A DNA stretch of 64,000 nucleotides from a bacterium ADurb.Bin236 (GTDB taxonomy: Bacteria > UBP15 > UBA6099), in assembly GCA_002069885.1 (NCBI GenBank), contig MWCD01000001.1:2770-66769 (forward strand), read 5' to 3'. Shown in pieces: positions 1 to 64,000 of this stretch. Position numbers and translations under genes: made by a program. Below the pieces are notes generated by a model. The model made no database searches. It saw only the letters and a list, made by a program, of their open reading frames with translations, and had not been told where the DNA came from. Position 1 is the first letter of the stretch; every line of letters begins with the position of its first letter.

Positions 1-116
1 TTTCTTATCGCCCGCGCTGCGCTTGGGCTTGTCGCATTTTTTTTGAGGAACATTGTTTGATAATGCATTATTGCCCTCCGATATGTCGATAGCGTTCTTG
101 ACTCGCCGTTTGCGCG

Positions 117-2225
117 CTATCTTTTATTGACAACAAATGTCTCGATCAACAGGAACCCGGCGGACAGGAACAGCAAAGGAAACCAGAGAGCGGCGCCTTT
201 GTCTGAGAATATGTCGCCGGGGAAGTTCGACCCTGAAAAACTTGAAGCGTGCAAAGATTTTGCCTTCCAGCTTTTGTATGTTTTTAACAAATCATCAAGA
301 GGCAGTGGGCGAGAGGCTTTGTAAAAATCGTCCGGATTGATTACGAACACGGCGAGGGCGAGGTCGTCATCAGGATGGAGCGCCTTATAGGAGCCGGGAG
401 GGAGAGGAGCGCCGCTCTCAGGAGAGTATATGCCGCCGCCTCGCTCTATTTCTGTGAATGTGAATTTGCCGCCGGATTCCAAATTCAAGACGGTAAGTTC
501 GGACGCGCCCGCGGCATCCGCTCTAATTCTCGCGCGACGTCCATAGATAAACTCATATTCGGAGGCCTGCGAAGAGTCGGTAAGATGTTTTGCGGCAAGG
601 AGAAGAATGGGAACGAACGCCGTTTTTAGAGGAAAGTTAGTCGAAGCCGGGGAGAGGTCTGTGGCAAAAAACACCGCGCCACCGCCGCCTTGCGCGGCTC
701 TTTCGACGATAAGCGGAGAACCGTCTGAAAAGGCCGCCGGAGAGGACGTTTCAGGATTGACCGCATCGACGGCGCAATGAGGATTGAAGCGGGTCTCTCT
801 GAAAGCTGCGAAGACGTTTCCGGACAGCGCGGAGAAAATGGGATGAGCGGAATCGACATCGCCGACAGTGAGAAAAGCGTTTTCGGAGCCGGAAGCGCCC
901 GCTCGTTCGGAGATTGAAATCGAATTTGAGAATAAAGCGCGAGCCACAGCTTGGTTGGCTGAGATTGATTTAGAAGACGTCAAGATAGCGCCGCCGCCTG
1001 AGGAAACGAAGTCCGCCAAAGCCGCGAGGCCTTTAGGATTCAAGCCGGAGGGGTCGAAAACGATGACGGCGTCGAAGTCGGACAGAGCGCGGGCGTCGAC
1101 TCCATCCGGGGAGAGCGTGGAAAGTTCGATAGAGCGCGCTCCGCCTCCCGCTCCTGTGGCCGCGCGAAGACCGCGAAAAAGATAGAATGCCCCGCTTTCA
1201 GGGTCCCTCATCGATTCTTTTGAAGCGACCAGAGCGAGCTTCATTTTTTCGCGGGCTGAGATTATGAACCTTTTAGAAATGTCGTCCGGAAGCCCGTCGC
1301 CTCGCGCCGCGATTCTGCCGGCGGCGTGTCCTGACTCGCCGAGAGTGACGGAGAAGCAACCAGCGGCGTCGCCGTCTTCGTCCATGAGAACGGATTGCTC
1401 GCCTCTTTTATCCGCGTCTATGAACATCTCGACGTTCAGGGCCGCGCCGGCCTGGGCGTCGCCTTTCAAGCGGTAACAGATTTCCATTTCCTCGCCGGGA
1501 GAGGGATAGAGAGGAGTTTCGATTTCGGCTATAGAAAGGTCGTTAACCTTCAGTCCCTGCGATAAATTGACAAAAATGATGTCAGGGTCGCTTTTTGCGG
1601 GATCAAGCGGCGGAGCGATAAAAACGTTTCTCCGCAAATCGGAGAGAACGACTATTTTTTTTTCTACAGAGCGAACATCTCTCATGGAGCGGACGGCTCG
1701 GTTGATAATAAGCCCCAAGTCAGGAGAGCAATAAGATGTCGACGATTTTCGTATCGAGTCGGAAAGGGCGGCTGGATCGCGGGGCAGGGGGCCGGACGGG
1801 GTTTCGCAGGCAAGTTCGAGGCTGACATCGTCTTCGCGGGACGAGACAGCGACAATCTTTTCAGCGGCCGCCTTGGCAAGCTCGAAGAGGGAGACGCCGT
1901 TGTGCTTTGCGTTCATGCCCGGAGAGTTGTCGAGAATTACATGGACGGTCGTAGAGGAAGCCGCGCCGGGGAGCGGGAGCGATAAGCCCCTGATGACGGG
2001 TTGAGAGGCGGCGGCGACGATAGAGGCGAGCGCGGCCATCCTCAACAGCATCACGAGCCATTGGCGAGGGGTGAGGGTCCGCATGCTTTTTCGGCTGGAG
2101 CCTGTCAGCAACATCAGAGCAGGGAACGGCAGACTCTTCAGGCGTCGCCTCATAAAAAGATGCAGAGCAAGCGGTATGGCCACGATGGCCAATCCGAACA
2201 AAAAGGCGGATTGAAGGAACGCCAT
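117..2225 (-). CDS. BatA-N-terminal / VWA-like membrane protein (702 aa)
   Basis: N-terminus MAFLQSAFLFGLAIVAIPLALHLFMRRR matches the aerotolerance-regulator N-terminal domain. A degenerate MIDAS-like VHVILDNSPGM segment follows. It ends 2 nt after the DUF58 gene stop, consistent with an operon. Confidence 0.6.
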   Translation of the reverse strand: MAFLQSAFLFGLAIVAIPLALHLFMRRRLKSLPFPALMLLTGSSRKSMRTLTPRQWLVMLLRMAALASIVAAASQPVIRGLSLPLPGAASSTTVHVILDNSPGMNAKHNGVSLFELAKAAAEKIVAVSSREDDVSLELACETPSGPLPRDPAALSDSIRKSSTSYCSPDLGLIINRAVRSMRDVRSVEKKIVVLSDLRRNVFIAPPLDPAKSDPDIIFVNLSQGLKVNDLSIAEIETPLYPSPGEEMEICYRLKGDAQAGAALNVEMFIDADKRGEQSVLMDEDGDAAGCFSVTLGESGHAAGRIAARGDGLPDDISKRFIISAREKMKLALVASKESMRDPESGAFYLFRGLRAATGAGGGARSIELSTLSPDGVDARALSDFDAVIVFDPSGLNPKGLAALADFVSSGGGAILTSSKSISANQAVARALFSNSISISERAGASGSENAFLTVGDVDSAHPIFSALSGNVFAAFRETRFNPHCAVDAVNPETSSPAAFSDGSPLIVERAAQGGGGAVFFATDLSPASTNFPLKTAFVPILLLAAKHLTDSSQASEYEFIYGRRARIRADAAGASELTVLNLESGGKFTFTEIERGGGIYSPESGAPLPPGSYKALHPDDDLALAVFVINPDDFYKASRPLPLDDLLKTYKSWKAKSLHASSFSGSNFPGDIFSDKGAALWFPLLFLSAGFLLIETFVVNKR

Positions 2226-2227
2226 TT

Positions 2228-3139
2228 CTACCGTCCCGCCCTTCTTCCTCTGGATTCGAGATATTTAAGGAGAGTTTCTTCCGGGGATGCCGAGGTGGGA
2301 GCGCTGACGTAGTCGATGTCCATCCTAGCGCAGAATTCTCGGTAACCTCGAGTGAATGACGAGAGAGCCTTGATGTATGCGGCCCTGACCGCCGAGGGGT
2401 CCGCCGATATGAATGCGCCGGATTCCGGATCAATGAATTTCGCGGCCTTTGCGAAAGGGAAATCAGTTTCTTCCGGAGAGAGTATGTGGAAGATTGTGGC
2501 GTCGTTGCCGCGCCCGCGAAGCGCTCTGAGGCTTTCCATTACAGGTTCGGGAGGCTCAAGAAGGTCGGAGAAGACGATGACGAAAGAGCGACGTTTGAGC
2601 AGGTCGGCGGAAGCGGCAAGCTCTGCGGCGAGCGAGGCGGCTCCGGCGGGCCGGGCGGCGGCGAGGATGGATATCAGCCTGTGCAACTGTCCGCGCGAGG
2701 CCCGATGCTCCGCGCGGGACACAGGCGCTTGCCCTCCGGCTAGCGACAGCCCTACGGCGTCCCCCTGTTTGAGCAAAAGATACGCGACTGACGACGCCAG
2801 AAGTGCGCAACGGTCCCATTTGTTTGAAGAGTCTCCGGCTCCGAAGTCCATAGAGGCGCTGGCGTCCGCGACGATGTGCGCTTGGATGTTGCGTTCTTCC
2901 TCGCGCAGCTTGATGAAATACTTTCCGCTTTTTGCGCGCGCTTTCCAGTCGATGTGCCGGATGTCGTCGCCCGGACTGTAAGGCCGGTGTTCGAGGAACT
3001 CGACGTTGAATCCTTTTGCGTTCGATCTGTGCATGCCGGCCAGAAGCCCGTCGGCGGCAGTCCGCGCCGTCAACTCCATGCGAGCGATTTTATCGATCAA
3101 CTCCGGGGATAGTGTTCTGTTTTTATCGCCATTCGGCAT
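2228..3139 (-). CDS. DUF58 family protein (MoxR-associated VWA-like), 303 aa
   Basis: GFNVEFLEHRPYSPGDDIRHIDWKA is the hallmark DUF58 N-terminal block. It sits upstream of the BatA-like gene, as in Bat operons. Confidence 0.7.
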   Translation of the reverse strand: MPNGDKNRTLSPELIDKIARMELTARTAADGLLAGMHRSNAKGFNVEFLEHRPYSPGDDIRHIDWKARAKSGKYFIKLREEERNIQAHIVADASASMDFGAGDSSNKWDRCALLASSVAYLLLKQGDAVGLSLAGGQAPVSRAEHRASRGQLHRLISILAAARPAGAASLAAELAASADLLKRRSFVIVFSDLLEPPEPVMESLRALRGRGNDATIFHILSPEETDFPFAKAAKFIDPESGAFISADPSAVRAAYIKALSSFTRGYREFCARMDIDYVSAPTSASPEETLLKYLESRGRRAGR

Positions 3140-3411
3140 TGTTCAGACTTGTCTCCAGTGTCCGCGGTCGGGCGCGGCGTATTTTGCGATTTAATAATAC
3201 GCCGCGCCTCTCAATCATTGTAATGGAACATATATGGCTCCTCAATAGCAAGCGGTCATTGGATGGAATAGAAGGTCATGAAATTTTGCAGAGCCGAGAT
3301 AAGTCAAAAGTAGAGTGAAAAAAGTATAATTCCATGAACGAAGTGTTTTTGAGTTGGATAAACAAAGACCGACGAAGGTTTTAGAAAATGTGATATTGCG
3401 CTTGCGCTGTT

Positions 3412-3627
3412 TCAGCCGACGTGTTCGCTAATGATTTCCCCGATGGATTCGCCGAATTCCTTGAGTCCTTCTTCGGGGATGAAAATGAAACTGCGTTTTT
3501 CGCCGTTGCTTTCAGTCACTTTCAGGAATTTGCCGTTGGGATTCTCTTTAAGGTCAAGAAAAAAGGCCTTGTTCCTTGTGATGATTTTCTTGCTGAAGAT
3601 TGTCGTCTCCTCCATCCTGCACCTCAC
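3412..3627 (-). CDS. small PUR-like/DUF3276-like hypothetical protein (71 aa)
   Basis: Compact ORF with a KFLKVTESNGEKRSFIFIPEEGLKEF pattern resembling bacterial PUR-alpha-like proteins. The call rests on motif resemblance only. Confidence 0.35.
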   Translation of the reverse strand: MRCRMEETTIFSKKIITRNKAFFLDLKENPNGKFLKVTESNGEKRSFIFIPEEGLKEFGESIGEIISEHVG

Positions 3628-3836
3628 TAGTAAAATTTCCCATAAAACGCCGCATACGCCACTATAAATAGAAATATAGCTAGTATATCGTAATGTGTCA
3701 ATTAAGAAATGCTAGTAAAAAAAGGAATATTTGTGTGATTTAAATCAATATTCAGGTGTCTGATTTGTCGTTTGAAATAACCACAACAACAATAATTATG
3801 GAAAACTTGTGATTATTAAAAGGCTTTTGAGACAAA

Positions 3837-4535
3837 TCAACCGGGTTGTTTTCGGGAGGTCGCGATGAATTCCTGACGGAGCTTGATAATGGAATCTGGA
3901 GGCACATAACCGCGAACAACAGAACATGGATAGATGAGGCAGCGTTTGCCGATAATCGCGCCGGGCATGGTGACAGAGTTGCAACCGAGTTCGGAACCGT
4001 CGCCAATTAAGGCTCCGAGCTTCCTTCTTCCGGTGGGTAGAGCGGAGCCGTCTGCTAAACTCACTGAGACGGAGCGTTCGCCAGTGTCGACTTTGAAATT
4101 TGCGAGCTTGGTTCCGGCGCCGAGGTTGACGTTTGAACCGAGAATGCTGTCGCCGACATAAGCGAAGTGGGAAGCTTTGGCGCCGTTGAGAAAGATGGAA
4201 TTTTTGACTTCGGTGGTGTGTCCGATGACCGAGCCGTCGCCCGCGATGACGTTGCCGCGAAGATAAGCGCCTTGACGTATTGCGCAATTTTCGCCGATGA
4301 GGGCGGGGCCGATAATCATAGCTCCGGGTTCTACGACGCTGCCGGCGCCGATGGATATCATGTCGCCTTCGAGCCATGCGCCGGGAGACACTTTTCCGAG
4401 GATTCGCGCAGTCCCCGCAGAAGCTATATATGAACCGATAGAGGATAGGGCATTCCACGGGGCTTCAATTTCTGAAAAAACGTCTTTGAACCTGAATCCG
4501 TCGAGGTCGAATAAATCGGTGATTTTCGTTGTCAT
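3837..4535 (-). CDS. hexapeptide-repeat (left-handed beta-helix) acetyltransferase, GlmU C-terminal-like
   Basis: LbH repeats ([LIV]GxxxxIxxxxx) and a segment SIFLNGAKASHFAYVGDSILGSNVNLGAGTKLANF close to the GlmU acetyltransferase core. ATG at 4533-4535 (MTTKITDLF) is chosen over the 99-aa upstream extension of the ORF track. Confidence 0.6.
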   Translation of the reverse strand: MTTKITDLFDLDGFRFKDVFSEIEAPWNALSSIGSYIASAGTARILGKVSPGAWLEGDMISIGAGSVVEPGAMIIGPALIGENCAIRQGAYLRGNVIAGDGSVIGHTTEVKNSIFLNGAKASHFAYVGDSILGSNVNLGAGTKLANFKVDTGERSVSVSLADGSALPTGRRKLGALIGDGSELGCNSVTMPGAIIGKRCLIYPCSVVRGYVPPDSIIKLRQEFIATSRKQPG

Positions 4536-4670
4536 CGGTTGCGGCCTTTCGTGTTTCGCGCTGATGGAGTGATGTCTCTCCGTTGCGCTCGTCAAATGAA
4601 AATTATAGCAGAACAGGCAGTATAGGGTTAAAAGAGAGGGAAAATTGGTCTTTAGCGGAATCAGCGGCGT

Positions 4671-4700
4671 TTGACACAGCAAGAGCGCGGAAAATATAAT
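4671..4700 (+). promoter_or_regulatory. sigma-70 consensus promoter TTGACA-N18-TATAAT upstream of the GH2 gene
   Basis: ttgaca at 4671-4676 and tataat at 4695-4700 are exact consensus hexamers with an 18-nt spacer. A GAGGA RBS and the ATG at 4805 follow about 100 nt downstream. Confidence 0.55.
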
Positions 4701-4804
4701 TGGCGCGGTCGGGAATTCATTGCGGCGGGTGGTTGAAGTTGAGGCGGATACCGACCCGGACGGCGGAGTAAAACAATAGCGAATCGAGGAGCCCGCGAGG
4801 AAAG

Positions 4805-7132
4805 ATGCGCGGAAGATTCGCCGGGAGAACACAGGATATGGCTAGAAAAGAGATATCGCTGGACGGAGACGAATGGCGGATCGGGCAGTGCATGCAGGGG
4901 CAGGGTATGGACGAGGTGTCGAGATGGCTGCCTGCGTTCGTTCCGGGAGACGTCAGGGCGGACCTGCTCAGGCACGGCCTCATAGAGGACCCGTTCATAG
5001 GCAAACAGAACGAGCTTTCGTTGTGGGTGGACGACTGGAACTGGTGGCACAGGCGTGAGATCGACGCCGCGCCGGGGCCGGGAAGGACGTTCGTGAGGTT
5101 CGACGGGATAGACTACAAATCGCACATCTTTTTCAACGGAAGGAAGATAAAGGAAAACGAGGGGATGTTCGCCCCCGTGGTGGTCGAGATATCGGAGATG
5201 TTGGCGAAGCGCAACTCTCTGGCGGTGAACATCGAGTACGCCGGACAGTTCACGGACAGGGAGAAAACGCTGAAATGCCAGATGGGTTTCGGCTGGGATT
5301 TCGCCCCGGCCATGAGGACCTGCGGGTTGTGGGACTCGGTGACGCTTATCCGAACCGGGGATGTTTTCATCCGCCAGTTGGACGTTGAGCCGATCAGGGT
5401 GACGGACGACTACTGGGAAGCGCAAGTAAGGATGACGCTGGATTCGAGGCGGGAGACCGCCATCACGGCGGAGTTCGCCGTCGAAGGGGCCAACTTCAAA
5501 TCCGAGACAAAAACCACCGAGCGCAAGATTCAGGCTTCGGCGGGAATCTCGGAGCATATCATATCGCTTCCGATGAAAGAGCCTGAATTGTGGCAGCCGT
5601 GGGAGGAAGGGAAACCTAATTTGTACAGGCTGACCGCGACTCTGCGCGGCGGCAAGTCGGGGCGCTCGGTTCTGGACGACACCGCCACAAGGTTCGGGAT
5701 GCGCTCCGTGACTCTTCTTCCCAACCAGAACAGGCCGGACGAGAGATGGACGTTCTCGATCAACGACGCGCGCAAATATATAAGGGGAGCCAACTGGGTT
5801 CCGTGCGACTCGATGCCGGGCAGGGCGGGCCGCGAACGTTATGAGAAGCTAATCAAGATGGCCCGTCAGGCAAACGTGAACATGCTGAGAGTGTGGGGCG
5901 GCGGGTTGCGTGAGAAGAAGGCCTTCTATGATTTGTGCGACGAACACGGAATCCTCGTGTGGCAGGAGTTCCCGCTATCCTGCGGAAGAAAGCCGTATCC
6001 CGCTGACGCGGCGTTCAGGAGGCTGCTAAGGAAAGAGGCGACGGGGATACTCGGCTCGCTGCACAATCATCCCAGCGTCGTTTATTACAGCGGGGGCAAC
6101 GAGATAAACCAGACGTTCAACAGGCGGCTGATAAGCATGATGGAGAAGCTTGTCAGGGAGCGGGGCGGGGGCAGGCCGTTCAGGGGCGGCTCTCCGGCGG
6201 TGGGCGAAAGCCACAACTGGAGGGTGTTCCACGGGCTTGCGAACGTCGCCGACTACAGGATGGAACAGTCCTCTTTCCTCAGCGAGTTCGGCATGCAGTC
6301 CGTCCCGGTCAGGGAATCGCTCGACGAGTTCATTCCGAGGGAGAGCCAGTGGCCGGTGGAGCCGAAGTTCCCTTACACTCTGAACGAGTTCCCGCTTAGC
6401 GGCAGGATGAGGGCGGAAGAGTACGACCCGATAAACAGGATGATACTGTCGAATTCCGTCAAAAGGCGGAACGCCGAACTGTGGGCGTACCACGACGCGC
6501 AATTGATGAAGATATTCAGGTACGCCAAGCAGATAGGTTTTTACGACTGCGAATCGTTCATAGACGCGACGCAGAGGATGCAGGCGCACGGGTTGCAGGT
6601 GGCGGTGGAGCACATGAGGCGAAGGAGGTTCGAGGCCGGAGGGGTGATGTTCTGGCAGTTGAACGAGCCGTGGCCGTCTGTCTGCTGGAGCGTGATCGAC
6701 TACTATCTGCGTCCGAAGCTGGCATATCAGAAATTGAAGGAGATATATTCGCCGCTGTTGTTTTCGATGGAGTATCCGCTGGGGCCGTACGAGGCGGACC
6801 AGACGCTGAGAGCGAGGGCTTTCCTGATAAACGACAGGCGGGTCGAGTATTCCGGGCTGGACATAACAGTTAGCGCGACCGGAAAGGGAGGCGTTGAGGT
6901 CGACCGGGTCGAGAGACATGTCGACAGAATGCCGGGGGACGGTATAATAGAAGTCGAACCGGTGGAACTGGCGTTGAGAGGCGAAGGCGGCTGGCGGATA
7001 GAATGCGCGGTGAGCCACGCGGGCAAAGCGTTGTCGCGCAACAGCTACGATTTGACGATTGTCGACCGGGAGGCCACGAAGAAGCTATTCATGGCGGGCG
7101 ACTGGATAATGCACAATATAATCTGGAAATGA
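4805..7132 (+). CDS. glycoside hydrolase family 2, beta-mannosidase-like (775 aa)
   Basis: GH2 sugar-binding N-terminus (DDWNWWHR, VRFDGIDYKSHIFFNG), an NVNMLRVWGGG block typical of beta-mannosidases, and GGNE in the catalytic region. Confidence 0.75.
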   Translation: MRGRFAGRTQDMARKEISLDGDEWRIGQCMQGQGMDEVSRWLPAFVPGDVRADLLRHGLIEDPFIGKQNELSLWVDDWNWWHRREIDAAPGPGRTFVRFDGIDYKSHIFFNGRKIKENEGMFAPVVVEISEMLAKRNSLAVNIEYAGQFTDREKTLKCQMGFGWDFAPAMRTCGLWDSVTLIRTGDVFIRQLDVEPIRVTDDYWEAQVRMTLDSRRETAITAEFAVEGANFKSETKTTERKIQASAGISEHIISLPMKEPELWQPWEEGKPNLYRLTATLRGGKSGRSVLDDTATRFGMRSVTLLPNQNRPDERWTFSINDARKYIRGANWVPCDSMPGRAGRERYEKLIKMARQANVNMLRVWGGGLREKKAFYDLCDEHGILVWQEFPLSCGRKPYPADAAFRRLLRKEATGILGSLHNHPSVVYYSGGNEINQTFNRRLISMMEKLVRERGGGRPFRGGSPAVGESHNWRVFHGLANVADYRMEQSSFLSEFGMQSVPVRESLDEFIPRESQWPVEPKFPYTLNEFPLSGRMRAEEYDPINRMILSNSVKRRNAELWAYHDAQLMKIFRYAKQIGFYDCESFIDATQRMQAHGLQVAVEHMRRRRFEAGGVMFWQLNEPWPSVCWSVIDYYLRPKLAYQKLKEIYSPLLFSMEYPLGPYEADQTLRARAFLINDRRVEYSGLDITVSATGKGGVEVDRVERHVDRMPGDGIIEVEPVELALRGEGGWRIECAVSHAGKALSRNSYDLTIVDREATKKLFMAGDWIMHNIIWK

Positions 7133-7142
7133 GGCGCGAAAG

Positions 7143-8207
7143 ATGAAAGGTCTTATATTGAGCGGCGGCAGAGGAACTAGGCTAAGGCCCTTGACTTACA
7201 CGAGGGCGAAGCAGCTTATCCCCGTCGCGAACAAACCGATTCTCTTCTACGGAATCGAGGCGATCGTCAAAGCCGGAATAAACGAGATAGGAATCATCGT
7301 CGGCGACACGAAAGAAGAGGTCAAAGCGGCGGCGGGGGACGGCTCCCGTTTCGGCTGCAAAATCACATACATCGAACAGGACGAGCCTCTGGGGCTGGCG
7401 CACGCGGTGATGGTCGCCGAACCTTTCCTAAAAGACGACCGCTTCGTCATGTATCTGGGCGACAACATCATCCGGGACGGCATAAACGAACTGGTCGGGC
7501 AGTTTATCGAGAACAAGCCGAATTCGCAGATACTTCTAGCCCGCGTTTCAAACCCGTCGCAGTTCGGCGTTGCGGAGCTGAACGGCAACCTGATAGTAAG
7601 GCTCGAGGAAAAACCAAAGAAACCGCGCTCGGACCTAGCTCTGGTGGGCGTTTACATGTTCGATTCCAACGTGTTCAAGGCCGTCCATTCGATTAAACCA
7701 TCATGGCGCGGCGAGCTTGAGATAACGGACGCGATATCGTGGCTCATAGAAAAGGGTTATGCGGTGGAGCCGTACATAATCAAAGGCTGGTGGAAAGACA
7801 CCGGCAAGCTGGAAGACCTGCTGGAGGCCAACCGCATCATTCTGGATATGATAGACTGCGAATGCAAGGTGAAACTGGAAGGCGGCTCGAGGCTTGAGGG
7901 GAAAGTGGCGGTGGAAGAGGGCGCGGTCATCGAGAACAGCGTGGTGAGAGGCCCGGCGGTGATAGGGGCCGGAGCGAATGTGTCGAACTCGTACATCGGG
8001 CCGTTCACGTCCGTCGGGCCGGGCGCGAAGGTCGTGAACAGCGAGATCGAGCACAGCATCCTGCTCGACGACAGCGAGGTGTCCGATATCGCGGGAAGAA
8101 TCACAGACAGTCTTATCGGGCGCGCGGCGAAAGTGACCCGCTCGGCGGGAACGCCCCGAGCTCTGAGTTTTATGTTGGGAGACCAGAGCGAAGCGACGCT
8201 CCTCTAG
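7143..8207 (+). CDS. sugar-1-phosphate nucleotidyltransferase with C-terminal LbH domain (RmlA/ST0452-like)
   Basis: MKGLILSGGRGTRLRPLTYTRAKQLIPV nucleotidyltransferase signature, followed by C-terminal hexapeptide repeats. Confidence 0.8.
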   Translation: MKGLILSGGRGTRLRPLTYTRAKQLIPVANKPILFYGIEAIVKAGINEIGIIVGDTKEEVKAAAGDGSRFGCKITYIEQDEPLGLAHAVMVAEPFLKDDRFVMYLGDNIIRDGINELVGQFIENKPNSQILLARVSNPSQFGVAELNGNLIVRLEEKPKKPRSDLALVGVYMFDSNVFKAVHSIKPSWRGELEITDAISWLIEKGYAVEPYIIKGWWKDTGKLEDLLEANRIILDMIDCECKVKLEGGSRLEGKVAVEEGAVIENSVVRGPAVIGAGANVSNSYIGPFTSVGPGAKVVNSEIEHSILLDDSEVSDIAGRITDSLIGRAAKVTRSAGTPRALSFMLGDQSEATLL

Positions 8208-8243
8208 TCCGAACGCCTGAAACCAAATAAAAGGGAGACGCCC

Positions 8244-9296
8244 ATGCCGGGAACAGCCACCCTGAACGAAATTGCCGAACAGTTCGACGTCTGGAAAGGG
8301 CTTGTCGACGACATCGACCTGCTGATAAAGGATGTGGAACTGAATTTTCAGGCGAAAGAATACGACGACGTGGTGTTCGTCGGGGCCGGGTCGTCATGGC
8401 ACGCCGCCACCGCCGCAGCGTCGTCTTTCCGGTCGGTGACCGGGGAGATGGCGTTTTCGCTGCCTTCTTCGGAAGTGTGCTATTTTCACAGGAACAACCT
8501 GAAAAAGGAAAGAAAATACATATTCGTTTTCATGTCGCGGTCCGGTCGGACGCCTGAGACCGAGCAGGCGCTTGACGTCGCGCGCAAGAATTACCGCGCG
8601 TCCACCGTGGCTATAAGCTGCGACCCCGCAAGCCCGTTATGCGCCGAATGCGACATGGCGTTCCCGGTGAAGAACTGCGTCGAGGAAAGCGTGACGATGA
8701 CCAAGTCGTTCACGTCAATGTTGATGGTGACGCACATGTTCGCGGCGGCTCTAGGAGAGAGGTACGCTTCGGTGAATCATCTGGAACAGTTGCCGCAAGA
8801 GGGCAGAGCGGCGTTCGAGATGCAACGAAGAGTGGCGGACAGGCTGCTGGATGAATGCCCGGTGGAGAGGACGACCGTGCTTGGCGGAGGGCCGTTCCTC
8901 GGAGTGGCCAGAGAGTGCGCGCTGAAGCTTGAGGAGATGGCGCTTGCGAGGACTGAAGCGATGCCGCCGATGGAATTTCTGCACGGCCCTCGCGCAGCGG
9001 CGGACGCGTCAAGTCTTATCGCTCTCATGATGTCGGACTCGGGCCGGGACGCTGAACTGAAAATCCTCAAAGCGGCAAAACGGCTGGGCGCCAAAACTCT
9101 GGTTATGTCTGACAGAAAAGAAAAGGATTTCGACGACTCTGCGGACTATGCGATACTGACAGGGCGCGGAATGCCCGAGCTTTACAGAGGCATGCTCTAC
9201 GCTCCGTTCATGCAGTATCTGGGAGCCAAGGCGGCGCTCGCAAAAGGGCTTGACCCGGACACACCCCCAAATATTTCGCGCGTGACTTCTCTATAG
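8244..9296 (+). CDS. double-SIS domain sugar isomerase/aminotransferase-like protein (AgaS/GlmS-C-like)
   Basis: VVFVGAGSSWHAATAA and FVFMSRSGRTPET SIS motifs, followed by a second SIS-like half. Confidence 0.65.
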   Translation: MPGTATLNEIAEQFDVWKGLVDDIDLLIKDVELNFQAKEYDDVVFVGAGSSWHAATAAASSFRSVTGEMAFSLPSSEVCYFHRNNLKKERKYIFVFMSRSGRTPETEQALDVARKNYRASTVAISCDPASPLCAECDMAFPVKNCVEESVTMTKSFTSMLMVTHMFAAALGERYASVNHLEQLPQEGRAAFEMQRRVADRLLDECPVERTTVLGGGPFLGVARECALKLEEMALARTEAMPPMEFLHGPRAAADASSLIALMMSDSGRDAELKILKAAKRLGAKTLVMSDRKEKDFDDSADYAILTGRGMPELYRGMLYAPFMQYLGAKAALAKGLDPDTPPNISRVTSL

Positions 9297-9323
9297 TTTT
9301 TTGCTGCTGGTGAATTATTTCAC

Positions 9324-9353
9324 TTGACATGTTTTAAGCTCGTTTGATATGAT
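9324..9353 (+). promoter_or_regulatory. sigma-70-like promoter TTGACA-N18-TATGAT upstream of the SCP2 gene
   Basis: ttgaca at 9324-9329 and tatgat at 9348-9353, with the gene start at 9424. Confidence 0.4.
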
Positions 9354-9423
9354 GATTTCGCTTTCGAAAATGATTTAAGATATCTGCCGCAAGCAACCAT
9401 TAAACTTAAAAGGGGTGTGAAAG

Positions 9424-9756
9424 ATGGCGGTCACATGCGCTGAAATCTTTGCAAGGATGCCGGAGCAGTTCGACGCTGAAGTGGCGGGCGACTGGGACGC
9501 CAAAGTGGCGTACAAGATTGAGGGAGAAGGCGGCGGGAACTGGGCGATGACAGTATCGAACGGCTCTTGCTCGGTCGCTCAGGGCGAAGTGGACGACGCA
9601 ACAGCGACGATAATCACCGACTGCGAAACATGGGTGGGTATAGCGGAAGGCTCTGTGGAGCCAACTACGGCGTTCATGACGGGCAAAATCAGGATCGAAG
9701 GCAATATGGCCGATGTGATGAAGGCTCAGAAGGTCATCAAAAGAGCGGACGCCTGA
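9424..9756 (+). CDS. SCP2 sterol-carrier-like domain protein (110 aa)
   Basis: AFMTGKIRIEGNMADVMKAQKV is the typical SCP2 C-terminal signature. Confidence 0.7.
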   Translation: MAVTCAEIFARMPEQFDAEVAGDWDAKVAYKIEGEGGGNWAMTVSNGSCSVAQGEVDDATATIITDCETWVGIAEGSVEPTTAFMTGKIRIEGNMADVMKAQKVIKRADA

Positions 9757-9850
9757 CGCGCGCCGCGCCGCGCGGCTGGAAAGGTCAGCCGTTGCTTAGC
9801 CGTCCGGCGTTGTTTTTATGCAAGCCGTTTTTGAAGAGCTGAAAATTATC

Positions 9851-9880
9851 TTGTACAATCGTCTTTCGCGGATATATAAT
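9851..9880 (+). promoter_or_regulatory. sigma-70-like promoter TTGTAC-N18-TATAAT upstream of the receiver gene
   Basis: ttgtac at 9851-9856 and tataat at 9875-9880. Confidence 0.4.
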
Positions 9881-9899
9881 TAAGCATATTCAGTTCCGG

Positions 9900-10328
9900 G
9901 TGGGTGGCATGGGACGCAAAACCCTTTTGACGGTCGACGACGATCCGGTGGTGCTCGCGGCGATAAGCGAAGTGTTTTCTGGCGACTACAATGTGCTTAC
10001 CGCTAGAGACGGCCATGAGGCCATCGAGATTGCGAACCAGCACAGAATCGACATCATCCTTCTTGATATTATGATGCCGGGTTTCGACGGTTTCTCCACT
10101 CTTATGCTTCTGAAAGAAAGCCCCGACACAAGAGACATACCGGTCATCATGCTGACCGCCGTAGGAAAGAAGGAAAAAGTGATAACGGCTTTCCGCGACG
10201 GCGCGTCCGGCTACCTTTTAAAACCGTTCAAAGAAGAAACTCTCCGCAACAAACTCGAATCGGTGCTCAAACAGCACGACGAGGAACTCGCGGAGCGTCA
10301 AAACGAAACGCCTCCCCAGAACGGCTAA
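9900..10328 (+). CDS. stand-alone response-regulator receiver (CheY-like), 142 aa
   Basis: LLTVDDDP...ILLDIMMPGFDG...K receiver motifs and no output domain. Confidence 0.8.
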   Translation: MGGMGRKTLLTVDDDPVVLAAISEVFSGDYNVLTARDGHEAIEIANQHRIDIILLDIMMPGFDGFSTLMLLKESPDTRDIPVIMLTAVGKKEKVITAFRDGASGYLLKPFKEETLRNKLESVLKQHDEELAERQNETPPQNG

Positions 10329-10597
10329 CCCGGAACTTTCATTCCAAATCCTTTATTAGAATTCTGTTTTTTTCTCTCCAACGCTATCTATCACTCCTAA
10401 TATTTTACCTGTGCTCAGGATGCTTTTTCTCAAGAGACGCCGGGGGAATAACGCGCAATGCGAGTTTTTGAGCGCTGTTTCTTGTTGTATGTCGCTGCAA
10501 GAGGGCGGAACCGATTGGTTTTTGGTATAATAAACTTTCATTGGAGAAATGCCGACGAGCCGCAGGCTGATGTGAAACAAATGAAAGGCGCGCGAAT

Positions 10598-11740
10598 ATG
10601 AAAATGACATCCAAACAAAGAGTGAGGGCCGCCGTAGAGAGAAAACCTCTCGACAGGCTTCCAGTCATGTTGTGGTTCGAGCCTCAGATGCTGTTGAAAT
10701 GCGCGTCTGAAATCGAGCCTCCGCGCAGCCTGCTCGACAAGGCGGTGTTAGGCGGATTCGAGCTTATCCGCAGGAACGCCCCCTCCGAACAGTTGGCAAA
10801 CGCCGCCGCGCTTTTCGCTTACACCGCCCAGCATGACTATCTGCGACAACTCGGTTCCGACATCGTAGATTTCCATTGGTTCTTCGGGCCGTCCATCATC
10901 AAATCCGTGAACATCAAAGACGGCAATCTCAATATTACGGACAGATATGGAATAAAACGGAGCGTGGTCGGGCTTTATCTTGAGACGGTGGAGCCGCCCT
11001 GCAAAACTATAGAAGACGTCGCGTCATACGAGTTTCCCGACCTGACGCATCCCGCGCTGTACGCCCAGATAAGGATGTACCGAGCGCTGAGGCCCGGAGC
11101 ATCCATCGCGTGCTGGGTTCCCGGCGTTCAGGACTCGTCTCAGCACTGGATGGGATTGCAGAACCTATACACATGGATGATAGAGCGGCCGGATGTCATA
11201 ATGAATTTCTTTGCCGCCATGGCGCGGCATTCTCTGGATGTCATCAGGGGGGCGGTCGCCGCCGGCGCGGATGTCATCATCATCATGGACGACTACGGCT
11301 CGCAGAAAAACCTCCTGATGTCTAAAAGGATGTGGGAGCGGTTCACGTTCCCGTTCCTGAAAATGCAGGTTGACGAGATACACAGGCTGGGCGCGCTGGC
11401 GATGCTGCATTCATGCGGCCACGTAGAGCCTCTGCTGGACAAAATTGTCGAATCCGGAGCCGATATGCTTCACCCGTTTCAGCCCACTGCAGGCAATAAC
11501 CTTGCTCTAGCCAAGCAGAAATACGGCGGCGAACTCTGTTTCGTAACAGGGATAGACGCTCAGAGCATGTCAATGATGACTCCCGCCCAAGTGGCCGGCT
11601 CCATTCGGGAGAACGCCGAGGTCGGAAGAAAAGGCGGCGGATTCGTCCTGAGTTGCACACACTACCTTCAGGAAGATATACCTGAACAGAACATCAAAAC
11701 GATGTTCAAAACCATCAAAAAAGAAACCGCGCTGACTTAA
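10598..11740 (+). CDS. uroporphyrinogen decarboxylase (URO-D)/MtaA-like methyltransferase family protein
   Basis: N-terminal KPLDRLPVMLWFEP, a mid-region IIMDDYG and overall length fit the URO-D/MtaA/CmuA superfamily. Not a true HemE by motif. Confidence 0.55.
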   Translation: MKMTSKQRVRAAVERKPLDRLPVMLWFEPQMLLKCASEIEPPRSLLDKAVLGGFELIRRNAPSEQLANAAALFAYTAQHDYLRQLGSDIVDFHWFFGPSIIKSVNIKDGNLNITDRYGIKRSVVGLYLETVEPPCKTIEDVASYEFPDLTHPALYAQIRMYRALRPGASIACWVPGVQDSSQHWMGLQNLYTWMIERPDVIMNFFAAMARHSLDVIRGAVAAGADVIIIMDDYGSQKNLLMSKRMWERFTFPFLKMQVDEIHRLGALAMLHSCGHVEPLLDKIVESGADMLHPFQPTAGNNLALAKQKYGGELCFVTGIDAQSMSMMTPAQVAGSIRENAEVGRKGGGFVLSCTHYLQEDIPEQNIKTMFKTIKKETALT

Positions 11741-11836
11741 AATTTGCTTCAATCTTTTTTTTATCCGGTATCCTTGGGAAGGATTCAGGGCCAAATATTT
11801 GCACTTTTTAAGGTTTAGAAAGACCAAAATTCTTGA

Positions 11837-11866
11837 TTGACATAGTCTATACCTATTGGTTAATAT
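11837..11866 (+). promoter_or_regulatory. sigma-70-like promoter TTGACA-N17/18-TTAATAT upstream of the lipoprotein gene
   Basis: ttgaca at 11837-11842 and ttaatat at 11860-11866. Confidence 0.4.
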
Positions 11867-11989
11867 TCAACAAGAAATATGGTTATCGTTTAAATACTTT
11901 GAGCAGGTCTGTCATGAAGTGTGCGGCAGACAACAAAGCTCATTTATATATCGAATAAATTCGGCCAAGGATTGAGAGGAGAATAGAAC

Positions 11990-12871
11990 ATGAAAAGAAT
12001 TTTTTCAGTAGTCGTATGTTTTGCGGTGGCAGCTCTTGTTTCTGGATGCTCAGGAGGGGCGGGCAAAGGAACGCAATATGAAAAGTATTCGAGCATTGCT
12101 CACAAATTCAGCGTTGAGGTTCCCAAAGGGGCTGAGAATTTTGAAGTTGAAACAAGAGATGCGGTCACATCAGGCGGCAATTCTGTGACGACAACTCTGT
12201 ATTCTTCGTCATTGAAAGACATAATGTTCATGGTGGCCGCCACGCCGGTCAACATAGTGAGCGACAACGTTAAGGAATCGCTGGAAAAAGGTCGAGACGC
12301 GGTGGCGAATAACGGAGAAGTGATAAGCAAGGGAGAATCCACGCTTGCGGGACAACCGGCTCTGACATTGGTCTACAAAACACAGTCGCAGGGCATGGAT
12401 GTTTATTACAGCGGCGTTTTCGCTTATGTCGAAGGCACTCAATTCCAAGTCTTGTTCGGCTCGACAGATCAGAAAAAGCTTGAGGGAGCCGACGCAAAGC
12501 GCTTCTTCGAATCTTTCAAGTATGATCCTGAAGCTGCCGCGCAGAAAGAAGTCCCCGCAGCGGCGGAAGGCAAAAAAACCTCCGCAGGCAAAGGGCAAAC
12601 ACTGGAATCGCTTTGCAACAAGCTGACGCTTGAGACGAAGAACACGGTGGGAGCCGCTTATACGAGCGAGTTGGAAAACCAGACTCGAACTTCATGTTTG
12701 GCGGCAGCGGACGCTTACAAATCATCTCCCAAAGCAGACGCAGCTATCAGCGTTTTCGTGGGCTACATCATGGACGCATGCGACGGCAAAAGCGGGCAAG
12801 ACTGGATAGCTTGCTATAGCAGTCAAGCCGCTGCAGCAGGGCAGGCCGCAGCCAATGAGATGATGAAATAA
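11990..12871 (+). CDS. lipoprotein (signal peptide plus lipobox), 293 aa
   Basis: MKRIFSVVVCFAVAALVSGCSGG has a VSGC lipobox. Followed by a strong terminator. Confidence 0.7.
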   Translation: MKRIFSVVVCFAVAALVSGCSGGAGKGTQYEKYSSIAHKFSVEVPKGAENFEVETRDAVTSGGNSVTTTLYSSSLKDIMFMVAATPVNIVSDNVKESLEKGRDAVANNGEVISKGESTLAGQPALTLVYKTQSQGMDVYYSGVFAYVEGTQFQVLFGSTDQKKLEGADAKRFFESFKYDPEAAAQKEVPAAAEGKKTSAGKGQTLESLCNKLTLETKNTVGAAYTSELENQTRTSCLAAADAYKSSPKADAAISVFVGYIMDACDGKSGQDWIACYSSQAAAAGQAAANEMMK

Positions 12872-12925
12872 CGGTTAGCTCGCGCATTCGGATTTATTGT
12901 AGTATTTACTAAAAGTGAGCAAACA

Positions 12926-12957
12926 AAAAGCCTCCGATGAGGAGGCTTTTTTGTTTT
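12926..12957 (+). terminator. rho-independent terminator
   Basis: aaaagcctcc-gatga-ggaggctttt hairpin followed by ttgtttt. Confidence 0.75.
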
Positions 12958-13010
12958 GCCGAAGAAGGGAATCGAACCCCCACGAGGAGTGATCCTCGGC
13001 AGATTTTGAG
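12957..13010 (-). repeat. 54-nt copy of the 3' half of tRNA-Leu(CAA) (anticodon loop to discriminator). Candidate att site.
   Basis: Identical to 32980-33033 and to the 3' part of the intact tRNA at 44528-44581. The repeat starts exactly in the anticodon loop. Confidence 0.8.
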
Positions 13011-13455
13011 AAAATTGAAAAATCCAAGAATTATTATTATATAAGGTTTTTATTGTATTCATATAACCTGTGTTATGCGTGTGTTATCAAGATTAAGGGA
13101 GTTTTCGTTGAATACTCGGATTGAAAATGATGGTGTAAATTATTCATGCCGATAATGTGACAATGTTAATCATATTTGCGCCGTATCGATTCATAAGCAA
13201 ATTGTGCCGCCAGTTTGTGAATAGTGTTGTGCTAAGCTACAGGGCATTTCCGTTATCACAAGCTTTGTTGCGTTTATTGAGGCGAGAAACAAGGGGGCGG
13301 ACAAAGTAATATTTAGTTTGAAAATATAAGGGCTTATCCTTAACATGTGAAATCAAGAGGAGTTGTCGGTTTACTTGCGGAGCTGGCAAGGTTGTGTCGG
13401 TGTAAAGGCGATGTTCTCCGTTTTTATAGAAGGGATTGAGGCATAGCTTATTGGG

Positions 13456-16400
13456 ATGACAGACAAAGCAAAAAATCAGACGCAGAGAAAAATGTCGGAA
13501 TTATCTCGGATAAACCAATACGCTGCTGTGATTGCGGCGTTCTGGACTTTTGCCGCGTGCGCGTCGATGTTATGGGGTTTTCAGCTTCAGCGCAACGGGA
13601 TAATAACGCTTGCGAAGAGCCAAGCCCGCGCGGCTTTTCAGAAAGATATTCTTTACCGGAAGTGGAGCGCGGACCGAGGCGGGGTCTACATCAGGGCAAA
13701 CGAGGCCACGCCTCCGAACCCGTATATTCCTGAAAACGCGAGGGAGATTGAGACGTCCGGCGGGGAGAAGCTGACGCTTGTGAATCCGGCATATATGACG
13801 CGGCAGGTTCACGAGATGGGAACGGATGAAAACGGAGTGTTCGGACACATTACGAGCCTGAATCCGATAAGGCCCGAGAACGCTCCGGACGAATGGGAAA
13901 CGGAAGCTTTGAAACTGTTCGAAATAGGCGAAAAGGAAGCGGTGACTGCGGTAAAAACCGGCGACGGCGGCGCTCTGAGATTTATGAGGCCGCTGACAGT
14001 AGAGGCCGGATGTTTGAAATGCCACGCGTCTCAAGGTTACAAGCTGGGAGAGATAAGAGGCGGCATAAGCGTGATGGTTCCGCTCAAGCCGCTAAAGGAA
14101 TCGGTAAGGAGCCACTTGACTGCGATAGCGGCCGGGCACTCCGCGCTCTGGCTGTTCGGAATTGTCGCCATAGCGTCCGGCGCAAGGACTATCCGAAGAG
14201 AAACAAAGCAACGGTTGAAAGACGAGGCGGCTTTGAAAGCCAGCGAGGAGTTTTTGAAGAAATCTCAGGAGATAGCCCATGTGGGTAGCTGGTCGCTCGA
14301 CCTGTCTGACAATTCGATAACTTGGTCGGACGAGGTTTTCAGGATATTCGGACTTGAGCCGGGCAACATAGCCCCAACGTTTGACGCTTTCCTCGAACTG
14401 GTTCATCCAGAAGACAGGGGACAGATTTCAGAAGCGTATGAAAAAGCGATAAAAAGCCATGAACTGACGGAGATCGTCCACAGGATAATCACTCCGGCTA
14501 AACGAACGAGGACGGTAAGGCAGAAAGCATTCATGGCGGACGCGGTCGGGGGAGGCGCGAGGATAGTAGGCACTGTCCACGACATCACCGAGCAACAGGT
14601 ATACGAAGAAAGCCTTAAGATGTCTCGCAAGCTTTGGGAAGACACGTTCAACGCGATAACCGACGTTGTGTTGGTGATAGACAGAGAATTCAAGATATTG
14701 AAAGCCAACAGGATAGCCGAGGACATGTTCGGCTCCGATAGAATTGTCGGCGCGAAATGTCACGAGTTGTTCCACGGGCAGGATTCTCCGCGGCCGTGGT
14801 GTCCGGCGCTTTCGGTTTCGGACACTAAAGAATCAAGGCGCGTCCAGATGAAGGAAGAGTATCTGGGAGGCAGGTGGTTCGACTATTCGGCGCATCCGAT
14901 CTCCGACGAGGTTGGAAATGTGACCCAGATCGTGCTGGTGGCAAGGGACATAACCGAGAAGAAAAGGGCGGAAGAAGAAGCGGCCCGGACCGCGTCGCTT
15001 AACGAGTTGCTCCTTGATTCGTTCCCTCATCCGGCGATGCTCATAGACAAAAACAAAAAAATACTCGCTGCAAACAGGATAGCGAAGAAGATGGGCGCGG
15101 CGCAGGGAGAAAGCTGTTGGAGCAGTTTCGCGGGAATGGCCCGCGCGCCGGGAAACGGGGACGCGGGAAAAGGAGTAGCCGCTCTATCCGCCTGTTCTCA
15201 TCACTGCGACTTCTGTCTCGCTGAAAAGGCTTTCGCGGATATGGAGTCAAAACAGGACTCCAACGTCGGGTTAAAGGGCGGGATATGGGACACACATTGG
15301 GTTCCCGTCGATGAAAACACATATCTGCATTACGCGGTTGATATCTCGGAAATCAGGAAGGCAGAGGAGGCTCTGAGGAAATCGGAGCGGGACCTTGCCA
15401 TAAGAAACAGGATAGCGGATGTGTTCCTTGCGCGCTCTTCAGGCGACGACATGTTCGCGGAAACGCTGGAAGTGGTGCGTAAAGAGCTTGGCAGCGAATA
15501 CGGATACTTCGGCTACATAGACGAAAAAGGGGATTTTGTTTCCGCATCTATGACGCGTGAAGTGTGGGATGTCTGCCAAATTCCGGAAAAGACAAATGTG
15601 TTTCCGAAAGACTGCTGGAACGGGCTTTGGGGACGTTCGCTGATAGGAAAAAGGACGATTTTTTCAAACGAGCCGTTGAAGGTTCCGCAAGGCCATGTTC
15701 CGCTGGACAGGGCAGTAGCGGCGCCGATTGTCTATTCGGGAAAGCTTATAGGGCAGTTGGCGCTGGCAAACAAAAAAGACGATTATACGGATAACGACAT
15801 AAGGTTGATCGACTCGATAACCGAATACATAGCGCCGATCCTTCATTTCAAGTTGACCGCCGAACGCGAAGAGCGCGACAGGAGGAAAGCGGAAACAGCG
15901 ATACGTTCGATCATAGAGGGCACGGCGGCGACGACGGGCAAAGACTTTTTCAGGTCGCTGGCAAAGAACCTCGCGCAGGCGCTTTCCGTGAAATACGCGC
16001 TCATCGCCGAATATCCTGCGGACGCTCCCGGCAAAGCGCGTTCGCTGTCCTTCTGGGCGGGGAACGGATTCGCAGACGATTTCGAATACGATCTGACCGG
16101 AACGCCGTGCGCGGAAGTGTTAGAAAGCGGCAAAGACATCTGCTATTTCCCCAAAAGCGTCAGAGAACTTTTTCCAGATGACGTGGATCTGGCGAAAATG
16201 GGGGCGGAAAGCTATTTGGGAACGTTGATGATGGACTCTGCCGGAAAACGCATTGGGCACGTGGCGGTTCTTGACGACAAGCAAATGGCATTCGATCCAG
16301 ACACGAGAAGAATCTTGAAAGTGTTCGCGGCGCGGGCGCAAGCCGAGATAGAAAGGCTTGGAGCCGAAGAGCAGCTTAAGAGACACAGGGACAGGCTGGA

Positions 16401-17175
16401 AGAAATTGTCGCAGAAAAAACCGTCGAACTAGAAAAGGCGAACCAAGCGGTGTTTCAAACGATGAAATACCAGATGGTGGCGCGTCTATCAATGGGTTTG
16501 TCTCACGAGATAAAGAACCCGTTGGCGATTATGAAAACGCACGCCGAGCTTCTTGAAACCAATGAGGCGGTGGCTAATATCGGCGACGAAGAGATTAGCT
16601 ATTCTCTGTCGGTTTTATTGAAACAGATCGACCGGATATCGACTACTCTGGATAATCTGAGGATTCTATCAAGAGAAAAAGCTTCCGAATTTAAAAACAT
16701 CGAAATCAAGAGTATGATAGGCGAAGTCATCAAGATGTTCTATCCGGCTTTAAGGAAAGCGGGCATAACGGCGAGGCAGTCTTACGCCGAGGACGCTCCT
16801 TCGATAATAGAAGCGGACGAGACGAAGCTGATGCAAATGCTGACGAATCTGGTGTTTAACGCCATGGAAAGCATGTCCGAGAGAGGCGGCAAGTTGACGT
16901 TGTCCCTTGACTCTCTGGAATCCGGCAGACTCGTTCAGATATCGGTGTCGGACACAGGTCGCGGCATTTCTAAAGACAACATTAAGAAGGTGTTCGACCC
17001 GTTCTTCACTACGAAATCGGGAGGAACGGGAATGGGGCTGGCGATTTGCGCGGGCATGGCGGAGGACCACGGCGGCTCGATAAGCGTGGAAAGCGCGGAG
17101 GGCGAAGGCGCGACCTTCAGGTTGACTCTCCCAGCGAGCCAGAGCGCGACTAAGCGGAACGGAGAGAAGGCATGA
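13456..17175 (+). CDS. multidomain sensor histidine kinase: periplasmic DUF3365-like heme-c (CXXCH) domain, PAS and GAF domains, HisKA, HATPase (1239 aa)
   Basis: TM helices at residues ~20-40 and ~215-235. CLKCH is encoded at 14011-14025. PAS-like blocks, GAF-like regions, H-box LSHEIKNPL, and a C-terminal ATPase with DTGRGI...GGTGMGLAI. Confidence 0.85.
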   Translation: MTDKAKNQTQRKMSELSRINQYAAVIAAFWTFAACASMLWGFQLQRNGIITLAKSQARAAFQKDILYRKWSADRGGVYIRANEATPPNPYIPENAREIETSGGEKLTLVNPAYMTRQVHEMGTDENGVFGHITSLNPIRPENAPDEWETEALKLFEIGEKEAVTAVKTGDGGALRFMRPLTVEAGCLKCHASQGYKLGEIRGGISVMVPLKPLKESVRSHLTAIAAGHSALWLFGIVAIASGARTIRRETKQRLKDEAALKASEEFLKKSQEIAHVGSWSLDLSDNSITWSDEVFRIFGLEPGNIAPTFDAFLELVHPEDRGQISEAYEKAIKSHELTEIVHRIITPAKRTRTVRQKAFMADAVGGGARIVGTVHDITEQQVYEESLKMSRKLWEDTFNAITDVVLVIDREFKILKANRIAEDMFGSDRIVGAKCHELFHGQDSPRPWCPALSVSDTKESRRVQMKEEYLGGRWFDYSAHPISDEVGNVTQIVLVARDITEKKRAEEEAARTASLNELLLDSFPHPAMLIDKNKKILAANRIAKKMGAAQGESCWSSFAGMARAPGNGDAGKGVAALSACSHHCDFCLAEKAFADMESKQDSNVGLKGGIWDTHWVPVDENTYLHYAVDISEIRKAEEALRKSERDLAIRNRIADVFLARSSGDDMFAETLEVVRKELGSEYGYFGYIDEKGDFVSASMTREVWDVCQIPEKTNVFPKDCWNGLWGRSLIGKRTIFSNEPLKVPQGHVPLDRAVAAPIVYSGKLIGQLALANKKDDYTDNDIRLIDSITEYIAPILHFKLTAEREERDRRKAETAIRSIIEGTAATTGKDFFRSLAKNLAQALSVKYALIAEYPADAPGKARSLSFWAGNGFADDFEYDLTGTPCAEVLESGKDICYFPKSVRELFPDDVDLAKMGAESYLGTLMMDSAGKRIGHVAVLDDKQMAFDPDTRRILKVFAARAQAEIERLGAEEQLKRHRDRLEEIVAEKTVELEKANQAVFQTMKYQMVARLSMGLSHEIKNPLAIMKTHAELLETNEAVANIGDEEISYSLSVLLKQIDRISTTLDNLRILSREKASEFKNIEIKSMIGEVIKMFYPALRKAGITARQSYAEDAPSIIEADETKLMQMLTNLVFNAMESMSERGGKLTLSLDSLESGRLVQISVSDTGRGISKDNIKKVFDPFFTTKSGGTGMGLAICAGMAEDHGGSISVESAEGEGATFRLTLPASQSATKRNGEKA

Positions 17176-18566
17176 AGGCGAGAATTCTGGTTGTGGACGA
17201 CGAGGCGGACCTTTGCAAAGGCGTGGAGATAGCTCTGAAAAGAGACGGTTATCACGTAGAATCAGTTTTTTCCGGTGAAGAGGCTGTCGAGGTTCTTCAG
17301 GAGAAAAGCTTCGACCTGATTATTCTCGATTATAAGATGACCGGCATGGACGGGCTGGAAACCTTGCGCCAAATCAGGGAGAGATTCGGTGACGTCAGCG
17401 TCATTTTTATCACCGCGCACGGGGATCAGGAGCTTGCCATCAGAAGTTTGGAGCTTGGCGCGACCGAATACATGCACAAACCGTTCAACCTTAAAAATCT
17501 TTCGTTCAGGATTTTCAAGACGCTGAAACTGCATTTGCTGGAAACAGAGATAAAAGAGCTGAAGAAGAATAGCAGAAACAGTTTTTCAGGCATTGTGACG
17601 AGAAATGAAAAGATGAAAGAGATAATGGAGATAGTAGACAGAGTGTCTAAGCATTCAACGCCGGTGCTGATAACGGGCGAGACGGGGACGGGGAAAGAAG
17701 TGATAGCGTCCGCGATACACCACAACACGATGAATCCGAGGAAAGAGAAGGCGTTTCTGACGATAAACTGCGGAGCGGTGCCGGAGCCGCTTATAGAAAG
17801 CGAACTGTTCGGGCATGTAAAAGGCGCGTTTTCAGGAGCGGTTATGGACAAGCAGGGCTTATTTGAGGTCGCAGACGGGGGAACAATCTTTCTGGATGAA
17901 CTTACAAGCGCATCTCCAGCTCTCCAAACAAAACTGCTTCGCATACTCGACTGCGGCGAATATTTAAGGGTGGGCGACACCGCGACAAGGAAGGTTGACG
18001 CGCGGGTTGTCGCCGCAACAAACAAGGACATCCCCGGCGAAATCGAGAAGGGCAATTTCAGGATAGACCTTTATCACAGGCTCAAAGTGGTTCAAATCGA
18101 ACTTCCGCCTCTGAGGGACAGGATAGAGGACATCGAACCGCTGGCGAGGCGTTTTCTCGAAATCTATAACGCGGAGATGGGCAGAAGCGTGAGCATGTCG
18201 GCGGACGCTTTAAGCGTTCTTAAAAGCTATCCTTGGCCGGGCAACATAAGGGAGCTTAAGCACTGCATGGAGAGCGTCGTTCTTATGTGCCGCGGAGAAA
18301 TCATACGGCCTGAAGACCTTCCTGAAAGGATGCGGCTTCTCGACGACAACGAGCTTTCCGGCGATTTCTCAGAGATGAAATCCCGTCTGCTGGAAAACTT
18401 CGAAAGGAAATACTTTGCTTCCATTATTAAAGAAGCGGGCGGAAATATTTCAAAGGCGGCTGATCTGGCAAACCTGAGCCGGGTGTATCTTGCAAAAAAG
18501 CTTAAAGAATACGGGATAGACGCCAAAGAAGAAAAGCAAAGCTCCGGAGATTCTCCCGGCAAATAA
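17172..18566 (+). CDS. sigma-54-dependent response regulator (NtrC family: REC + AAA+ + Fis-type HTH)
   Basis: Receiver ILVVDDE...ILDYKMTGMDG, Walker A GETGTGKE, GAFTGA-type ESELFGHVKGAFSGA, C-terminal HTH. The start overlaps the kinase stop (atga). Confidence 0.9.
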   Translation: MKARILVVDDEADLCKGVEIALKRDGYHVESVFSGEEAVEVLQEKSFDLIILDYKMTGMDGLETLRQIRERFGDVSVIFITAHGDQELAIRSLELGATEYMHKPFNLKNLSFRIFKTLKLHLLETEIKELKKNSRNSFSGIVTRNEKMKEIMEIVDRVSKHSTPVLITGETGTGKEVIASAIHHNTMNPRKEKAFLTINCGAVPEPLIESELFGHVKGAFSGAVMDKQGLFEVADGGTIFLDELTSASPALQTKLLRILDCGEYLRVGDTATRKVDARVVAATNKDIPGEIEKGNFRIDLYHRLKVVQIELPPLRDRIEDIEPLARRFLEIYNAEMGRSVSMSADALSVLKSYPWPGNIRELKHCMESVVLMCRGEIIRPEDLPERMRLLDDNELSGDFSEMKSRLLENFERKYFASIIKEAGGNISKAADLANLSRVYLAKKLKEYGIDAKEEKQSSGDSPGK

Positions 18567-18954
18567 AACTCTTTTTTATTTTCGTATTAATAACATAATC
18601 GGTTTGGCGGCTATGCTGCCGAATGTCGTATCGCGCCTCTTTTTCGAGCGGCTGATCTTGCCGAAGCATCAAAAAAACAGTAGTTATCATATTAAGTCGA
18701 GAAAATAATCCCGCATCGAAAAAGGAATATTTATTACTAGCGCACGTGAGCGGCAGTTGAAGACGTCAACTGTTGTTGGCATTCGCTACCTATCACGCGC
18801 CGCGCGCGGCGGTTCTTATCCAAAATAAATAAACCTTTAACACAAACGATATTTTTATCGTTTCGATTGCGCGCCGCGCCTATGGCTCGTGTTGGCAGGC
18901 TAATTGATATATTAGAACCGCAAGCAGGACGTGACAGGGGGAAACGAAACGCTG

Positions 18955-19371
18955 ATGGAAAACATAGCCGTAGAAACAAGTTTCTCGCAACCTAGGCTGC
19001 TGCTTGTGGACGACGACGCCGGTTTCAGGGAGAACATTGAGGAAATTCTAGACAGGTCATCGATTCAACACGTGTCCAAAGAGGGCGGCGCCGACGCAAT
19101 AAAAGAATTGATACATAACAAAAAAGGTTTCGACTGCGTGCTGCTTGATATGCACATGGGCGGGATAAGCGGAGTGGACACAGCGCGCATGATTAAGAAG
19201 TTGAAGGGCGCGTTGCCGATAGTGATGATGGGAACGGGCGAGTCGCTCCTGATGGAGATAACCGCGCGGACTATAGGATCAAATTGCCATTATATAAAGA
19301 AGCCGTTCAGCGAGGAAGAACTGGTGGACGCGCTGAGACGGTCTATAAGCGCGCCGACGGGAGAGCGCTAA
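18955..19371 (+). CDS. cheY: CheY-like receiver protein
   Basis: LLLVDDD...VLLDMHMGG...K receiver. Start taken at ATG 18955 (AGGGGG upstream). A GTG at 18931 is the alternative. Confidence 0.75.
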   Translation: MENIAVETSFSQPRLLLVDDDAGFRENIEEILDRSSIQHVSKEGGADAIKELIHNKKGFDCVLLDMHMGGISGVDTARMIKKLKGALPIVMMGTGESLLMEITARTIGSNCHYIKKPFSEEELVDALRRSISAPTGER

Positions 19372-19373
19372 AA

Positions 19374-22106
19374 ATGGAAGATAGAGTTAAGACGGCGATA
19401 GAAAATCTCTCGGCGTTGGTGGCGGAGTTCGATGCGGATGACGCGGCGATAAGCCGTTTGATACTTGAAGCAATTGAGGAGATTCGGGATTCGGCGACGG
19501 ATAAGATGGCGGCGCTGCTGGACAAGGTTGAAGGAGCGGTGGTCGACATCTGCGCGGGCGAAACGGATTTTGCCGCCGCTTATGAGGCGTTGGTCTCGGC
19601 GGTCGGCGCGGTTCAGAAGGAGCAGGAATGCGGAGGAAATGCCGAAGACAAGCCCGCAATGCCTGCGGAAGACTTATTTGAGGTTGAGATTCAACACGAT
19701 GTGCTTTCAGGGCTGATTGAACAGGCCGGCCCTTCGAACGACCACGTCACCGGCGTGTGCGGAGACCTTTTCGAGAAGATAGCGGCGGTGAAGACGCTGC
19801 CCGGCAGCTTGAGAAAAAAGATAGGCTACATAGTTGAAACGATAAGTTCTCGCTCCTATGAAAGCGGCCCGTTTGAGGCTCTTGCGGCCCGAATGGAAGA
19901 AGCGGTCGCGGAGGTGGGGAGGACGCTGAAAGAAGCGAAAAGGACGATTGACGCCGAATCCAAATTTGTTGACGACGAGGATTTGACCTCGGTTTTTCTG
20001 GAGCGCCAACAGGCGGCTCTCAATGAGTTTGAATCGGATATATTGAAAGTTGAAAAAGGCGACGCGGTCGCGGCGCTGGATGTGGCGACGACTGTGGGAC
20101 GGCTCGCGGAGGAAACATCCGCCCTTGGGATGAAAGAGGCGGCGGTTTTCCTTGAGAGGCTTTCGGGGCTTATGGGCACAGAGCCGCCGTCGGCTGAAAA
20201 GAAGAAGATAGACGCGTTGCTTGTTTTGAAGGACATACTGCAGGAACATTTCGACGCGTTGTCCGAGGGGCGCGAAGGAAAAATCGACGCGGCGCGCGCC
20301 GAATCGGTCGCTGTTGCGTTCCGAACCGGGCAGGCGCGCCCGGTTGTAAGAACCGAACACGGCTCTGCGAAAAGAATCGCGCCGAAGGTGGTTGTGGACG
20401 CTTCCAACCCGGATTTTCCGGAGTTTATCGCCGAAACCCGCGACTACATCCAAGCGGCGGAAGCCGCGATGATTTCTCTTGAGAAAAACCCGGACGACAA
20501 AGAATGCCTGAATGAGATATTCAGGTGTTTCCATAATGTGAAAGGCATATCGGGTTTTTTCAGTTTGACGGATGTCAACGAGTTGTCTCACAACGCGGAA
20601 ACATTGTTAGACAAGGCCAGAAAAGGGGCAATGGAATTCACTTCCGAGTGCGCCGCAGCGTCGTTCGAAGCGCTGGACATGCTAAAAGAGATGCTGGAGC
20701 GGGTCGAGAGAGCGCTGGGCGGAGGGGCATACAATTCGCCGGAAAGATGGGCGGAACTCATAAACAGGTTGGAGATGATAGCTGCCGGGCAGACGCCGCC
20801 GGAGGCTCAGCGCGCGATTCCGGCGGAAACCAAGCCGCGACCAGCCGCTGAAACGGCAGCGCAAGAGGACTCCGCAGGGGAAAATGTAGTTGCGTCAGTA
20901 GGCCCCGCTGACTTGTCAGCAAATGGAGCTTCAAATCAGAACGCGGGCATGGTCAAAGTCAGCACGAAACGGCTGGACAGCCTGATCGACGCGGTGGGGG
21001 AGCTTGTGATAGCCAACGCGATGGTCACTCAAAGGCTAGAGTTGAAAAATACGATAGACGCCGACCTCGCCCGCAACGTCAACCAGTTGAACAAGATAAC
21101 CCGCGAGCTTCAGGAGCTTGCGATGAGCATGAGAATGGTTTCGTTGAAGAGCGTGTTTCAAAAGATGGCGCGCGTGGCGAGAGACACCTCTATAAAGGCG
21201 GGGGTTCCGATGGAATTCTCGTTTTCAGGAGAAGACACCGAACTGGATCGAAATGTTGTCGAAGAGATAAGCAGCCCGCTGGTGCACATGGTGAGGAACG
21301 CGGTTGACCACGGGATAGAGCCGAGCGAGGAGCGGATGCGCTTGGGCAAGCCGCCGATAGGGAAGATAAAGCTGTCGGCATTCCATGAGGGCGGCGGCGT
21401 GATAATCAGAATCGAAGATGACGGACGAGGACTGGACAGGGAAAGAATAATAGAGAAGGCGCGCAGGCTTGGGATGGTCAGGCCGGACGCCGAACTGAGC
21501 GACCGCGAGGCGTATTCTCTGATATTCAACGCCGGATTTTCCACTGCCGAAAAAGTAACAGACATATCGGGCAGAGGCGTGGGGATGGACGTTGTGAGGC
21601 GCAACATTGAGAGTTTAAGAGGCAGAGTCGAGATAGATTCCTCGAAGGGGAAAGGCTCTGTTTTCACCATAAGGTTGCCGCTGACGCTTGCGATAATAGA
21701 CGGCATGGTGGTGAGGATAGCGGATGAGAACTACATAGTTCCGACGATAGCCATAAGAGAATCGCTGAGGCCGGCGCGGGAGCAATTGACCACAGTGGCC
21801 GGCAAGGGCGAGATGCTTTCGGTTCGCGGAGACCTCATGCCATTGTTCAGGCTGAACAGGTTGTTCGAGGTGGAAAACGCGAAAGAAGACCCGTGCGACG
21901 CGCTGGCTCTGGTGCTGGGAAACAACGGTTCGAGTTGCGCGCTCATGGTGGACGACCTTGTGGGGCAGCAACAGGTGGTCATCAAATCTCTCGGCAAGTC
22001 TTTCGGCAGTCTCGAAGGATTGTCCGGAGGCGCGGTTATGGGAGACGGGCGGGTCGCATTGATTGTGGACGCGGCCGGGCTGGCAAGGCTGGCAAAGAAT
22101 TCTTGA
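19374..22106 (+). CDS. cheA: chemotaxis histidine kinase CheA (Hpt, dimerisation, HATPase, CheW-like domains)
   Basis: Hpt FHNVKGISGFF, ATPase N/G boxes HMVRNAVDHGIE and RIEDDGRGLD, C-terminal CheW-like domain. ATG 19374 has an RBS. The ORF-track start 19284 is rejected because it overlaps the upstream gene. Confidence 0.9.
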   Translation: MEDRVKTAIENLSALVAEFDADDAAISRLILEAIEEIRDSATDKMAALLDKVEGAVVDICAGETDFAAAYEALVSAVGAVQKEQECGGNAEDKPAMPAEDLFEVEIQHDVLSGLIEQAGPSNDHVTGVCGDLFEKIAAVKTLPGSLRKKIGYIVETISSRSYESGPFEALAARMEEAVAEVGRTLKEAKRTIDAESKFVDDEDLTSVFLERQQAALNEFESDILKVEKGDAVAALDVATTVGRLAEETSALGMKEAAVFLERLSGLMGTEPPSAEKKKIDALLVLKDILQEHFDALSEGREGKIDAARAESVAVAFRTGQARPVVRTEHGSAKRIAPKVVVDASNPDFPEFIAETRDYIQAAEAAMISLEKNPDDKECLNEIFRCFHNVKGISGFFSLTDVNELSHNAETLLDKARKGAMEFTSECAAASFEALDMLKEMLERVERALGGGAYNSPERWAELINRLEMIAAGQTPPEAQRAIPAETKPRPAAETAAQEDSAGENVVASVGPADLSANGASNQNAGMVKVSTKRLDSLIDAVGELVIANAMVTQRLELKNTIDADLARNVNQLNKITRELQELAMSMRMVSLKSVFQKMARVARDTSIKAGVPMEFSFSGEDTELDRNVVEEISSPLVHMVRNAVDHGIEPSEERMRLGKPPIGKIKLSAFHEGGGVIIRIEDDGRGLDRERIIEKARRLGMVRPDAELSDREAYSLIFNAGFSTAEKVTDISGRGVGMDVVRRNIESLRGRVEIDSSKGKGSVFTIRLPLTLAIIDGMVVRIADENYIVPTIAIRESLRPAREQLTTVAGKGEMLSVRGDLMPLFRLNRLFEVENAKEDPCDALALVLGNNGSSCALMVDDLVGQQQVVIKSLGKSFGSLEGLSGGAVMGDGRVALIVDAAGLARLAKNS

Positions 22107-22174
22107 CAAAGGCGGAAAGCGAGGCGTGTTTCGGCCTCGCGAAAATATTGACAACTATGGAAAGGAGGCATGAG

Positions 22175-22690
22175 ATGGCGACGGCGATAGAAAGACAGAC
22201 GAATGAAAAAGGCGCGGGCGCGACTCGAAAGTATTTGACTTTCGCGCTCGGCGAAGAGGAATACGGTCTGGAGATAATGAAGGTGCGCGAGATTATTGGA
22301 CTTATGGACATAACTCGGGTGCCGAGGATGCCGGAGTTCGTGCGGGGCGTTATCAACCTGCGCGGCAAAGTGATTCCCGTTCTTGACCTGCGGATGAAGT
22401 TCAACATGGACAAGGCCGAGGACACCGACCAGACGTGCATCATCGTGGTCGATATCGAATCGACCCTGATGGGCGTCGTGGTCGACGAGGTGTCGGAGGT
22501 GATGAACATATCCGAAGAGGATATCGAAGAGACTCCCGAGTTCGGCGCGCGAGTCAACACGGAGTTCATACTCGGCATAGGCAAAGCGCCGGGAAGAGTC
22601 GTTATTTTGCTCAATATAGTAAAGGCGCTCAGCGCCGAGGAAATAATCGCGATTTCAGAAATAAGAAACACAAAACAGGCTTCGGCTTGA
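22175..22690 (+). CDS. cheW: CheW coupling protein
   Basis: [22 protein letters not shown]...[15 protein letters not shown] CheW signature. A perfect AAAGGAGG RBS precedes the ATG at 22175. Confidence 0.9.
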
Positions 22691-22730
22691 AAGCCCGAAG
22701 CGAAATTTAAGAACAGGCGGAGGCGGAAAG

Positions 22731-24989
22731 ATGCTTAAAAACATGAATGTGACTTCAAGAATGATACTTAGTTTCGGGTTGCCGATCCTGCTGATAGGGT
22801 GCATCGTCATTATCGGGTTTTCGGTGTCCGGAAAGGTTTTGTCGAACGCGCTTCTGGTGAAGAACGAAAGCGTTGTATATTCGGGCGTGGCGCGGGACAT
22901 GAAGCTGGCTGTCGTTCAAACCCAGCAATGGCTTACGGACATATCCGCGACCCGAGGGCAGGACGGCCTCAACGACGGTTTCGACCATGCGGAGATGAAC
23001 GCCGTATCGTTTAAAGAGGGCGTGGACAAGTTCATTGAAATGTACGAAGCCGAGAATAATGCCGCGCAAATAGAGGAAATGGAAACCTTAAAAGAGGCTT
23101 ATAATAATTTTTATATAAAAGGAAAAGAGATGGCGAAGGCGTATATAGATGGAGGGCCGGCGGCAGGCAACAAGATGATGGCGAACTTCGACGAATCCGT
23201 GAATGACATCTCCAAGAAAATTGACGCTTTCGTTGATGAGCAGCAGAAGGAAGCCGACGATTCGCTGGCTAACACGATAGCGTCCATAAAAATCCTTAGA
23301 ACATCGATTCTTGCGGTGAGCGCATTAGCCGCGTTTTTGATAATTATTCTCGGCGTCTTATTTACTCGCAGCATAACCGCTTCGTTTGAGAAAGTTCTTG
23401 CGGCGGCTGACGAGAAGGTCGAATATCTCCAGAACCTTCCTACCCCGATAATCGCTGTCGACAAAGATTACACTGTCAAATATGCCAATCTTGCGGCGGC
23501 GTCCGTCCTCGGAAGAAGTCAGGGCGACACGCTCGGAGTAAAGTGCTACGACCTGTTCAAGACGCACCATTGCAACACGGGCGAATGCAGGGTCAGGCAG
23601 GCGATTGAAAGGGACGGCGTGTTCACAGGCGAAACAAGCACGACCCAGAACGGACGGAAGATAGACATCGAATACACGGGAGCCCCGATTAAAGACAAGT
23701 CCGGCAACATCATCGGAGCAATGGAATTCGTCATCGACATAACAGAGCGCAAGAACGTCCTCAAAGACATCGTGGGCGTGGCCGAGGGGCTGGCGGATGG
23801 AGACCTTTCACGGAGGCTGAACGGCAGTTATCAGGGCGACTACGAGATGATAGCCAACTACCTAAACACCTCGATGCAGAACCTGCAGGGAGTGATGAAG
23901 GAGATTACGGCTGTCTGCTCTGATTTGGCGAAAGGGGACCTCACGACTGCCGCCAGCGGAGACTTCAAAGGCGACTATCTGGCAATAGTTAACAACCTGA
24001 ACGAAGCCATAGGCGGCCTGCACGAGGTTGTCAGCCAAGTGGCCGAAGCGGTGGATCAAGTGAACACCGCTAGCGGACAGATAAGCGCGAGCGCGCAGGG
24101 AGTGGCCGAGGGAACTTCGGAACAGGCAAGCTCGCTCGAGGAGATTTCAAGCAGCCTCGAAGAGATGTCCAGCATGACGAAGCAGAACGCTGACAACGCG
24201 GCTCAGGCTCAGGCGCTGAGCAACGAGTCAAAAAACAGCACGGATAAAGGCGGCGAGGCCGTTTCCCGGATGAATAGAGCGATTGAGGACATCAAGAAGT
24301 CGTCGGACGCAACTGCGAAGATAATCAAGACAATCGACGAGATAGCATTCCAGACGAACCTGCTGGCGCTGAACGCGGCTGTTGAAGCCGCCCGCGCGGG
24401 CGAGGCAGGAAAGGGTTTCGCGGTCGTGGCCGAGGAAGTCAGGAATCTGGCGATGCGAAGCGCGGAGGCCGCAAAGAACACCGCCAACATGATAGAGGCG
24501 TCCGTCGGCAACAGCGAGAAAGGCGTCAAGATTGCCGAAGAGGTAAGTCAGACTCTGAAGGAAATAGCGCTCGGCTCGGAGAAGGTGAACAACCTCGTTG
24601 CCGAGATCGCCGCCGCAAGCAAGGAACAGGCGCTGGGAATAGAGCAGGTGAACATTGCGATGGGGCAGATGGACAAAGTCACGCAGCAGAACGCGTCCAG
24701 CGCCGAAGAGTCCGCAAGCGCCGCAGAAGAACTCTCTTCTCAGTCAAAAACTCTCGCTTCTATGGTTTCAAACTTCAGAATCAAAGGAAGCGGCGGTTCG
24801 AGAAGGATTGAGCAGGCTCCCGCGCGGCAGACGGCGCAATCGGTTTCCGGCAATGGGAAAAAGGTTTTCGCCTCGGCGGGCGTATCGTCACGCTTTGATG
24901 AGTCAGGCAGGTCAAGAGGCTCCGCCAACGAGATTATCCCTCTTGATGACGAAGATTTCAGGGAATTTAAGAACAAGCTAATGTCGTAA
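22731..24989 (+). CDS. methyl-accepting chemotaxis protein with two TM helices, a cytoplasmic PAS domain, HAMP and MCP signalling domain
   Basis: [36 protein letters not shown] signalling core. A PAS-like block sits after TM2. Confidence 0.9.
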
Positions 24990-25016
24990 ACGCAACCTTT
25001 CAAAAGATAGTCTTGC

Positions 25017-25060
25017 GACGGAGCCGGGAAACCGGCTCCGTCTTGCTTTTGTCTGTTTTT
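25017..25060 (+). terminator. rho-independent terminator after the MCP gene
   Basis: gacggagccgg-gaaa-ccggctccgtc hairpin followed by ttgcttttgtctgttttt. Confidence 0.75.
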
Positions 25061-25419
25061 CATTGATCGCTACCGAATCCTATGAAGGATTCGGGTTGAT
25101 TCGGCTGTCGGCAAGCGGCTCTCGAAAACGTTGCCAACGCCTTTCGGGCGCGTGTTTCTTGTCTTTTAGCAGGCTGATTAATGAAAACTGCGCAATTATA
25201 GAAAAAACGGCTGTTGTCATTACAAAAAGCTTAAATATTACATTTGCAAAAGGAATTTGTGTTTTCGCGCATGGGTGAGCCAGATAGTTTGTGATTACTG
25301 TTGTTTTCAAAAAAGATGTCTATTGCTTCGCGTAAGTGAAGCGCAGAAAAAAATAAATAAGCCTTTAATAATGCTGATATATCCACATATTGCGCGTTTC
25401 GCTAACGTTCACGGAGATG

Positions 25420-25436
25420 TCGGCATAGCAATTGCA
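25420..25436 (+). promoter_or_regulatory. candidate sigma-54 (-24/-12) promoter tCGGCATagcaaTTGCA upstream of cheR
   Basis: GG at 25422-25423 and GC at 25434-25435 have the canonical 10-nt spacing, and the -12 element is TTGCA. It lies 34 nt upstream of the cheR ATG, and a sigma-54 activator is encoded in the same island. The -26 T is replaced by C. Confidence 0.4.
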
Positions 25437-25469
25437 TTACTTATTAAAACAAAAGAGGGAAAACGGAAG

Positions 25470-26312
25470 ATGACTGCAACGCAACACTACGAACTGAAAG
25501 ACAGAGAATTCAGGAAAATCAGTTCCATAGTATATGACGCATGCCGGATAAATTTGAGAGACGCGAAAAAGGAGCTAGTGCAGGCAAGGCTGGCAAAAAG
25601 GCTCCGGGCGCTAGGCATGGACAGTTACGGCGACTATCTCGACCTTATCGAGAAAGACGCCTGCGAACACACGATAATGATCGATTATCTTTCGACGAAC
25701 CTGACGATGTTTTTTCGCGAGAGGGGACATTTCAACTACCTTGCAGAAGAAGTTTTTCCGCGGATAAGCGAGAGTTCCACTGGAAGGATATGGAGCGCGG
25801 GATGCTCGTCGGGAGAGGAAGCGTACACGCTGGCGATGTTGTTGAGGGAGAACTTGCCGAAGATAAATCTGATGGATTGCCTGATTCTTGCCACAGACAT
25901 TTCAACGAGAATGCTCGAAGCCGCAAAGCGAGGCGTTTACACCGCAAAGCGAATGGAAAACGTGCCTGAAGACATGCTTGAAAAGTATTTCAGGAAAACC
26001 GGAAGAGCGGAAGAGACATTCTTCGAGGCGGGCGCGGCGCTCAAATCGCTTATACGGTTCAGGTACTTAAATTTGATCGGGCCGTGGCCGATGGACGCGA
26101 AGTTCGACGCGATACTTTGCAGGAACGTGATGATATATTTCGACAAGCCGACGCAGCAGGAGCTTGTGGCGCGTTTTTACAACCTTCTGAAGCCCGGCGG
26201 GATTTTCATCGTAGGACATTCCGAAAGTCTAGTGGGAATAAACCATGATTACACATTCGTGCGCCCGTCAATATACAAACGGCCCGCAGGAGAGGAGAGA
26301 GTCGCGTTATGA
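25470..26312 (+). CDS. cheR: chemotaxis protein methyltransferase CheR
   Basis: RIWSAGCSSGEEAYTLAML SAM-binding signature. ATG 25470 has an RBS. The upstream ORF extension is rejected. Confidence 0.9.
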   Translation: MTATQHYELKDREFRKISSIVYDACRINLRDAKKELVQARLAKRLRALGMDSYGDYLDLIEKDACEHTIMIDYLSTNLTMFFRERGHFNYLAEEVFPRISESSTGRIWSAGCSSGEEAYTLAMLLRENLPKINLMDCLILATDISTRMLEAAKRGVYTAKRMENVPEDMLEKYFRKTGRAEETFFEAGAALKSLIRFRYLNLIGPWPMDAKFDAILCRNVMIYFDKPTQQELVARFYNLLKPGGIFIVGHSESLVGINHDYTFVRPSIYKRPAGEERVAL

Positions 26313-26785
26313 CACACAACGTGGGAATATCAGACCTGAAGGTTTCAAACGATCCCGGAGACGACATCAAGACTCATTCGCTCGGCTCTTGCGTCGGGGT
26401 TACGATGTACGACCCTGCGGTTTCAGTGGGCGGAATGCTGCATTATCAACTGCCGTCGGCGCGGGAACACTCGGAAAAAGCCGCGACGAATCCATACATG
26501 TTCGGAGATACGGGAATCACAGAACTGATGAAGGAAGTGTTTGAACGGGGCGCGGACAAGCGCCGGCTCGTGGTGAAACTGGCGGGCGGCTCAAACGTCG
26601 CCGATAAAAACGGCTTCTTCAACATAGGAAAAAGGAATCTCATCATCGCAAAGAAATTCCTCTGGAAGAACGGCCTTTTAATCACCGGCGAGGATGTGGG
26701 CGGCGAAACTTGGCGCAACCTCAAACTCGAATTGGGAAGCGGCCGCGTTTCAATAAAAAGCGGCGACGGCGAATTTGACATATAG
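26309..26785 (+). CDS. cheD: chemoreceptor glutamine deamidase CheD
   Basis: HSLGSCVGVTMYDP...GGMLHY CheD core. Overlaps the cheR stop (translational coupling). Confidence 0.85.
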   Translation: MTHNVGISDLKVSNDPGDDIKTHSLGSCVGVTMYDPAVSVGGMLHYQLPSAREHSEKAATNPYMFGDTGITELMKEVFERGADKRRLVVKLAGGSNVADKNGFFNIGKRNLIIAKKFLWKNGLLITGEDVGGETWRNLKLELGSGRVSIKSGDGEFDI

Positions 26786-26796
26786 GAGGTTCGGCC

Positions 26797-27201
26797 ATGT
26801 CTTTCAACATCATGATAGTCGACGACTCAACCATTATCCGCACGATGATTAAAAGAACGATAACTCTGGCCGGAATTCCAACGGGCATAATCGTCGAAGC
26901 GCAAAACGGGGCGGAGGCGTTAGTTTCCCTCGGCGAAAACTGGATCGACCTGATTTTTACGGATATCAACATGCCGGTGATGGATGGGGTTGAGATGCTG
27001 GAAAGAATCAGCCGCGAAGAAAGAATCAGCGACACTCCAGTGATAGTTGTCTCGACTGAAGGAAGCGAAACGAAAATCGACCGCTTGACGCGAATGGACA
27101 ACGTGAAAGCGTTCATAAGAAAGCCTTTCGCTCCGGAGAATCTCCGAGACGCCGTTGAAGCGGCGCTGTCGGAGAGAATTCAGGAGGCTGCAAATGCTTG
27201 A
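26797..27201 (+). CDS. cheY: CheY-like receiver protein
   Basis: IMIVDDS...IFTDINMPVMDG...K receiver. Confidence 0.8.
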   Translation: MSFNIMIVDDSTIIRTMIKRTITLAGIPTGIIVEAQNGAEALVSLGENWIDLIFTDINMPVMDGVEMLERISREERISDTPVIVVSTEGSETKIDRLTRMDNVKAFIRKPFAPENLRDAVEAALSERIQEAANA

Positions 27202-27682
27202 CGAGAAGCTTCGGCAGGTTGCTCAAAGGATATTAGAGGACGCGGCGTTCGTTTTTGTGGACGGGGGGGCAGAAGACGCTATCGAGCTTCTTAACGGAGA
27301 AAACGCGTTGTCGGCGACGCTGGAATTCGACGGCGAGTTCTCAGGCTCGATGTCCATGTCCGCTTCTTATTCATTGGCGAAAACAATGGCGGCAAATCTC
27401 CTTGGCGCGGACGATCTCGACCCTGAAGCTGAAAGCAAAAAGACCGACGCTATCGGAGAGCTGCTTAACATGGTTTGCGGAAACCTGCTGCCGGAAATAG
27501 CGGGGACTTCTCCTGAATTCAAAATTGGCGCGCCTCGCGCCGTGTCGTTTGACGAGACTAAGCGTCAGTCAGCGGATATTGCCCGCTCAAACGGAAGCTT
27601 GGTTGCCATGTCGGTTGAAGGATGTGAAGTCGTGATGTCGTTATTGATTAACGACGAATCCGGAGCGGGAGAACGTGTGTGA
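27194..27682 (+). CDS. cheX: CheX-like (CheC-family) phosphatase
   Basis: IGELLNMVCGNLL block typical of CheX. ATG 27194 overlaps the CheY stop. Confidence 0.65.
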   Translation: MLDEKLRQVAQRILEDAAFVFVDGGAEDAIELLNGENALSATLEFDGEFSGSMSMSASYSLAKTMAANLLGADDLDPEAESKKTDAIGELLNMVCGNLLPEIAGTSPEFKIGAPRAVSFDETKRQSADIARSNGSLVAMSVEGCEVVMSLLINDESGAGERV

Positions 27683-27746
27683 TCGCTTGCGGCTCCCATT
27701 TTGAAGATGAGGCGGACGAAAGAGATAAGAGCGAACAGCGGAAAGG

Positions 27747-29531
27747 ATGATAAAAATGAGCGAAAACGGAAAAGTGAATATCGAGATATCAGGAGACGAG
27801 ATGACGGCGGTGGCCTTCATAACTCCTCCCGGCCTGACAGGCAAACCGGTGGAAGTGGCGGATGTGAAAAAGTCGCTCGAAGAAGCCGGCGTCGTTCACG
27901 GCATAGTGAACAATGAGCGAATTAAATCGTTCGTTGACGAGGGGCGGCTGATCCCAATTGATTTTCTCGCGGCGGCTGGAACCCGTCCCGGGCATGGCGC
28001 GGACGCTTCTATTGAAAACGTCTGGCTTAAAAAAGACGCTCCCGCCAGAATCGACGAAAAAGGCAGGATCAACCTGCGCGAGCTTAATGTCGTGAAATCC
28101 GTGTCTCAGGGTGAAACCATCGCGGTGAAAACGCCGCCCACTCGCGGCGAGACCGGGATGACCGTTAAAGGCGTTGAAATTCCCGGCGAGTGGGGTTCCG
28201 ACGTTTCATTCAAGGCGGGCCGCAATGTAATCGTTTCTGACGACGGGTTGGAGTTCAGGGCCGCAATCAGCGGCTCCCCGAATTACGCGGGCGGAATCCT
28301 CAATGTCGATCCGGTGTTTGTCGTGGATGGCGACGTGGATTACTCCACCGGAAATATCAACTTCGCCGGGGCGCTCGATATAAGAGGAAACGTGCAGGAC
28401 GGTTTCGTTGTCAGGGCAGAGGGAAACATTACGATCGGGGGGAATGTTCAGGCTGCGGAAGTGGTTTCCGGTGGCGATGTCGTTGTGAAAGGCGGCATAA
28501 TCACGCGGCATGAGGGCGTCGTCGCGGCGGCCGGTAGCGTAAGCGCGAAGTTTATCGAAAATTCCGAAGTCGAGGCCGAGGGAGACGTGGTGGCTGAGCG
28601 AGCCGTCATCAATAGTCTCGTCAAATGCAATGGGACCGTGATTTGCTCGGACGGCGAGGGAAAAATCATGGGCGGCGAAATCATGGCCTATAACGAAATC
28701 CGCGCAAAACATCTCGGTTCGGACAAAGAGTCCAAGACCACGCTCCGCGCGGGTTTCAAGCACGACATATACATAAAAATGTCTGAAATGGAAAAAAAAC
28801 TTGAGGAAATAATCGAGGAAGCCGCCGGTCTTCAGAAAAACCTCCTCGCAAAAAACGCCAAACCGGAACTGGTCGCCGAGGTGAAACAGAAAATCCAGTC
28901 TCTTGAGACCGAAAAGTTAGGCCTTCAGCAGAGAATCGCTTCGCTTCGCCTCCGGGTTCAGGTGAACCCGTTTGCGACGGTGAAAGGCGAGGAATACATA
29001 CATCCCGGCTGCGTGGTTTACATCGGCGGTTCAAGGGAAAGGATAGCGAACCCCCTCAAGTTCGCCACTCTTATGGCGGACGCTGACGGGGGCGTGGCGT
29101 TGTCGTCTTACGACGAAACCAGCGGAAGCATCAAAACGGTTAGAGTCGGCTCGAAAGAAAAAAAGAAAACTGTCATGATAGTGGACGACGCCAGATTCAT
29201 GAGAAACAAACTCAAGAACATCCTCGAAAACGGCAACTTCAGAGTGGTTGGCGAAGCCGAGGACGGCAGACAGGCGGTGATGTTGTTCCAGAAACTCAAG
29301 CCAGATGTCGTGACCATGGACATAACGATGCCAGATGTCGACGGCATCAGCTCTTTGCGGGCGATAAAGAAAATTCATCCGGACGCAAGAGTCGTTATGA
29401 TATCGGCGCTCGGACAGAAAGAGAAAGTCCGCGACAGTCTTGTTGCCGGCGCGAGGGACTTTATTATAAAACCTTTCATCCCTGAGAAAGTCATCGACAC
29501 CATGACTAAAGTTCTTGAAAAAACCAACTGA
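27747..29531 (+). CDS. FapA/DUF342 domain protein fused to a C-terminal CheY-like receiver (594 aa)
   Basis: N-terminal DUF342-type beta-helical repeats (GNINFAGALDIRGNVQDGFVV...GGNVQAAEV), a coiled-coil segment, then VMIVDDARFMRNKL...VTMDITMPDVDG...K. Confidence 0.7.
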   Translation: MIKMSENGKVNIEISGDEMTAVAFITPPGLTGKPVEVADVKKSLEEAGVVHGIVNNERIKSFVDEGRLIPIDFLAAAGTRPGHGADASIENVWLKKDAPARIDEKGRINLRELNVVKSVSQGETIAVKTPPTRGETGMTVKGVEIPGEWGSDVSFKAGRNVIVSDDGLEFRAAISGSPNYAGGILNVDPVFVVDGDVDYSTGNINFAGALDIRGNVQDGFVVRAEGNITIGGNVQAAEVVSGGDVVVKGGIITRHEGVVAAAGSVSAKFIENSEVEAEGDVVAERAVINSLVKCNGTVICSDGEGKIMGGEIMAYNEIRAKHLGSDKESKTTLRAGFKHDIYIKMSEMEKKLEEIIEEAAGLQKNLLAKNAKPELVAEVKQKIQSLETEKLGLQQRIASLRLRVQVNPFATVKGEEYIHPGCVVYIGGSRERIANPLKFATLMADADGGVALSSYDETSGSIKTVRVGSKEKKKTVMIVDDARFMRNKLKNILENGNFRVVGEAEDGRQAVMLFQKLKPDVVTMDITMPDVDGISSLRAIKKIHPDARVVMISALGQKEKVRDSLVAGARDFIIKPFIPEKVIDTMTKVLEKTN

Positions 29532-29544
29532 GGCGGATACGGCG

Positions 29545-30081
29545 ATGAAAGCGGTTTTTCTGAATCCTTTTGTGAAGTCTGTTTTTGAGATACTCGAAAG
29601 CGTGGTTTATGAGACTCCCGAAAAAGGCGACATATTCATCCGGGAACGGTATCCGTGCAACATGGAGACCGTCTCGGCGATGGTTGGCATAACCGGAAAG
29701 CTTACGGGGCAGGTGACGCTGACCATGAGCCGCAAGTCGGCAATCTCCATCGCGGCAAAAATGATGATGGAGGATGGACTTGAGGAATTGGACGAATGCG
29801 CCCAGAGCGCGCTCGCCGAGATGGCGAACATGGTGGCCGCCAACGCCGCCGCCAGCCTATGCGACGACGGATATGAATGCGACATCACCACTCCGACGGT
29901 GATTACCGGCTCCAACATCGAGATTTCCTTCAGGCCGGAAGTAAAAACTATCGTTATTCCGCTTACGCTCAGCGTAGGCAGCATCGACGTGAATATTTCA
30001 GTGGCCGAGACATCTTTTATAAAAGGGTTGCAAGGCTCCGCGCGCGCGGCATCCGAAACTGCCGCCGCAGGGGCGATTTGA
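29545..30081 (+). CDS. cheX: second CheX-like (CheC-family) phosphatase
   Basis: MVGITGKLTGQVTLTM...LAEMANMVAANAA matches the CheX family. ATG 29545. Confidence 0.6.
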   Translation: MKAVFLNPFVKSVFEILESVVYETPEKGDIFIRERYPCNMETVSAMVGITGKLTGQVTLTMSRKSAISIAAKMMMEDGLEELDECAQSALAEMANMVAANAAASLCDDGYECDITTPTVITGSNIEISFRPEVKTIVIPLTLSVGSIDVNISVAETSFIKGLQGSARAASETAAAGAI

Positions 30082-30108
30082 AATACTGAAAGTTTAATTG
30101 AGGTTATT

Positions 30109-30516
30109 ATGGCGGCTTTTAACTGGAGCGATAAATATTCGGTAAATGTGGCCGAGATGGACGCGCAACATAAAAAACTAGTGGGGCTTCTTAACGAGCT
30201 TGACGAGGCCATGAGTCAGGGCAAAGGAAGAACCATCGTCGGAAGGATTCTATCGGGTCTGGTCGATTACGCGGCGACTCACTTCCGAGATGAGGAATCT
30301 CTGATGGAGCGGCATGGTTTCGCAGACATTGAGGCGCACAAGGCTCTTCACGACAAGTTGACGGCCCAAGCCACAAGCCTCAACGCTGAGTTTCAAGCGG
30401 GAAGCATTTCTGTCACCATAGATACTATGAATTTCCTTACGAACTGGCTGACCGACCACATTCTCGGAACGGACAGCAGGTACGGCGCATATCTCAACGG
30501 GAAAGGAATATACTGA
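30109..30516 (+). CDS. bacteriohemerythrin (hemerythrin-like metal-binding domain), 135 aa
   Basis: MDAQHKKL, HFRDEE, HKALH and TNWLTDHI His/Glu iron ligands spaced as in hemerythrin. Confidence 0.8.
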   Translation: MAAFNWSDKYSVNVAEMDAQHKKLVGLLNELDEAMSQGKGRTIVGRILSGLVDYAATHFRDEESLMERHGFADIEAHKALHDKLTAQATSLNAEFQAGSISVTIDTMNFLTNWLTDHILGTDSRYGAYLNGKGIY

Positions 30517-30563
30517 ATCCGGTTCATCCGAGCGTGAAGCGGCTGCGGTAAGGTTAATCATCG

Positions 30564-31850
30564 ATGAGCGAATCATCTTGCAACTTGTCTGGCGTGGCTC
30601 TTGTGATGTCGGATTTTTTAGATTTGGTGAACCCGAAACTGTCCGGGCATCACAGGTCAGTTGCGTATATCGCAATGTCCGTGGCGGAAAGGCTGGGCCT
30701 GCCGTCCGAGAGCAAAGAAGACATAATACTGGCGTCTCTAACACACGACATAGGCGCGCTTTCCGTTGCCGACAGGATGGAGGCGCTGGATTTCGAGTTC
30801 GTCGACGCCGACAGCCACGCGCGAGCCGGAAGCAGGCTGATCGCAGCGTGCGCTCCGCTTTCCGGCGTGGCGGACATTGTGGCCCGGCATCATGAATGGC
30901 ACGACTCATTCGTAAAATCAGGGGTGGACGCCGACATTGCGTTGAGCGCCTCGATAGTCCATCTCGCCGACAGGGTGTCCATTCTGCTGAACGACAGCTC
31001 CGAGCCGTTGTCGCAACGCAAGAAAATAATCGAAAAAATATCCAAAAGGGCAGGCGGAATGTTCAACCCGCGGGTCGCGGCCGCATTCATCGAAGAATCG
31101 CGCCGCGAAGCGTTCTGGTTCGGCACATTGCCGGAATTCAGAGACTCGGCCATCGCAAGGTTCGTGTCTGAAAACGGGGACGTTGACCTGTCAACGGCTG
31201 ACATGCTCGATGTGGCTAAGCTCTTCTGCCGGATAATAGACTACCGGAGCAGTTTCACCGCCGCGCATTCAGCGGGAGTGGCGGCCTGCGCCAGCGCTAT
31301 CGGCGGCTGCCTAGGTTTGCCGAACCATGAAAAAGCGCGGCTGGAAACTGCGGGCTATATGCACGATATCGGCAAAATGGCGGTTCCTTCATCCCTTATT
31401 GAAAAAAGAGGCGGGCTTGCCGACGAAGAGTTCAACATAGTGAAGTCTCACGCGTTTTATACTTATCACCTTCTGGACAAACTACCCTGTTTTTCCGTCG
31501 TCAGGGATTACGCCGCCATGCACCACGAAAAAATAAACGGGAACGGCTATCCTTTCAAACTCAAAGGCGGCGAGATACCGACGGGAGCCAGAATCGTGGC
31601 GGTCGCAGACGTGTTCACAGCCCTCTCAGAAGACCGTCCGTTCAGAAAAGCCTTAGCATTGGATGACACAATCAAAACTATCGACGAGATGGCTTCAGAC
31701 GGCTCTCTTGACGGCGATATCACGCGCGCGCTCAAATCCAACCTGAGCCTTGTCGATTCAGCCAGAGCAAAAGCGCAGCGCGCAGCCATTTTTGAATACC
31801 GCTCTTTCGAGGACGGACGCGGAATAATCGCTCACAGCGCGTCAGCTTAA
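30564..31850 (+). CDS. tandem-HD protein: degenerate N-terminal HD domain plus canonical C-terminal HD-GYP c-di-GMP phosphodiesterase domain
   Basis: First domain has LTHDIG...HHEWHD with no GYP. Second has MHDIGK...HHEKINGNGYP. Confidence 0.8.
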   Translation: MSESSCNLSGVALVMSDFLDLVNPKLSGHHRSVAYIAMSVAERLGLPSESKEDIILASLTHDIGALSVADRMEALDFEFVDADSHARAGSRLIAACAPLSGVADIVARHHEWHDSFVKSGVDADIALSASIVHLADRVSILLNDSSEPLSQRKKIIEKISKRAGGMFNPRVAAAFIEESRREAFWFGTLPEFRDSAIARFVSENGDVDLSTADMLDVAKLFCRIIDYRSSFTAAHSAGVAACASAIGGCLGLPNHEKARLETAGYMHDIGKMAVPSSLIEKRGGLADEEFNIVKSHAFYTYHLLDKLPCFSVVRDYAAMHHEKINGNGYPFKLKGGEIPTGARIVAVADVFTALSEDRPFRKALALDDTIKTIDEMASDGSLDGDITRALKSNLSLVDSARAKAQRAAIFEYRSFEDGRGIIAHSASA

Positions 31851-31903
31851 CTAACGAAAGGCCGGACGACGCCGACAACTAGGCAATCCGGGATAATGGA
31901 GAT

Positions 31904-32512
31904 ATGGAAAACACAGCCAGAAAATTTATCAGATCAAAAAAAATCCTTGTTGAGAACGTGGAGCCGGGGATGACGCTCGCAGAGGACATTAAAACCGCAG
32001 CGGGCGGAGTAATTCTTCCGGCGGACTCCATCCTATCAATGACCAACATCGAGAGGTTGAAAGAGTTTGATATTTTCTCGATATATGTCGAGGAAGAGAC
32101 AGTTCTCCGGGAGTCCGACGCAATGCGCGGGAAGCGAGCTGTGGTTATCGACGACGCTCTTTTCTTCAGGCACATGTTCTCCAAGATGCTCTACAAGATG
32201 GGCATATTCGTGATGGAAGAAGTGGAAACCGCAGAGGAAGGCGTGTGCCACGCGAGAAAATACCGGCCGGACCTCGTGATAGTCGATATCCATCTTCCCG
32301 GCATGACCGGTATAGAAGCGATTAGGGACATAAAAAGCAAATGCAGCGGCTCGAAATGCGTCGCAGTTTCCACTGACAAAGACCGGAAGACGGTAGTGGA
32401 CGCCCTGCGCGCCGGAGCCGATGACTTTCTGGTCAAACCTGTAATGTGGGATCGCCTCAAACCTAGGATATGCAAACTATTTGATAGTGGCAAAGACGCT
32501 GTTGTCATGTGA
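31904..32512 (+). CDS. response regulator with an N-terminal domain of unknown function and a C-terminal receiver
   Basis: VVIDDALFFRHM...VIVDIHLPGMTG...K receiver in the C-terminal half. Confidence 0.7.
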   Translation: MENTARKFIRSKKILVENVEPGMTLAEDIKTAAGGVILPADSILSMTNIERLKEFDIFSIYVEEETVLRESDAMRGKRAVVIDDALFFRHMFSKMLYKMGIFVMEEVETAEEGVCHARKYRPDLVIVDIHLPGMTGIEAIRDIKSKCSGSKCVAVSTDKDRKTVVDALRAGADDFLVKPVMWDRLKPRICKLFDSGKDAVVM

Positions 32513-32702
32513 TCCGCGTGTCTGAAGAAGAAACGTTCGGACAACTCAATTATGAAAATCCCGGGTAGAATCGTAAAGATGATAAAAGATTTATCGCTGA
32601 CTTGGCCTTGAAACTTTGAAAACTTAAAAATCTTCTCTTAAAGCTCTCTCTTTGTTATGCAAGGCAATGGAAAGTTTCAGTTGACTGCGCTGGTGATTAC
32701 TG

Positions 32703-33033
32703 TTGTTCAAAGTCAGCGCAAATGAGAATCCTAGGCGATAGAAACAAATAATAGATGCGGGTAGTGAGTCAAGGGGCTGGCTTTGCGATGCTGAAGGTGG
32801 TATTAAAGGAGCTTGGCATTGCAGAGATAAATGTTTTAAAAAAGATTAAGAAGCCAATTCCATGTGAGCCGAAAATCCTTAAATGTGCGCAAGATTTGTG
32901 CTAGGGTTTTTATGAATTTGCAGAAGCAATTAAAATTGGCTAAAATCCAAAATCGCTCTTATTTACTGGGCGTTTTCTATGCCGAAGAAGGGAATCGAAC
33001 CCCCACGAGGAGTGATCCTCGGCAGATTTTGAG
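32703..33033. repeat. 331-bp direct repeat, about 99% identical to 44250-44581: a 277-bp non-coding block plus the 54-nt tRNA-Leu 3'-half
   Basis: Base-by-base comparison shows one substitution and one 1-nt indel. It ends exactly at the anticodon-loop junction of the tRNA fragment (32980-33033). Confidence 0.85.
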
Positions 33034-33863
33034 AGAATTGAGAATCTCAAAATTTATTTTCATACAAGGCTTTTATTACATTCAAACAACCTGTGTTACG
33101 CGTGTGTTATAGAGATTCAGGATACATTCATTAAATTCTTGGATTGAAAAGGGTGTGGTAAATTATTCATGCCAATAATGTGACAATGTACTCCTCGTGA
33201 TGTATATTCGGGTTAAAGAGACATTTGCTTGTCCTTAGAGAATCTTTAACAATAGCGACCATTGCTAATAGGAGGCTTGAAAACTTAAAACTTGCGTTCG
33301 GAACATCTGCCTCTCTTGCTGATTTCCGATTCTCATTATCGATTAAGATGAACAACGCAGTCAGACGCTGGAACAACCTTTATGTTAAAGTAACAGACGC
33401 CTATAGAAACAGAAATTCAACTACACTTCAAAACCGTGATTATTGAAATAACGTCTATGCACGAAGTTGCATCGTGCGCTGTGGGTAAACCACTCCACGC
33501 ACGATGATTTTGCCTTTATCGCAGAACTCCGCGACATCCGCGCCTTATCCCACCTGTTTTCGTTTTTTTCCCGATACTCCTTAACGGCAGAGGTTTCGAC
33601 TTCATACTCAAGTTCCTTGTTTCTCTGAAAGTCATACAATGAGATTATATTTTTACGCGTTGCTGTAGGAAATGATGTCATACGATTTATTATTTGGAAT
33701 TATACATGAATTGTTGCTGTTTTCGCTCATGCACAAAAGAATGATTTTTGCGCCGGCGCACAAAAAGATAGGTGAAATCTATTAAGAACAACTATAATTT
33801 GCCAGATTCTATATAAATTCGGAGAAACAGCAATCAATTATCTTCGGATTTGGGAATTAGGTT

Positions 33864-36800
33864 TTAGTCGAATTTGAATTTAATGGAAATGTAAGGGCCT
33901 TTGCCCCAATAAGAGTCGCCGGCGAGGTCGGAGTCGAAGTCGTCGAAGCTGTAGCCTGTTGTCAACCAGATGTTTTTCAAGCATTTGTAGCCGAGTTCGG
34001 CGGAACCGCCGATGCTCTGTGAATTGATGCTTCTGCTTCTCAACGTCCTTGCTTCCAGCCCGATGTCGAACCTGCTGGTCAGATCATAAGTAAACCGCCC
34101 GGCAACCATATCAGTGTAAGACCTGAACAAGTCTGTTTTTGAAATTTTTGCCGCGTATTTTCCGGTTAACGAAAAGCTTTTCGACGGGTGGTAAACGCCC
34201 TCTATGGAATAGATCCTCGCCGACGGAGTGGAGTCCGAAACGACGGGAGAGCTTCTGTCGCGCTTGAATTCTATACGAGCGAAAGCATTGAAGCGGTTGT
34301 TGTGGGCTGGTCTGTAGGCGACACCGACCATGCTGCCGGTGGTGGTGCGCTGTGCTCCGGTCGAGTATCCGGTATTGGACCACCGTTGGCGAAGGAGCAG
34401 GGAGTAATCTGTTCCCATCTTGGCAGCCAGACCGAGTTCGGCGAGGCGGGAAGTATCGAGAGTCGAGTCGCGGTATTCGGCTCTTGCGGTCATTTTAACA
34501 TCTCTCATGAACACAAATTCAGTTCCCGCCGTAACCGCGAAAGCATCGGGGTCGCGCTGCATCTCCGCGCCCTTTACGGTGTTTAGTTTTTCGAGGGAGA
34601 CAGATCCGGAAACCCGGTCGTTGAGAGCAAACTTGTTTCGGACGCCGATAGCCCGCTGGACCCTGCGGCCGTCCGCGCCGCCTTCGAGCCGGTATTCGTT
34701 AAACGCGGACGTGTCCCGCGCAATCGGAGTCTCAACGCCGAGGACATTGCGCCAGCTCCGGCTGCCGTCGAGCCGCCAGAACTCTCTCCTTGCATAAAGA
34801 TGTCCGGCGCCCTTCAGTTTGTAGTCCAGTTTGGCGCTGCTGACGTTGAAGTTGTTATCCTGAATGTCCTGCTGGTGTTCCAGAGTGAGCGCGAGCCTCG
34901 GCCTGATGTTCCCGGTGAGCGAAAACCGCGCGGCGGTCGTCTTACTCGGCGTGCGCTCGGAGATGTCGAAAGGATACCGTGTCCGGTCGGTGTTCGTGAT
35001 GATAAAGTTATCATTGGAACTTTCGCGCAGCAGCTCCGACTCGAATTTCATGTTCCGAATCGTCCGTTTCAGGAGAATCGAGCTCAGGCGGTGATCCATG
35101 TAGTTGACGCTGTCTCTCTCCGTGAAGAACTTGCCCGCGAGGGTCGTGTTTCGATTTTTGAGGAATGAGAATTCGAGTCCTTTTTTCTCCATGCCGCGCT
35201 GCGCATCCACCGCAGACATATTCCCGAAGTAACTCCTCGTGTTTCTCCAGTAGGCGGTAATTTTCGTTCTCTCCAGCGCGTCGCTCTTAAGTTCGAACGA
35301 CCACCCGCCGCCGTTTTTAAGCGCGAGGATATTGTCGATGTTGAACAGCGACTTCGTTTCGGCAAACTCGTATTTCAGGGTGGTGAGCTTGTGGAGTTTG
35401 TAGTCGAAGTCCATGCCCCAGAGATGATAGTCGGAGGTTTCGGCTTCCTGAGTGACTCCCGTGAACCCGACACCGAGGCGGTCGTTCAGTTTGAACCTCA
35501 GCCGGGCGCCGTAGATGTAATACGTGTTTCCGCCGCCCTCTGTCTCATAGCTGACAATCAGGTAAACGGGATTCAGGTCTTCGTCGTAGCTTGGCAACGG
35601 ATCCTTTAGCAGGATTGCGCCGGTTTCGTAATCGATGGAGTATTCGGACCACCTTGACAGTGTGTCTCTGTTCAGCGCCGCCTCTGGCCGGAGCCTGTCG
35701 CGGATTTCGACGGCCACGGTTTCGCTGCCGTCCATAATCGGGGCGGCGGACAGATAATAGTAGCCGGATACGCCGCGGCCGGGTATCGCGTCCACCACCT
35801 GCGACTGGTCGGTGTGAGTCTCGAATGCGGACAGGCGGTACTTATCCGTGTTCATGCCGATCTTCAGGCCGTTGAAGGAGCGCGAGTACGCGCTCAGTTT
35901 CGTCTCGTTGAATCCCGTCTCAAAGTCTCCGAACAGCAAATGGGACTTGCGGCGGTCGAGACGCAGATAAAGTTTCTCGCGGGACTGAGCTTCGAAGCTC
36001 GTCACGCTGTCGTCGCCGTAGATCGGGTACTGGTCTTCGGCGTCAGGATTGCGCAACGAGTTAAAGAAAAGGTCGGGGCGTTTGCTCTTGTGTGAGTCGT
36101 ATGAGAGAGTAAGAAGCGAATCGTCGCCGATTTTTCTTTTTGTGAACAGAGCGCCGCGGGCGCCAGCGTAGCCGCCCCGGTCGAACCAGCCATCGCTGCT
36201 GCGGATCAGTTCCGTGTCTCCGCCCGCTTTCCCGCTGCCGAACCTGAATTCCACGAGGCCCACCGAGAGGTTGTCGCCGAGGTCGGGCGTGAAGTGCACC
36301 TTCGCGGAACCCTGTAGTTCGCCGAACGCGACGGTTATCACCGCCTCGCCTGCCTGTCTCGGCGCTTTTACATCGAACCGCGCAGCGCCGCCGCTGTAGA
36401 GAACCTGCACGCCGTCCATGCTCGCGTCCGCGTCTTTCGTGTCTATTTCCCCGGAGGTTGTTTCGACGGTCGCGATACCTTCATATGCCACGGGAAGCCC
36501 TTTATCGTCGTACACCGAAGCGGAGACGCGCGCCTTCGAAGCGCCGTCCGCGATGATTTCCGTTTTTTCGGGTTTCACCTCAATCTTGGCGGGTAGCCCG
36601 GCGGCGGTAATCCTGATTTCCTTTTCGCTTGTTATATTTCCGTCTTCGTCCCGGGTTTCCGCGCGTATCGCGTTTTCCGCTCCGGGCGCGAGTTGGATTC
36701 CTATGTATTGGTAGATAGCTATTTCAAGCTCGGATTCCGTTATCTTTTTACCGACCCTTTTGCTGCTAACCGGTTCGTCGTTGAGGAAGAGGTAAACCTT

Positions 36801-39800
36801 CGCGGCAAGCGGAGCTTTGACCGTGATATTAGTGTTTGCCGCCGAGGAGACCGATCCGTCCTCGGGATAGAGGATGTCGAGGTCGGGAGTCATCGATGAA
36901 ATCTCTTCTTCGAGAGGAACGTAAACGAACTCTGTCCTGCCGGCGGCCGCGGCCTGTCCGGAGGTTGCGGCTTTTTCGCGGGTTTCCATATTTCTTCTAT
37001 CCGCTGATTCCTTATCGCCGGATACAGTGAAGTCCGCGTTCATGATGCCGCCGGAAACCATGTCTATGAACTGCGAATCCGGATCGCCGGCGAACCTGTT
37101 GGTGGATAGCGAGGAGATCGATATTCCGGCGGGAAGGGTCTTTGCTTCGATCTTAAGCACATGCAGTCCGGGCGTTACGCCGATCACCGAATACTTGCCG
37201 TCCGTTCCGGTTACGATCCTCGCGCCGTCTTCCATGTAAATTGCGACTCCGGACACACCCGGCTCTCCGCGGCTCTGCATTCCGTCGCCGTCAGAATCCA
37301 CAAAAACTTTGCCGACGATGGTGCCGTTCGAGGTGAACACGCCTTCTTTAATGGTTACAGTGTAATATGCGGTGTTGGAAGAAACTGTTTTTGCGCCGAG
37401 AGTTCCCTGAGCGTAAGCGGTGTTTTTGCCATCGCCACGCTTGCTGTCCACTCCGACGACCGTGCTGTAGGAAATTTCGAAGTAACCGCCGGCTGCAAGG
37501 GAAGTGACGCTCCACGCGAGAGTCATGGAAGCGGGCCTTGCGGGGTCAGCCGCCGCGCCGCTGAGTGTTGTCGAGCCGTCGATATACTGCATCCCATGCG
37601 GCAGTATGTCGGTCACCGTGATGTCGTTCACCGGCCAGCTTCCCGAGTTGGAAACACGCACCGTGTACCTTACGATATCTCCGATAGTGGCATTTTTTTT
37701 ATCTGCGGTCTTGGTCACTGCGAGAAGTTCGATCACCGGCGGGTCCACCGGGATGTCGAAGTTCAACGGATAATAAACCAAGTCTCCGCTTTCGACAACG
37801 CCCGCGTCCTCAAATTCGCCCGGGAGCGGGGTTACGAAAGGATTGCCCTTAGACCTTTCATCCACCCTGTACTGCTTCGGCATCTCCGAATTGGGAATCA
37901 GTGATGGGAAAGTAAAATTTCCTCCGACTGCAACGCTTACCCGGTAGTGAGCGCCGTCGGGTGTCTTGGGAACATAGTAAAAAGTAAAAACACCGTCCGC
38001 GCTGGTTCCCGCAACCGAGGGGCTGGGATTGGGTTGGTTATAAGGAAGCGCGACAGAAGTTTCCACGGACTGATCTATTTGGGTAAGGGTCACCACGGCG
38101 CCCGCGACCGGTTCGCCGGTCATCGAGTTGAATACACGGCGCTGCGGCTCCACTAACGCGAACTGACGTGAAAGCGGGGTGCCGTTCGGATCAAACGGAT
38201 CGATATATATCCCTTCGAGTTCTCCTCCCGCAGTTAATGTTATATGACCGTTTCCGGACGTTGCGGCGGTCGCCGATGACCTTGCCGCGCGCGTGGCGGC
38301 CATTTCGCACTGACCGCTGTTCAAGATGTTCGGCACGCAGCCGCGGAACATTTCGGAGTTCGTCCCGACCTCGGTAAGCACGACGGTTTCCGTATCGCCG
38401 CTCAACTTATCAACAATTGTGACTTCCAATGTGTCTTTTGTGTTGGGATTGATATTTCTATCCGCGTCGTTGACTTGCAGATATATGTCCTCATAAGTCA
38501 TTAGCGTGCGTTTAATAGTCGTATATGTTTTATTGTAGATTTCTAGGTAATTATCGACGTCGCGAGCCGAAACCACGGTGGTCGCAGTCGCTGACACCGG
38601 GTCTGAGTCGTCCGCTGTTACGGTCGCCACATTTTTAATCGTATCGCCATCGAGTTCGCTGTCCGGCACGTTGAGAAGCAACTTGAGAGTTTTGCTTTCT
38701 CCGGCGGACAGATCGCCGATGTTCCATGAAACCGAGCCGTTGGAGAAAGTCCCCCCGTTGTCCGCGCTGACGAAACTCGTTTTCTCCGGGATGGGGTCTG
38801 TAGCGAACACGTTTGAAAGCTGTATGTATCCGTCGTTGGAAATCAGTATGGTGTAATAGATGTCGTTTCCCGCGAACGCGGGAAGGCCGGTCTTTGTAAC
38901 TGAAAGCGATGCCTTGCGGATATAAGTTTCGACCGAATTAGAAACCGCCGGAGCAAGTTCGGCGCAGGTTATCGAGGCGATATTGGTGATGGTGGTTTCG
39001 AGCGCGGAGATGGATGAAACGGAAACGGAGAATTCCAGATCGCCTTCAGCGCCGGGAACGATAGCTCCGAGATCCCATGAAACAATGCGGCCCGAGAGAA
39101 CACCGCCGCCCGTGATCGAATTTTCCACGAGCGAGGTTTCGGACGGCAATTCATTGATGACTCTCGCCAGAGACGCATCCGCATTGCCGATGTTCTTGTA
39201 ATGAAGAGCGTAGGTGATTGTGCCGCCGGGGCCGACCACGGCGGACGAGGCCGATAGCGACAGTTTAAGATTCGGTCCCGCGCCGACCATTATGCTATTG
39301 GTATAATTGGTTTGTGTTTCATCCGAAACCATCGTGATGGAATTCTCGATGACATCGCCGACTGAAATTGCGCTTGGGTCGGCGGGAGGATAATCGGCCG
39401 CAGTTTTGACGACGCCGGTGAGTGTGAGCGTGCCGCTCTGACCTACTGCCAGCGATCCGAGATTCCATGAAACGGTCCCGCCGGCCGGACCGGCGGCGTA
39501 AACTCCGCCGCCGGTCGCCGACGAGAATATCACATAATCAGAAATCGAGTTCGTGAGAACTACATTCGATGCATCAGAATTGCCCGAGTTCTCGTAGTAG
39601 ATCGTATAAACGAGCAGTGACCCCATAGCCGTCGGGTCGGAGCTTTCAGTGACCCGGAGGAACAGAACGGGGGCTCCGGAAACTGTGACCTCCGCCTGAG
39701 CTTCGACTCCGGGCATGGGATTTCCGCCCGCGTCACGATACGAAACGAGAGCGCGGTTGACAATCAGGGTTCCGATCGGAGGGCTAGATGCGCGCGCCGG

Positions 39801-39884
39801 CGGGCATGCTGCGGCAAGCGCCATCAGGCATATAAGCGCCGCTCGCGCTGCAATACCGGTGATTTTGCGCTTTACCGATCCCAT
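33864..39884 (-). CDS. giant secreted DUF11-repeat / Ig-like surface protein with a roughly 900-aa C-terminal predicted outer-membrane beta-barrel (2006 aa)
   Basis: Signal peptide MGSVKRKITGIAARAALICLMALAAACPPARA. Multiple DUF11-type repeats (LxYTIxYxNxGNxxASNVVL). C-terminal region has alternating hydrophobic/aromatic strands and ends in ...ISIKFKFD. Confidence 0.75.
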   Translation of the reverse strand: MGSVKRKITGIAARAALICLMALAAACPPARASSPPIGTLIVNRALVSYRDAGGNPMPGVEAQAEVTVSGAPVLFLRVTESSDPTAMGSLLVYTIYYENSGNSDASNVVLTNSISDYVIFSSATGGGVYAAGPAGGTVSWNLGSLAVGQSGTLTLTGVVKTAADYPPADPSAISVGDVIENSITMVSDETQTNYTNSIMVGAGPNLKLSLSASSAVVGPGGTITYALHYKNIGNADASLARVINELPSETSLVENSITGGGVLSGRIVSWDLGAIVPGAEGDLEFSVSVSSISALETTITNIASITCAELAPAVSNSVETYIRKASLSVTKTGLPAFAGNDIYYTILISNDGYIQLSNVFATDPIPEKTSFVSADNGGTFSNGSVSWNIGDLSAGESKTLKLLLNVPDSELDGDTIKNVATVTADDSDPVSATATTVVSARDVDNYLEIYNKTYTTIKRTLMTYEDIYLQVNDADRNINPNTKDTLEVTIVDKLSGDTETVVLTEVGTNSEMFRGCVPNILNSGQCEMAATRAARSSATAATSGNGHITLTAGGELEGIYIDPFDPNGTPLSRQFALVEPQRRVFNSMTGEPVAGAVVTLTQIDQSVETSVALPYNQPNPSPSVAGTSADGVFTFYYVPKTPDGAHYRVSVAVGGNFTFPSLIPNSEMPKQYRVDERSKGNPFVTPLPGEFEDAGVVESGDLVYYPLNFDIPVDPPVIELLAVTKTADKKNATIGDIVRYTVRVSNSGSWPVNDITVTDILPHGMQYIDGSTTLSGAAADPARPASMTLAWSVTSLAAGGYFEISYSTVVGVDSKRGDGKNTAYAQGTLGAKTVSSNTAYYTVTIKEGVFTSNGTIVGKVFVDSDGDGMQSRGEPGVSGVAIYMEDGARIVTGTDGKYSVIGVTPGLHVLKIEAKTLPAGISISSLSTNRFAGDPDSQFIDMVSGGIMNADFTVSGDKESADRRNMETREKAATSGQAAAAGRTEFVYVPLEEEISSMTPDLDILYPEDGSVSSAANTNITVKAPLAAKVYLFLNDEPVSSKRVGKKITESELEIAIYQYIGIQLAPGAENAIRAETRDEDGNITSEKEIRITAAGLPAKIEVKPEKTEIIADGASKARVSASVYDDKGLPVAYEGIATVETTSGEIDTKDADASMDGVQVLYSGGAARFDVKAPRQAGEAVITVAFGELQGSAKVHFTPDLGDNLSVGLVEFRFGSGKAGGDTELIRSSDGWFDRGGYAGARGALFTKRKIGDDSLLTLSYDSHKSKRPDLFFNSLRNPDAEDQYPIYGDDSVTSFEAQSREKLYLRLDRRKSHLLFGDFETGFNETKLSAYSRSFNGLKIGMNTDKYRLSAFETHTDQSQVVDAIPGRGVSGYYYLSAAPIMDGSETVAVEIRDRLRPEAALNRDTLSRWSEYSIDYETGAILLKDPLPSYDEDLNPVYLIVSYETEGGGNTYYIYGARLRFKLNDRLGVGFTGVTQEAETSDYHLWGMDFDYKLHKLTTLKYEFAETKSLFNIDNILALKNGGGWSFELKSDALERTKITAYWRNTRSYFGNMSAVDAQRGMEKKGLEFSFLKNRNTTLAGKFFTERDSVNYMDHRLSSILLKRTIRNMKFESELLRESSNDNFIITNTDRTRYPFDISERTPSKTTAARFSLTGNIRPRLALTLEHQQDIQDNNFNVSSAKLDYKLKGAGHLYARREFWRLDGSRSWRNVLGVETPIARDTSAFNEYRLEGGADGRRVQRAIGVRNKFALNDRVSGSVSLEKLNTVKGAEMQRDPDAFAVTAGTEFVFMRDVKMTARAEYRDSTLDTSRLAELGLAAKMGTDYSLLLRQRWSNTGYSTGAQRTTTGSMVGVAYRPAHNNRFNAFARIEFKRDRSSPVVSDSTPSARIYSIEGVYHPSKSFSLTGKYAAKISKTDLFRSYTDMVAGRFTYDLTSRFDIGLEARTLRSRSINSQSIGGSAELGYKCLKNIWLTTGYSFDDFDSDLAGDSYWGKGPYISIKFKFD

Positions 39885-39915
39885 AAACAGCTCAGAACCC
39901 TTTCATTCCAATTCG

Positions 39916-41709
39916 TCAATTTATAGTCACAGAAAACCGCAGGACATACGTGCCGCCTGCGCCGAGACTCGGCGTTTCACCGAGAGCGTTGTTGGAACCC
40001 GAGTCGTAAGTCGCGCCGTCGCCGTCGCTTGCATCCGTCCGGGAAACAAGCGTTCCCGTAGTGGCGCCCGTGTACAGACTGCCCGGCACGTATGTCGTGT
40101 GCAGCGGGATGTGATCGGTTATAACTACTACCGTGGCCACTCCTGTGCCGGAATTGGTTGCAGTTATCGTGTAGGTGAGAGTCGTTCCGGGAGGCTGAGT
40201 TCCGGTAGGGCTGACCGATTTGGTAAGCGTGACAACCGGCGCTGTGACCGTGGTGGTGAAGGTAAGGATGTCGCTCTTCGAGGTGTCAACCGAAGACTTC
40301 CCGGTCACGGCAAGGGTATCGATGCTCTGGTCCGAGGCGCCGGCGGGTATCGTAACTACTGCCAGCACAGAGATGGTCCCATTCTGCGCCAGCGTGCCGG
40401 TATCGACTTTGCCGTCGGCATCCGTGTCCGTCAGCAGATAATCTCCGTCGTTGCCGGATATGCCGTCGTTGTTCATATCCGCCCAGAACACCCATGTCCA
40501 GCCTTGGCTGGACGTGTAAGTCAAGTCGATCACGTCGTTGGAGTTTGTGTAGTTGTGGACTGTGAAAGGGTAGGTGATTTTGTCGCTCGGATCGCCTGAA
40601 AGCGCTGTTATGGTGACGGTCAGGTCAACCGAAGCGAGCGCGCCCACGAATAACGTTCTGCCGTTCGAGTATGTGGTTACATTGTTCGGCCCGGAAACGT
40701 ATGCGACGGACGCCTGATTCGTGATGGTCGAGTTATATGCCACGCCGCTGTTCACCGTGGCCTGAAATGTCACCGCCTTGGTTGAACCGGCATTGATTGT
40801 TCCCACAGTTACCGTCACCGCGCCTCCGGTTGTCCCGTTGTAATCCGAGCCGTCGTCGCCGGTGGCGTCCGTTTTCGTGGTTCCGTCTAATGTTATGCTG
40901 CCCGGCACGTACGTGACGCCCGTCGGGACGACGTCGGTCATTACAACCGAAGTTCCCGCCGACGACCCGGTGTTCGACATGGTGATCGTGTATGTCACGG
41001 TGTCGCCGGGCGCGGGGGATTCAGGCGAGTGGGTCTTAGCGGCATTAATCACCGCCGCGGCGACTGTCGTGGTGTACAGACCCGTGGTTGTCTGCCCGGG
41101 GTCGAACTGCGAAGTCGCCGTTATGGTAATGGTGTTGCTCGTGCCGTCCGTGGCGGCGCCGGACGCCGGAATCGTCACAAACATAAAAACGTCGTAATCG
41201 TCGTCCGCAACGACTGTTCCGGTTGTGTATTTTCCGGCGACGGCGGTCATCAGCGTGTCCGTCCCGGCATCGTAAGTATGGTTATTGTTAATATCGTAAT
41301 AGAATGTGATCGAAGACGGTGTCCACGCGCCCCCGACTGCATACGTGAAGTCGAACTTGTCGCTTCCGTTTCCGTCATTGAATATCTGAAAAAAATGCAT
41401 GATCGTAGTGTTGTTGGCGCCTGCCATGGTCCCGGACGGAGGGACTAACGAGACTGCTGCCACCTGACTTACCGTAGTTGTGACGGTGTTCGAGTAAACG
41501 CGCGTCATCGAGTTGTTGTTGGCGTCCTTGTAGTCAACGTACGCTTGATTCGAGATGATGGTGCCGGATGCCGTCCCGACCGCGTACAGTTTCGCCGCGG
41601 CCGCGACTATCCCCGCCGCCGCGAGCAGGAACAGCAGCGCCTCTAAAAACCGTTTCTTTTTTCCGTTTCTTATTTTCGTTGCATTTCTCATTACAGAGCC
41701 CCCTTTCAA
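39916..41709 (-). CDS. secreted DUF11-repeat protein (597 aa)
   Basis: Signal peptide-like N-terminus. Repeated TYTITxxNTG / DxxDxDG blocks. Confidence 0.7.
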   Translation of the reverse strand: MKGGSVMRNATKIRNGKKKRFLEALLFLLAAAGIVAAAAKLYAVGTASGTIISNQAYVDYKDANNNSMTRVYSNTVTTTVSQVAAVSLVPPSGTMAGANNTTIMHFFQIFNDGNGSDKFDFTYAVGGAWTPSSITFYYDINNNHTYDAGTDTLMTAVAGKYTTGTVVADDDYDVFMFVTIPASGAATDGTSNTITITATSQFDPGQTTTGLYTTTVAAAVINAAKTHSPESPAPGDTVTYTITMSNTGSSAGTSVVMTDVVPTGVTYVPGSITLDGTTKTDATGDDGSDYNGTTGGAVTVTVGTINAGSTKAVTFQATVNSGVAYNSTITNQASVAYVSGPNNVTTYSNGRTLFVGALASVDLTVTITALSGDPSDKITYPFTVHNYTNSNDVIDLTYTSSQGWTWVFWADMNNDGISGNDGDYLLTDTDADGKVDTGTLAQNGTISVLAVVTIPAGASDQSIDTLAVTGKSSVDTSKSDILTFTTTVTAPVVTLTKSVSPTGTQPPGTTLTYTITATNSGTGVATVVVITDHIPLHTTYVPGSLYTGATTGTLVSRTDASDGDGATYDSGSNNALGETPSLGAGGTYVLRFSVTIN

Positions 41710-41713
41710 GGAC

Positions 41714-42241
41714 TTACTTTACTTTTACTTTAAAACTGACCTTGCCCGACTTTCCCGGCTCCACCGTTTTGGCAATCAGCCACTTGATGTGGGTGTACAT
41801 ATCCGCCGGGGCTTCTTTCTCTTCGCTTTTTCCATCGGGTTTTTCCTCTATATATTTAATCGGAGGTTTCTGGAACACCCGCCCTCCGTCTATACTGAAT
41901 CCAATCTCCGTGTCTTTTCCATCAGCGCTGCCGATTATGTAAACCGTACCCTTCGGGACTGGGTCCACCACGGAGATGTCCTTCAACGGCGCTTTTCCTT
42001 CATTGGTGTAGGTTATGGCATAAACCAGAACGTCGCCGCGTTCAGCGTTGTCCGCAGGCTTCAGTTCCGTAACTTTCTTTCCGTTCTTCTCGACAATGGA
42101 TACAAGGTTTGCTTTGATTTCGAGCTTCAGAGGCTGTTTTAGCGATTTGCCTTTTTCCTGCGCCACCGCGGACCGCGCCGCGAACGCCGCCATCAGAAGA
42201 ACCACGACAATGCAAGCTGTTCTGATCTTGTAATTTTTCAT
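41714..42241 (-). CDS. small secreted single-DUF11-domain protein (175 aa)
   Basis: Signal peptide MKNYKIRTACIVVVLLMAAFAARSAVAQE, then DVLVYAITYTNEGKAPLKDISVVDPVP. Confidence 0.7.
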   Translation of the reverse strand: MKNYKIRTACIVVVLLMAAFAARSAVAQEKGKSLKQPLKLEIKANLVSIVEKNGKKVTELKPADNAERGDVLVYAITYTNEGKAPLKDISVVDPVPKGTVYIIGSADGKDTEIGFSIDGGRVFQKPPIKYIEEKPDGKSEEKEAPADMYTHIKWLIAKTVEPGKSGKVSFKVKVK

Positions 42242-42254
42242 GATATGTTTCCTT

Positions 42255-44015
42255 TCAATTCACGGACACCGTGAAGCAGACAATCCCCTCGTCCGTCCCT
42301 GAATTAGGAACGGAGTCGTTAGCGGAAACGTTGCCGATTTTGAAAATGATGTTGGAGCCGCTGAGTTCAGCTTCGTCGCCGTCCACGGCGTCTGTTTTAG
42401 CAGTAGCCGTAGCGCAAGTGGCGGCGGCGCCGCCGATCTTGAGGCTGTTTACGCTATATATTGCTCCCGTCGGTATTGAGTCGGTGATCTGAACCACGCT
42501 CGCCGCCGCGCCTCCAATATTTTGATACCTGACCGTGTATGTTATCGTCGCCCCGGGCAGCACGGTGGCTGTTGACGTCGTTTTGGTCAGTGTGATCTGG
42601 GGCGCGGTGACAACAACAGGCGCGGTGTGGCCCGTGGTTGCCGTGGTGAAGTTTGCGCCGGACACCGTCGCGGTATTGTAGGCCGTCGTGTTCGGCCCGC
42701 CGACTTTCGCCTTGAATATAAGCGTCACTGTTCCATTCACGATCCCTACTTTTTTCGGAACTGTCCAGCTACCGCTCCAAGTCTGGTTCTGCCCGTTTAT
42801 CGTCGGATTTGAAGTAGTCAGTCCGGATGTGTTTCCCGTTATGTAAGTGAATCCGTTCGGAAGAGTATCAGTGATATTGGAAATCCAGCCGTCGCCCGGC
42901 CCGCTGTTGGTGACTGTGATTGTGTATGTGGCGGTTGCGCCCGAAACCGCTGATCCGACATCGACTACTTTTGCGATCGTTATCGTAGGGCCGTATATCT
43001 GAAGCGTATCGGTTCGCGTCTGATTCATAAGCCCGCCGGCGCTTATTTGATCGTGGTATGTCACTGTAACCGTCTCGGAAGGCATGACCTCGAGGATATT
43101 GTTCCCAAGTATCGGTATGGAGGAGGAAGTAGTGGCCGACCCGGTGAATATTCCGGTGTTCGCTCCTGTTTCCGTGAGAGTAATAGCCAGCGTATCTCCC
43201 GTCTGGGTCGTCAGGGTGACGGTTACCGTCTGCGTTGTTGCGGTGTCAACATTAATGTCCGAGTCGTTCACGCGAACGTATAGCGAAGCGCCGGAGTCTG
43301 CCATAGTAACATCGCCGTTCCCCGCAGCGTCCGCCACAAACATCACGGCGCCTGTGGTCGGCGTTGTGCCGACCAGCTTAACAGGGTCGGAAACCGCCGT
43401 GTATAGATCCGATCCGGCCACGAGGTCCGCAGAAAGAACTACTCCGTTGCTCGAGGACCCGAACCACAGCCTTATGGGAGAATTGTCATTAATCCCGGTC
43501 GCCGTTTTGAATGTGCTGTATGGGAATCTCCAATCGACGAAGTAATCCTGATTTCCGTTTATTGTCGTATCAGCGGCGGTGATTACGATATTACCTGAAA
43601 CCGTAATGGTCGAAACGCTGGTCTCCGGGCCATCGTTTGGGCTTCCCATCGTTCCCTGCGTCGAATTCTGCCACAGGACTATGGTTTCGGGATTTCCGAT
43701 TCCGTCAACCATTATAGACCATTCATAATCTCCCGCGTTGTTGTTTGAATCGATCAGCACTCCCCAGCCGAATGAAGCAAGCAGCCCTTGTCCGCCGGAG
43801 CCTGCAGGGTTGGAGTCTAACCTGAGCCGGAAATACATATAATTGCCGTCGTTGTAAATGAAAGCCGCATCGTGCGCGGGCGAGGATACTATATTTCTCG
43901 AACCGTTAGCATCAGTGAGGGAATCCTGAAGCAGGTCGCCATTTTTGAATACCGGAATCCACTGCGCAGTCGTCGGCCATGCCTCAACCTTCGTTGCCTG
44001 CAGCAAAGCCGACAA
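42255..44015 (-). CDS. DUF11-repeat surface protein (586 aa as called). The true start is probably upstream, up to about 44063.
   Basis: DUF11 blocks (ATYTITVTNSGPGDG, ITYTVRYQNIGGAAAS). An in-frame upstream extension encodes a textbook signal peptide (SKKHTIQIFFISIIALSALLQA|TKVEA) but no ATG/GTG/TTG precedes it. Confidence 0.65.
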   Translation of the reverse strand: MSALLQATKVEAWPTTAQWIPVFKNGDLLQDSLTDANGSRNIVSSPAHDAAFIYNDGNYMYFRLRLDSNPAGSGGQGLLASFGWGVLIDSNNNAGDYEWSIMVDGIGNPETIVLWQNSTQGTMGSPNDGPETSVSTITVSGNIVITAADTTINGNQDYFVDWRFPYSTFKTATGINDNSPIRLWFGSSSNGVVLSADLVAGSDLYTAVSDPVKLVGTTPTTGAVMFVADAAGNGDVTMADSGASLYVRVNDSDINVDTATTQTVTVTLTTQTGDTLAITLTETGANTGIFTGSATTSSSIPILGNNILEVMPSETVTVTYHDQISAGGLMNQTRTDTLQIYGPTITIAKVVDVGSAVSGATATYTITVTNSGPGDGWISNITDTLPNGFTYITGNTSGLTTSNPTINGQNQTWSGSWTVPKKVGIVNGTVTLIFKAKVGGPNTTAYNTATVSGANFTTATTGHTAPVVVTAPQITLTKTTSTATVLPGATITYTVRYQNIGGAAASVVQITDSIPTGAIYSVNSLKIGGAAATCATATAKTDAVDGDEAELSGSNIIFKIGNVSANDSVPNSGTDEGIVCFTVSVN

Positions 44016-44249
44016 GGCTATAATTGAAATAAAAAAAATTTGTATTGTATGTTTTTTTGAAATATTAAATTCCTCTCATTTTAATATATATATCACAAAA
44101 CAATCTCATTATGACAAGCTTGTTAAAAAAATATCTTAATAATTAATAATTGAAGTTTTCACCCGCGCAGGATAATAATTCGAAGATGACTATCTCAAAT
44201 GGTTTGAGGGGCGCGGCGAACAGTGAGCAGTTGGAGATGACCATGCGCC

Positions 44250-44581
44250 TTGTTCAAAGTCAGCGCAAATGAGAATCCTAGGCGATAGAAAACAAATAAT
44301 AGATTCGGGTAGTGAGTCAAGGGGCTGGCTTTGCGATGCTGAAGGTGGTATTAAAGGAGCTTGGCATTGCAGAGATAAATGTTTTAAAAAAGATTAAGAA
44401 GCCAATTCCATGTGAGCCGAAAATCCTTAAATGTGCGCAAGATTTGTGCTAGGGTTTTTATGAATTTGCAGAAGCAATTAAAATTGGCTAAAATCCAAAA
44501 TCGCTCTTATTTACTGGGCGTTTTCTATGCCGAAGAAGGGAATCGAACCCCCACGAGGAGTGATCCTCGGCAGATTTTGAG
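44250..44581. repeat. 332-bp direct repeat (partner of 32703-33033) lying 3' of, and overlapping, the intact tRNA-Leu
   Basis: Same comparison as for 32703-33033. Contains a TTGCAG-N17-TAAAAT promoter-like motif at 44466-44494 on the plus strand. Confidence 0.85.
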
Positions 44582-44613
44582 TCTGCTGCGTCTACCTGTT
44601 CCGCCACTTCGGC
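44528..44613 (-). tRNA. tRNA-Leu (anticodon CAA), class II with long variable arm. CCA not encoded.
   Basis: Reverse complement folds by hand as GCCGAAG / D-arm GCG-GAACAGGTAGA-CGC / anticodon stem GCAGA, loop CTCAAAA (CAA) / variable arm CGAGGATCACTCCTCGT / T-arm GGGGG-TTCGATT-CCCTT with two G-U pairs / CTTCGGC plus discriminator A. Confidence 0.8.
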
Positions 44614-44695
44614 TCGCGTATGAATTTTACTTCTTTTGCGCCGCTTTTCAAGGTCTTCTTGTGTTTTTAATCCCGAATCCTGACGGAGCCGGGTT

Positions 44696-45409
44696 TCATC
44701 TGGAAGAAAGGCATTGACCGAGGTCTGAGACGCCGTCCTGATGGAAGACGCATTCCTTATGCCTGTCTTCAGCTTTCTGCTCGCAGTCGTATCCGGCGTG
44801 TTTTTCGAGTTGTTCGAGTCTTCGCAACACGCACTGAAGCACCATCGTGTCAGGGTCGGGAAGGATTTCACCGGCGGGGCCGACGGCGCGAAGTCTTTCG
44901 CTGGCGATAATTCTGCCGGGGATGCCGACTACGGTGCTGCCGGGCGGAACGGGTTTTACGACAACCGCGCCGGAGCCGACGAGGGAGCCTTCGCCGATTG
45001 TTATGGGGCCAAGCACTTTGGCTCCCGCTCCTATCACCACGTTTTTCTCGATGGTCGGGTGGCGCTTGCCTCGTTCGAGGGACACTCCTCCTAGGCTTAC
45101 CCCCTGATATATAAGAACGCCGTCGCCGATTTCAGCGGTTTCGCCGATGACGACGCCCATGCCGTGGTCGATTACGACTCCCCGGCCCAGCTTCGCGCCG
45201 GGATGTATTTCCACTCCTGTGAAGAATCTGGCGATGTGGGAGATGAGACGCGGTAGCAGGGGCACATTCATTCCGTGCAGGAAATGGGCGACTCTGTGCG
45301 CTACCAACGCGTGAAGTCCGGGATAGCACAACAGGACTTCCAGCGTTCCGCGCGCGGCGGGATCCTTTTCAAATATTGCTTTGACATCTTCTCTGAGCCT
45401 CTTAAACAA
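44696..45409 (-). CDS. cysE: serine O-acetyltransferase
   Basis: SATase N-terminal helix domain ([24 protein letters not shown]), then LbH repeats with [38 protein letters not shown]. Confidence 0.85.
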
Positions 45410-45448
45410 TGTTTCCTCCCGAGGGCGAGAAGAGTCGAACGCCCGCCC

Positions 45449-46384
45449 TCATGCTTCGATACCGGCGAAAAGATCCGTCGACATATATCTTTCTCCGAAA
45501 CTGGGGAAAATTACAACAATAAGTTTGCCCGCGTTTTCGGGTTTTGACGCCACTTCCAAGGCGGCGGTCGCCGCCGCGCCTGCGGATATCCCCACGAAAA
45601 TGCCTTCCTCGCGCGCCAGCCGTCTCGACATAGCCATCGCGCTGTCATTTGACACCTTGACGATTTCGTCAATGAGACCTGTTTTGAGCACATCCGGAAT
45701 GAAGCCTGCTCCGATGCCCTGTATTTTGTGAGGTCCGGGCTGCCCGCCTGACAAAACAGGGGAGGCCTCCGGCTCGACGGCGACAGTGCGGAATGAAGGT
45801 TTCTTGGACTTGATGACTTCGGATATGCCGGTTAGAGTTCCCCCGGTTCCGACGCCGCTGACAAGAATGTCCGCTCGGCCTTCAGTGTCTTCCCATATCT
45901 CAAGAGCGGTGGTCTCGCGATGAATTTTCGGGTTCGCCGAGTTCTTGAACTGCTGGGGCATGTAAGCGTCGGGAGTCTGGGATAATATCTCCTCGGCTTT
46001 TTCTATAGCGCCTTTCATTCCTTTCGGGCCGGGAGTCAGGACTAGTTCGGCGCCGAGGAATCTTAGAAGCTTGCGTCGCTCTACGCTCATCGTCTCCGGC
46101 ATGGTCAGAATGCATCTGTAACCTTTGACGGCGGCCACGAAGGCTAAGGCGATGCCGGTGTTGCCGCTTGTCGGTTCGACAATTACCGAGCCGGTCTTTA
46201 TAGCTCCAGCAGCCTCCGCTTCTTCAATCATGCTCAGCCCGATCCTGTCTTTGACACTCGCCATCGGATTCATAGATTCAAGCTTGGCGACAACTTCTGC
46301 GTTCAGGCCGGCTGTCACCTTGTTCAGTCTCACCAACGGCGTTTTACCTATAATTTTCGTGATGTCATCATAAATTCCCGGCAT
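45449..46384 (-). CDS. cysK: cysteine synthase A (O-acetylserine sulfhydrylase)
   Basis: [12 protein letters not shown]...[11 protein letters not shown] (PLP lysine) and [12 protein letters not shown]. Start taken at ATG 46382-46384 (MPGIYDD, GGAGG RBS) rather than the 11-aa longer ORF. Confidence 0.85.
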
Positions 46385-46632
46385 TTTTATTCCTCCCGAA
46401 TCGGTCATTTCGACCATTTAGATTCAGGCGTCGACAGAGAAAAAACGTCAAAGCCTACCCAATATTAACAATCTCTATCGACTTTGTCAAGATTAAAAAC
46501 CCTAACTTTTTTTTATCGATGAATAAACAGAATAGAAGGGAAAAATGTTCCGACATGAATGTCATTAAAAATTGAACTAATAATGACTGGAAATGTCTAA
46601 AAAATGGTGGATAATATATTAGAGGTAAAAAA

Positions 46633-47277
46633 ATGGACAACGAAGAACGCGGAATCGAAGAACCGGAAGGGCTTTCGGCGGAGGGGATGCAAGCGAGCGC
46701 AGAGAGCGCCTCTGTTGAACCTCCTAAAAAGTATTCGGCTGTAGCGAAGGAACTGTACGACTGGGTAAAATCCATAGCTATAGCGCTTGTGATAGCCTTG
46801 GTTTTCAAAGCGACGATAATGCAGTCTTACGCAGTACCGACGGGGTCGATGATACCGACGGTGATGCCGAACGACAGGTTTTTCGGGAGCAGGATAACTT
46901 TAAAATTCAGAGAGCCAGTGAGAGGGGAAGTAATAACGTTCAAGCCGCCTGAGGCGATCCCCAATCCGGAAAGAGACAGATTCGGCAAACCTATCCCGCT
47001 GATGAAGAGGATAATAGCGGTCGAAGGCGACGAGGTGTATGTGAAGCAAGGCGCGGTGTATGTGAACGGGGTAAAGATGAGAGAGCCGTATATAGCAGAG
47101 CCGCCGATGTACGATATGCCCGCCGTCAAGGTTCCGGAGGGGATGCTGTTTGTTCTCGGAGACAATCGAAACAACAGCTACGACAGCCATGCATGGGGTT
47201 TTTTACAGAAAAAAAATGTCGATTCGATAATTTTTATGAGATATTGGCCGATTGTCAGAGCCGGTCTTGTTAAGTGA
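46633..47277 (+). CDS. lepB: signal peptidase I
   Basis: TM helix, VPTGSMIPTV (catalytic Ser box) and VLGDNRNNSYDSHAWG box. Confidence 0.85.
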   Translation: MDNEERGIEEPEGLSAEGMQASAESASVEPPKKYSAVAKELYDWVKSIAIALVIALVFKATIMQSYAVPTGSMIPTVMPNDRFFGSRITLKFREPVRGEVITFKPPEAIPNPERDRFGKPIPLMKRIIAVEGDEVYVKQGAVYVNGVKMREPYIAEPPMYDMPAVKVPEGMLFVLGDNRNNSYDSHAWGFLQKKNVDSIIFMRYWPIVRAGLVK

Positions 47278-47464
47278 TTTGAAAGTATTCGGTATTTTGC
47301 TGGATTTGGCGGCTCTGAAAATATACTTCCGCCCTCAATTCGTTTAATAGACAACTGTTCCCAATTCTGGTATCGTACTACAGAACACGCGGAAAATGGC
47401 CGAATCGCCGTCCGCGAGGAACTGCCGTCTCAGGTTCCTTATACTATTATTCGTGAGGTGGTGA

Positions 47465-48613
47465 ATGATACCGAGGAAGCTTTTTAGCGAGGAACACAAG
47501 ATTTTCAGGGACGCCTTCAGGAAATTTCTGGAGAAAGAAGTTGTTCCTTATCACGAAGAATGGGAAAAGGCGGGACAGGTTCCTGCTGAGGCATGGCGCA
47601 AGGCGGGCGAGAATGGTTTTCTATGCCCGTGGGTTTCGGAAGAACTGGGCGGTTCCGGGGTGGACTTCCTGTATTCGGCGATAATCATCGAAGAGTGCTC
47701 TTACGCCAGAGTGTCGGGGTTCCTGCTCGGCCTTCACTCGGATGTCGTGGTTCCCTACATTGGGGCATTTGGGAACGCGGAGCAGAAGAAGAGATGGCTG
47801 CCGGGCTGCGTGACCGGCGAAACGATTACGGCGGTGGCCATGACGGAGCCGGGAGCGGGATCTGACCTCGCCTCTATAACCACGACGGCTGTAAAAGACG
47901 GCGACCACTATGTGATCAACGGACAGAAGACATTTATTTCCAACGGACTGATATCGAATCTGGTCATAGTGGCCGCGAAGACGAACACGAAAGCCGATCC
48001 GCCGCACACGGGGATATCGCTCATAGTGGTGGAGGAGGGCGCGCCGGGTTTCGTTCGCGGTCGCAGGCTTGATAAAATGGGGATGAAAGCGCAGGACACG
48101 GCGGAGATGTATTTCGAGGACTGCCGCGTTCCGTGCTCGAACCTGCTGGGCAGCGAGGGTCTCGGCTTTATTTATATGATGCAAAAGCTCCAGCAGGAGC
48201 GGCTTGTATGCGCCATCGGCTCTCAGGCCGCCGCAGAGCAGATGCTCAAAGACGCGGTCAAGTACACCAAAGAGCGCGTCGCCTTCGGCAGGCCGATATC
48301 GAAATTCCAGAACACCAGATTCAAGCTGGCCGAGATGGCGACGGAGATAGAGATTGGCCGCGCTTTCGTAGACAGGCTCATCGAGAGCCATGTGGCCGGC
48401 AAAGACGTCGTGACCGAAACCTGCATGGCCAAGTGGTGGGTAACCGAGATGGCCAAAAGGACGGCGGACACTGCTCTTCAACTGTACGGCGGGTACGGAT
48501 ACATGCTCGAATATCCGATATGCAAAGACTACATGGACATCCGGGTGCAGACTATCTTCGCCGGGACGACAGAGATAATGAAGGAAATCATCGGCAGAAG
48601 AATGGGCCTGTGA
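47465..48613 (+). CDS. acyl-CoA dehydrogenase
   Basis: Full ACAD architecture: N-terminal alpha domain, middle beta domain with TEPGAGSD, C-terminal QLYGGYGY catalytic region. Confidence 0.85.
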   Translation: MIPRKLFSEEHKIFRDAFRKFLEKEVVPYHEEWEKAGQVPAEAWRKAGENGFLCPWVSEELGGSGVDFLYSAIIIEECSYARVSGFLLGLHSDVVVPYIGAFGNAEQKKRWLPGCVTGETITAVAMTEPGAGSDLASITTTAVKDGDHYVINGQKTFISNGLISNLVIVAAKTNTKADPPHTGISLIVVEEGAPGFVRGRRLDKMGMKAQDTAEMYFEDCRVPCSNLLGSEGLGFIYMMQKLQQERLVCAIGSQAAAEQMLKDAVKYTKERVAFGRPISKFQNTRFKLAEMATEIEIGRAFVDRLIESHVAGKDVVTETCMAKWWVTEMAKRTADTALQLYGGYGYMLEYPICKDYMDIRVQTIFAGTTEIMKEIIGRRMGL

Positions 48614-48717
48614 AGTTCCAGCGGCATTGATTGAAATGAAAATTCACAGACGCGCTCGCGGCGCGGCATGCGTCGCCGCGCATCCCGCGAGGACAGCGTC
48701 TTTCGGAGGGTTATATA

Positions 48718-51700
48718 GTGTGGGAAGATTTCGTTCACCTTCACGTTCATACTGAATACAGCATGCTGGACGGAGCGAGTAGGGTTTCGGCGATTGTGGA
48801 CCGCGCCGCCGAGTTAGGCATGAAATCCATCGCGATGACGGACCACGGAAACATGTTCGGAGCCGTGAAGTTCATTGCGGCGGCGAAGAAAAAAGGGATC
48901 AAACCTCTTTTAGGCTGCGAAATATACGTGGCTCCTAGAAGAAGATTCGACAAAGAGCACCCTCTGGACAGGGACATATTCCATCTGCTGTTGCTGATAA
49001 AGAACAAGACAGGATACCAAAATCTTATCAAGATGGTGTCGCTGGCTCACACGGAAGGTTTCTATTACAAGCCGCGAGTGGACAAAGAGTTGCTCGAAAA
49101 GCACAGCGAGGGACTGATCGCGATGTCGGCGTGCCTCGGCGGGGAGGTTCCGTCTTTTATCCTTCGAGGTCAGACGGACGAGGCCCGAAAACGCGCGCAG
49201 TGGCACAGGGACGTGTTCGGCGAGGAAAATTACTTTCTCGAAATAATGGATCACGGCCTTGAGGAGCAGTCGAAGGCGAACGCAGGCCTTATCGATCTTT
49301 CGAGGGAGTTGTCCATCCCGCTTGTGGCGACGAACGACTCTCACTACCTTCAGCCTGAAGACGCGCTGGTTCAGGACGTGATGATGTGCGTTCAGGAGGG
49401 AAAAACTCTCGATGACGCCAACAGGCTCAGTTTCGAGTCGAAAGAGTTCTATCTGAAATCGGCTCGCGAAATGATGGATGTTTTCGCCGACAGGCCCGAG
49501 GCATTGGCGATAACAGCGGAGATAGCGGAACGCTGCGAGTTCTCGTTTGAATCAAACCGTCCGATACTTCCCCATTTCGAGGTGGAAGGCGGGAAAACGG
49601 ACAAGGAATATCTAAGCGAACTCGCTTTCAAAGGCATAGAGAAGAAATATCCGGCGGTGACGAAAAGCATCAGAGAACGCGCTGAGTTCGAGTTGAAAGT
49701 CATCAACGACATGGGCTTCGCGGAGTATTTTCTCATCGTGTGGGACTTGTTGAGATACGCGAGGGAAAACGGCATACCAGTCGGCCCCGGAAGAGGCTCG
49801 GTCGCCGGCAGCATCGTGGCTTACGCTCTGGACATCACTCAAATCGAGCCTCTTAAATACGGGCTGCTATTCGAGCGTTTCCTGAATCCCGACAGGCGCA
49901 CCATGCCTGACATCGACATGGACTTCTGCTATGAGCGGCGCGGAGAGGTCATCGACTACGCCAAACGCAAATACGGCGAAGACAAAGTGGCGATGATAAT
50001 CACGTTCGGGCGCGAAAAGGCGAGGGCAGCTATAAGGGATGTGGGACGGGTGCTCGGTATGCCACTGCCTGTAGTGGACAAAGTCGCCAAGCTGGTTCCG
50101 TTCGTGATTCCAGACCAGAAAGTGACGATCGAAAACGCGATAAACTTCACTCCCGAACTTAAATATCTCTACGACAACGATCCCGATATCGGAAAGCTTC
50201 TGAGGATATCCAAGCAGATAGAAGGGCTGCCTAGAAACATATCGACGCACGCGGCGGGTGTCGTTATCACCGACCAGCCCGTGACGGATTTGATTCCGAT
50301 TTATCAGTCCACAAAAGACGAAGTTCCGATGACACAGTTCGTCCATGAAGACCTTGAGAGCTTGGGGCTGCTCAAGATGGACTTTCTGGGGCTGCGCAAC
50401 CTGACCGTTCTCGCGGACGCCGCGCGCTACGTTGAAAAAAGAACTGGCAAAAAAATTGATTTGGATCATCTGCCCCTCGACGACGACAAGTCGTATGAAG
50501 TCTTCCGCAGCGGAGAAACGGACGGCGTGTTCCAGTTCGAGGGAAACACCGTGAAACGGCTGTGCGCGCGGCTTCAGCCAACATGCATCGAAGATCTTAT
50601 CGCGCTGAACGCGCTGAACAGGCCCGGCCCGCTTAGGGGCGGCGACGTCGATAAATTTTTCGAAAATCGCAAGAAAGACCCCAAGAAAGTCGAATATCCT
50701 CACCCGAAGCTCGAAGTGGTTTTAAGAGAAACTTCGGGAGTTCTCCTTTATCAGGAACAGGCGATGCAGATCGCCCACTTTGTTGCCGGCTTCACTCTTG
50801 CTCAGGCCGACGAACTAAGAAAAGCGATGGCGAAAAAGAAACAAGAAGACATGGACAGGCTCGGCGTGAAATTCATCGCCGGCGCGGAAGAAACGCTTGG
50901 AAGCAAAGCGGCGGCGGAAACTCTTTTCAACCAGATAGACAGTTTTTCCGGATACGGTTTCAACAAAAGCCACAGCGCCGTTTACGCATATATCGCTTAT
51001 CAGACCGCCTACCTCAAGGCGAACTATCCGGTGGAATTCATGGCTGCTCTGCTGACAAGCGTCATGGACGACAGCGAAAAGATAGCAAAGTACATAGACG
51101 AATGCCGCAGAATGAAAATTGAAGTCACCCCGCCGGACATCAACGTCGGACAGGCGATTTTCGCTCCGGTGGAGGACAGAATCGTTTTTGGACTAGCCGC
51201 CGTGAAAAACGTGGGAGGCGGCGCAATCGAGGCGATTATCAAAGAGCGGGATGAGAACGGGCATTACAAATCCCTTTTCGAGTTTTGCGCGAGAGTAGAC
51301 CTCCGGGCGGTCAACTCCAAAGCTATCGAATCTCTTATACGCTCCGGAGGAATGGACGGCATCGACGGAAACCGCGCGCAGAAAATGGCGGCGGTCGAAG
51401 AGGCGATGGAATACGGCAAGAAAGTGCAGCGAGACAGGGATTCCGGCCAGACATGTCTCTTCGGCGACGAAGAGACCTCCAAATGCTACGAGCCTGAACT
51501 GCCTCAAATCGAGGAGTTCGGCATGAGGACTCTGCTTCAGGACGAAAAAGAGCTTATCGGACTCTATCTATCCCACAATCCGCTTGATCCGTACAGAGCG
51601 TGGTTGACTCAGAAGGCGAATATTTCCGCCGTAGAAGTGGTCGAGATAGACCCTTCCGAGCGAAGAGAAGTCGTGGTGGCGGGATCAATATCGCGGGTAA

Positions 51701-52233
51701 AAACTTTCAACTTGAAGTCAGGCGACCAGATGGCATTCGTCGATCTGGAGGACTACACCGGCAAAATCCTCGTCTCTATCGGTCCGAGGGAATGGGTAAA
51801 ATATTCAAATCATGTTCGAGAGGACAACGTGGTGGCGGTGAAGGGCCGCGTCTGGGCAAAATCAAGGGACAACGGCGGCGGCGAAGACGACGAGGAAACT
51901 CTTGAATACAGAGTCATGTGCAATGAAATAGAGCCTTATCTTGAAACTCCCGAAGCCGGCAAAAAATCCGAGCCAGTGAAACGAAGAGTCCATTTTAGAA
52001 TCGCAGGTTCGACAGGCGACGAGAAGTCGGCGGAGTTGGTGCGCGAACTCAAGCGCCTCCTTAACGCGAACAGCGGCGACAACGACGTCGTGATTCATAT
52101 CGACGAAGGAAAAAAAGCCCGCAAGTTCCTTCTCTCCGGCAATAGCGGCGCGCGTTACAGCCCTGAACTGTTGCGTATCGCCAGAAGAATTTTCGGCGAG
52201 AGCAACGTCTGGGTCGAAACCGACAGACAGTAG
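48718..52233 (+). CDS. dnaE: DNA polymerase III alpha subunit
   Basis: N-terminal PHP domain FVHLHVHTEYSMLDG. The polymerase core and OB fold are inferred from the 1171-aa length and layout. GTG start at 48718 with a GGAGGG RBS. Confidence 0.9.
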   Translation: MWEDFVHLHVHTEYSMLDGASRVSAIVDRAAELGMKSIAMTDHGNMFGAVKFIAAAKKKGIKPLLGCEIYVAPRRRFDKEHPLDRDIFHLLLLIKNKTGYQNLIKMVSLAHTEGFYYKPRVDKELLEKHSEGLIAMSACLGGEVPSFILRGQTDEARKRAQWHRDVFGEENYFLEIMDHGLEEQSKANAGLIDLSRELSIPLVATNDSHYLQPEDALVQDVMMCVQEGKTLDDANRLSFESKEFYLKSAREMMDVFADRPEALAITAEIAERCEFSFESNRPILPHFEVEGGKTDKEYLSELAFKGIEKKYPAVTKSIRERAEFELKVINDMGFAEYFLIVWDLLRYARENGIPVGPGRGSVAGSIVAYALDITQIEPLKYGLLFERFLNPDRRTMPDIDMDFCYERRGEVIDYAKRKYGEDKVAMIITFGREKARAAIRDVGRVLGMPLPVVDKVAKLVPFVIPDQKVTIENAINFTPELKYLYDNDPDIGKLLRISKQIEGLPRNISTHAAGVVITDQPVTDLIPIYQSTKDEVPMTQFVHEDLESLGLLKMDFLGLRNLTVLADAARYVEKRTGKKIDLDHLPLDDDKSYEVFRSGETDGVFQFEGNTVKRLCARLQPTCIEDLIALNALNRPGPLRGGDVDKFFENRKKDPKKVEYPHPKLEVVLRETSGVLLYQEQAMQIAHFVAGFTLAQADELRKAMAKKKQEDMDRLGVKFIAGAEETLGSKAAAETLFNQIDSFSGYGFNKSHSAVYAYIAYQTAYLKANYPVEFMAALLTSVMDDSEKIAKYIDECRRMKIEVTPPDINVGQAIFAPVEDRIVFGLAAVKNVGGGAIEAIIKERDENGHYKSLFEFCARVDLRAVNSKAIESLIRSGGMDGIDGNRAQKMAAVEEAMEYGKKVQRDRDSGQTCLFGDEETSKCYEPELPQIEEFGMRTLLQDEKELIGLYLSHNPLDPYRAWLTQKANISAVEVVEIDPSERREVVVAGSISRVKTFNLKSGDQMAFVDLEDYTGKILVSIGPREWVKYSNHVREDNVVAVKGRVWAKSRDNGGGEDDEETLEYRVMCNEIEPYLETPEAGKKSEPVKRRVHFRIAGSTGDEKSAELVRELKRLLNANSGDNDVVIHIDEGKKARKFLLSGNSGARYSPELLRIARRIFGESNVWVETDRQ

Positions 52234-52373
52234 CTGCGCCTTAGCGTTAATGCGGGCAATCGCCATGCGCGGGTCTTATCACAAACATTTCCCGAATTGT
52301 TTAACGGATTTGAATTGACTTATTCGTGCATCCGTAAAGTTATGAAACCTACAATGTCGTTCCGATCTGATAG

Positions 52374-53396
52374 CTAGCGTAATTCGCTGGCCGGAGGAAG
52401 GTTGTACACGGATTTAAGCCATTCTTTTAGATCAGATTCGAGTTGAGGATTTAGAAGAATGATGCTGAGGTGGCCGTGAGGGTATCTCTTCAGAACAGGT
52501 TTGTCCCAAGAATGCCAGAGATTTTCCGTCACTTCCTCCGGAACCATAGCGTCGTAGATTCCGTGAGCGATAAAAATTCTTTCGGGCGGCAACAAAGGTT
52601 TCAGATTCGGCAAAGACATGCCCGCCAAAGTGTCCTTATATTTAGTGATGAGGCGGGCGGCCCTCGGATTCTCTTTTTCGAACAGCCTTCCGAGCCTGCT
52701 TGTTTTGAAAATCTCGCCGAGGTCGGAGGCGGGGCATACCAGCACCGCGAAGTCCACAAGCGGCTCTACGCACGCCATAAGGCCGCTTAACAGGCCTCCG
52801 AAAGACACGCCCATCACGCCGACCAGCCGCGCGCCTTTTTTCTTCTTCGCCCAGTTTGCCACCGACATCACGTCGAACAGCGACTGCCGCATCGTCTCCA
52901 TCGTGTGAATGGCGTCTTCTTTGAACGTGTGTTCGCCAGCGAAAGAGTCCCTCGGCGTCCGATTCATGTGATAGGGCAGGTCGGGCATCGCGCAGTTGAT
53001 ACCGTCGCGCACCAGCAATCTGCAATACCTGTCGAACAGCAGGTAAGACTCCATCCGCCAACCGTGAAGAAGTATCACCATCGGGAGGTCGGGCCGACCA
53101 TGACGCTCGTAATACCGCCCGTGAACGATGTTGTTCGCTCGATGCCTCGTGTACACCGGGCTGTCGAACTGAAAACGCATAATGTTATAGTTGCGACGCG
53201 CCGAAGGCGAGGATATCTTCATATCCGGCACATAACCGGGATTCTTAAAGTATTCGAGAGGTTCCCGCGCGTTCTCGTTCTCGACGTATTCTTCAAGGCT
53301 GCCGATAGCAGCCGCCACCTCGGCGGCGTTCTTCTGCTTGCCCATATACATATAGGACATTTCGTCGATCGATCTGACCAGATATTCCCATAACAT
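52374..53396 (-). CDS. alpha/beta-fold hydrolase (serine hydrolase)
   Basis: GVMGVSFGG nucleophile elbow (GxSxG) and HGxxD-type acid/His region. Start taken at ATG 53394-53396. The 143-aa upstream ORF extension is rejected. Confidence 0.65.
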   Translation of the reverse strand: MLWEYLVRSIDEMSYMYMGKQKNAAEVAAAIGSLEEYVENENAREPLEYFKNPGYVPDMKISSPSARRNYNIMRFQFDSPVYTRHRANNIVHGRYYERHGRPDLPMVILLHGWRMESYLLFDRYCRLLVRDGINCAMPDLPYHMNRTPRDSFAGEHTFKEDAIHTMETMRQSLFDVMSVANWAKKKKGARLVGVMGVSFGGLLSGLMACVEPLVDFAVLVCPASDLGEIFKTSRLGRLFEKENPRAARLITKYKDTLAGMSLPNLKPLLPPERIFIAHGIYDAMVPEEVTENLWHSWDKPVLKRYPHGHLSIILLNPQLESDLKEWLKSVYNLPPASELR

Positions 53397-53534
53397 GCGA
53401 AAATTATGGCCGGAGCCAATCTTTTTGTCAAAGAGACCCGCATTAATGTATAATGACGCTGACGACCGAGCGCGCGGCGAGCAACGCGCCTCTGTCGCGG
53501 GAGCGACTCTCTCTATTCTCGGAGGTGGCGGCTG

Positions 53535-54026
53535 ATGCCCGAAAGTGTCAAATGCCCGTTCTGCAATTATGAAACGCCTTACCCTACCCGCGACAAAGTG
53601 TTCGAGTGCATGGGCGAATGCTATTCCACCTACACTCTTGCCGGCGTCGACGACGACAGAATCCGCATGAAGATGCGCCTCATCGAAGTCTTCTTTCTGG
53701 ATCATGGCGACACGCCCATGATCGCTCCCGATGAAATCGATTCCAAATGCGAATTCAAAACCATTCCCGCATGCGTCGCCGATGAGATAATCGTCTTCTC
53801 CCGCCAGAAACGCGTCGATGAGCACGAAATCGACAAACTCAAGAACGCCGACGAGATTGAGATTGAGATCGGCATCGACACGCTCGAAAGGCTGCGCGCT
53901 GCTCTAGACCGCTTCGAGCGCGACGTCAACGATGATTCCACTCCCAAAGAAAACCTTATAAACGAAATCAAACTTGTTGAAACAATAGCGCGGGTCATCA
54001 GGGAAAAACTGGAACTATCGCTTTGA
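53535..54026 (+). CDS. zinc-ribbon (CxxC...CxxxC) hypothetical protein, 163 aa
   Basis: CPFC...CMGEC N-terminal metal-binding motif. The stop overlaps the next gene start (atga), so the two are likely co-translated. Confidence 0.5.
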   Translation: MPESVKCPFCNYETPYPTRDKVFECMGECYSTYTLAGVDDDRIRMKMRLIEVFFLDHGDTPMIAPDEIDSKCEFKTIPACVADEIIVFSRQKRVDEHEIDKLKNADEIEIEIGIDTLERLRAALDRFERDVNDDSTPKENLINEIKLVETIARVIREKLELSL

Positions 54027-55288
54027 AAACCGCGCGCCGCGCCTTAACTTCAATTTTCTTCTCAGTGTCATTTGCCGTGTTCGCCGCGAGTTTCGCCGTA
54101 TGCGCTCAAAACGACATCGAAGGTTCAGCGGCTCAAGATAAAAGAACCTGCGTCGTTAGGGTCAATGACGAGGCCGGCTCCGGTTTCGGGTCCGCCGCTC
54201 AAGCCGCCCTATCTGAAATCCTGAGACTGAACGGTTGCGAAACTGTCGACGCCTCTGACTCCGCGCCGCTCTCTGAACGCGATGTCATTGAATTCATTTA
54301 TACCATCGAAAACTTTAAGACCAAGAAGAAAATCAACACGAAGGGAGCTTTGCTGGCTGGAGGCATTTCATCCGCTTACGTCAACTCCGTGACAGTTTCA
54401 GCCCGTCTTGAAGCTGTCTCAGGCGGACAAGCTTTTTTCAACAAAGAAGCGGAATACGAAAACAATCCGAGCGAGATATATTCGGCATGGCGGCGCGCGG
54501 AAGGAACAAAAAAACGAGCCTCCGAGTTTGCGGCTTACGAATTGGCTTCGGATTTCATCGTCGAATCAGACTGGATCGAAAATAGAAAAAACATAAGCAG
54601 GCCCGCGTCTCCGCCAAGCGATCTTCTCACGAAAGACAGCGATGTCTGGTCGTTTGTGGCGGGAGGGTTCGCTGGAATCGCGATTCATGAAGCGGGGCAT
54701 TTCGCAGGCGCCGCGTTGACCGGACATAACGCGCGGTTCAAGGGAAACGACTCCCGCACATTCACCGCAGGCCCTGAGCTTTCGCTTTTCGCATCTCTTC
54801 TGTTCTCGCACAGGACAGGCAAAGACATGCTTCTGCCGCTGCTTCCGGACGTCGTTTACGACTTTGACGTGTTCGAGACTTCGGCTGGGCTTGAATACGC
54901 GGACGAGAACGGCGCTCCTATATCGAACGGCGCGCGGGATCACTCTCTGCTCTCGTATTCCGGCGTGATGTTCCAGACTTTCGCCAACGAGATAATCCTT
55001 ACGCGGCGGCCCGATCTGATAGAGCATGACGATCCGTTTGCCAAAGGCATTTTCTTTATTAATGTAGTTCTCCCAGTGTTCTATATAGCGCACGGCTACT
55101 CGGACCCTAACAGCGATTTGCTGTTGTTGCAGAAGAGTTCGGGGCTGGACAGATGGCAGGTAAACGCGATGGTCGCCGCGCCCGCCGCTCTGGACGCGTA
55201 CAGGTTTTACCATCCCGAAAAGAAAAAGTTGCGAATTTACTCGCGCATAGCCAAACTTATTCCTGTTATTGTGTGCCTGACCAGATGA
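54023..55288 (+). CDS. secreted/membrane hypothetical protein with HExxH (HEAGH) zinc-metallopeptidase-like motif
   Basis: Signal peptide MKTARRALTSIFFSVSFAVFAASFAVCAQ. AIHEAGHFAGAALTGH sits within a hydrophobic stretch. The protease call is based on the motif only. Confidence 0.45.
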   Translation: MKTARRALTSIFFSVSFAVFAASFAVCAQNDIEGSAAQDKRTCVVRVNDEAGSGFGSAAQAALSEILRLNGCETVDASDSAPLSERDVIEFIYTIENFKTKKKINTKGALLAGGISSAYVNSVTVSARLEAVSGGQAFFNKEAEYENNPSEIYSAWRRAEGTKKRASEFAAYELASDFIVESDWIENRKNISRPASPPSDLLTKDSDVWSFVAGGFAGIAIHEAGHFAGAALTGHNARFKGNDSRTFTAGPELSLFASLLFSHRTGKDMLLPLLPDVVYDFDVFETSAGLEYADENGAPISNGARDHSLLSYSGVMFQTFANEIILTRRPDLIEHDDPFAKGIFFINVVLPVFYIAHGYSDPNSDLLLLQKSSGLDRWQVNAMVAAPAALDAYRFYHPEKKKLRIYSRIAKLIPVIVCLTR

Positions 55289-55356
55289 AAGCCGAAGACT
55301 GAAATCCGACGAAGGCGCATAAAGGCGGCGCGGCTCGCGGCGCCGCCGGAGGATAT

Positions 55357-56550
55357 TTGAATATCAAGGCCCTCACTTTTACCAGTTATTTTTACCTGAT
55401 GTCATACGCGTTCGCCGTCACCATAATCGGTCCGTGCAACGCCGGGATAGACGCGGATTTCCATGCGGGCGAGCGCGCTATGGGGGCGCTCGTTTCAGTT
55501 CATTTCATAGGATTCATCGTCACAACCCTCTATGCGGGGTATCTCATCGACCGCATAGGGCTTAAGCCGGTTATGGTCGCCGGAGTATCTTTGCTCGGCG
55601 CGATGCTGGTCGCGTTTGGTTTGTCCCGGTCGCTCACGGCTCTATTTATTGTGATGTTTATCATGGGAGTCGGCGGCGGCGCGGTGGAAAGCTCAGTCAA
55701 CGCGCTTGTTTCCGCCATTCACAAAGACACGCGAGTGTACTCTCTCAATCTGTTGCACGTTTTTTTCGGCGTGGGAGCGTTCACATGGCCGATGATAGCG
55801 GGCTATCTGCTTGAAACAGGCATGTCGTGGCGGCCCCTTTACCACATGATCGGCGCTTTCTCATTCGCGATGGCTCTTATCGTCGCAGCTCAGAAGTACC
55901 CCGAAGCCGAAGCGGGGCAGGCGGTGAAACTCGGCGACGTGTTCGGCATGATAAAAAAACCGACCGTGCTGCTCGTCGGAGGCGTCGTCGCTTTTTACGT
56001 CGGCGGCGAGATGGGCATCAACACGTGGGTCGTCAGATATTTCGAACAGGAGCTTCAATTCAAATCCGCAGCAGCGCCCGTCATAGGAATACTGGTGACC
56101 CCCAGCTTCGTTCTCTCGTTCTTCTGGTTCACCATGACCGTCGGCAGACTCGTTGCGACCTTCGCGGGAAAGGTGGTTCCCGACTACATTTTGTTGAGAG
56201 TAGTGACCGCGCTGTCCGCAGCGTCGGCAGTGACCGCATTCTTAGTGAGAAGCCCACTCGCCGCCGGTTTTTTCATCGGCCTTACAGGTCTTTTCTTCTC
56301 CGGCATATTCGCCACCTCCGTGGCTATCGGCGGCAACAGGTTCCCCGACAGGCTCGGCATGATAAGCGGCATCGTCATAGGTTTCTCAGGACTTGGAAAT
56401 GTGCTCTTTAACTATGGGGTAGGGGAAGTGGCCCAGAGAACAGGCAGTATCAGAATCGGCTTGCTCTTCGCATCCGCCATGCTTGTGTGCATGGCCGCAT
56501 GCGCTTTCTCAATCAAGAAACCCGGCGAAGCCTACAAAGGCGACGGTTGA
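55357..56550 (+). CDS. MFS transporter (12 TM)
   Basis: Hydrophobicity pattern with GYLIDRIGLKP (an MFS signature resembling motif A) between TM2 and TM3. Confidence 0.8.
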   Translation: MNIKALTFTSYFYLMSYAFAVTIIGPCNAGIDADFHAGERAMGALVSVHFIGFIVTTLYAGYLIDRIGLKPVMVAGVSLLGAMLVAFGLSRSLTALFIVMFIMGVGGGAVESSVNALVSAIHKDTRVYSLNLLHVFFGVGAFTWPMIAGYLLETGMSWRPLYHMIGAFSFAMALIVAAQKYPEAEAGQAVKLGDVFGMIKKPTVLLVGGVVAFYVGGEMGINTWVVRYFEQELQFKSAAAPVIGILVTPSFVLSFFWFTMTVGRLVATFAGKVVPDYILLRVVTALSAASAVTAFLVRSPLAAGFFIGLTGLFFSGIFATSVAIGGNRFPDRLGMISGIVIGFSGLGNVLFNYGVGEVAQRTGSIRIGLLFASAMLVCMAACAFSIKKPGEAYKGDG

Positions 56551-56598
56551 ATGATTCCGGGTGTCGTCTAATAAAATCGCAAACAAATCAAGATAGCT

Positions 56599-59202
56599 TT
56601 AGTTTCCGGTTTGGAGTTTCTTCACCAAGTTGTCGAGTTCGGCGGAAAGGTTTTTGAGGGTTTGCACGGCGTCCGCCGCGTTGGCCGCCAAGTTGGAAGT
56701 CTCCTCCGAGAACGTCAGTATGTCTTTCATCGAAGATTCAACTTGCTTTATCTCGCCTCTGCGCTGTTCGATTGATTCAGTGGTCTGCTTTATAAGAACA
56801 GTGACCCCGTTGATGGATTCGAGGATTTTATCGAGCGCCAATCCGGCTCTGTCGGACAATGCGCTTCCTTCGACAACCCTGTTTCTGGCCCGGTCGGTCG
56901 ATTCGTTCGCTTTCTTGACGCGCTCCTGTATTCGCCTGACGATAGTGGTGATTTCCCGCGTGGACTCGACGCTTTTCACCGCCAGCGAACTGATTTCCTT
57001 TGCGACCACCGAGAAGCCTCGTCCGTAATCTCCCGCGCGCGCGGCCTCGATGGAAGCGTTAAGAGAGAGCAGGTTGGTCTGGTCGGAAATCTCGTCGATA
57101 GCTTTAACTATCTCATCGATTTCGTCCGCGCTCACTTCTAGGTCCTGCATGACCGAATTGATTTCCTCCATCGCCTCGCCGACCTGCCGCATACCGGCAA
57201 CGGCCTTGCGCGTGGTGTCGCCTCCGGAGGCGGCGTCCTCGTTGGTCCGTTCCGAGAGGCTCAGCATATCTTTGGAACGGGTCACCACCGCCACCACAGA
57301 AGCCGCCATATCGTCCACGAAACGCGAAGTCTTTCTTATGGATTCCGCCTGTCTCAAAGCGCCTTCCTGAAGTTGCTCGGTAATGACCCTGATGTTCGCG
57401 CACGTGCTGTCGACGGAGGCGGAGCTTTCGCGAACCTTCGATACCAGAAGTCTCAACCTCTTGAACATGTGGTTGAGATTCTTCTTGAGGTCGGCGATTA
57501 TGCCCTGTTCGTCGCTCCTGACAGGCAGTTGAACCGAAAGGTCGCCGTCCGTCGCCTGCGCCACCGTGACGAGAATCTCGCGAACCTGCCTTTCGAGCGT
57601 CTCCTTCTGCTCGGAGTCGGTCTGCTTCATCGCCTCTATCTGTTCTATCTTCACCTTGAGGTCGGATGTCATCTGATTCAACGCGCGTCCGACCCTGCTG
57701 ATTTCGTCCGATCTGCGCGTCTCGAACACCACCGTGAAATCCCCTTCGGACGCGGCTTCGATAACTTTCAAAAGCTGGGAGACTTCTCCTTCGAGATAGC
57801 TTCTCCTCGATTTGTTCATCTCTATCATGCTTTGCAGGTCGACTATCATTTCAGAGAGGGCGACGCCCAGCCTGCCGATTTCGTCTTTGTCGTCCCCGGA
57901 ATAAACCTTCGTGAAATCGCCCTGAGCCGCCGCGTTGATAATTTCAAGCAGTTCGGTGACTTTCTGTTCCAGATACAATCTTTGGGAGTTATCGCGGGCT
58001 ATCATCGCGTCGAGGTCGGAAATCATCTGGTTGAGCGAGTTGGCGATGGCGGTGAACTCAGCGTCGTCATCCGAGCATTCAAAACGCGCAGTGAAATCCC
58101 CTTTGGCGGCGGCGTCTATGGTGGTCGTAAGCTTAGCCACTTGAGACTCAAGGTATGCGCGCTGTTTCTTGTCTTTGTCCACCATCAGGCGCAAGTTGGA
58201 CACCATAACGTTGAAGGCGTGAGTCAGGCGGCCCACTTCATCCTTGGAATCCACCGGCAAAGGCTCGACATCCAAGTGCCCCGTCGCCACACGGTCGGCG
58301 CTTTGCGCCATTTTGATTATCGGAGCGGTCAATTCCTCCGTGAACTTCTTCGCGCGCGTGTACACCGCCGCCAGCATCAGACCCGTGAATCCGACACACG
58401 CGAAAAATATCAGAACCAGCGCCCGGCGCACAGCGTTGTTGTCCGTCGCTATTATCAGCGAAATGGTTTCCTCGTCCGTTTTTTGCAACTCGACATGCGA
58501 GAGGTCCAGCCGTTTGCCGATGAATCGAATCTTTTTTCTGGCTTTTTCTATCTTTTCCGGGACTCCGGCTTTCTTTTTTCTTTTGACTACCTTATCCGCA
58601 AGAGAAGACGCTATTACTTCGCCGTTACGCGTTATCATTATTTCAGCGCCTATGAGAGAAGACAGCCTTTGGGCGAAGTTATTGTCTAAAAAATAGCCGA
58701 CCGTGACCGCGCCGACGTTATTGTTGTTGAAGACGACAGGAGACGTGCTAATCAGAGCCGGTTTCCCGTCAACCGCCGTTATAGATTGAGACGACTCGCC
58801 GGAAAGCGCCGCGGCCACATAATCGACTCCGCCTTCCTGTTCGGCGAACACGTCCGGCGCGTGGCCCTTTGCTATCACAAATCCGTCCCGCTCGTGCACG
58901 GTTATTATGTCCACGTTCATATTCTTGAATAGCGGGGTTATAACGCCCAAAACGAGGTGCCGGCGGCTGTCGTCCACGCCTAGACGCACATCGTTGTAAG
59001 AAGATATCATCGTCGCGAACGCCATGGAGCCGCGCTTCAAATCCTCATAGTTCGACTTGGCGCTCGACGCCTTTATCCTGTTCTCCCGCTGAATCGTGCT
59101 CTGATTCATCCAGAAAAAAACAATGACGATGAACAGCGAGGCGGCCGCGATGGCCACCGGCGGGATAATCGAGGATCTGAACACTCTGGCGCTGATATTC
59201 AT
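56599..59202 (-). CDS. methyl-accepting chemotaxis protein with periplasmic sensor domain and a poly-HAMP array (about five tandem HAMP-like units)
   Basis: Two TM helices. Repeated about 52-aa units RxYLExxVxxLLxxIxAAxxGDFT...DEIGRLGxAL. C-terminal MCP core [29 protein letters not shown]. Confidence 0.85.
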
Positions 59203-59291
59203 CTGGCTGGCACCTCTGCCGGAGCAATTTTATTTAACGGCTCTTGCCGCTCTATCATCCGGCCATGCGCCGGACGACCATATTCAATATG

Positions 59292-60167
59292 TCATTCTTT
59301 AAAAAGAAGCACTGACGCGGCCTGCTCGTAAAAACCCGGATCGCGTTCGGCAAATCCGACTTCCGGGATGCCTGTGGATGGATTCAGCACCGGCGCGCCG
59401 AGCGGCGTCGTGGCGTTCCTGTCCAACGACAACAGCACTTCTTTCAACTTGTCCGAAATCCTTTTCGGGAGCCTGTTGGACACCACCCAAGCGTCGTTAG
59501 GAATCGGCGGCGTAGTGTGAATTATCCTATAGACATCTCCATACCGCTTCTTATTTATCCTGTAGCTGGTCTCCCATGTGGCTCCGCCGTCCACGACCCT
59601 GTTCTTCACGGCCTTTGCCACCTCGTCGTGGTCGCCCAGATAAAAGTATTTTTTGAAAAATGTCTTTGGCTCCAGTCCTTGTTCCCTCATATAGGCCACA
59701 GGCATTTTATATCCCGAACTCGAAGTCTGATCCACGAAAGCGAAAACCTTGTTCTTAAGCCCTGAAAAATCCTTGATGCCAGAGTCTTTGTGCGTTATCA
59801 CATAGCCCAGATAATGGTCGCTGTCTTTGCCTTCATAATCGCGGATGGAAGTGGCGATGTAGCGTATATTGGCGTTTGCGCGACGCGCTTTTAGGTATGA
59901 AATCGCGTTGAGACAGGCGAAATGAACCCTTCCCAGCGATATCTCCCTGACTAATTCGTCGTATGACTGATAAAGCACTATGTCGAATGTTTCGCCTGTC
60001 TGCAAATCAATGTAGTCTAAAAGCGGCTCAAACATGGCCTTCATTTCGGCCTCTGAACCCCATGGAACCACGCTGAATATATAATTCTGAGCTGATGCGC
60101 GCGCGGTAATAAAAACCGCCGCAAGCGTCACAATCGCAGAAAATACGGCTCTCATTTTCATAAGCAT
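59292..60167 (-). CDS. PhnD/SsuA-like periplasmic substrate-binding protein
   Basis: Signal peptide. Type-2 periplasmic binding protein fold, with N-terminus IFSVVPWGSEAEM...LYQSYDELVREISLGRVHFACLN resembling PhnD. Confidence 0.6.
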   Translation of the reverse strand: MLMKMRAVFSAIVTLAAVFITARASAQNYIFSVVPWGSEAEMKAMFEPLLDYIDLQTGETFDIVLYQSYDELVREISLGRVHFACLNAISYLKARRANANIRYIATSIRDYEGKDSDHYLGYVITHKDSGIKDFSGLKNKVFAFVDQTSSSGYKMPVAYMREQGLEPKTFFKKYFYLGDHDEVAKAVKNRVVDGGATWETSYRINKKRYGDVYRIIHTTPPIPNDAWVVSNRLPKRISDKLKEVLLSLDRNATTPLGAPVLNPSTGIPEVGFAERDPGFYEQAASVLLFKE

Positions 60168-60245
60168 TCAGTATTATACAACCTTGTTTTGAATAAGGCC
60201 ATATATGATGGACGCCCGACGGTTATGATTAAAGTCGAACGGAAT

Positions 60246-62960
60246 TCATGTCGCGATATTTAGAGCCTGAGACAATATCTGTTTTAATTCCTGAAGGTCG
60301 AAAGGTTTTTGCAGAAACGAGATAGCGCCTTTTTCGAGCAAAGCTGCCGCCGCCCCGTCTTTGCTGTATCCTGAGCAAATGACAATTTTTGCTCGCGGGT
60401 CGATTTTTTTCAGTTCTTCAAAAACTTCAGAACCGTCCATTTCAGGCATTATCATATCCAAGATAACGACATCCAGTTCAGAATGATTCATTCTAAAATA
60501 ATCCACGCCTTCGGCGCCGGATGACGCGGTAACCACTGAACAGCCCGAAACTCGCAAAAGGCGAGATGTCATAGAAAGGAAGTCTGTGTTGTCGTCAATC
60601 AAGAGTATAGAACAGCTTTTGTTATCATAGACAGGCTGGAAAGTGTCGGCGATGAACGCTTCTTCCGCCCCGGCCACAGGAAGCAGCATGGTAACTGTGG
60701 TTCCCTTGCCGGGTCTGCTTTCGACTCTTATATGCCCGTTGTGGTTCGTGATTATGCCGTGAGCTATATATAATCCCAGCCCGGTCCCGATTCCGACTTC
60801 TTTGGTTGTGAAAAAAGGCTCGAAAACTTTTAAAAGCGTTTCTTCGTCCATGCCGTGGCCGGAGTCAGTTATTGAAATGCGGCAGTAATTGCCGGGAGGA
60901 AGAACAGGTTCGACTGCTCCTAATTCCTTGACATCAATGTTGATCACGCAACATGATATCAGGATCTCGCCCGCTCCCATCATGGCGTCCGAGGCGTTTA
61001 TGCAGACATTCAGCAGGGCTTGATTGATTTGATTTGAATCTACGCTCACCACCGGAGACGGGATTTGCGTGTCGGTTTTCACCTTTACGCTTATCGGAAT
61101 GGTTCTGGATAGAATGTCGACAAGGTCGTTGATTAACGTGTCCGCAGAAACAGGCCGAACGTTGAGTTTCTCTTTTCGAGAGAAAGTGAGAAGCTTCATT
61201 GTGAGTTCTTTTGCGCGTTTAGTGACATCTTTGATTTTATGAAACCGGTCGGCGCCGGGCGAGTCAGGATGCTGCGCGAGCGCGACGTCGCACGTACCCA
61301 TAATCACAGCCAGCATGTTGTTAAAATCGTGAGCCACGCCTCCAGTCATTGTGCCGATCGCTTCAAGCTTTTTTGATTGGAACAACTGCTGCTGCAACAT
61401 TTCATTTTCTCGCTGCTTGCTTATAAGATCGGTGATGTCGCGTATCACGGTCGCCATGCACACGTCGCTGCCGTCTTCGTTATTCCTCACTGCGAACTTC
61501 GTTATCAGAGCCTCGATGATTTCGCCTGTTTTCAGGTTTCTTATCTTGGCTTGGCCCGACCATGTTCCTTTTGAAATCAGCGCTGGCATAATGTCATTTC
61601 TGATTGAGGCATGCTCTTCTTTCACGGCTATGTCAAAGACCGACAAATCCGATATGTCGGAATCCTCGTTAAGTCCGATGAGCTTTTTCCCGTTTTTGTT
61701 CATAAAGAGCAGTTTGCCTTCGATGTCAGCCATGCCGATCAAATCAACGCTGTTTTCCACGAGAGCTTTGAACTTCATCAGTTCAGTTTCGGCGTTTTTC
61801 TTGTCTGTAATGTCTCTAGCCACGAATAGAACTGATTTAACGCATCCGTTTGATTTAACCGGAACTGCCACGCAGTCGAACCACTCCATGCCCGTGAATT
61901 CCATGATATTGATCTCGCGTCTGATGGGTTCGCCTTTCGCCACCGCGCAGTCAAAAATATCCTTGATCAGCCTGTATGAAAATTCAGGCGAAATTGTAGA
62001 AACTCTCTGTCCTAAAATGGCATTGGCAGGCAAATTAATCATCTTTAGGATGGAAGCGTTCACATATTTGACCACTCCGTCAACGCCGATAAGGCAGATA
62101 AAATCGCTTGAAGATTCGGCAAGCAGTCGGTATTTCTCTTCCGACTCCAGCAGTTTTGCGGTTTTATCGTCAATTTCGAGTTTGAAGTTTTTAAGCTCGG
62201 CGGCCATTCGGTTGAAACCATTTGCCAGAAGCATTGCTTCATCCAGCGACGACACTCTAACTCGGGTGTCCAAATCGCCCCTCGAAATCCCCCGCATCGC
62301 CGATACCACATCAAGAATGGGGCGGACAGTGAAACGCGCGAGAAAAACGGCAACTATAGCTCCGATCATGCACAGCAACGCAAGAGAAGCCATATTGCGC
62401 GCAAAATTCGCTCTCTCTTCCTCAATGAATCGGCTGACGAAATAGCCTGTCTCTATTCGCCCCCAGTTTTTGCCGTTCATAGTCATCGGCATGGATATTT
62501 TGCCGAACAATGGAGATTGAGGGGCTATTAAATCTATTGACGTGTTTTCTGCGGCGTCTGAAAAATGCTCGATGTCGGGAATTTCGAGGCCGCGTTTTCT
62601 AGCCAGTTCGTAGTTAAAGGCAAAAGCCGAAGGGCAGCCTTCTTCATTAAAAACTATCACGTACAAAAGCTGGAGTATTTCAGGGCCTTCGTCTTTTGTG
62701 TATAGCGTCAGGACGTTTTTAACATAGTTGTCGGTGCGCTCCCAATCCGGCTGAGGGCTCAGCGTGTGAGCCGAAGCGATAAGAGACGCCATGCGCGCCA
62801 TTTCGTCGCGCGCCTGTCTCTCTCTCATTTTTAAACCGGATGAAAGGCTTATATAGGAAAAAACCGCCATGCTGACAAACAACAACGCAACGACGAAAGC
62901 GATTATCTTGGACTGAAGCCTGATAGGCGGCCTTTCGGAGTTCTGATCGCGGTTTTTCAT
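60246..62960 (-). CDS. hybrid sensor histidine kinase (periplasmic domain, HAMP, three PAS, HisKA, HATPase, C-terminal receiver)
   Basis: H-box GGVAHDFNNML, ATPase ITDSGHGMD...GTGLGLYIA, receiver ILLIDDN...VILDMIMPEMDG...K. Confidence 0.9.
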   Translation of the reverse strand: MKNRDQNSERPPIRLQSKIIAFVVALLFVSMAVFSYISLSSGLKMRERQARDEMARMASLIASAHTLSPQPDWERTDNYVKNVLTLYTKDEGPEILQLLYVIVFNEEGCPSAFAFNYELARKRGLEIPDIEHFSDAAENTSIDLIAPQSPLFGKISMPMTMNGKNWGRIETGYFVSRFIEEERANFARNMASLALLCMIGAIVAVFLARFTVRPILDVVSAMRGISRGDLDTRVRVSSLDEAMLLANGFNRMAAELKNFKLEIDDKTAKLLESEEKYRLLAESSSDFICLIGVDGVVKYVNASILKMINLPANAILGQRVSTISPEFSYRLIKDIFDCAVAKGEPIRREINIMEFTGMEWFDCVAVPVKSNGCVKSVLFVARDITDKKNAETELMKFKALVENSVDLIGMADIEGKLLFMNKNGKKLIGLNEDSDISDLSVFDIAVKEEHASIRNDIMPALISKGTWSGQAKIRNLKTGEIIEALITKFAVRNNEDGSDVCMATVIRDITDLISKQRENEMLQQQLFQSKKLEAIGTMTGGVAHDFNNMLAVIMGTCDVALAQHPDSPGADRFHKIKDVTKRAKELTMKLLTFSRKEKLNVRPVSADTLINDLVDILSRTIPISVKVKTDTQIPSPVVSVDSNQINQALLNVCINASDAMMGAGEILISCCVINIDVKELGAVEPVLPPGNYCRISITDSGHGMDEETLLKVFEPFFTTKEVGIGTGLGLYIAHGIITNHNGHIRVESRPGKGTTVTMLLPVAGAEEAFIADTFQPVYDNKSCSILLIDDNTDFLSMTSRLLRVSGCSVVTASSGAEGVDYFRMNHSELDVVILDMIMPEMDGSEVFEELKKIDPRAKIVICSGYSKDGAAAALLEKGAISFLQKPFDLQELKQILSQALNIAT

Positions 62961-62978
62961 CCGCCTGTCCTTTCGAAA

Positions 62979-63995
62979 CTAACGTTTTTTTGCGACATCA
63001 GATAGTCTGGAGATATTTTCCTTTGCTTCGGCGCGCCACGTTTTGTCGGCTGTGATATCCGCGACGATTTTCCAGCGCCTGACGGCTTCTTCGACGTTCC
63101 CGCCGCGCTCAAGATTCAACGCGTATCTTTTCAGAGAAGGTTCGGATCGCGCAAGGAAAGCATTGCAGTATTTCCTGTCGTATGCTCCCTCTTTGGTTTC
63201 CTCACAAATCTTTCTGACTTCATCAATATAATTGCCGTAGCCAAATAAATCAGTGTAAATGCTCTGCATGTCAAGAAGCAGAAGGGGCCTTTTCTTCAAC
63301 AGTGATTCGTATATATTATATGCGGTTTCTTTATCGCCGTTCATTTCATGACTTCTTGCGAGTCTGTATAGTAAGTCTTCTTTCTTATTGTCGTCAGCGA
63401 AGTCGAGGGCTTTTTTGAAGGATTGAGCGGCCTGCGGCCACCTCCCGGCATTGTAGAGTTTCCATGCCTTAGAGTAAGCGTCGCGTCCTTTTTGCGAACT
63501 GAACTGAATTGTCGGCATTGCGTAAACGCCTTGATTCGAGCCTAAAAACAGCATGTCCGAATTTACCGCAACCGCTGTGATATTGTTTGCTTCGAGACCG
63601 CAGTCCTTGCCGAAACGCTCCCATCTGCCGGTCAGCCTGCTGTGTTTATAAATGCCTTGTTTTGTGGCGACCCACACGTTCGGGCCGTCTACGAACAAAT
63701 CGTTCACGTGCGTTCCGCAGACGGCTCCGGCGTCGTTGTAAGAGACAAGATGTCTCGTGCGCGTGTCAAATCTATATACGCCGGAATTGTTAGGTCCCGG
63801 AGGAAAAGTGCGTTCCCGGCAGCCTATCCACATTGCGTCGCCGTCCGCCTGCGCTGTTTGAACATCGAATAAGTCCACGCCGACGTGATTGAACGCTCCT
63901 GTGGCGGCGTTGAATTTTCTTATGCCTGTGTCCATTCCGGCCCATACCGATTCTCTTGCGCGGATCAGAAATGTCATGTGAGGCGAGAATCGCAT
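62979..63995 (-). CDS. two-component-regulator-propeller (Reg_prop)-like / TPR-like protein. The N-terminus may extend beyond the window.
   Basis: Reg_prop-like repeats (NVWVATKQGIYKH, MLFLGSNQGVYAM), then a helical TPR-like C-terminus. The ORF starts at the window edge. Confidence 0.5.
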   Translation of the reverse strand: MRFSPHMTFLIRARESVWAGMDTGIRKFNAATGAFNHVGVDLFDVQTAQADGDAMWIGCRERTFPPGPNNSGVYRFDTRTRHLVSYNDAGAVCGTHVNDLFVDGPNVWVATKQGIYKHSRLTGRWERFGKDCGLEANNITAVAVNSDMLFLGSNQGVYAMPTIQFSSQKGRDAYSKAWKLYNAGRWPQAAQSFKKALDFADDNKKEDLLYRLARSHEMNGDKETAYNIYESLLKKRPLLLLDMQSIYTDLFGYGNYIDEVRKICEETKEGAYDRKYCNAFLARSEPSLKRYALNLERGGNVEEAVRRWKIVADITADKTWRAEAKENISRLSDVAKKR

Positions 63996-64000
63996 GTAGT

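Follow-up and report, generated by a model that had tools for sequence, protein, structure and literature searches.

A four-gene bacterial operon with complementary split CLIPPER domains and a predicted 38-strand outer-membrane barrel

Introduction

CLIPPER domains are characteristic of surface adhesin stalks (PMC12617251). In A. silvestris B9T28_05395 (PDB 9IFR), the CLIPPER stalk domain carries a Lys-Asp-Asn intramolecular isopeptide triad and the protein has an OmpA-like anchor; intramolecular bonds are the only ones described, and a barrel, split domains and partner subunits are not mentioned (PMC12617251). Inter-subunit isopeptide bonds occur in archaeal threads, which are donor-strand fibres (PMC9715654), and C. 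perfringens BsaA forms an 'exchange and lock' fibre (bioRxiv 10.1101/2024.11.04.621531). In both, an N-terminal strand completes the beta-sheet of the next subunit, with an Asn-Lys bond and an acidic catalyst (PMC9715654; 10.1101/2024.11.04.621531); their folds are TasA-like or other, in archaea and monoderms, without an outer membrane. Chaperone-usher pili consist of Ig-type subunits that lack C-terminal strand(s) and receive an N-terminal donor from the next subunit, between an acceptor-only tip and a donor-only terminator, and their usher is a large outer-membrane barrel with an inserted beta-sandwich. SprA/Sov, the type IX secretion translocon, which serves the export of folded surface proteins, is a giant single-chain barrel; SprA, with 36 strands, is described as the largest known. 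A supplementary table lists D. radiodurans AAF11946, UID71982 and UID69687 as '38-stranded, N-terminal invasin-D3 Ig-like domains' (PMC9388160, Table S3), an entry that mentions neither CLIPPER stalks nor partner genes nor a mechanism.

Here, we describe an operon of four genes, A to D, from bacterium ADurb.Bin236, located in a stretch of 64,000 nucleotides that is referred to as the window. Protein D shares the CLIPPER stalk domain and its triad with the A. silvestris protein, and Ig-like domains of the invasin D3 type directly before a barrel predicted at 38 strands with the D. radiodurans proteins, whose function is likewise unassigned and which are likened to D by description alone. It resembles type Va systems in its single chain with an N-terminal passenger and a C-terminal barrel, type Vb in the split stalk and barrel gene pairs of its relatives, and type Ve (intimin/invasin) in an invasin-D3/Big_1-like Ig domain adjoining the barrel. 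Unlike type V proteins, D has no Autotransporter, ShlB/POTRA or IAT_beta domain and no predicted alpha-helical linker, its barrel is predicted to have 38 strands instead of 12 or 16, and passenger and barrel are kept apart by periplasmic domains (Ig-Ig, joined by OmpA in relatives). The term 'autotransporter-like', used in a sequence-only reading of this DNA, holds only as an analogy of architecture; D belongs to neither type V secretion nor the usher family and has no feature of either.

The operon resembles chaperone-usher pili in its truncated subunits, its N-terminal donors, the proposed acceptor-only tip and donor-only terminator, and the predicted large barrel with an inserted beta-sandwich, ushers being among the fold matches of D. 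It differs from them in that A-D have no Pfam Usher or PapD-chaperone match, the barrel is predicted at 38 strands instead of 24, the insert follows strand 7 on the long-loop side instead of occupying a periplasmic turn, the donor is a two-strand hairpin instead of one strand, terminator and barrel form a single chain, and CnaA-like CLIPPER domains with an isopeptide triad make up the subunits. SprA/Sov is similar in size and also among the fold matches, but its TM-score to D is below 0.2, T9SS partners and C-terminal sorting domains are absent here, and the taxa differ. Compared with archaeal threads and BsaA, A-D have a CLIPPER/CnaA-like fold, a hairpin as donor and a base fused to an outer-membrane barrel, and here we only infer a covalent bond.

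Results

Gene content of the operon and layout of protein D

The genes of the operon and their terminal elements are as follows.

33864..39884, minus strand: gene D, CLIPPER-stalk and giant-barrel protein, open reading frame of 2006 aa with an ATG start
39916..41709, minus strand: gene C, 597 aa (Pfam, TIGR04226, HMM coordinates)
41458-41580, minus strand: donor hairpin of gene C, after the signal peptide
39919-40248, minus strand: truncated C-terminal 'acceptor' CLIPPER domain of gene C
41714..42241, minus strand: gene B, 175 aa, signal peptide and one Lys-rich CLIPPER-like domain
42255..44075, minus strand: gene A, 586 aa from TTG 44015
42258-42593, minus strand: truncated C-terminal acceptor domain of gene A

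In gene A, a unique N-terminal domain precedes one complete CLIPPER domain and the truncated acceptor domain; a signal-peptide-like stretch without a canonical start lies upstream of TTG 44015. The single CLIPPER-like domain of B ends after the F strand, making B acceptor only, and C has two complete modules between its donor hairpin and its acceptor domain and matches NCBIfam TIGR04226, 'isopeptide-forming fimbrial', with 47 bits (cut-off 30). Loci of several phyla, at least 20 in all, keep the order A-B-C-D, and so does cultured Sphingomonas sp. LM7.

The coordinates and length of D are exactly those first proposed, and its layout rests on Pfam and NCBIfam matches and on homologs that share its length and domain order. 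Besides a signal peptide, residues 1-1200 contain four DUF11/CLIPPER domains, one CarboxypepD_reg-like domain, SdrD_B and two Ig-like domains:

39789..39884, minus strand: signal peptide, aa 1-32, ending ...PPARA|SS (sequence reading; layout matched in homologs)
39672..39788, minus strand: orphan 'donor' G-H hairpin, aa 33-71, GTLIVNRALVSYRD...AQAEVTVS (motif and HMM)
38565..39671, minus strand: three complete CLIPPER/DUF11 domains, aa 72-440 (Pfam PF01345 stretches)
37722..38564, minus strand: middle domains, aa 441-721, of DxDxN/ETGxNTG type and CarboxypepD_reg-like (sequence; PF13620 in homologs)
37020..37721, minus strand: conserved core module, CLIPPER aa 722-846 then SdrD_B aa 850-955 (Pfam)
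36855..37019, minus strand: linker, aa 956-1010, site of OmpA insertion or gene split in homologs
36285..36854, minus strand: two Ig-like domains just N-terminal to the barrel, aa 1011-1200 (Pfam, sub-cut-off)

The DUF11/Ig character read into this part was borne out by Pfam DUF11, now CLIPPER (167 bits, cut-off 24.6, four stretches), by NCBIfam TIGR01451 (118 bits), by SdrD_B at aa 859-926 and by the Ig-like domains. CLIPPER domain 3 matches our HMM 'clip' with 116.6 bits over positions 1-118; the core CLIPPER domain (aa 722-846) has the Lys/Asp/Asn triad, and aa 722-817 match the CLIPPER domain of PDB 9IFR. PF13620 is present at the equivalent position of D homologs. The second Ig-like domain (aa 1098-1200) is Invasin_D3/Big_1-like, with a Pfam score below cut-off, and the D family profile matches invasin 1CWV (E=2e-4).

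The C-terminal region as a predicted outer-membrane barrel

No Pfam or NCBIfam model covers aa ~1200-2006 of D. Composition sets this region apart from the N-terminal part, with 11.9% against 6.6% F+W+Y, the abundance of aromatic residues noticed earlier, and 8.6% against 3.1% Arg. The strand-like alternation on which the sequence-only reading also relied does not by itself discriminate a barrel from a beta-sandwich: the period-2 moment, 0.71 +/- 0.05 in shuffled sequences, reaches 0.80 in the beta-sandwiches of the N-terminal part and 0.84 in the C-terminal part. The predicted strands have a hydrophobic side (L, F, A, I, V, Y; mean Kyte-Doolittle +0.70) opposite a polar one (S, R, K, E, G; mean -1.13).

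Two AF2 models, from 19 sequences (pLDDT 77.7, pTM 0.68) and from 48 sequences (pLDDT 82.6, pTM 0.76), agree in strand layout and show a hairpin meander of ~38 long strands. Among the 50 best Foldseek PDB matches listed per model, all are outer-membrane barrels (SlpA, MtrB, FimD/PapC, LptD, TonB-dependent receptors, SprA, porins) except two ApoB100 entries. SlpA is the best match; TM-scores lie mostly at 0.15-0.3 and reach at most 0.40, and such low values agree better with a wider single barrel than with two ordinary ones. At the sequence level, the family profile matches the V. cholerae porin OmpT (E=5.6e-9), and some homologs have weak PF13505, PF10082 or PF07642 matches. Covariation between neighbouring barrel strands is 0.175 against a background of 0.077, with no signal for closure between strands 1 and 38 (0.06, Meff 235). 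In the AF2 models, short turns of 2-7 aa alternate with long loops of up to 41 and 96 aa; from this alternation and the strand count, taken from DSSP strings, we arrive at 7+31 = 38 strands.

33867..36272, minus strand: predicted 38-strand outer-membrane beta-barrel, aa ~1205-2006 (AF2, Foldseek, profile, parity, covariation)
35973..36095, minus strand: long loop between barrel strands 3 and 4 with the YPxYGD motif, aa 1264-1304 (conservation)
35538..35807, minus strand: ~90-aa beta-sandwich insert between barrel strands 7 and 8, aa ~1360-1449 (conservation, covariation)

A single very large barrel of 38 predicted strands is well supported, both termini being predicted to be periplasmic, and it would exceed every solved barrel. 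An adhesin-like passenger and a giant barrel in one polypeptide had been proposed, and AF2, Foldseek and the OmpT match bear this out; the barrel, earlier put at ~900 aa, takes up ~800 aa, the insert included, and its predicted strand number is beyond the LptD or usher size suggested for it, LptD having 26 strands and ushers 24.

The YPxYGD motif is near-invariant in the family, and its loop has low pLDDT in both models. The inserted beta-sandwich, the best-conserved portion of the barrel domain, has no relative in Pfam or the PDB; covariation pairs strands 155-164 with 261-271, which sets the insert boundaries, and 245-255 with the insert. In the models, this loop and the insert would lie on the long-loop, outer side, and the two Ig-like domains at the periplasmic rim. 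The C-terminal strand resembles a beta-signal and is conserved family-wide: the ending ...GPYISIKFKFD, of which ...ISIKFKFD had been singled out as barrel-typical, belongs to a family signature '(G)PY.x.R.KFD(E)', followed in most homologs by an extra tail of 5-30 aa.

Fused, split and OmpA-bearing relatives

The architecture, first taken to be unusual, is not rare in nature. A profile search returned 7,505 clusters, none with a functional name and mostly fused proteins of ~2000 aa; thousands have the same layout, and most of the 150 best matches carry stalk and barrel in one chain. The taxa include Desulfobacterota-like MAGs, Proteobacteria, Cyanobacteria and others. Elsewhere the two parts are adjacent genes, with a 4-bp overlap in two cases: Hydrogenophaga (2806 aa + 1046 aa + OmpA, split at the position of the D linker), S. 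meliloti (3362 aa + 1261 aa), Nitratireductor, Chamaesiphon, Burkholderiaceae and Limnochordia. Fused or adjacent, barrel and stalk would act together. Among the genomic partners of the barrel, the CLIPPER-SdrD_B module alone is constant, and it also forms the C-terminal end of separate partner proteins (Hydrogenophaga, Chamaesiphon). Stalk partners of 2200-3362 aa would exceed what the periplasm could hold. Three homologs (P0229, P0247, P0258) carry an OmpA domain between SdrD_B and the Ig-Ig-barrel part, and this mid-chain position puts at least some of the chain in the periplasm.

Complementary split CLIPPER domains

The new observation is that A, B, C and D have complementary split-CLIPPER ends. 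The C-terminal CLIPPER domains of A, B and C end after the F strand and lack G-H, and mature C and D open with an orphan G-H hairpin. Homologs stop 0-2 residues past the F strand in 16/16 cases for A, 25/25 for B and 24/24 for C. When aligned to an HMM made from 125 complete CLIPPER domains, acceptor domains never extend beyond position 86-89; C and D align through their N-termini to ~86-117 (the D hairpin to ~90-112), and the donor Asn falls on the column of the isopeptide Asn. The donor motif follows the signal peptide in 213 (loose) or 87 (strict) of 234 full-length D homologs (background 0.006 per 90 aa), and the C N-terminus is near-invariant between phyla. The pattern also occurs in other MAGs, A. 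haemolyticus p4, Chamaesiphon and Sphingomonas.

When the donor sequence is appended to the acceptor, the HMM match again spans the full length, the score rising from 37.7 to 49.6 or 48.7 bits for C (shuffled donors 37-38 +/- 1-2) and from 46.2 to 50.7 bits for A; single donor-peptide matches are weak (E ~0.2-0.4), and their significance lies in their consistency. The triad is kept in trans, with Lys on the acceptor A strand, Asp in the acceptor and Asn in the donor, so the joint may be covalently locked; since the G-strand Asn is also conserved in CLIPPER domains without Lys, this conservation is no proof of a covalent bond.

Discussion

The complementary ends of A, B and C and starts of C and D point to head-to-tail joining by donor-hairpin complementation. 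We give about an even chance to D being the barrel-fused base subunit of a surface fibre built in this way from CLIPPER (DUF11, CnaA-like) domains. A or B, acceptor only, would form the tip; C, both donor and acceptor, would stand between tip and D in one or many copies; and D, donor only, would be anchored through the barrel, with the joints possibly locked by the triad in trans. The barrel would be both membrane anchor and conduit taking the stalk to the surface, the CarboxypepD_reg-CLIPPER-SdrD_B module would end in or at its lumen, and the linker would lead back into the periplasm, the site of a peptidoglycan-binding OmpA domain in relatives. Such an arrangement would functionally mirror chaperone-usher pili with the terminator fused to the 'usher', from parts unrelated to that pathway; no chaperone-like gene was recognised. 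Export through the barrel and polymerisation are both presumed. C could also close in cis, pairing its N-terminal hairpin with its own C-terminal domain and giving no polymer, and against the fibre stands the unexplained passage of A, B and C through a barrel that already holds the D stalk.

A rather unlikely alternative makes D a self-contained giant 'autotransporter' whose barrel serves the export and anchoring of its own N-terminal CLIPPER passenger alone, with A, B and C as independent DUF11 proteins, secreted or periplasmic. The fused passenger of most homologs would fit, as would the two- and three-gene versions without A, B and C (stalk, barrel and OmpA in Hydrogenophaga); the conserved gene order across phyla and the exact, conserved complementarity of the ends speak against it, and in Hydrogenophaga, where A, B and C are missing, the partner is without the donor motif too.

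We regard as improbable that the barrel is a structural anchor without translocation, its Ig-like and CLIPPER chain, with OmpA in relatives, tying the outer membrane to peptidoglycan or bearing an S-layer-like coat, as suggested by the top Foldseek rank of SlpA (30 strands, a connector of outer membrane and peptidoglycan) and by the many relatives with a fused or adjacent OmpA domain. That domain adjoins the barrel and not the far chain end, the 700-3000 residues N-terminal to it would have no room in the periplasm, CLIPPER domains typify surface stalks, and Pfam finds no peptidoglycan-binding domain in the window operon.

A channel for an unrelated substrate (protein, polysaccharide or MtrCAB-like electron carriers) with the DUF11 part as periplasmic scaffold would agree with the MtrB, usher and LptD fold matches; we consider it very improbable, as A-D have no CxxCH motifs, the operon has no polysaccharide or lipid-transport genes, and the CLIPPER-SdrD_B module is the sole constant partner. 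Least probable of all is that the AF2 models are wrong and aa 1205-2006 form an open sheet or soluble beta structure, for the moderate outward hydrophobicity and missing closure covariation that would allow it are opposed by the pTM of 0.76, the nearly exclusive barrel matches, the porin match, the conserved C-terminal strand and the regular loop parity, AF2 and Foldseek having favoured a barrel over a soluble beta-sandwich array.

Surroundings of the operon

A terminator-like hairpin follows the D stop codon by ~100 nt, and a perfect direct repeat of 335 bp is present in two copies.

33745..33766, minus strand: terminator-like hairpin (consensus scan alone)
44250..44581, no strand: right copy of the repeat, overlapping the 3' 54 nt of tRNA-Leu(CAA)
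44528-44613, minus strand: tRNA-Leu(CAA)
32703..33033, no strand: left copy of the repeat

The left copy contains an orphan tRNA-Leu 3' fragment at 32980-33033.

Domain architecture and predicted barrel of protein D

Protein D, the subject of this analysis, is encoded by a single ORF of 2006 aa (33864-39884, minus strand, ATG start), as the sequence-only reading had described it, and begins with a Sec-type signal peptide (aa 1-32, ending ...PPARA before SS). It belongs to the Pfam family PF01345 (DUF11/CLIPPER), which matches in four stretches at 167.3 bits (cut-off 24.6); the related Pfam models DUF7507, DUF7619 and DUF7927 match as well, and TIGR01451 (117.6 bits; cut-off 24) is the sole addition from NCBIfam. 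DUF11 has been renamed CLIPPER in Pfam, a CnaA-like domain with an intramolecular Lys-Asn isopeptide bond, typical of the stalks of fibrillar adhesins (PMC12617251). The solved CLIPPER domain PDB 9IFR matches aa 722-817, and single-sequence searches of the PDB with the barrel, the N-terminal part of D and the upstream proteins A and B gave nothing else of use. Sequence motifs for all residues of the isopeptide triad (VTKT / TDxxP / xNxA) are present in domains 3 and 4, and the Lys is absent from domain 1. Pfam also detects an SdrD_B domain at aa 859-926 and, below threshold, an Invasin_D3/Big_1-like Ig domain at aa 1098-1200 (Invasin_D3, 24.9 bits against a cut-off of 33). The region from aa ~1200 to 2006 is without a match in either Pfam or NCBIfam.

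This C-terminal region (aa ~1205-2006) is very probably an outer-membrane barrel. Aromatic residues make up 11.9% of the last 812 aa against 6.6% of the N-terminal part, Arg is likewise enriched, and the predicted strands are hydrophobic on one face and polar on the other. A simple period-2 signal did not separate this region from the N-terminal beta-sandwiches, so the earlier impression of barrel-like alternation was right but not decisive by itself. Two AlphaFold2 runs on aa 1195-2006, with 19 sequences (pLDDT 77.7, pTM 0.68) and with 48 sequences (pLDDT 82.6, pTM 0.76), gave models of identical layout, with long strands connected by hairpins. When these models were compared with the PDB using Foldseek, the top 50 matches listed for each were outer-membrane barrels except for two ApoB100 structures, and included SprA (36 strands), SlpA (30), MtrB (26), LptD (26), FimD/PapC (24), TonB-dependent receptors (22) and porins. 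Probabilities among these matches were close to 1, and TM-scores were mostly 0.15-0.3 and never above 0.40, which we read as a barrel curvature matched by no solved structure. Two ordinary barrels in succession would superpose on some target of 16-22 strands, and none does, which argues against a two-barrel reading. By sequence, the barrel-family profile matches the Vibrio cholerae porin OmpT (E=5.6e-9), as well as invasin 1CWV at the Ig domain directly before the barrel (E=2e-4). The AlphaFold2 layout, the Foldseek matches and the OmpT match thus bear out the giant C-terminal barrel proposed from sequence.

The number of strands was counted from the AlphaFold2 models and DSSP, with an inserted domain assigned separately, as 7 + 31 = 38. 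Mean-field DCA of 292 homologs (Meff 235) showed covariation between hairpin-neighbour strands (0.175 against a background of 0.077). Strand 155-164 (model numbering) is the partner of 261-271, and 245-255 finds its partners within 166-236. This marks residues ~166-255 (aa ~1360-1449) as a beta-sandwich of its own, set between the neighbouring barrel strands 7 and 8. This insert has no relative in Pfam or the PDB. In the same DCA, neither closure between strands 1 (aa 1206-1217) and 38 (aa 1992-2005) nor the alternative closure into two barrels was visible. A barrel of 38 strands is the probable count, its closure being the weakest link. Short turns (2-7 residues) and longer loops (up to 41 and 96 residues) follow each other in regular alternation; since short turns of outer-membrane proteins usually face the periplasm, both termini of the barrel are placed there. 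A near-invariant YPxYGD loop and the insert would then lie on the outer side or be folded into the lumen. The last strand, '...R.KFD(E)', resembles a C-terminal beta-signal and is conserved in the family. Together with the even strand number and the alternation of turns and loops, this strand gives D the general features of an outer-membrane beta-barrel, presumably a closed one. Standard barrel geometry would give a C-alpha diameter of ~6.5-7 nm. A single-chain barrel of 38 strands would exceed the 36 strands of SprA, the barrel named in the literature as the largest known, and raises the questions of how it is folded by BAM and how so wide a pore is sealed.

Size, distribution and shared anatomy of the barrel family

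A word-index homolog search returned only 19 relatives, suggesting a rare family; this was ruled out by an exhaustive profile search of 1.84 billion representatives, which yielded 7,505 clusters (defined at 50% identity) at E<=1e-3 and 3,284 at E<=1e-30. The best 150 matches are mostly 1,600-2,400 aa long with a C-terminal barrel, and the fused stalk-barrel architecture is therefore the norm. D belongs to a very large, as yet unnamed family and is no curiosity of the ADurb.Bin236 genome, so the architecture regarded as unusually large in the sequence-only reading is no oddity. Members are called 'hypothetical', 'DUF11 domain-containing', 'uncharacterized repeat protein (TIGR01451)' or 'OmpA family' in their source records. 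No Pfam or NCBIfam model exists for the barrel domain, and such a model would re-annotate thousands of genes. Some standalone barrel homologs are named 'TonB-dependent receptor', which looks like misannotation; the label is found in RefSeq for the protein of Nitratireductor pOM-1 (WP_245447842.1, L053) and for hits H8, H11, H14, H16, H22 and H26. Some hits span only the first ~300 barrel residues (strands 1-7 plus the insert) and possibly represent a more divergent barrel subgroup.

The hosts include Syntrophales/Smithella, Desulfobacterales, Lentisphaerota, Verrucomicrobiota, Omnitrophota, Gemmatimonadota, Chamaesiphon, Limnochordia and alpha-, beta- and gamma-proteobacteria, with plasmid-borne copies in Acinetobacter haemolyticus and Sinorhizobium meliloti. 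Comparison of fused and split forms revealed a constant core, in the order CarboxypepD_reg-like, CLIPPER, SdrD_B, linker, two Ig-like domains and barrel. In the split form of Hydrogenophaga, a 2806-aa repeat protein ends just past SdrD_B and its gene overlaps by 4 bp with that of a 1046-aa Ig-plus-barrel protein, which has its own signal peptide and is followed by the gene of an OmpA-family protein. The pair of S. meliloti (stalk 3362 aa, barrel 1261 aa) also overlaps by 4 bp, the Nitratireductor stalk (1859 aa) is directly followed by its barrel (1263 aa), and separate genes occur in Chamaesiphon, a Burkholderiaceae MAG and a Limnochordia MAG as well. One subgroup, of Sphingomonad type, has a peptidoglycan-binding OmpA domain inserted into the linker, after SdrD_B and before the Ig-Ig-barrel part, which places the linker in the periplasm at least in this subgroup. 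Stalk partners of 2,200-3,362 aa could hardly remain periplasmic, and their sole constant neighbour is the barrel; we infer from this that the barrel serves as their route to the surface and as their anchor. An apparent two-gene form in a Syntrophales MAG (L001/L037, on a 2.47-Mb contig) was rejected: the frame changes within an Ig domain (aa 1045/1046, locus ~10000-10020), and no signal peptide precedes the downstream product (P0002). This split of a D homolog probably reflects a sequencing error or pseudogene formation.

The A-B-C-D operon and its split CLIPPER domains

Three signal-peptide DUF11 genes, A, B and C, lie tightly packed upstream of D on the same strand:

42255-44015, minus strand: gene A, signal-peptide DUF11 gene, 586 aa
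41714-42241, minus strand: gene B, signal-peptide DUF11 gene, 175 aa
39916-41709, minus strand: gene C, signal-peptide DUF11 gene, 597 aa

The order A-B-C-D was recovered by tblastn in at least 20 related loci, and the layout is also present in the cultured Sphingomonas sp. LM7. C matches the NCBIfam model TIGR04226 ('isopeptide-forming domain-containing fimbrial protein') above its cut-off, and A has a unique N-terminal domain of ~200 aa. B contains 15% Lys, against only 2-3% Lys and 15-18% Thr in A and C; its chemistry thus sets it apart from the putative fibre subunits, in keeping with a role as cap or chaperone. Homologs of A begin with a signal peptide followed by 'AWPT..QWIPVYK'. In our genome, a signal-peptide-like stretch, KKHTIQIFFISIIALSALLQATKVEA, lies in frame upstream of the listed TTG of A (window 44016-44078, minus strand), with no ATG, GTG or TTG between it and the upstream stop (44078-44076). 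The start of gene A is either non-canonical (ATT or ATA) or affected by a sequence error beside an A7 run.

A complete CLIPPER domain consists, in order, of an A strand (VTKT, with the Lys), a 'TDxxP' motif (Asp), an F strand, a G strand (IxNxAxV, with the isopeptide Asn) and an H strand. The last domains of A, B and C end directly after the F strand, as '...GIVCFTVSVN*', '...GKVSFKVKVK*' and '...TYVLRFSVTIN*', respectively, the asterisk marking the stop. This truncation, which leaves an acceptor, was found in every homolog (16/16 for A, 25/25 for B and 24/24 for C; 65/65 together). The acceptor domain spans aa 475-586 in A and aa 488-597 in C. The missing part appears at the opposite end of other proteins of the operon: mature C begins with an orphan G-H hairpin, GTIISNQAYVDYKDANNNSMTRVYSNTVTTTV, and so does mature D, GTLIVNRALVSYRD...AQAEVTVS, where a complete CLIPPER domain comes next. 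Among 234 full-length D homologs, 213 carry this donor motif after the signal peptide under a loose definition and 87 under a strict one, against 0.006 per 90 aa elsewhere. The donor hairpin of C is nearly invariant across phyla. The donor stretch covers aa 33-71 in D, with N43 as its Asn, and aa 44-84 in C, with N54.

The fit between the two parts was evaluated with an HMM built from 125 complete internal CLIPPER domains. Acceptor domains never extend beyond HMM position 86-89, and donor peptides cover positions ~86-117, their Asn falling on the column of the isopeptide Asn. The C acceptor alone scored 37.7 bits (HMM 3-85); joined in silico to a donor it scored 49.6 or 48.7 bits (HMM 3-117 or 3-106), a full-length match, whereas shuffled-donor controls stayed at 37-38 +/- 1-2 bits. 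For A the score rose from 46.2 to 50.7 bits, and the local alignment of the B chimera broke at an insertion and was uninformative on complementation. The Asp is kept in acceptors (IxDxIP, IVDPxP, VITDxxP), and the A-strand Lys in A and most C homologs. In their sequences, A-D thus show the pattern of donor-strand-complemented fibres, a subunit fold short of its terminal strands with a complementary N-terminal donor on the next subunit.

The same donor and acceptor logic recurs in A. haemolyticus plasmid p4, Chamaesiphon and Sphingomonas LM7. No A, B or C genes neighbour the Hydrogenophaga stalk partner, which is also devoid of the donor motif. On A. haemolyticus p4 (CP085288.1, L052), the C-like gene (locus 2630-5464) looks broken into short CDSs of 64, 62, 97, 145, 187 and 272 aa, with a transposase downstream; the first CDS has a signal peptide and the donor motif 'GASISNVATASYID'.

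Comparison with known secretion and fibre systems

Literature searches retrieved no account of split CLIPPER domains or of DUF11/CLIPPER combined with a giant barrel. The closest description is an unannotated set in a supplementary table, the predicted 38-stranded OMBBs of D. radiodurans with N-terminal invasin-D3 Ig-like domains (AAF11946, UID71982 and UID69687; PMC9388160 Table S3). Both features were found independently in D, the likeness being one of description, and in our searches these accessions were indexed in no paper.

The chaperone-usher pathway combines a PF00577 barrel (24 strands, with plug, NTD and CTDs), a PapD-like periplasmic chaperone and pilins. In its logic the A-D system resembles the pili of this pathway: the Ig fold is incomplete, the donor is N-terminal, the tip could only accept and the terminator only donate, and the large barrel contains an inserted sandwich. 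In contrast to these pili, a hairpin and not a single strand is donated, the terminator (D) is fused to the barrel, and this barrel has 38 strands instead of 24, with its insert on the opposite side of the membrane. The insert was considered as an usher plug and rejected, as loop parity puts it, after strand 7, on the long-loop (outer) side. The Usher, PapD and fimbrial Pfam families gave no match in A-D, and in Foldseek the D barrel aligned with FimD/PapC at E~1e-6 with TM-scores of only 0.2-0.3.

D is likewise not SprA, LptD, MtrB or SlpA. The T9SS proteins SprA/Sov of Bacteroidota (36 strands, >2000 aa, with PorV and plug partners) differ in host taxa and superpose with TM-scores of 0.16-0.18, and no T9SS genes were found near D.

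The sequence-only reading had called the architecture autotransporter-like; taken as a family assignment this does not hold, and D belongs to none of the type V classes. Type Va proteins carry the 12-strand Autotransporter beta-domain (PF03797), whose pore holds an alpha-helical linker, whereas D has no PF03797 match, ~38 predicted strands and no helix longer than 5 residues before the barrel. In type Vb, TpsB consists of POTRA domains and a 16-strand Omp85-type barrel, and TpsA carries an N-terminal TPS domain; D and its neighbouring genes have no POTRA, ShlB or TPS matches, with Ig-like domains before the barrel instead. Type Ve proteins (intimin/invasin) place a 12-strand IAT_beta barrel at the N-terminus and Big_1/invasin Ig passengers after it, whereas D shows the reverse order without an IAT_beta match, and only one of its Ig domains resembles Invasin_D3. 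An MtrCAB-like electron conduit was rejected, since A-D contain no CxxCH motif, and the 'grappling hook' DUF11 filaments of Litorilinea and Aureispira differ in kind, as they consist of one giant chain whose secretion involves no signal peptide.

A proposed fibre pathway

The operon likely encodes a surface fibre or adhesin, the base of which doubles as its outer-membrane pore and anchor. After Sec export, the subunits would be joined head to tail by complementation with donor hairpins. A and B only accept and would stand at the distal end of the chain, A perhaps as a tip adhesin with its unique N-terminal domain, and B, a single Lys-rich domain, perhaps as a cap or keeper of free donor hairpins. 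C donates and accepts and could be present in one or many copies, and D, which only donates, would terminate the chain, with its barrel holding it in the outer membrane. C could also close on itself in cis, and we give hairpin complementation in trans among A, B, C and D about even chances. That the D barrel serves as export route and anchor is an interpretation we favour by a little; the conserved CarboxypepD_reg-CLIPPER-SdrD_B module may sit in or at its lumen, and partner subunits would then have to share the barrel with D's own stalk. The conservation of Lys, Asp and Asn in trans would permit a covalent lock at the joints, which we consider rather unlikely; it would resemble the 'exchange and lock' of archaeal threads (PMC9715654) and of C. 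perfringens BsaA (bioRxiv 10.1101/2024.11.04.621531). The complete scheme, a widespread undescribed fibre pathway of diderms in which CLIPPER subunits polymerised by hairpins and locked by Lys-Asn bonds are exported, terminated and anchored by a fused 38-strand barrel, is put forward tentatively.

This split-CLIPPER assembly model is new, specific and testable, and cultured carriers allow direct testing: Sphingomonas sp. LM7, with a chromosomal locus at about 755-776 kb of CP019511.1, and A. haemolyticus, with its plasmid p4. If the model is right, an unrecognised type of pilus or adhesin with self-assembling, possibly covalent joints would be common to Desulfobacterota-like MAGs, Sphingomonas, Acinetobacter and cyanobacteria, with a bearing on the biology of biofilms and syntrophic aggregates and with possible new protein-ligation tags. 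The full pathway, if true, would be an independent invention of chaperone-usher logic with the largest single-chain membrane barrel known, and its spontaneous intermolecular Lys-Asn bond a natural split-domain 'Tag/Catcher'.

Genomic surroundings of the operon

A perfect direct repeat of 335 bp brackets the operon (32703-33033 and 44250-44581, spacing 11,548 bp). The right copy includes the 3' 54 nt of a tRNA-Leu(CAA) gene (44528-44613, minus strand), the left copy holds an identical orphan fragment (32980-33033), and no integrase lies between them. GC content falls to 42% at 32-34 kb of the window. The repeat may be the scar left by an island or by recombination, or else an artefact of the assembly. 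Two short ORFs in an AT-rich stretch downstream of D (33421-33681, minus strand, 86 aa; 32864-33112, plus strand, 82 aa) have no family match, and the second lies inside the left repeat copy. The operon is adjoined by a chemosensory and two-component cluster (window 13456-32512, plus strand) that encodes a PAS-GAF histidine kinase, a sigma-54 activator, CheA, an MCP, a FapA-REC protein, an HD-GYP-type HD_5 protein and a lone receiver domain, and that might regulate surface behaviour.
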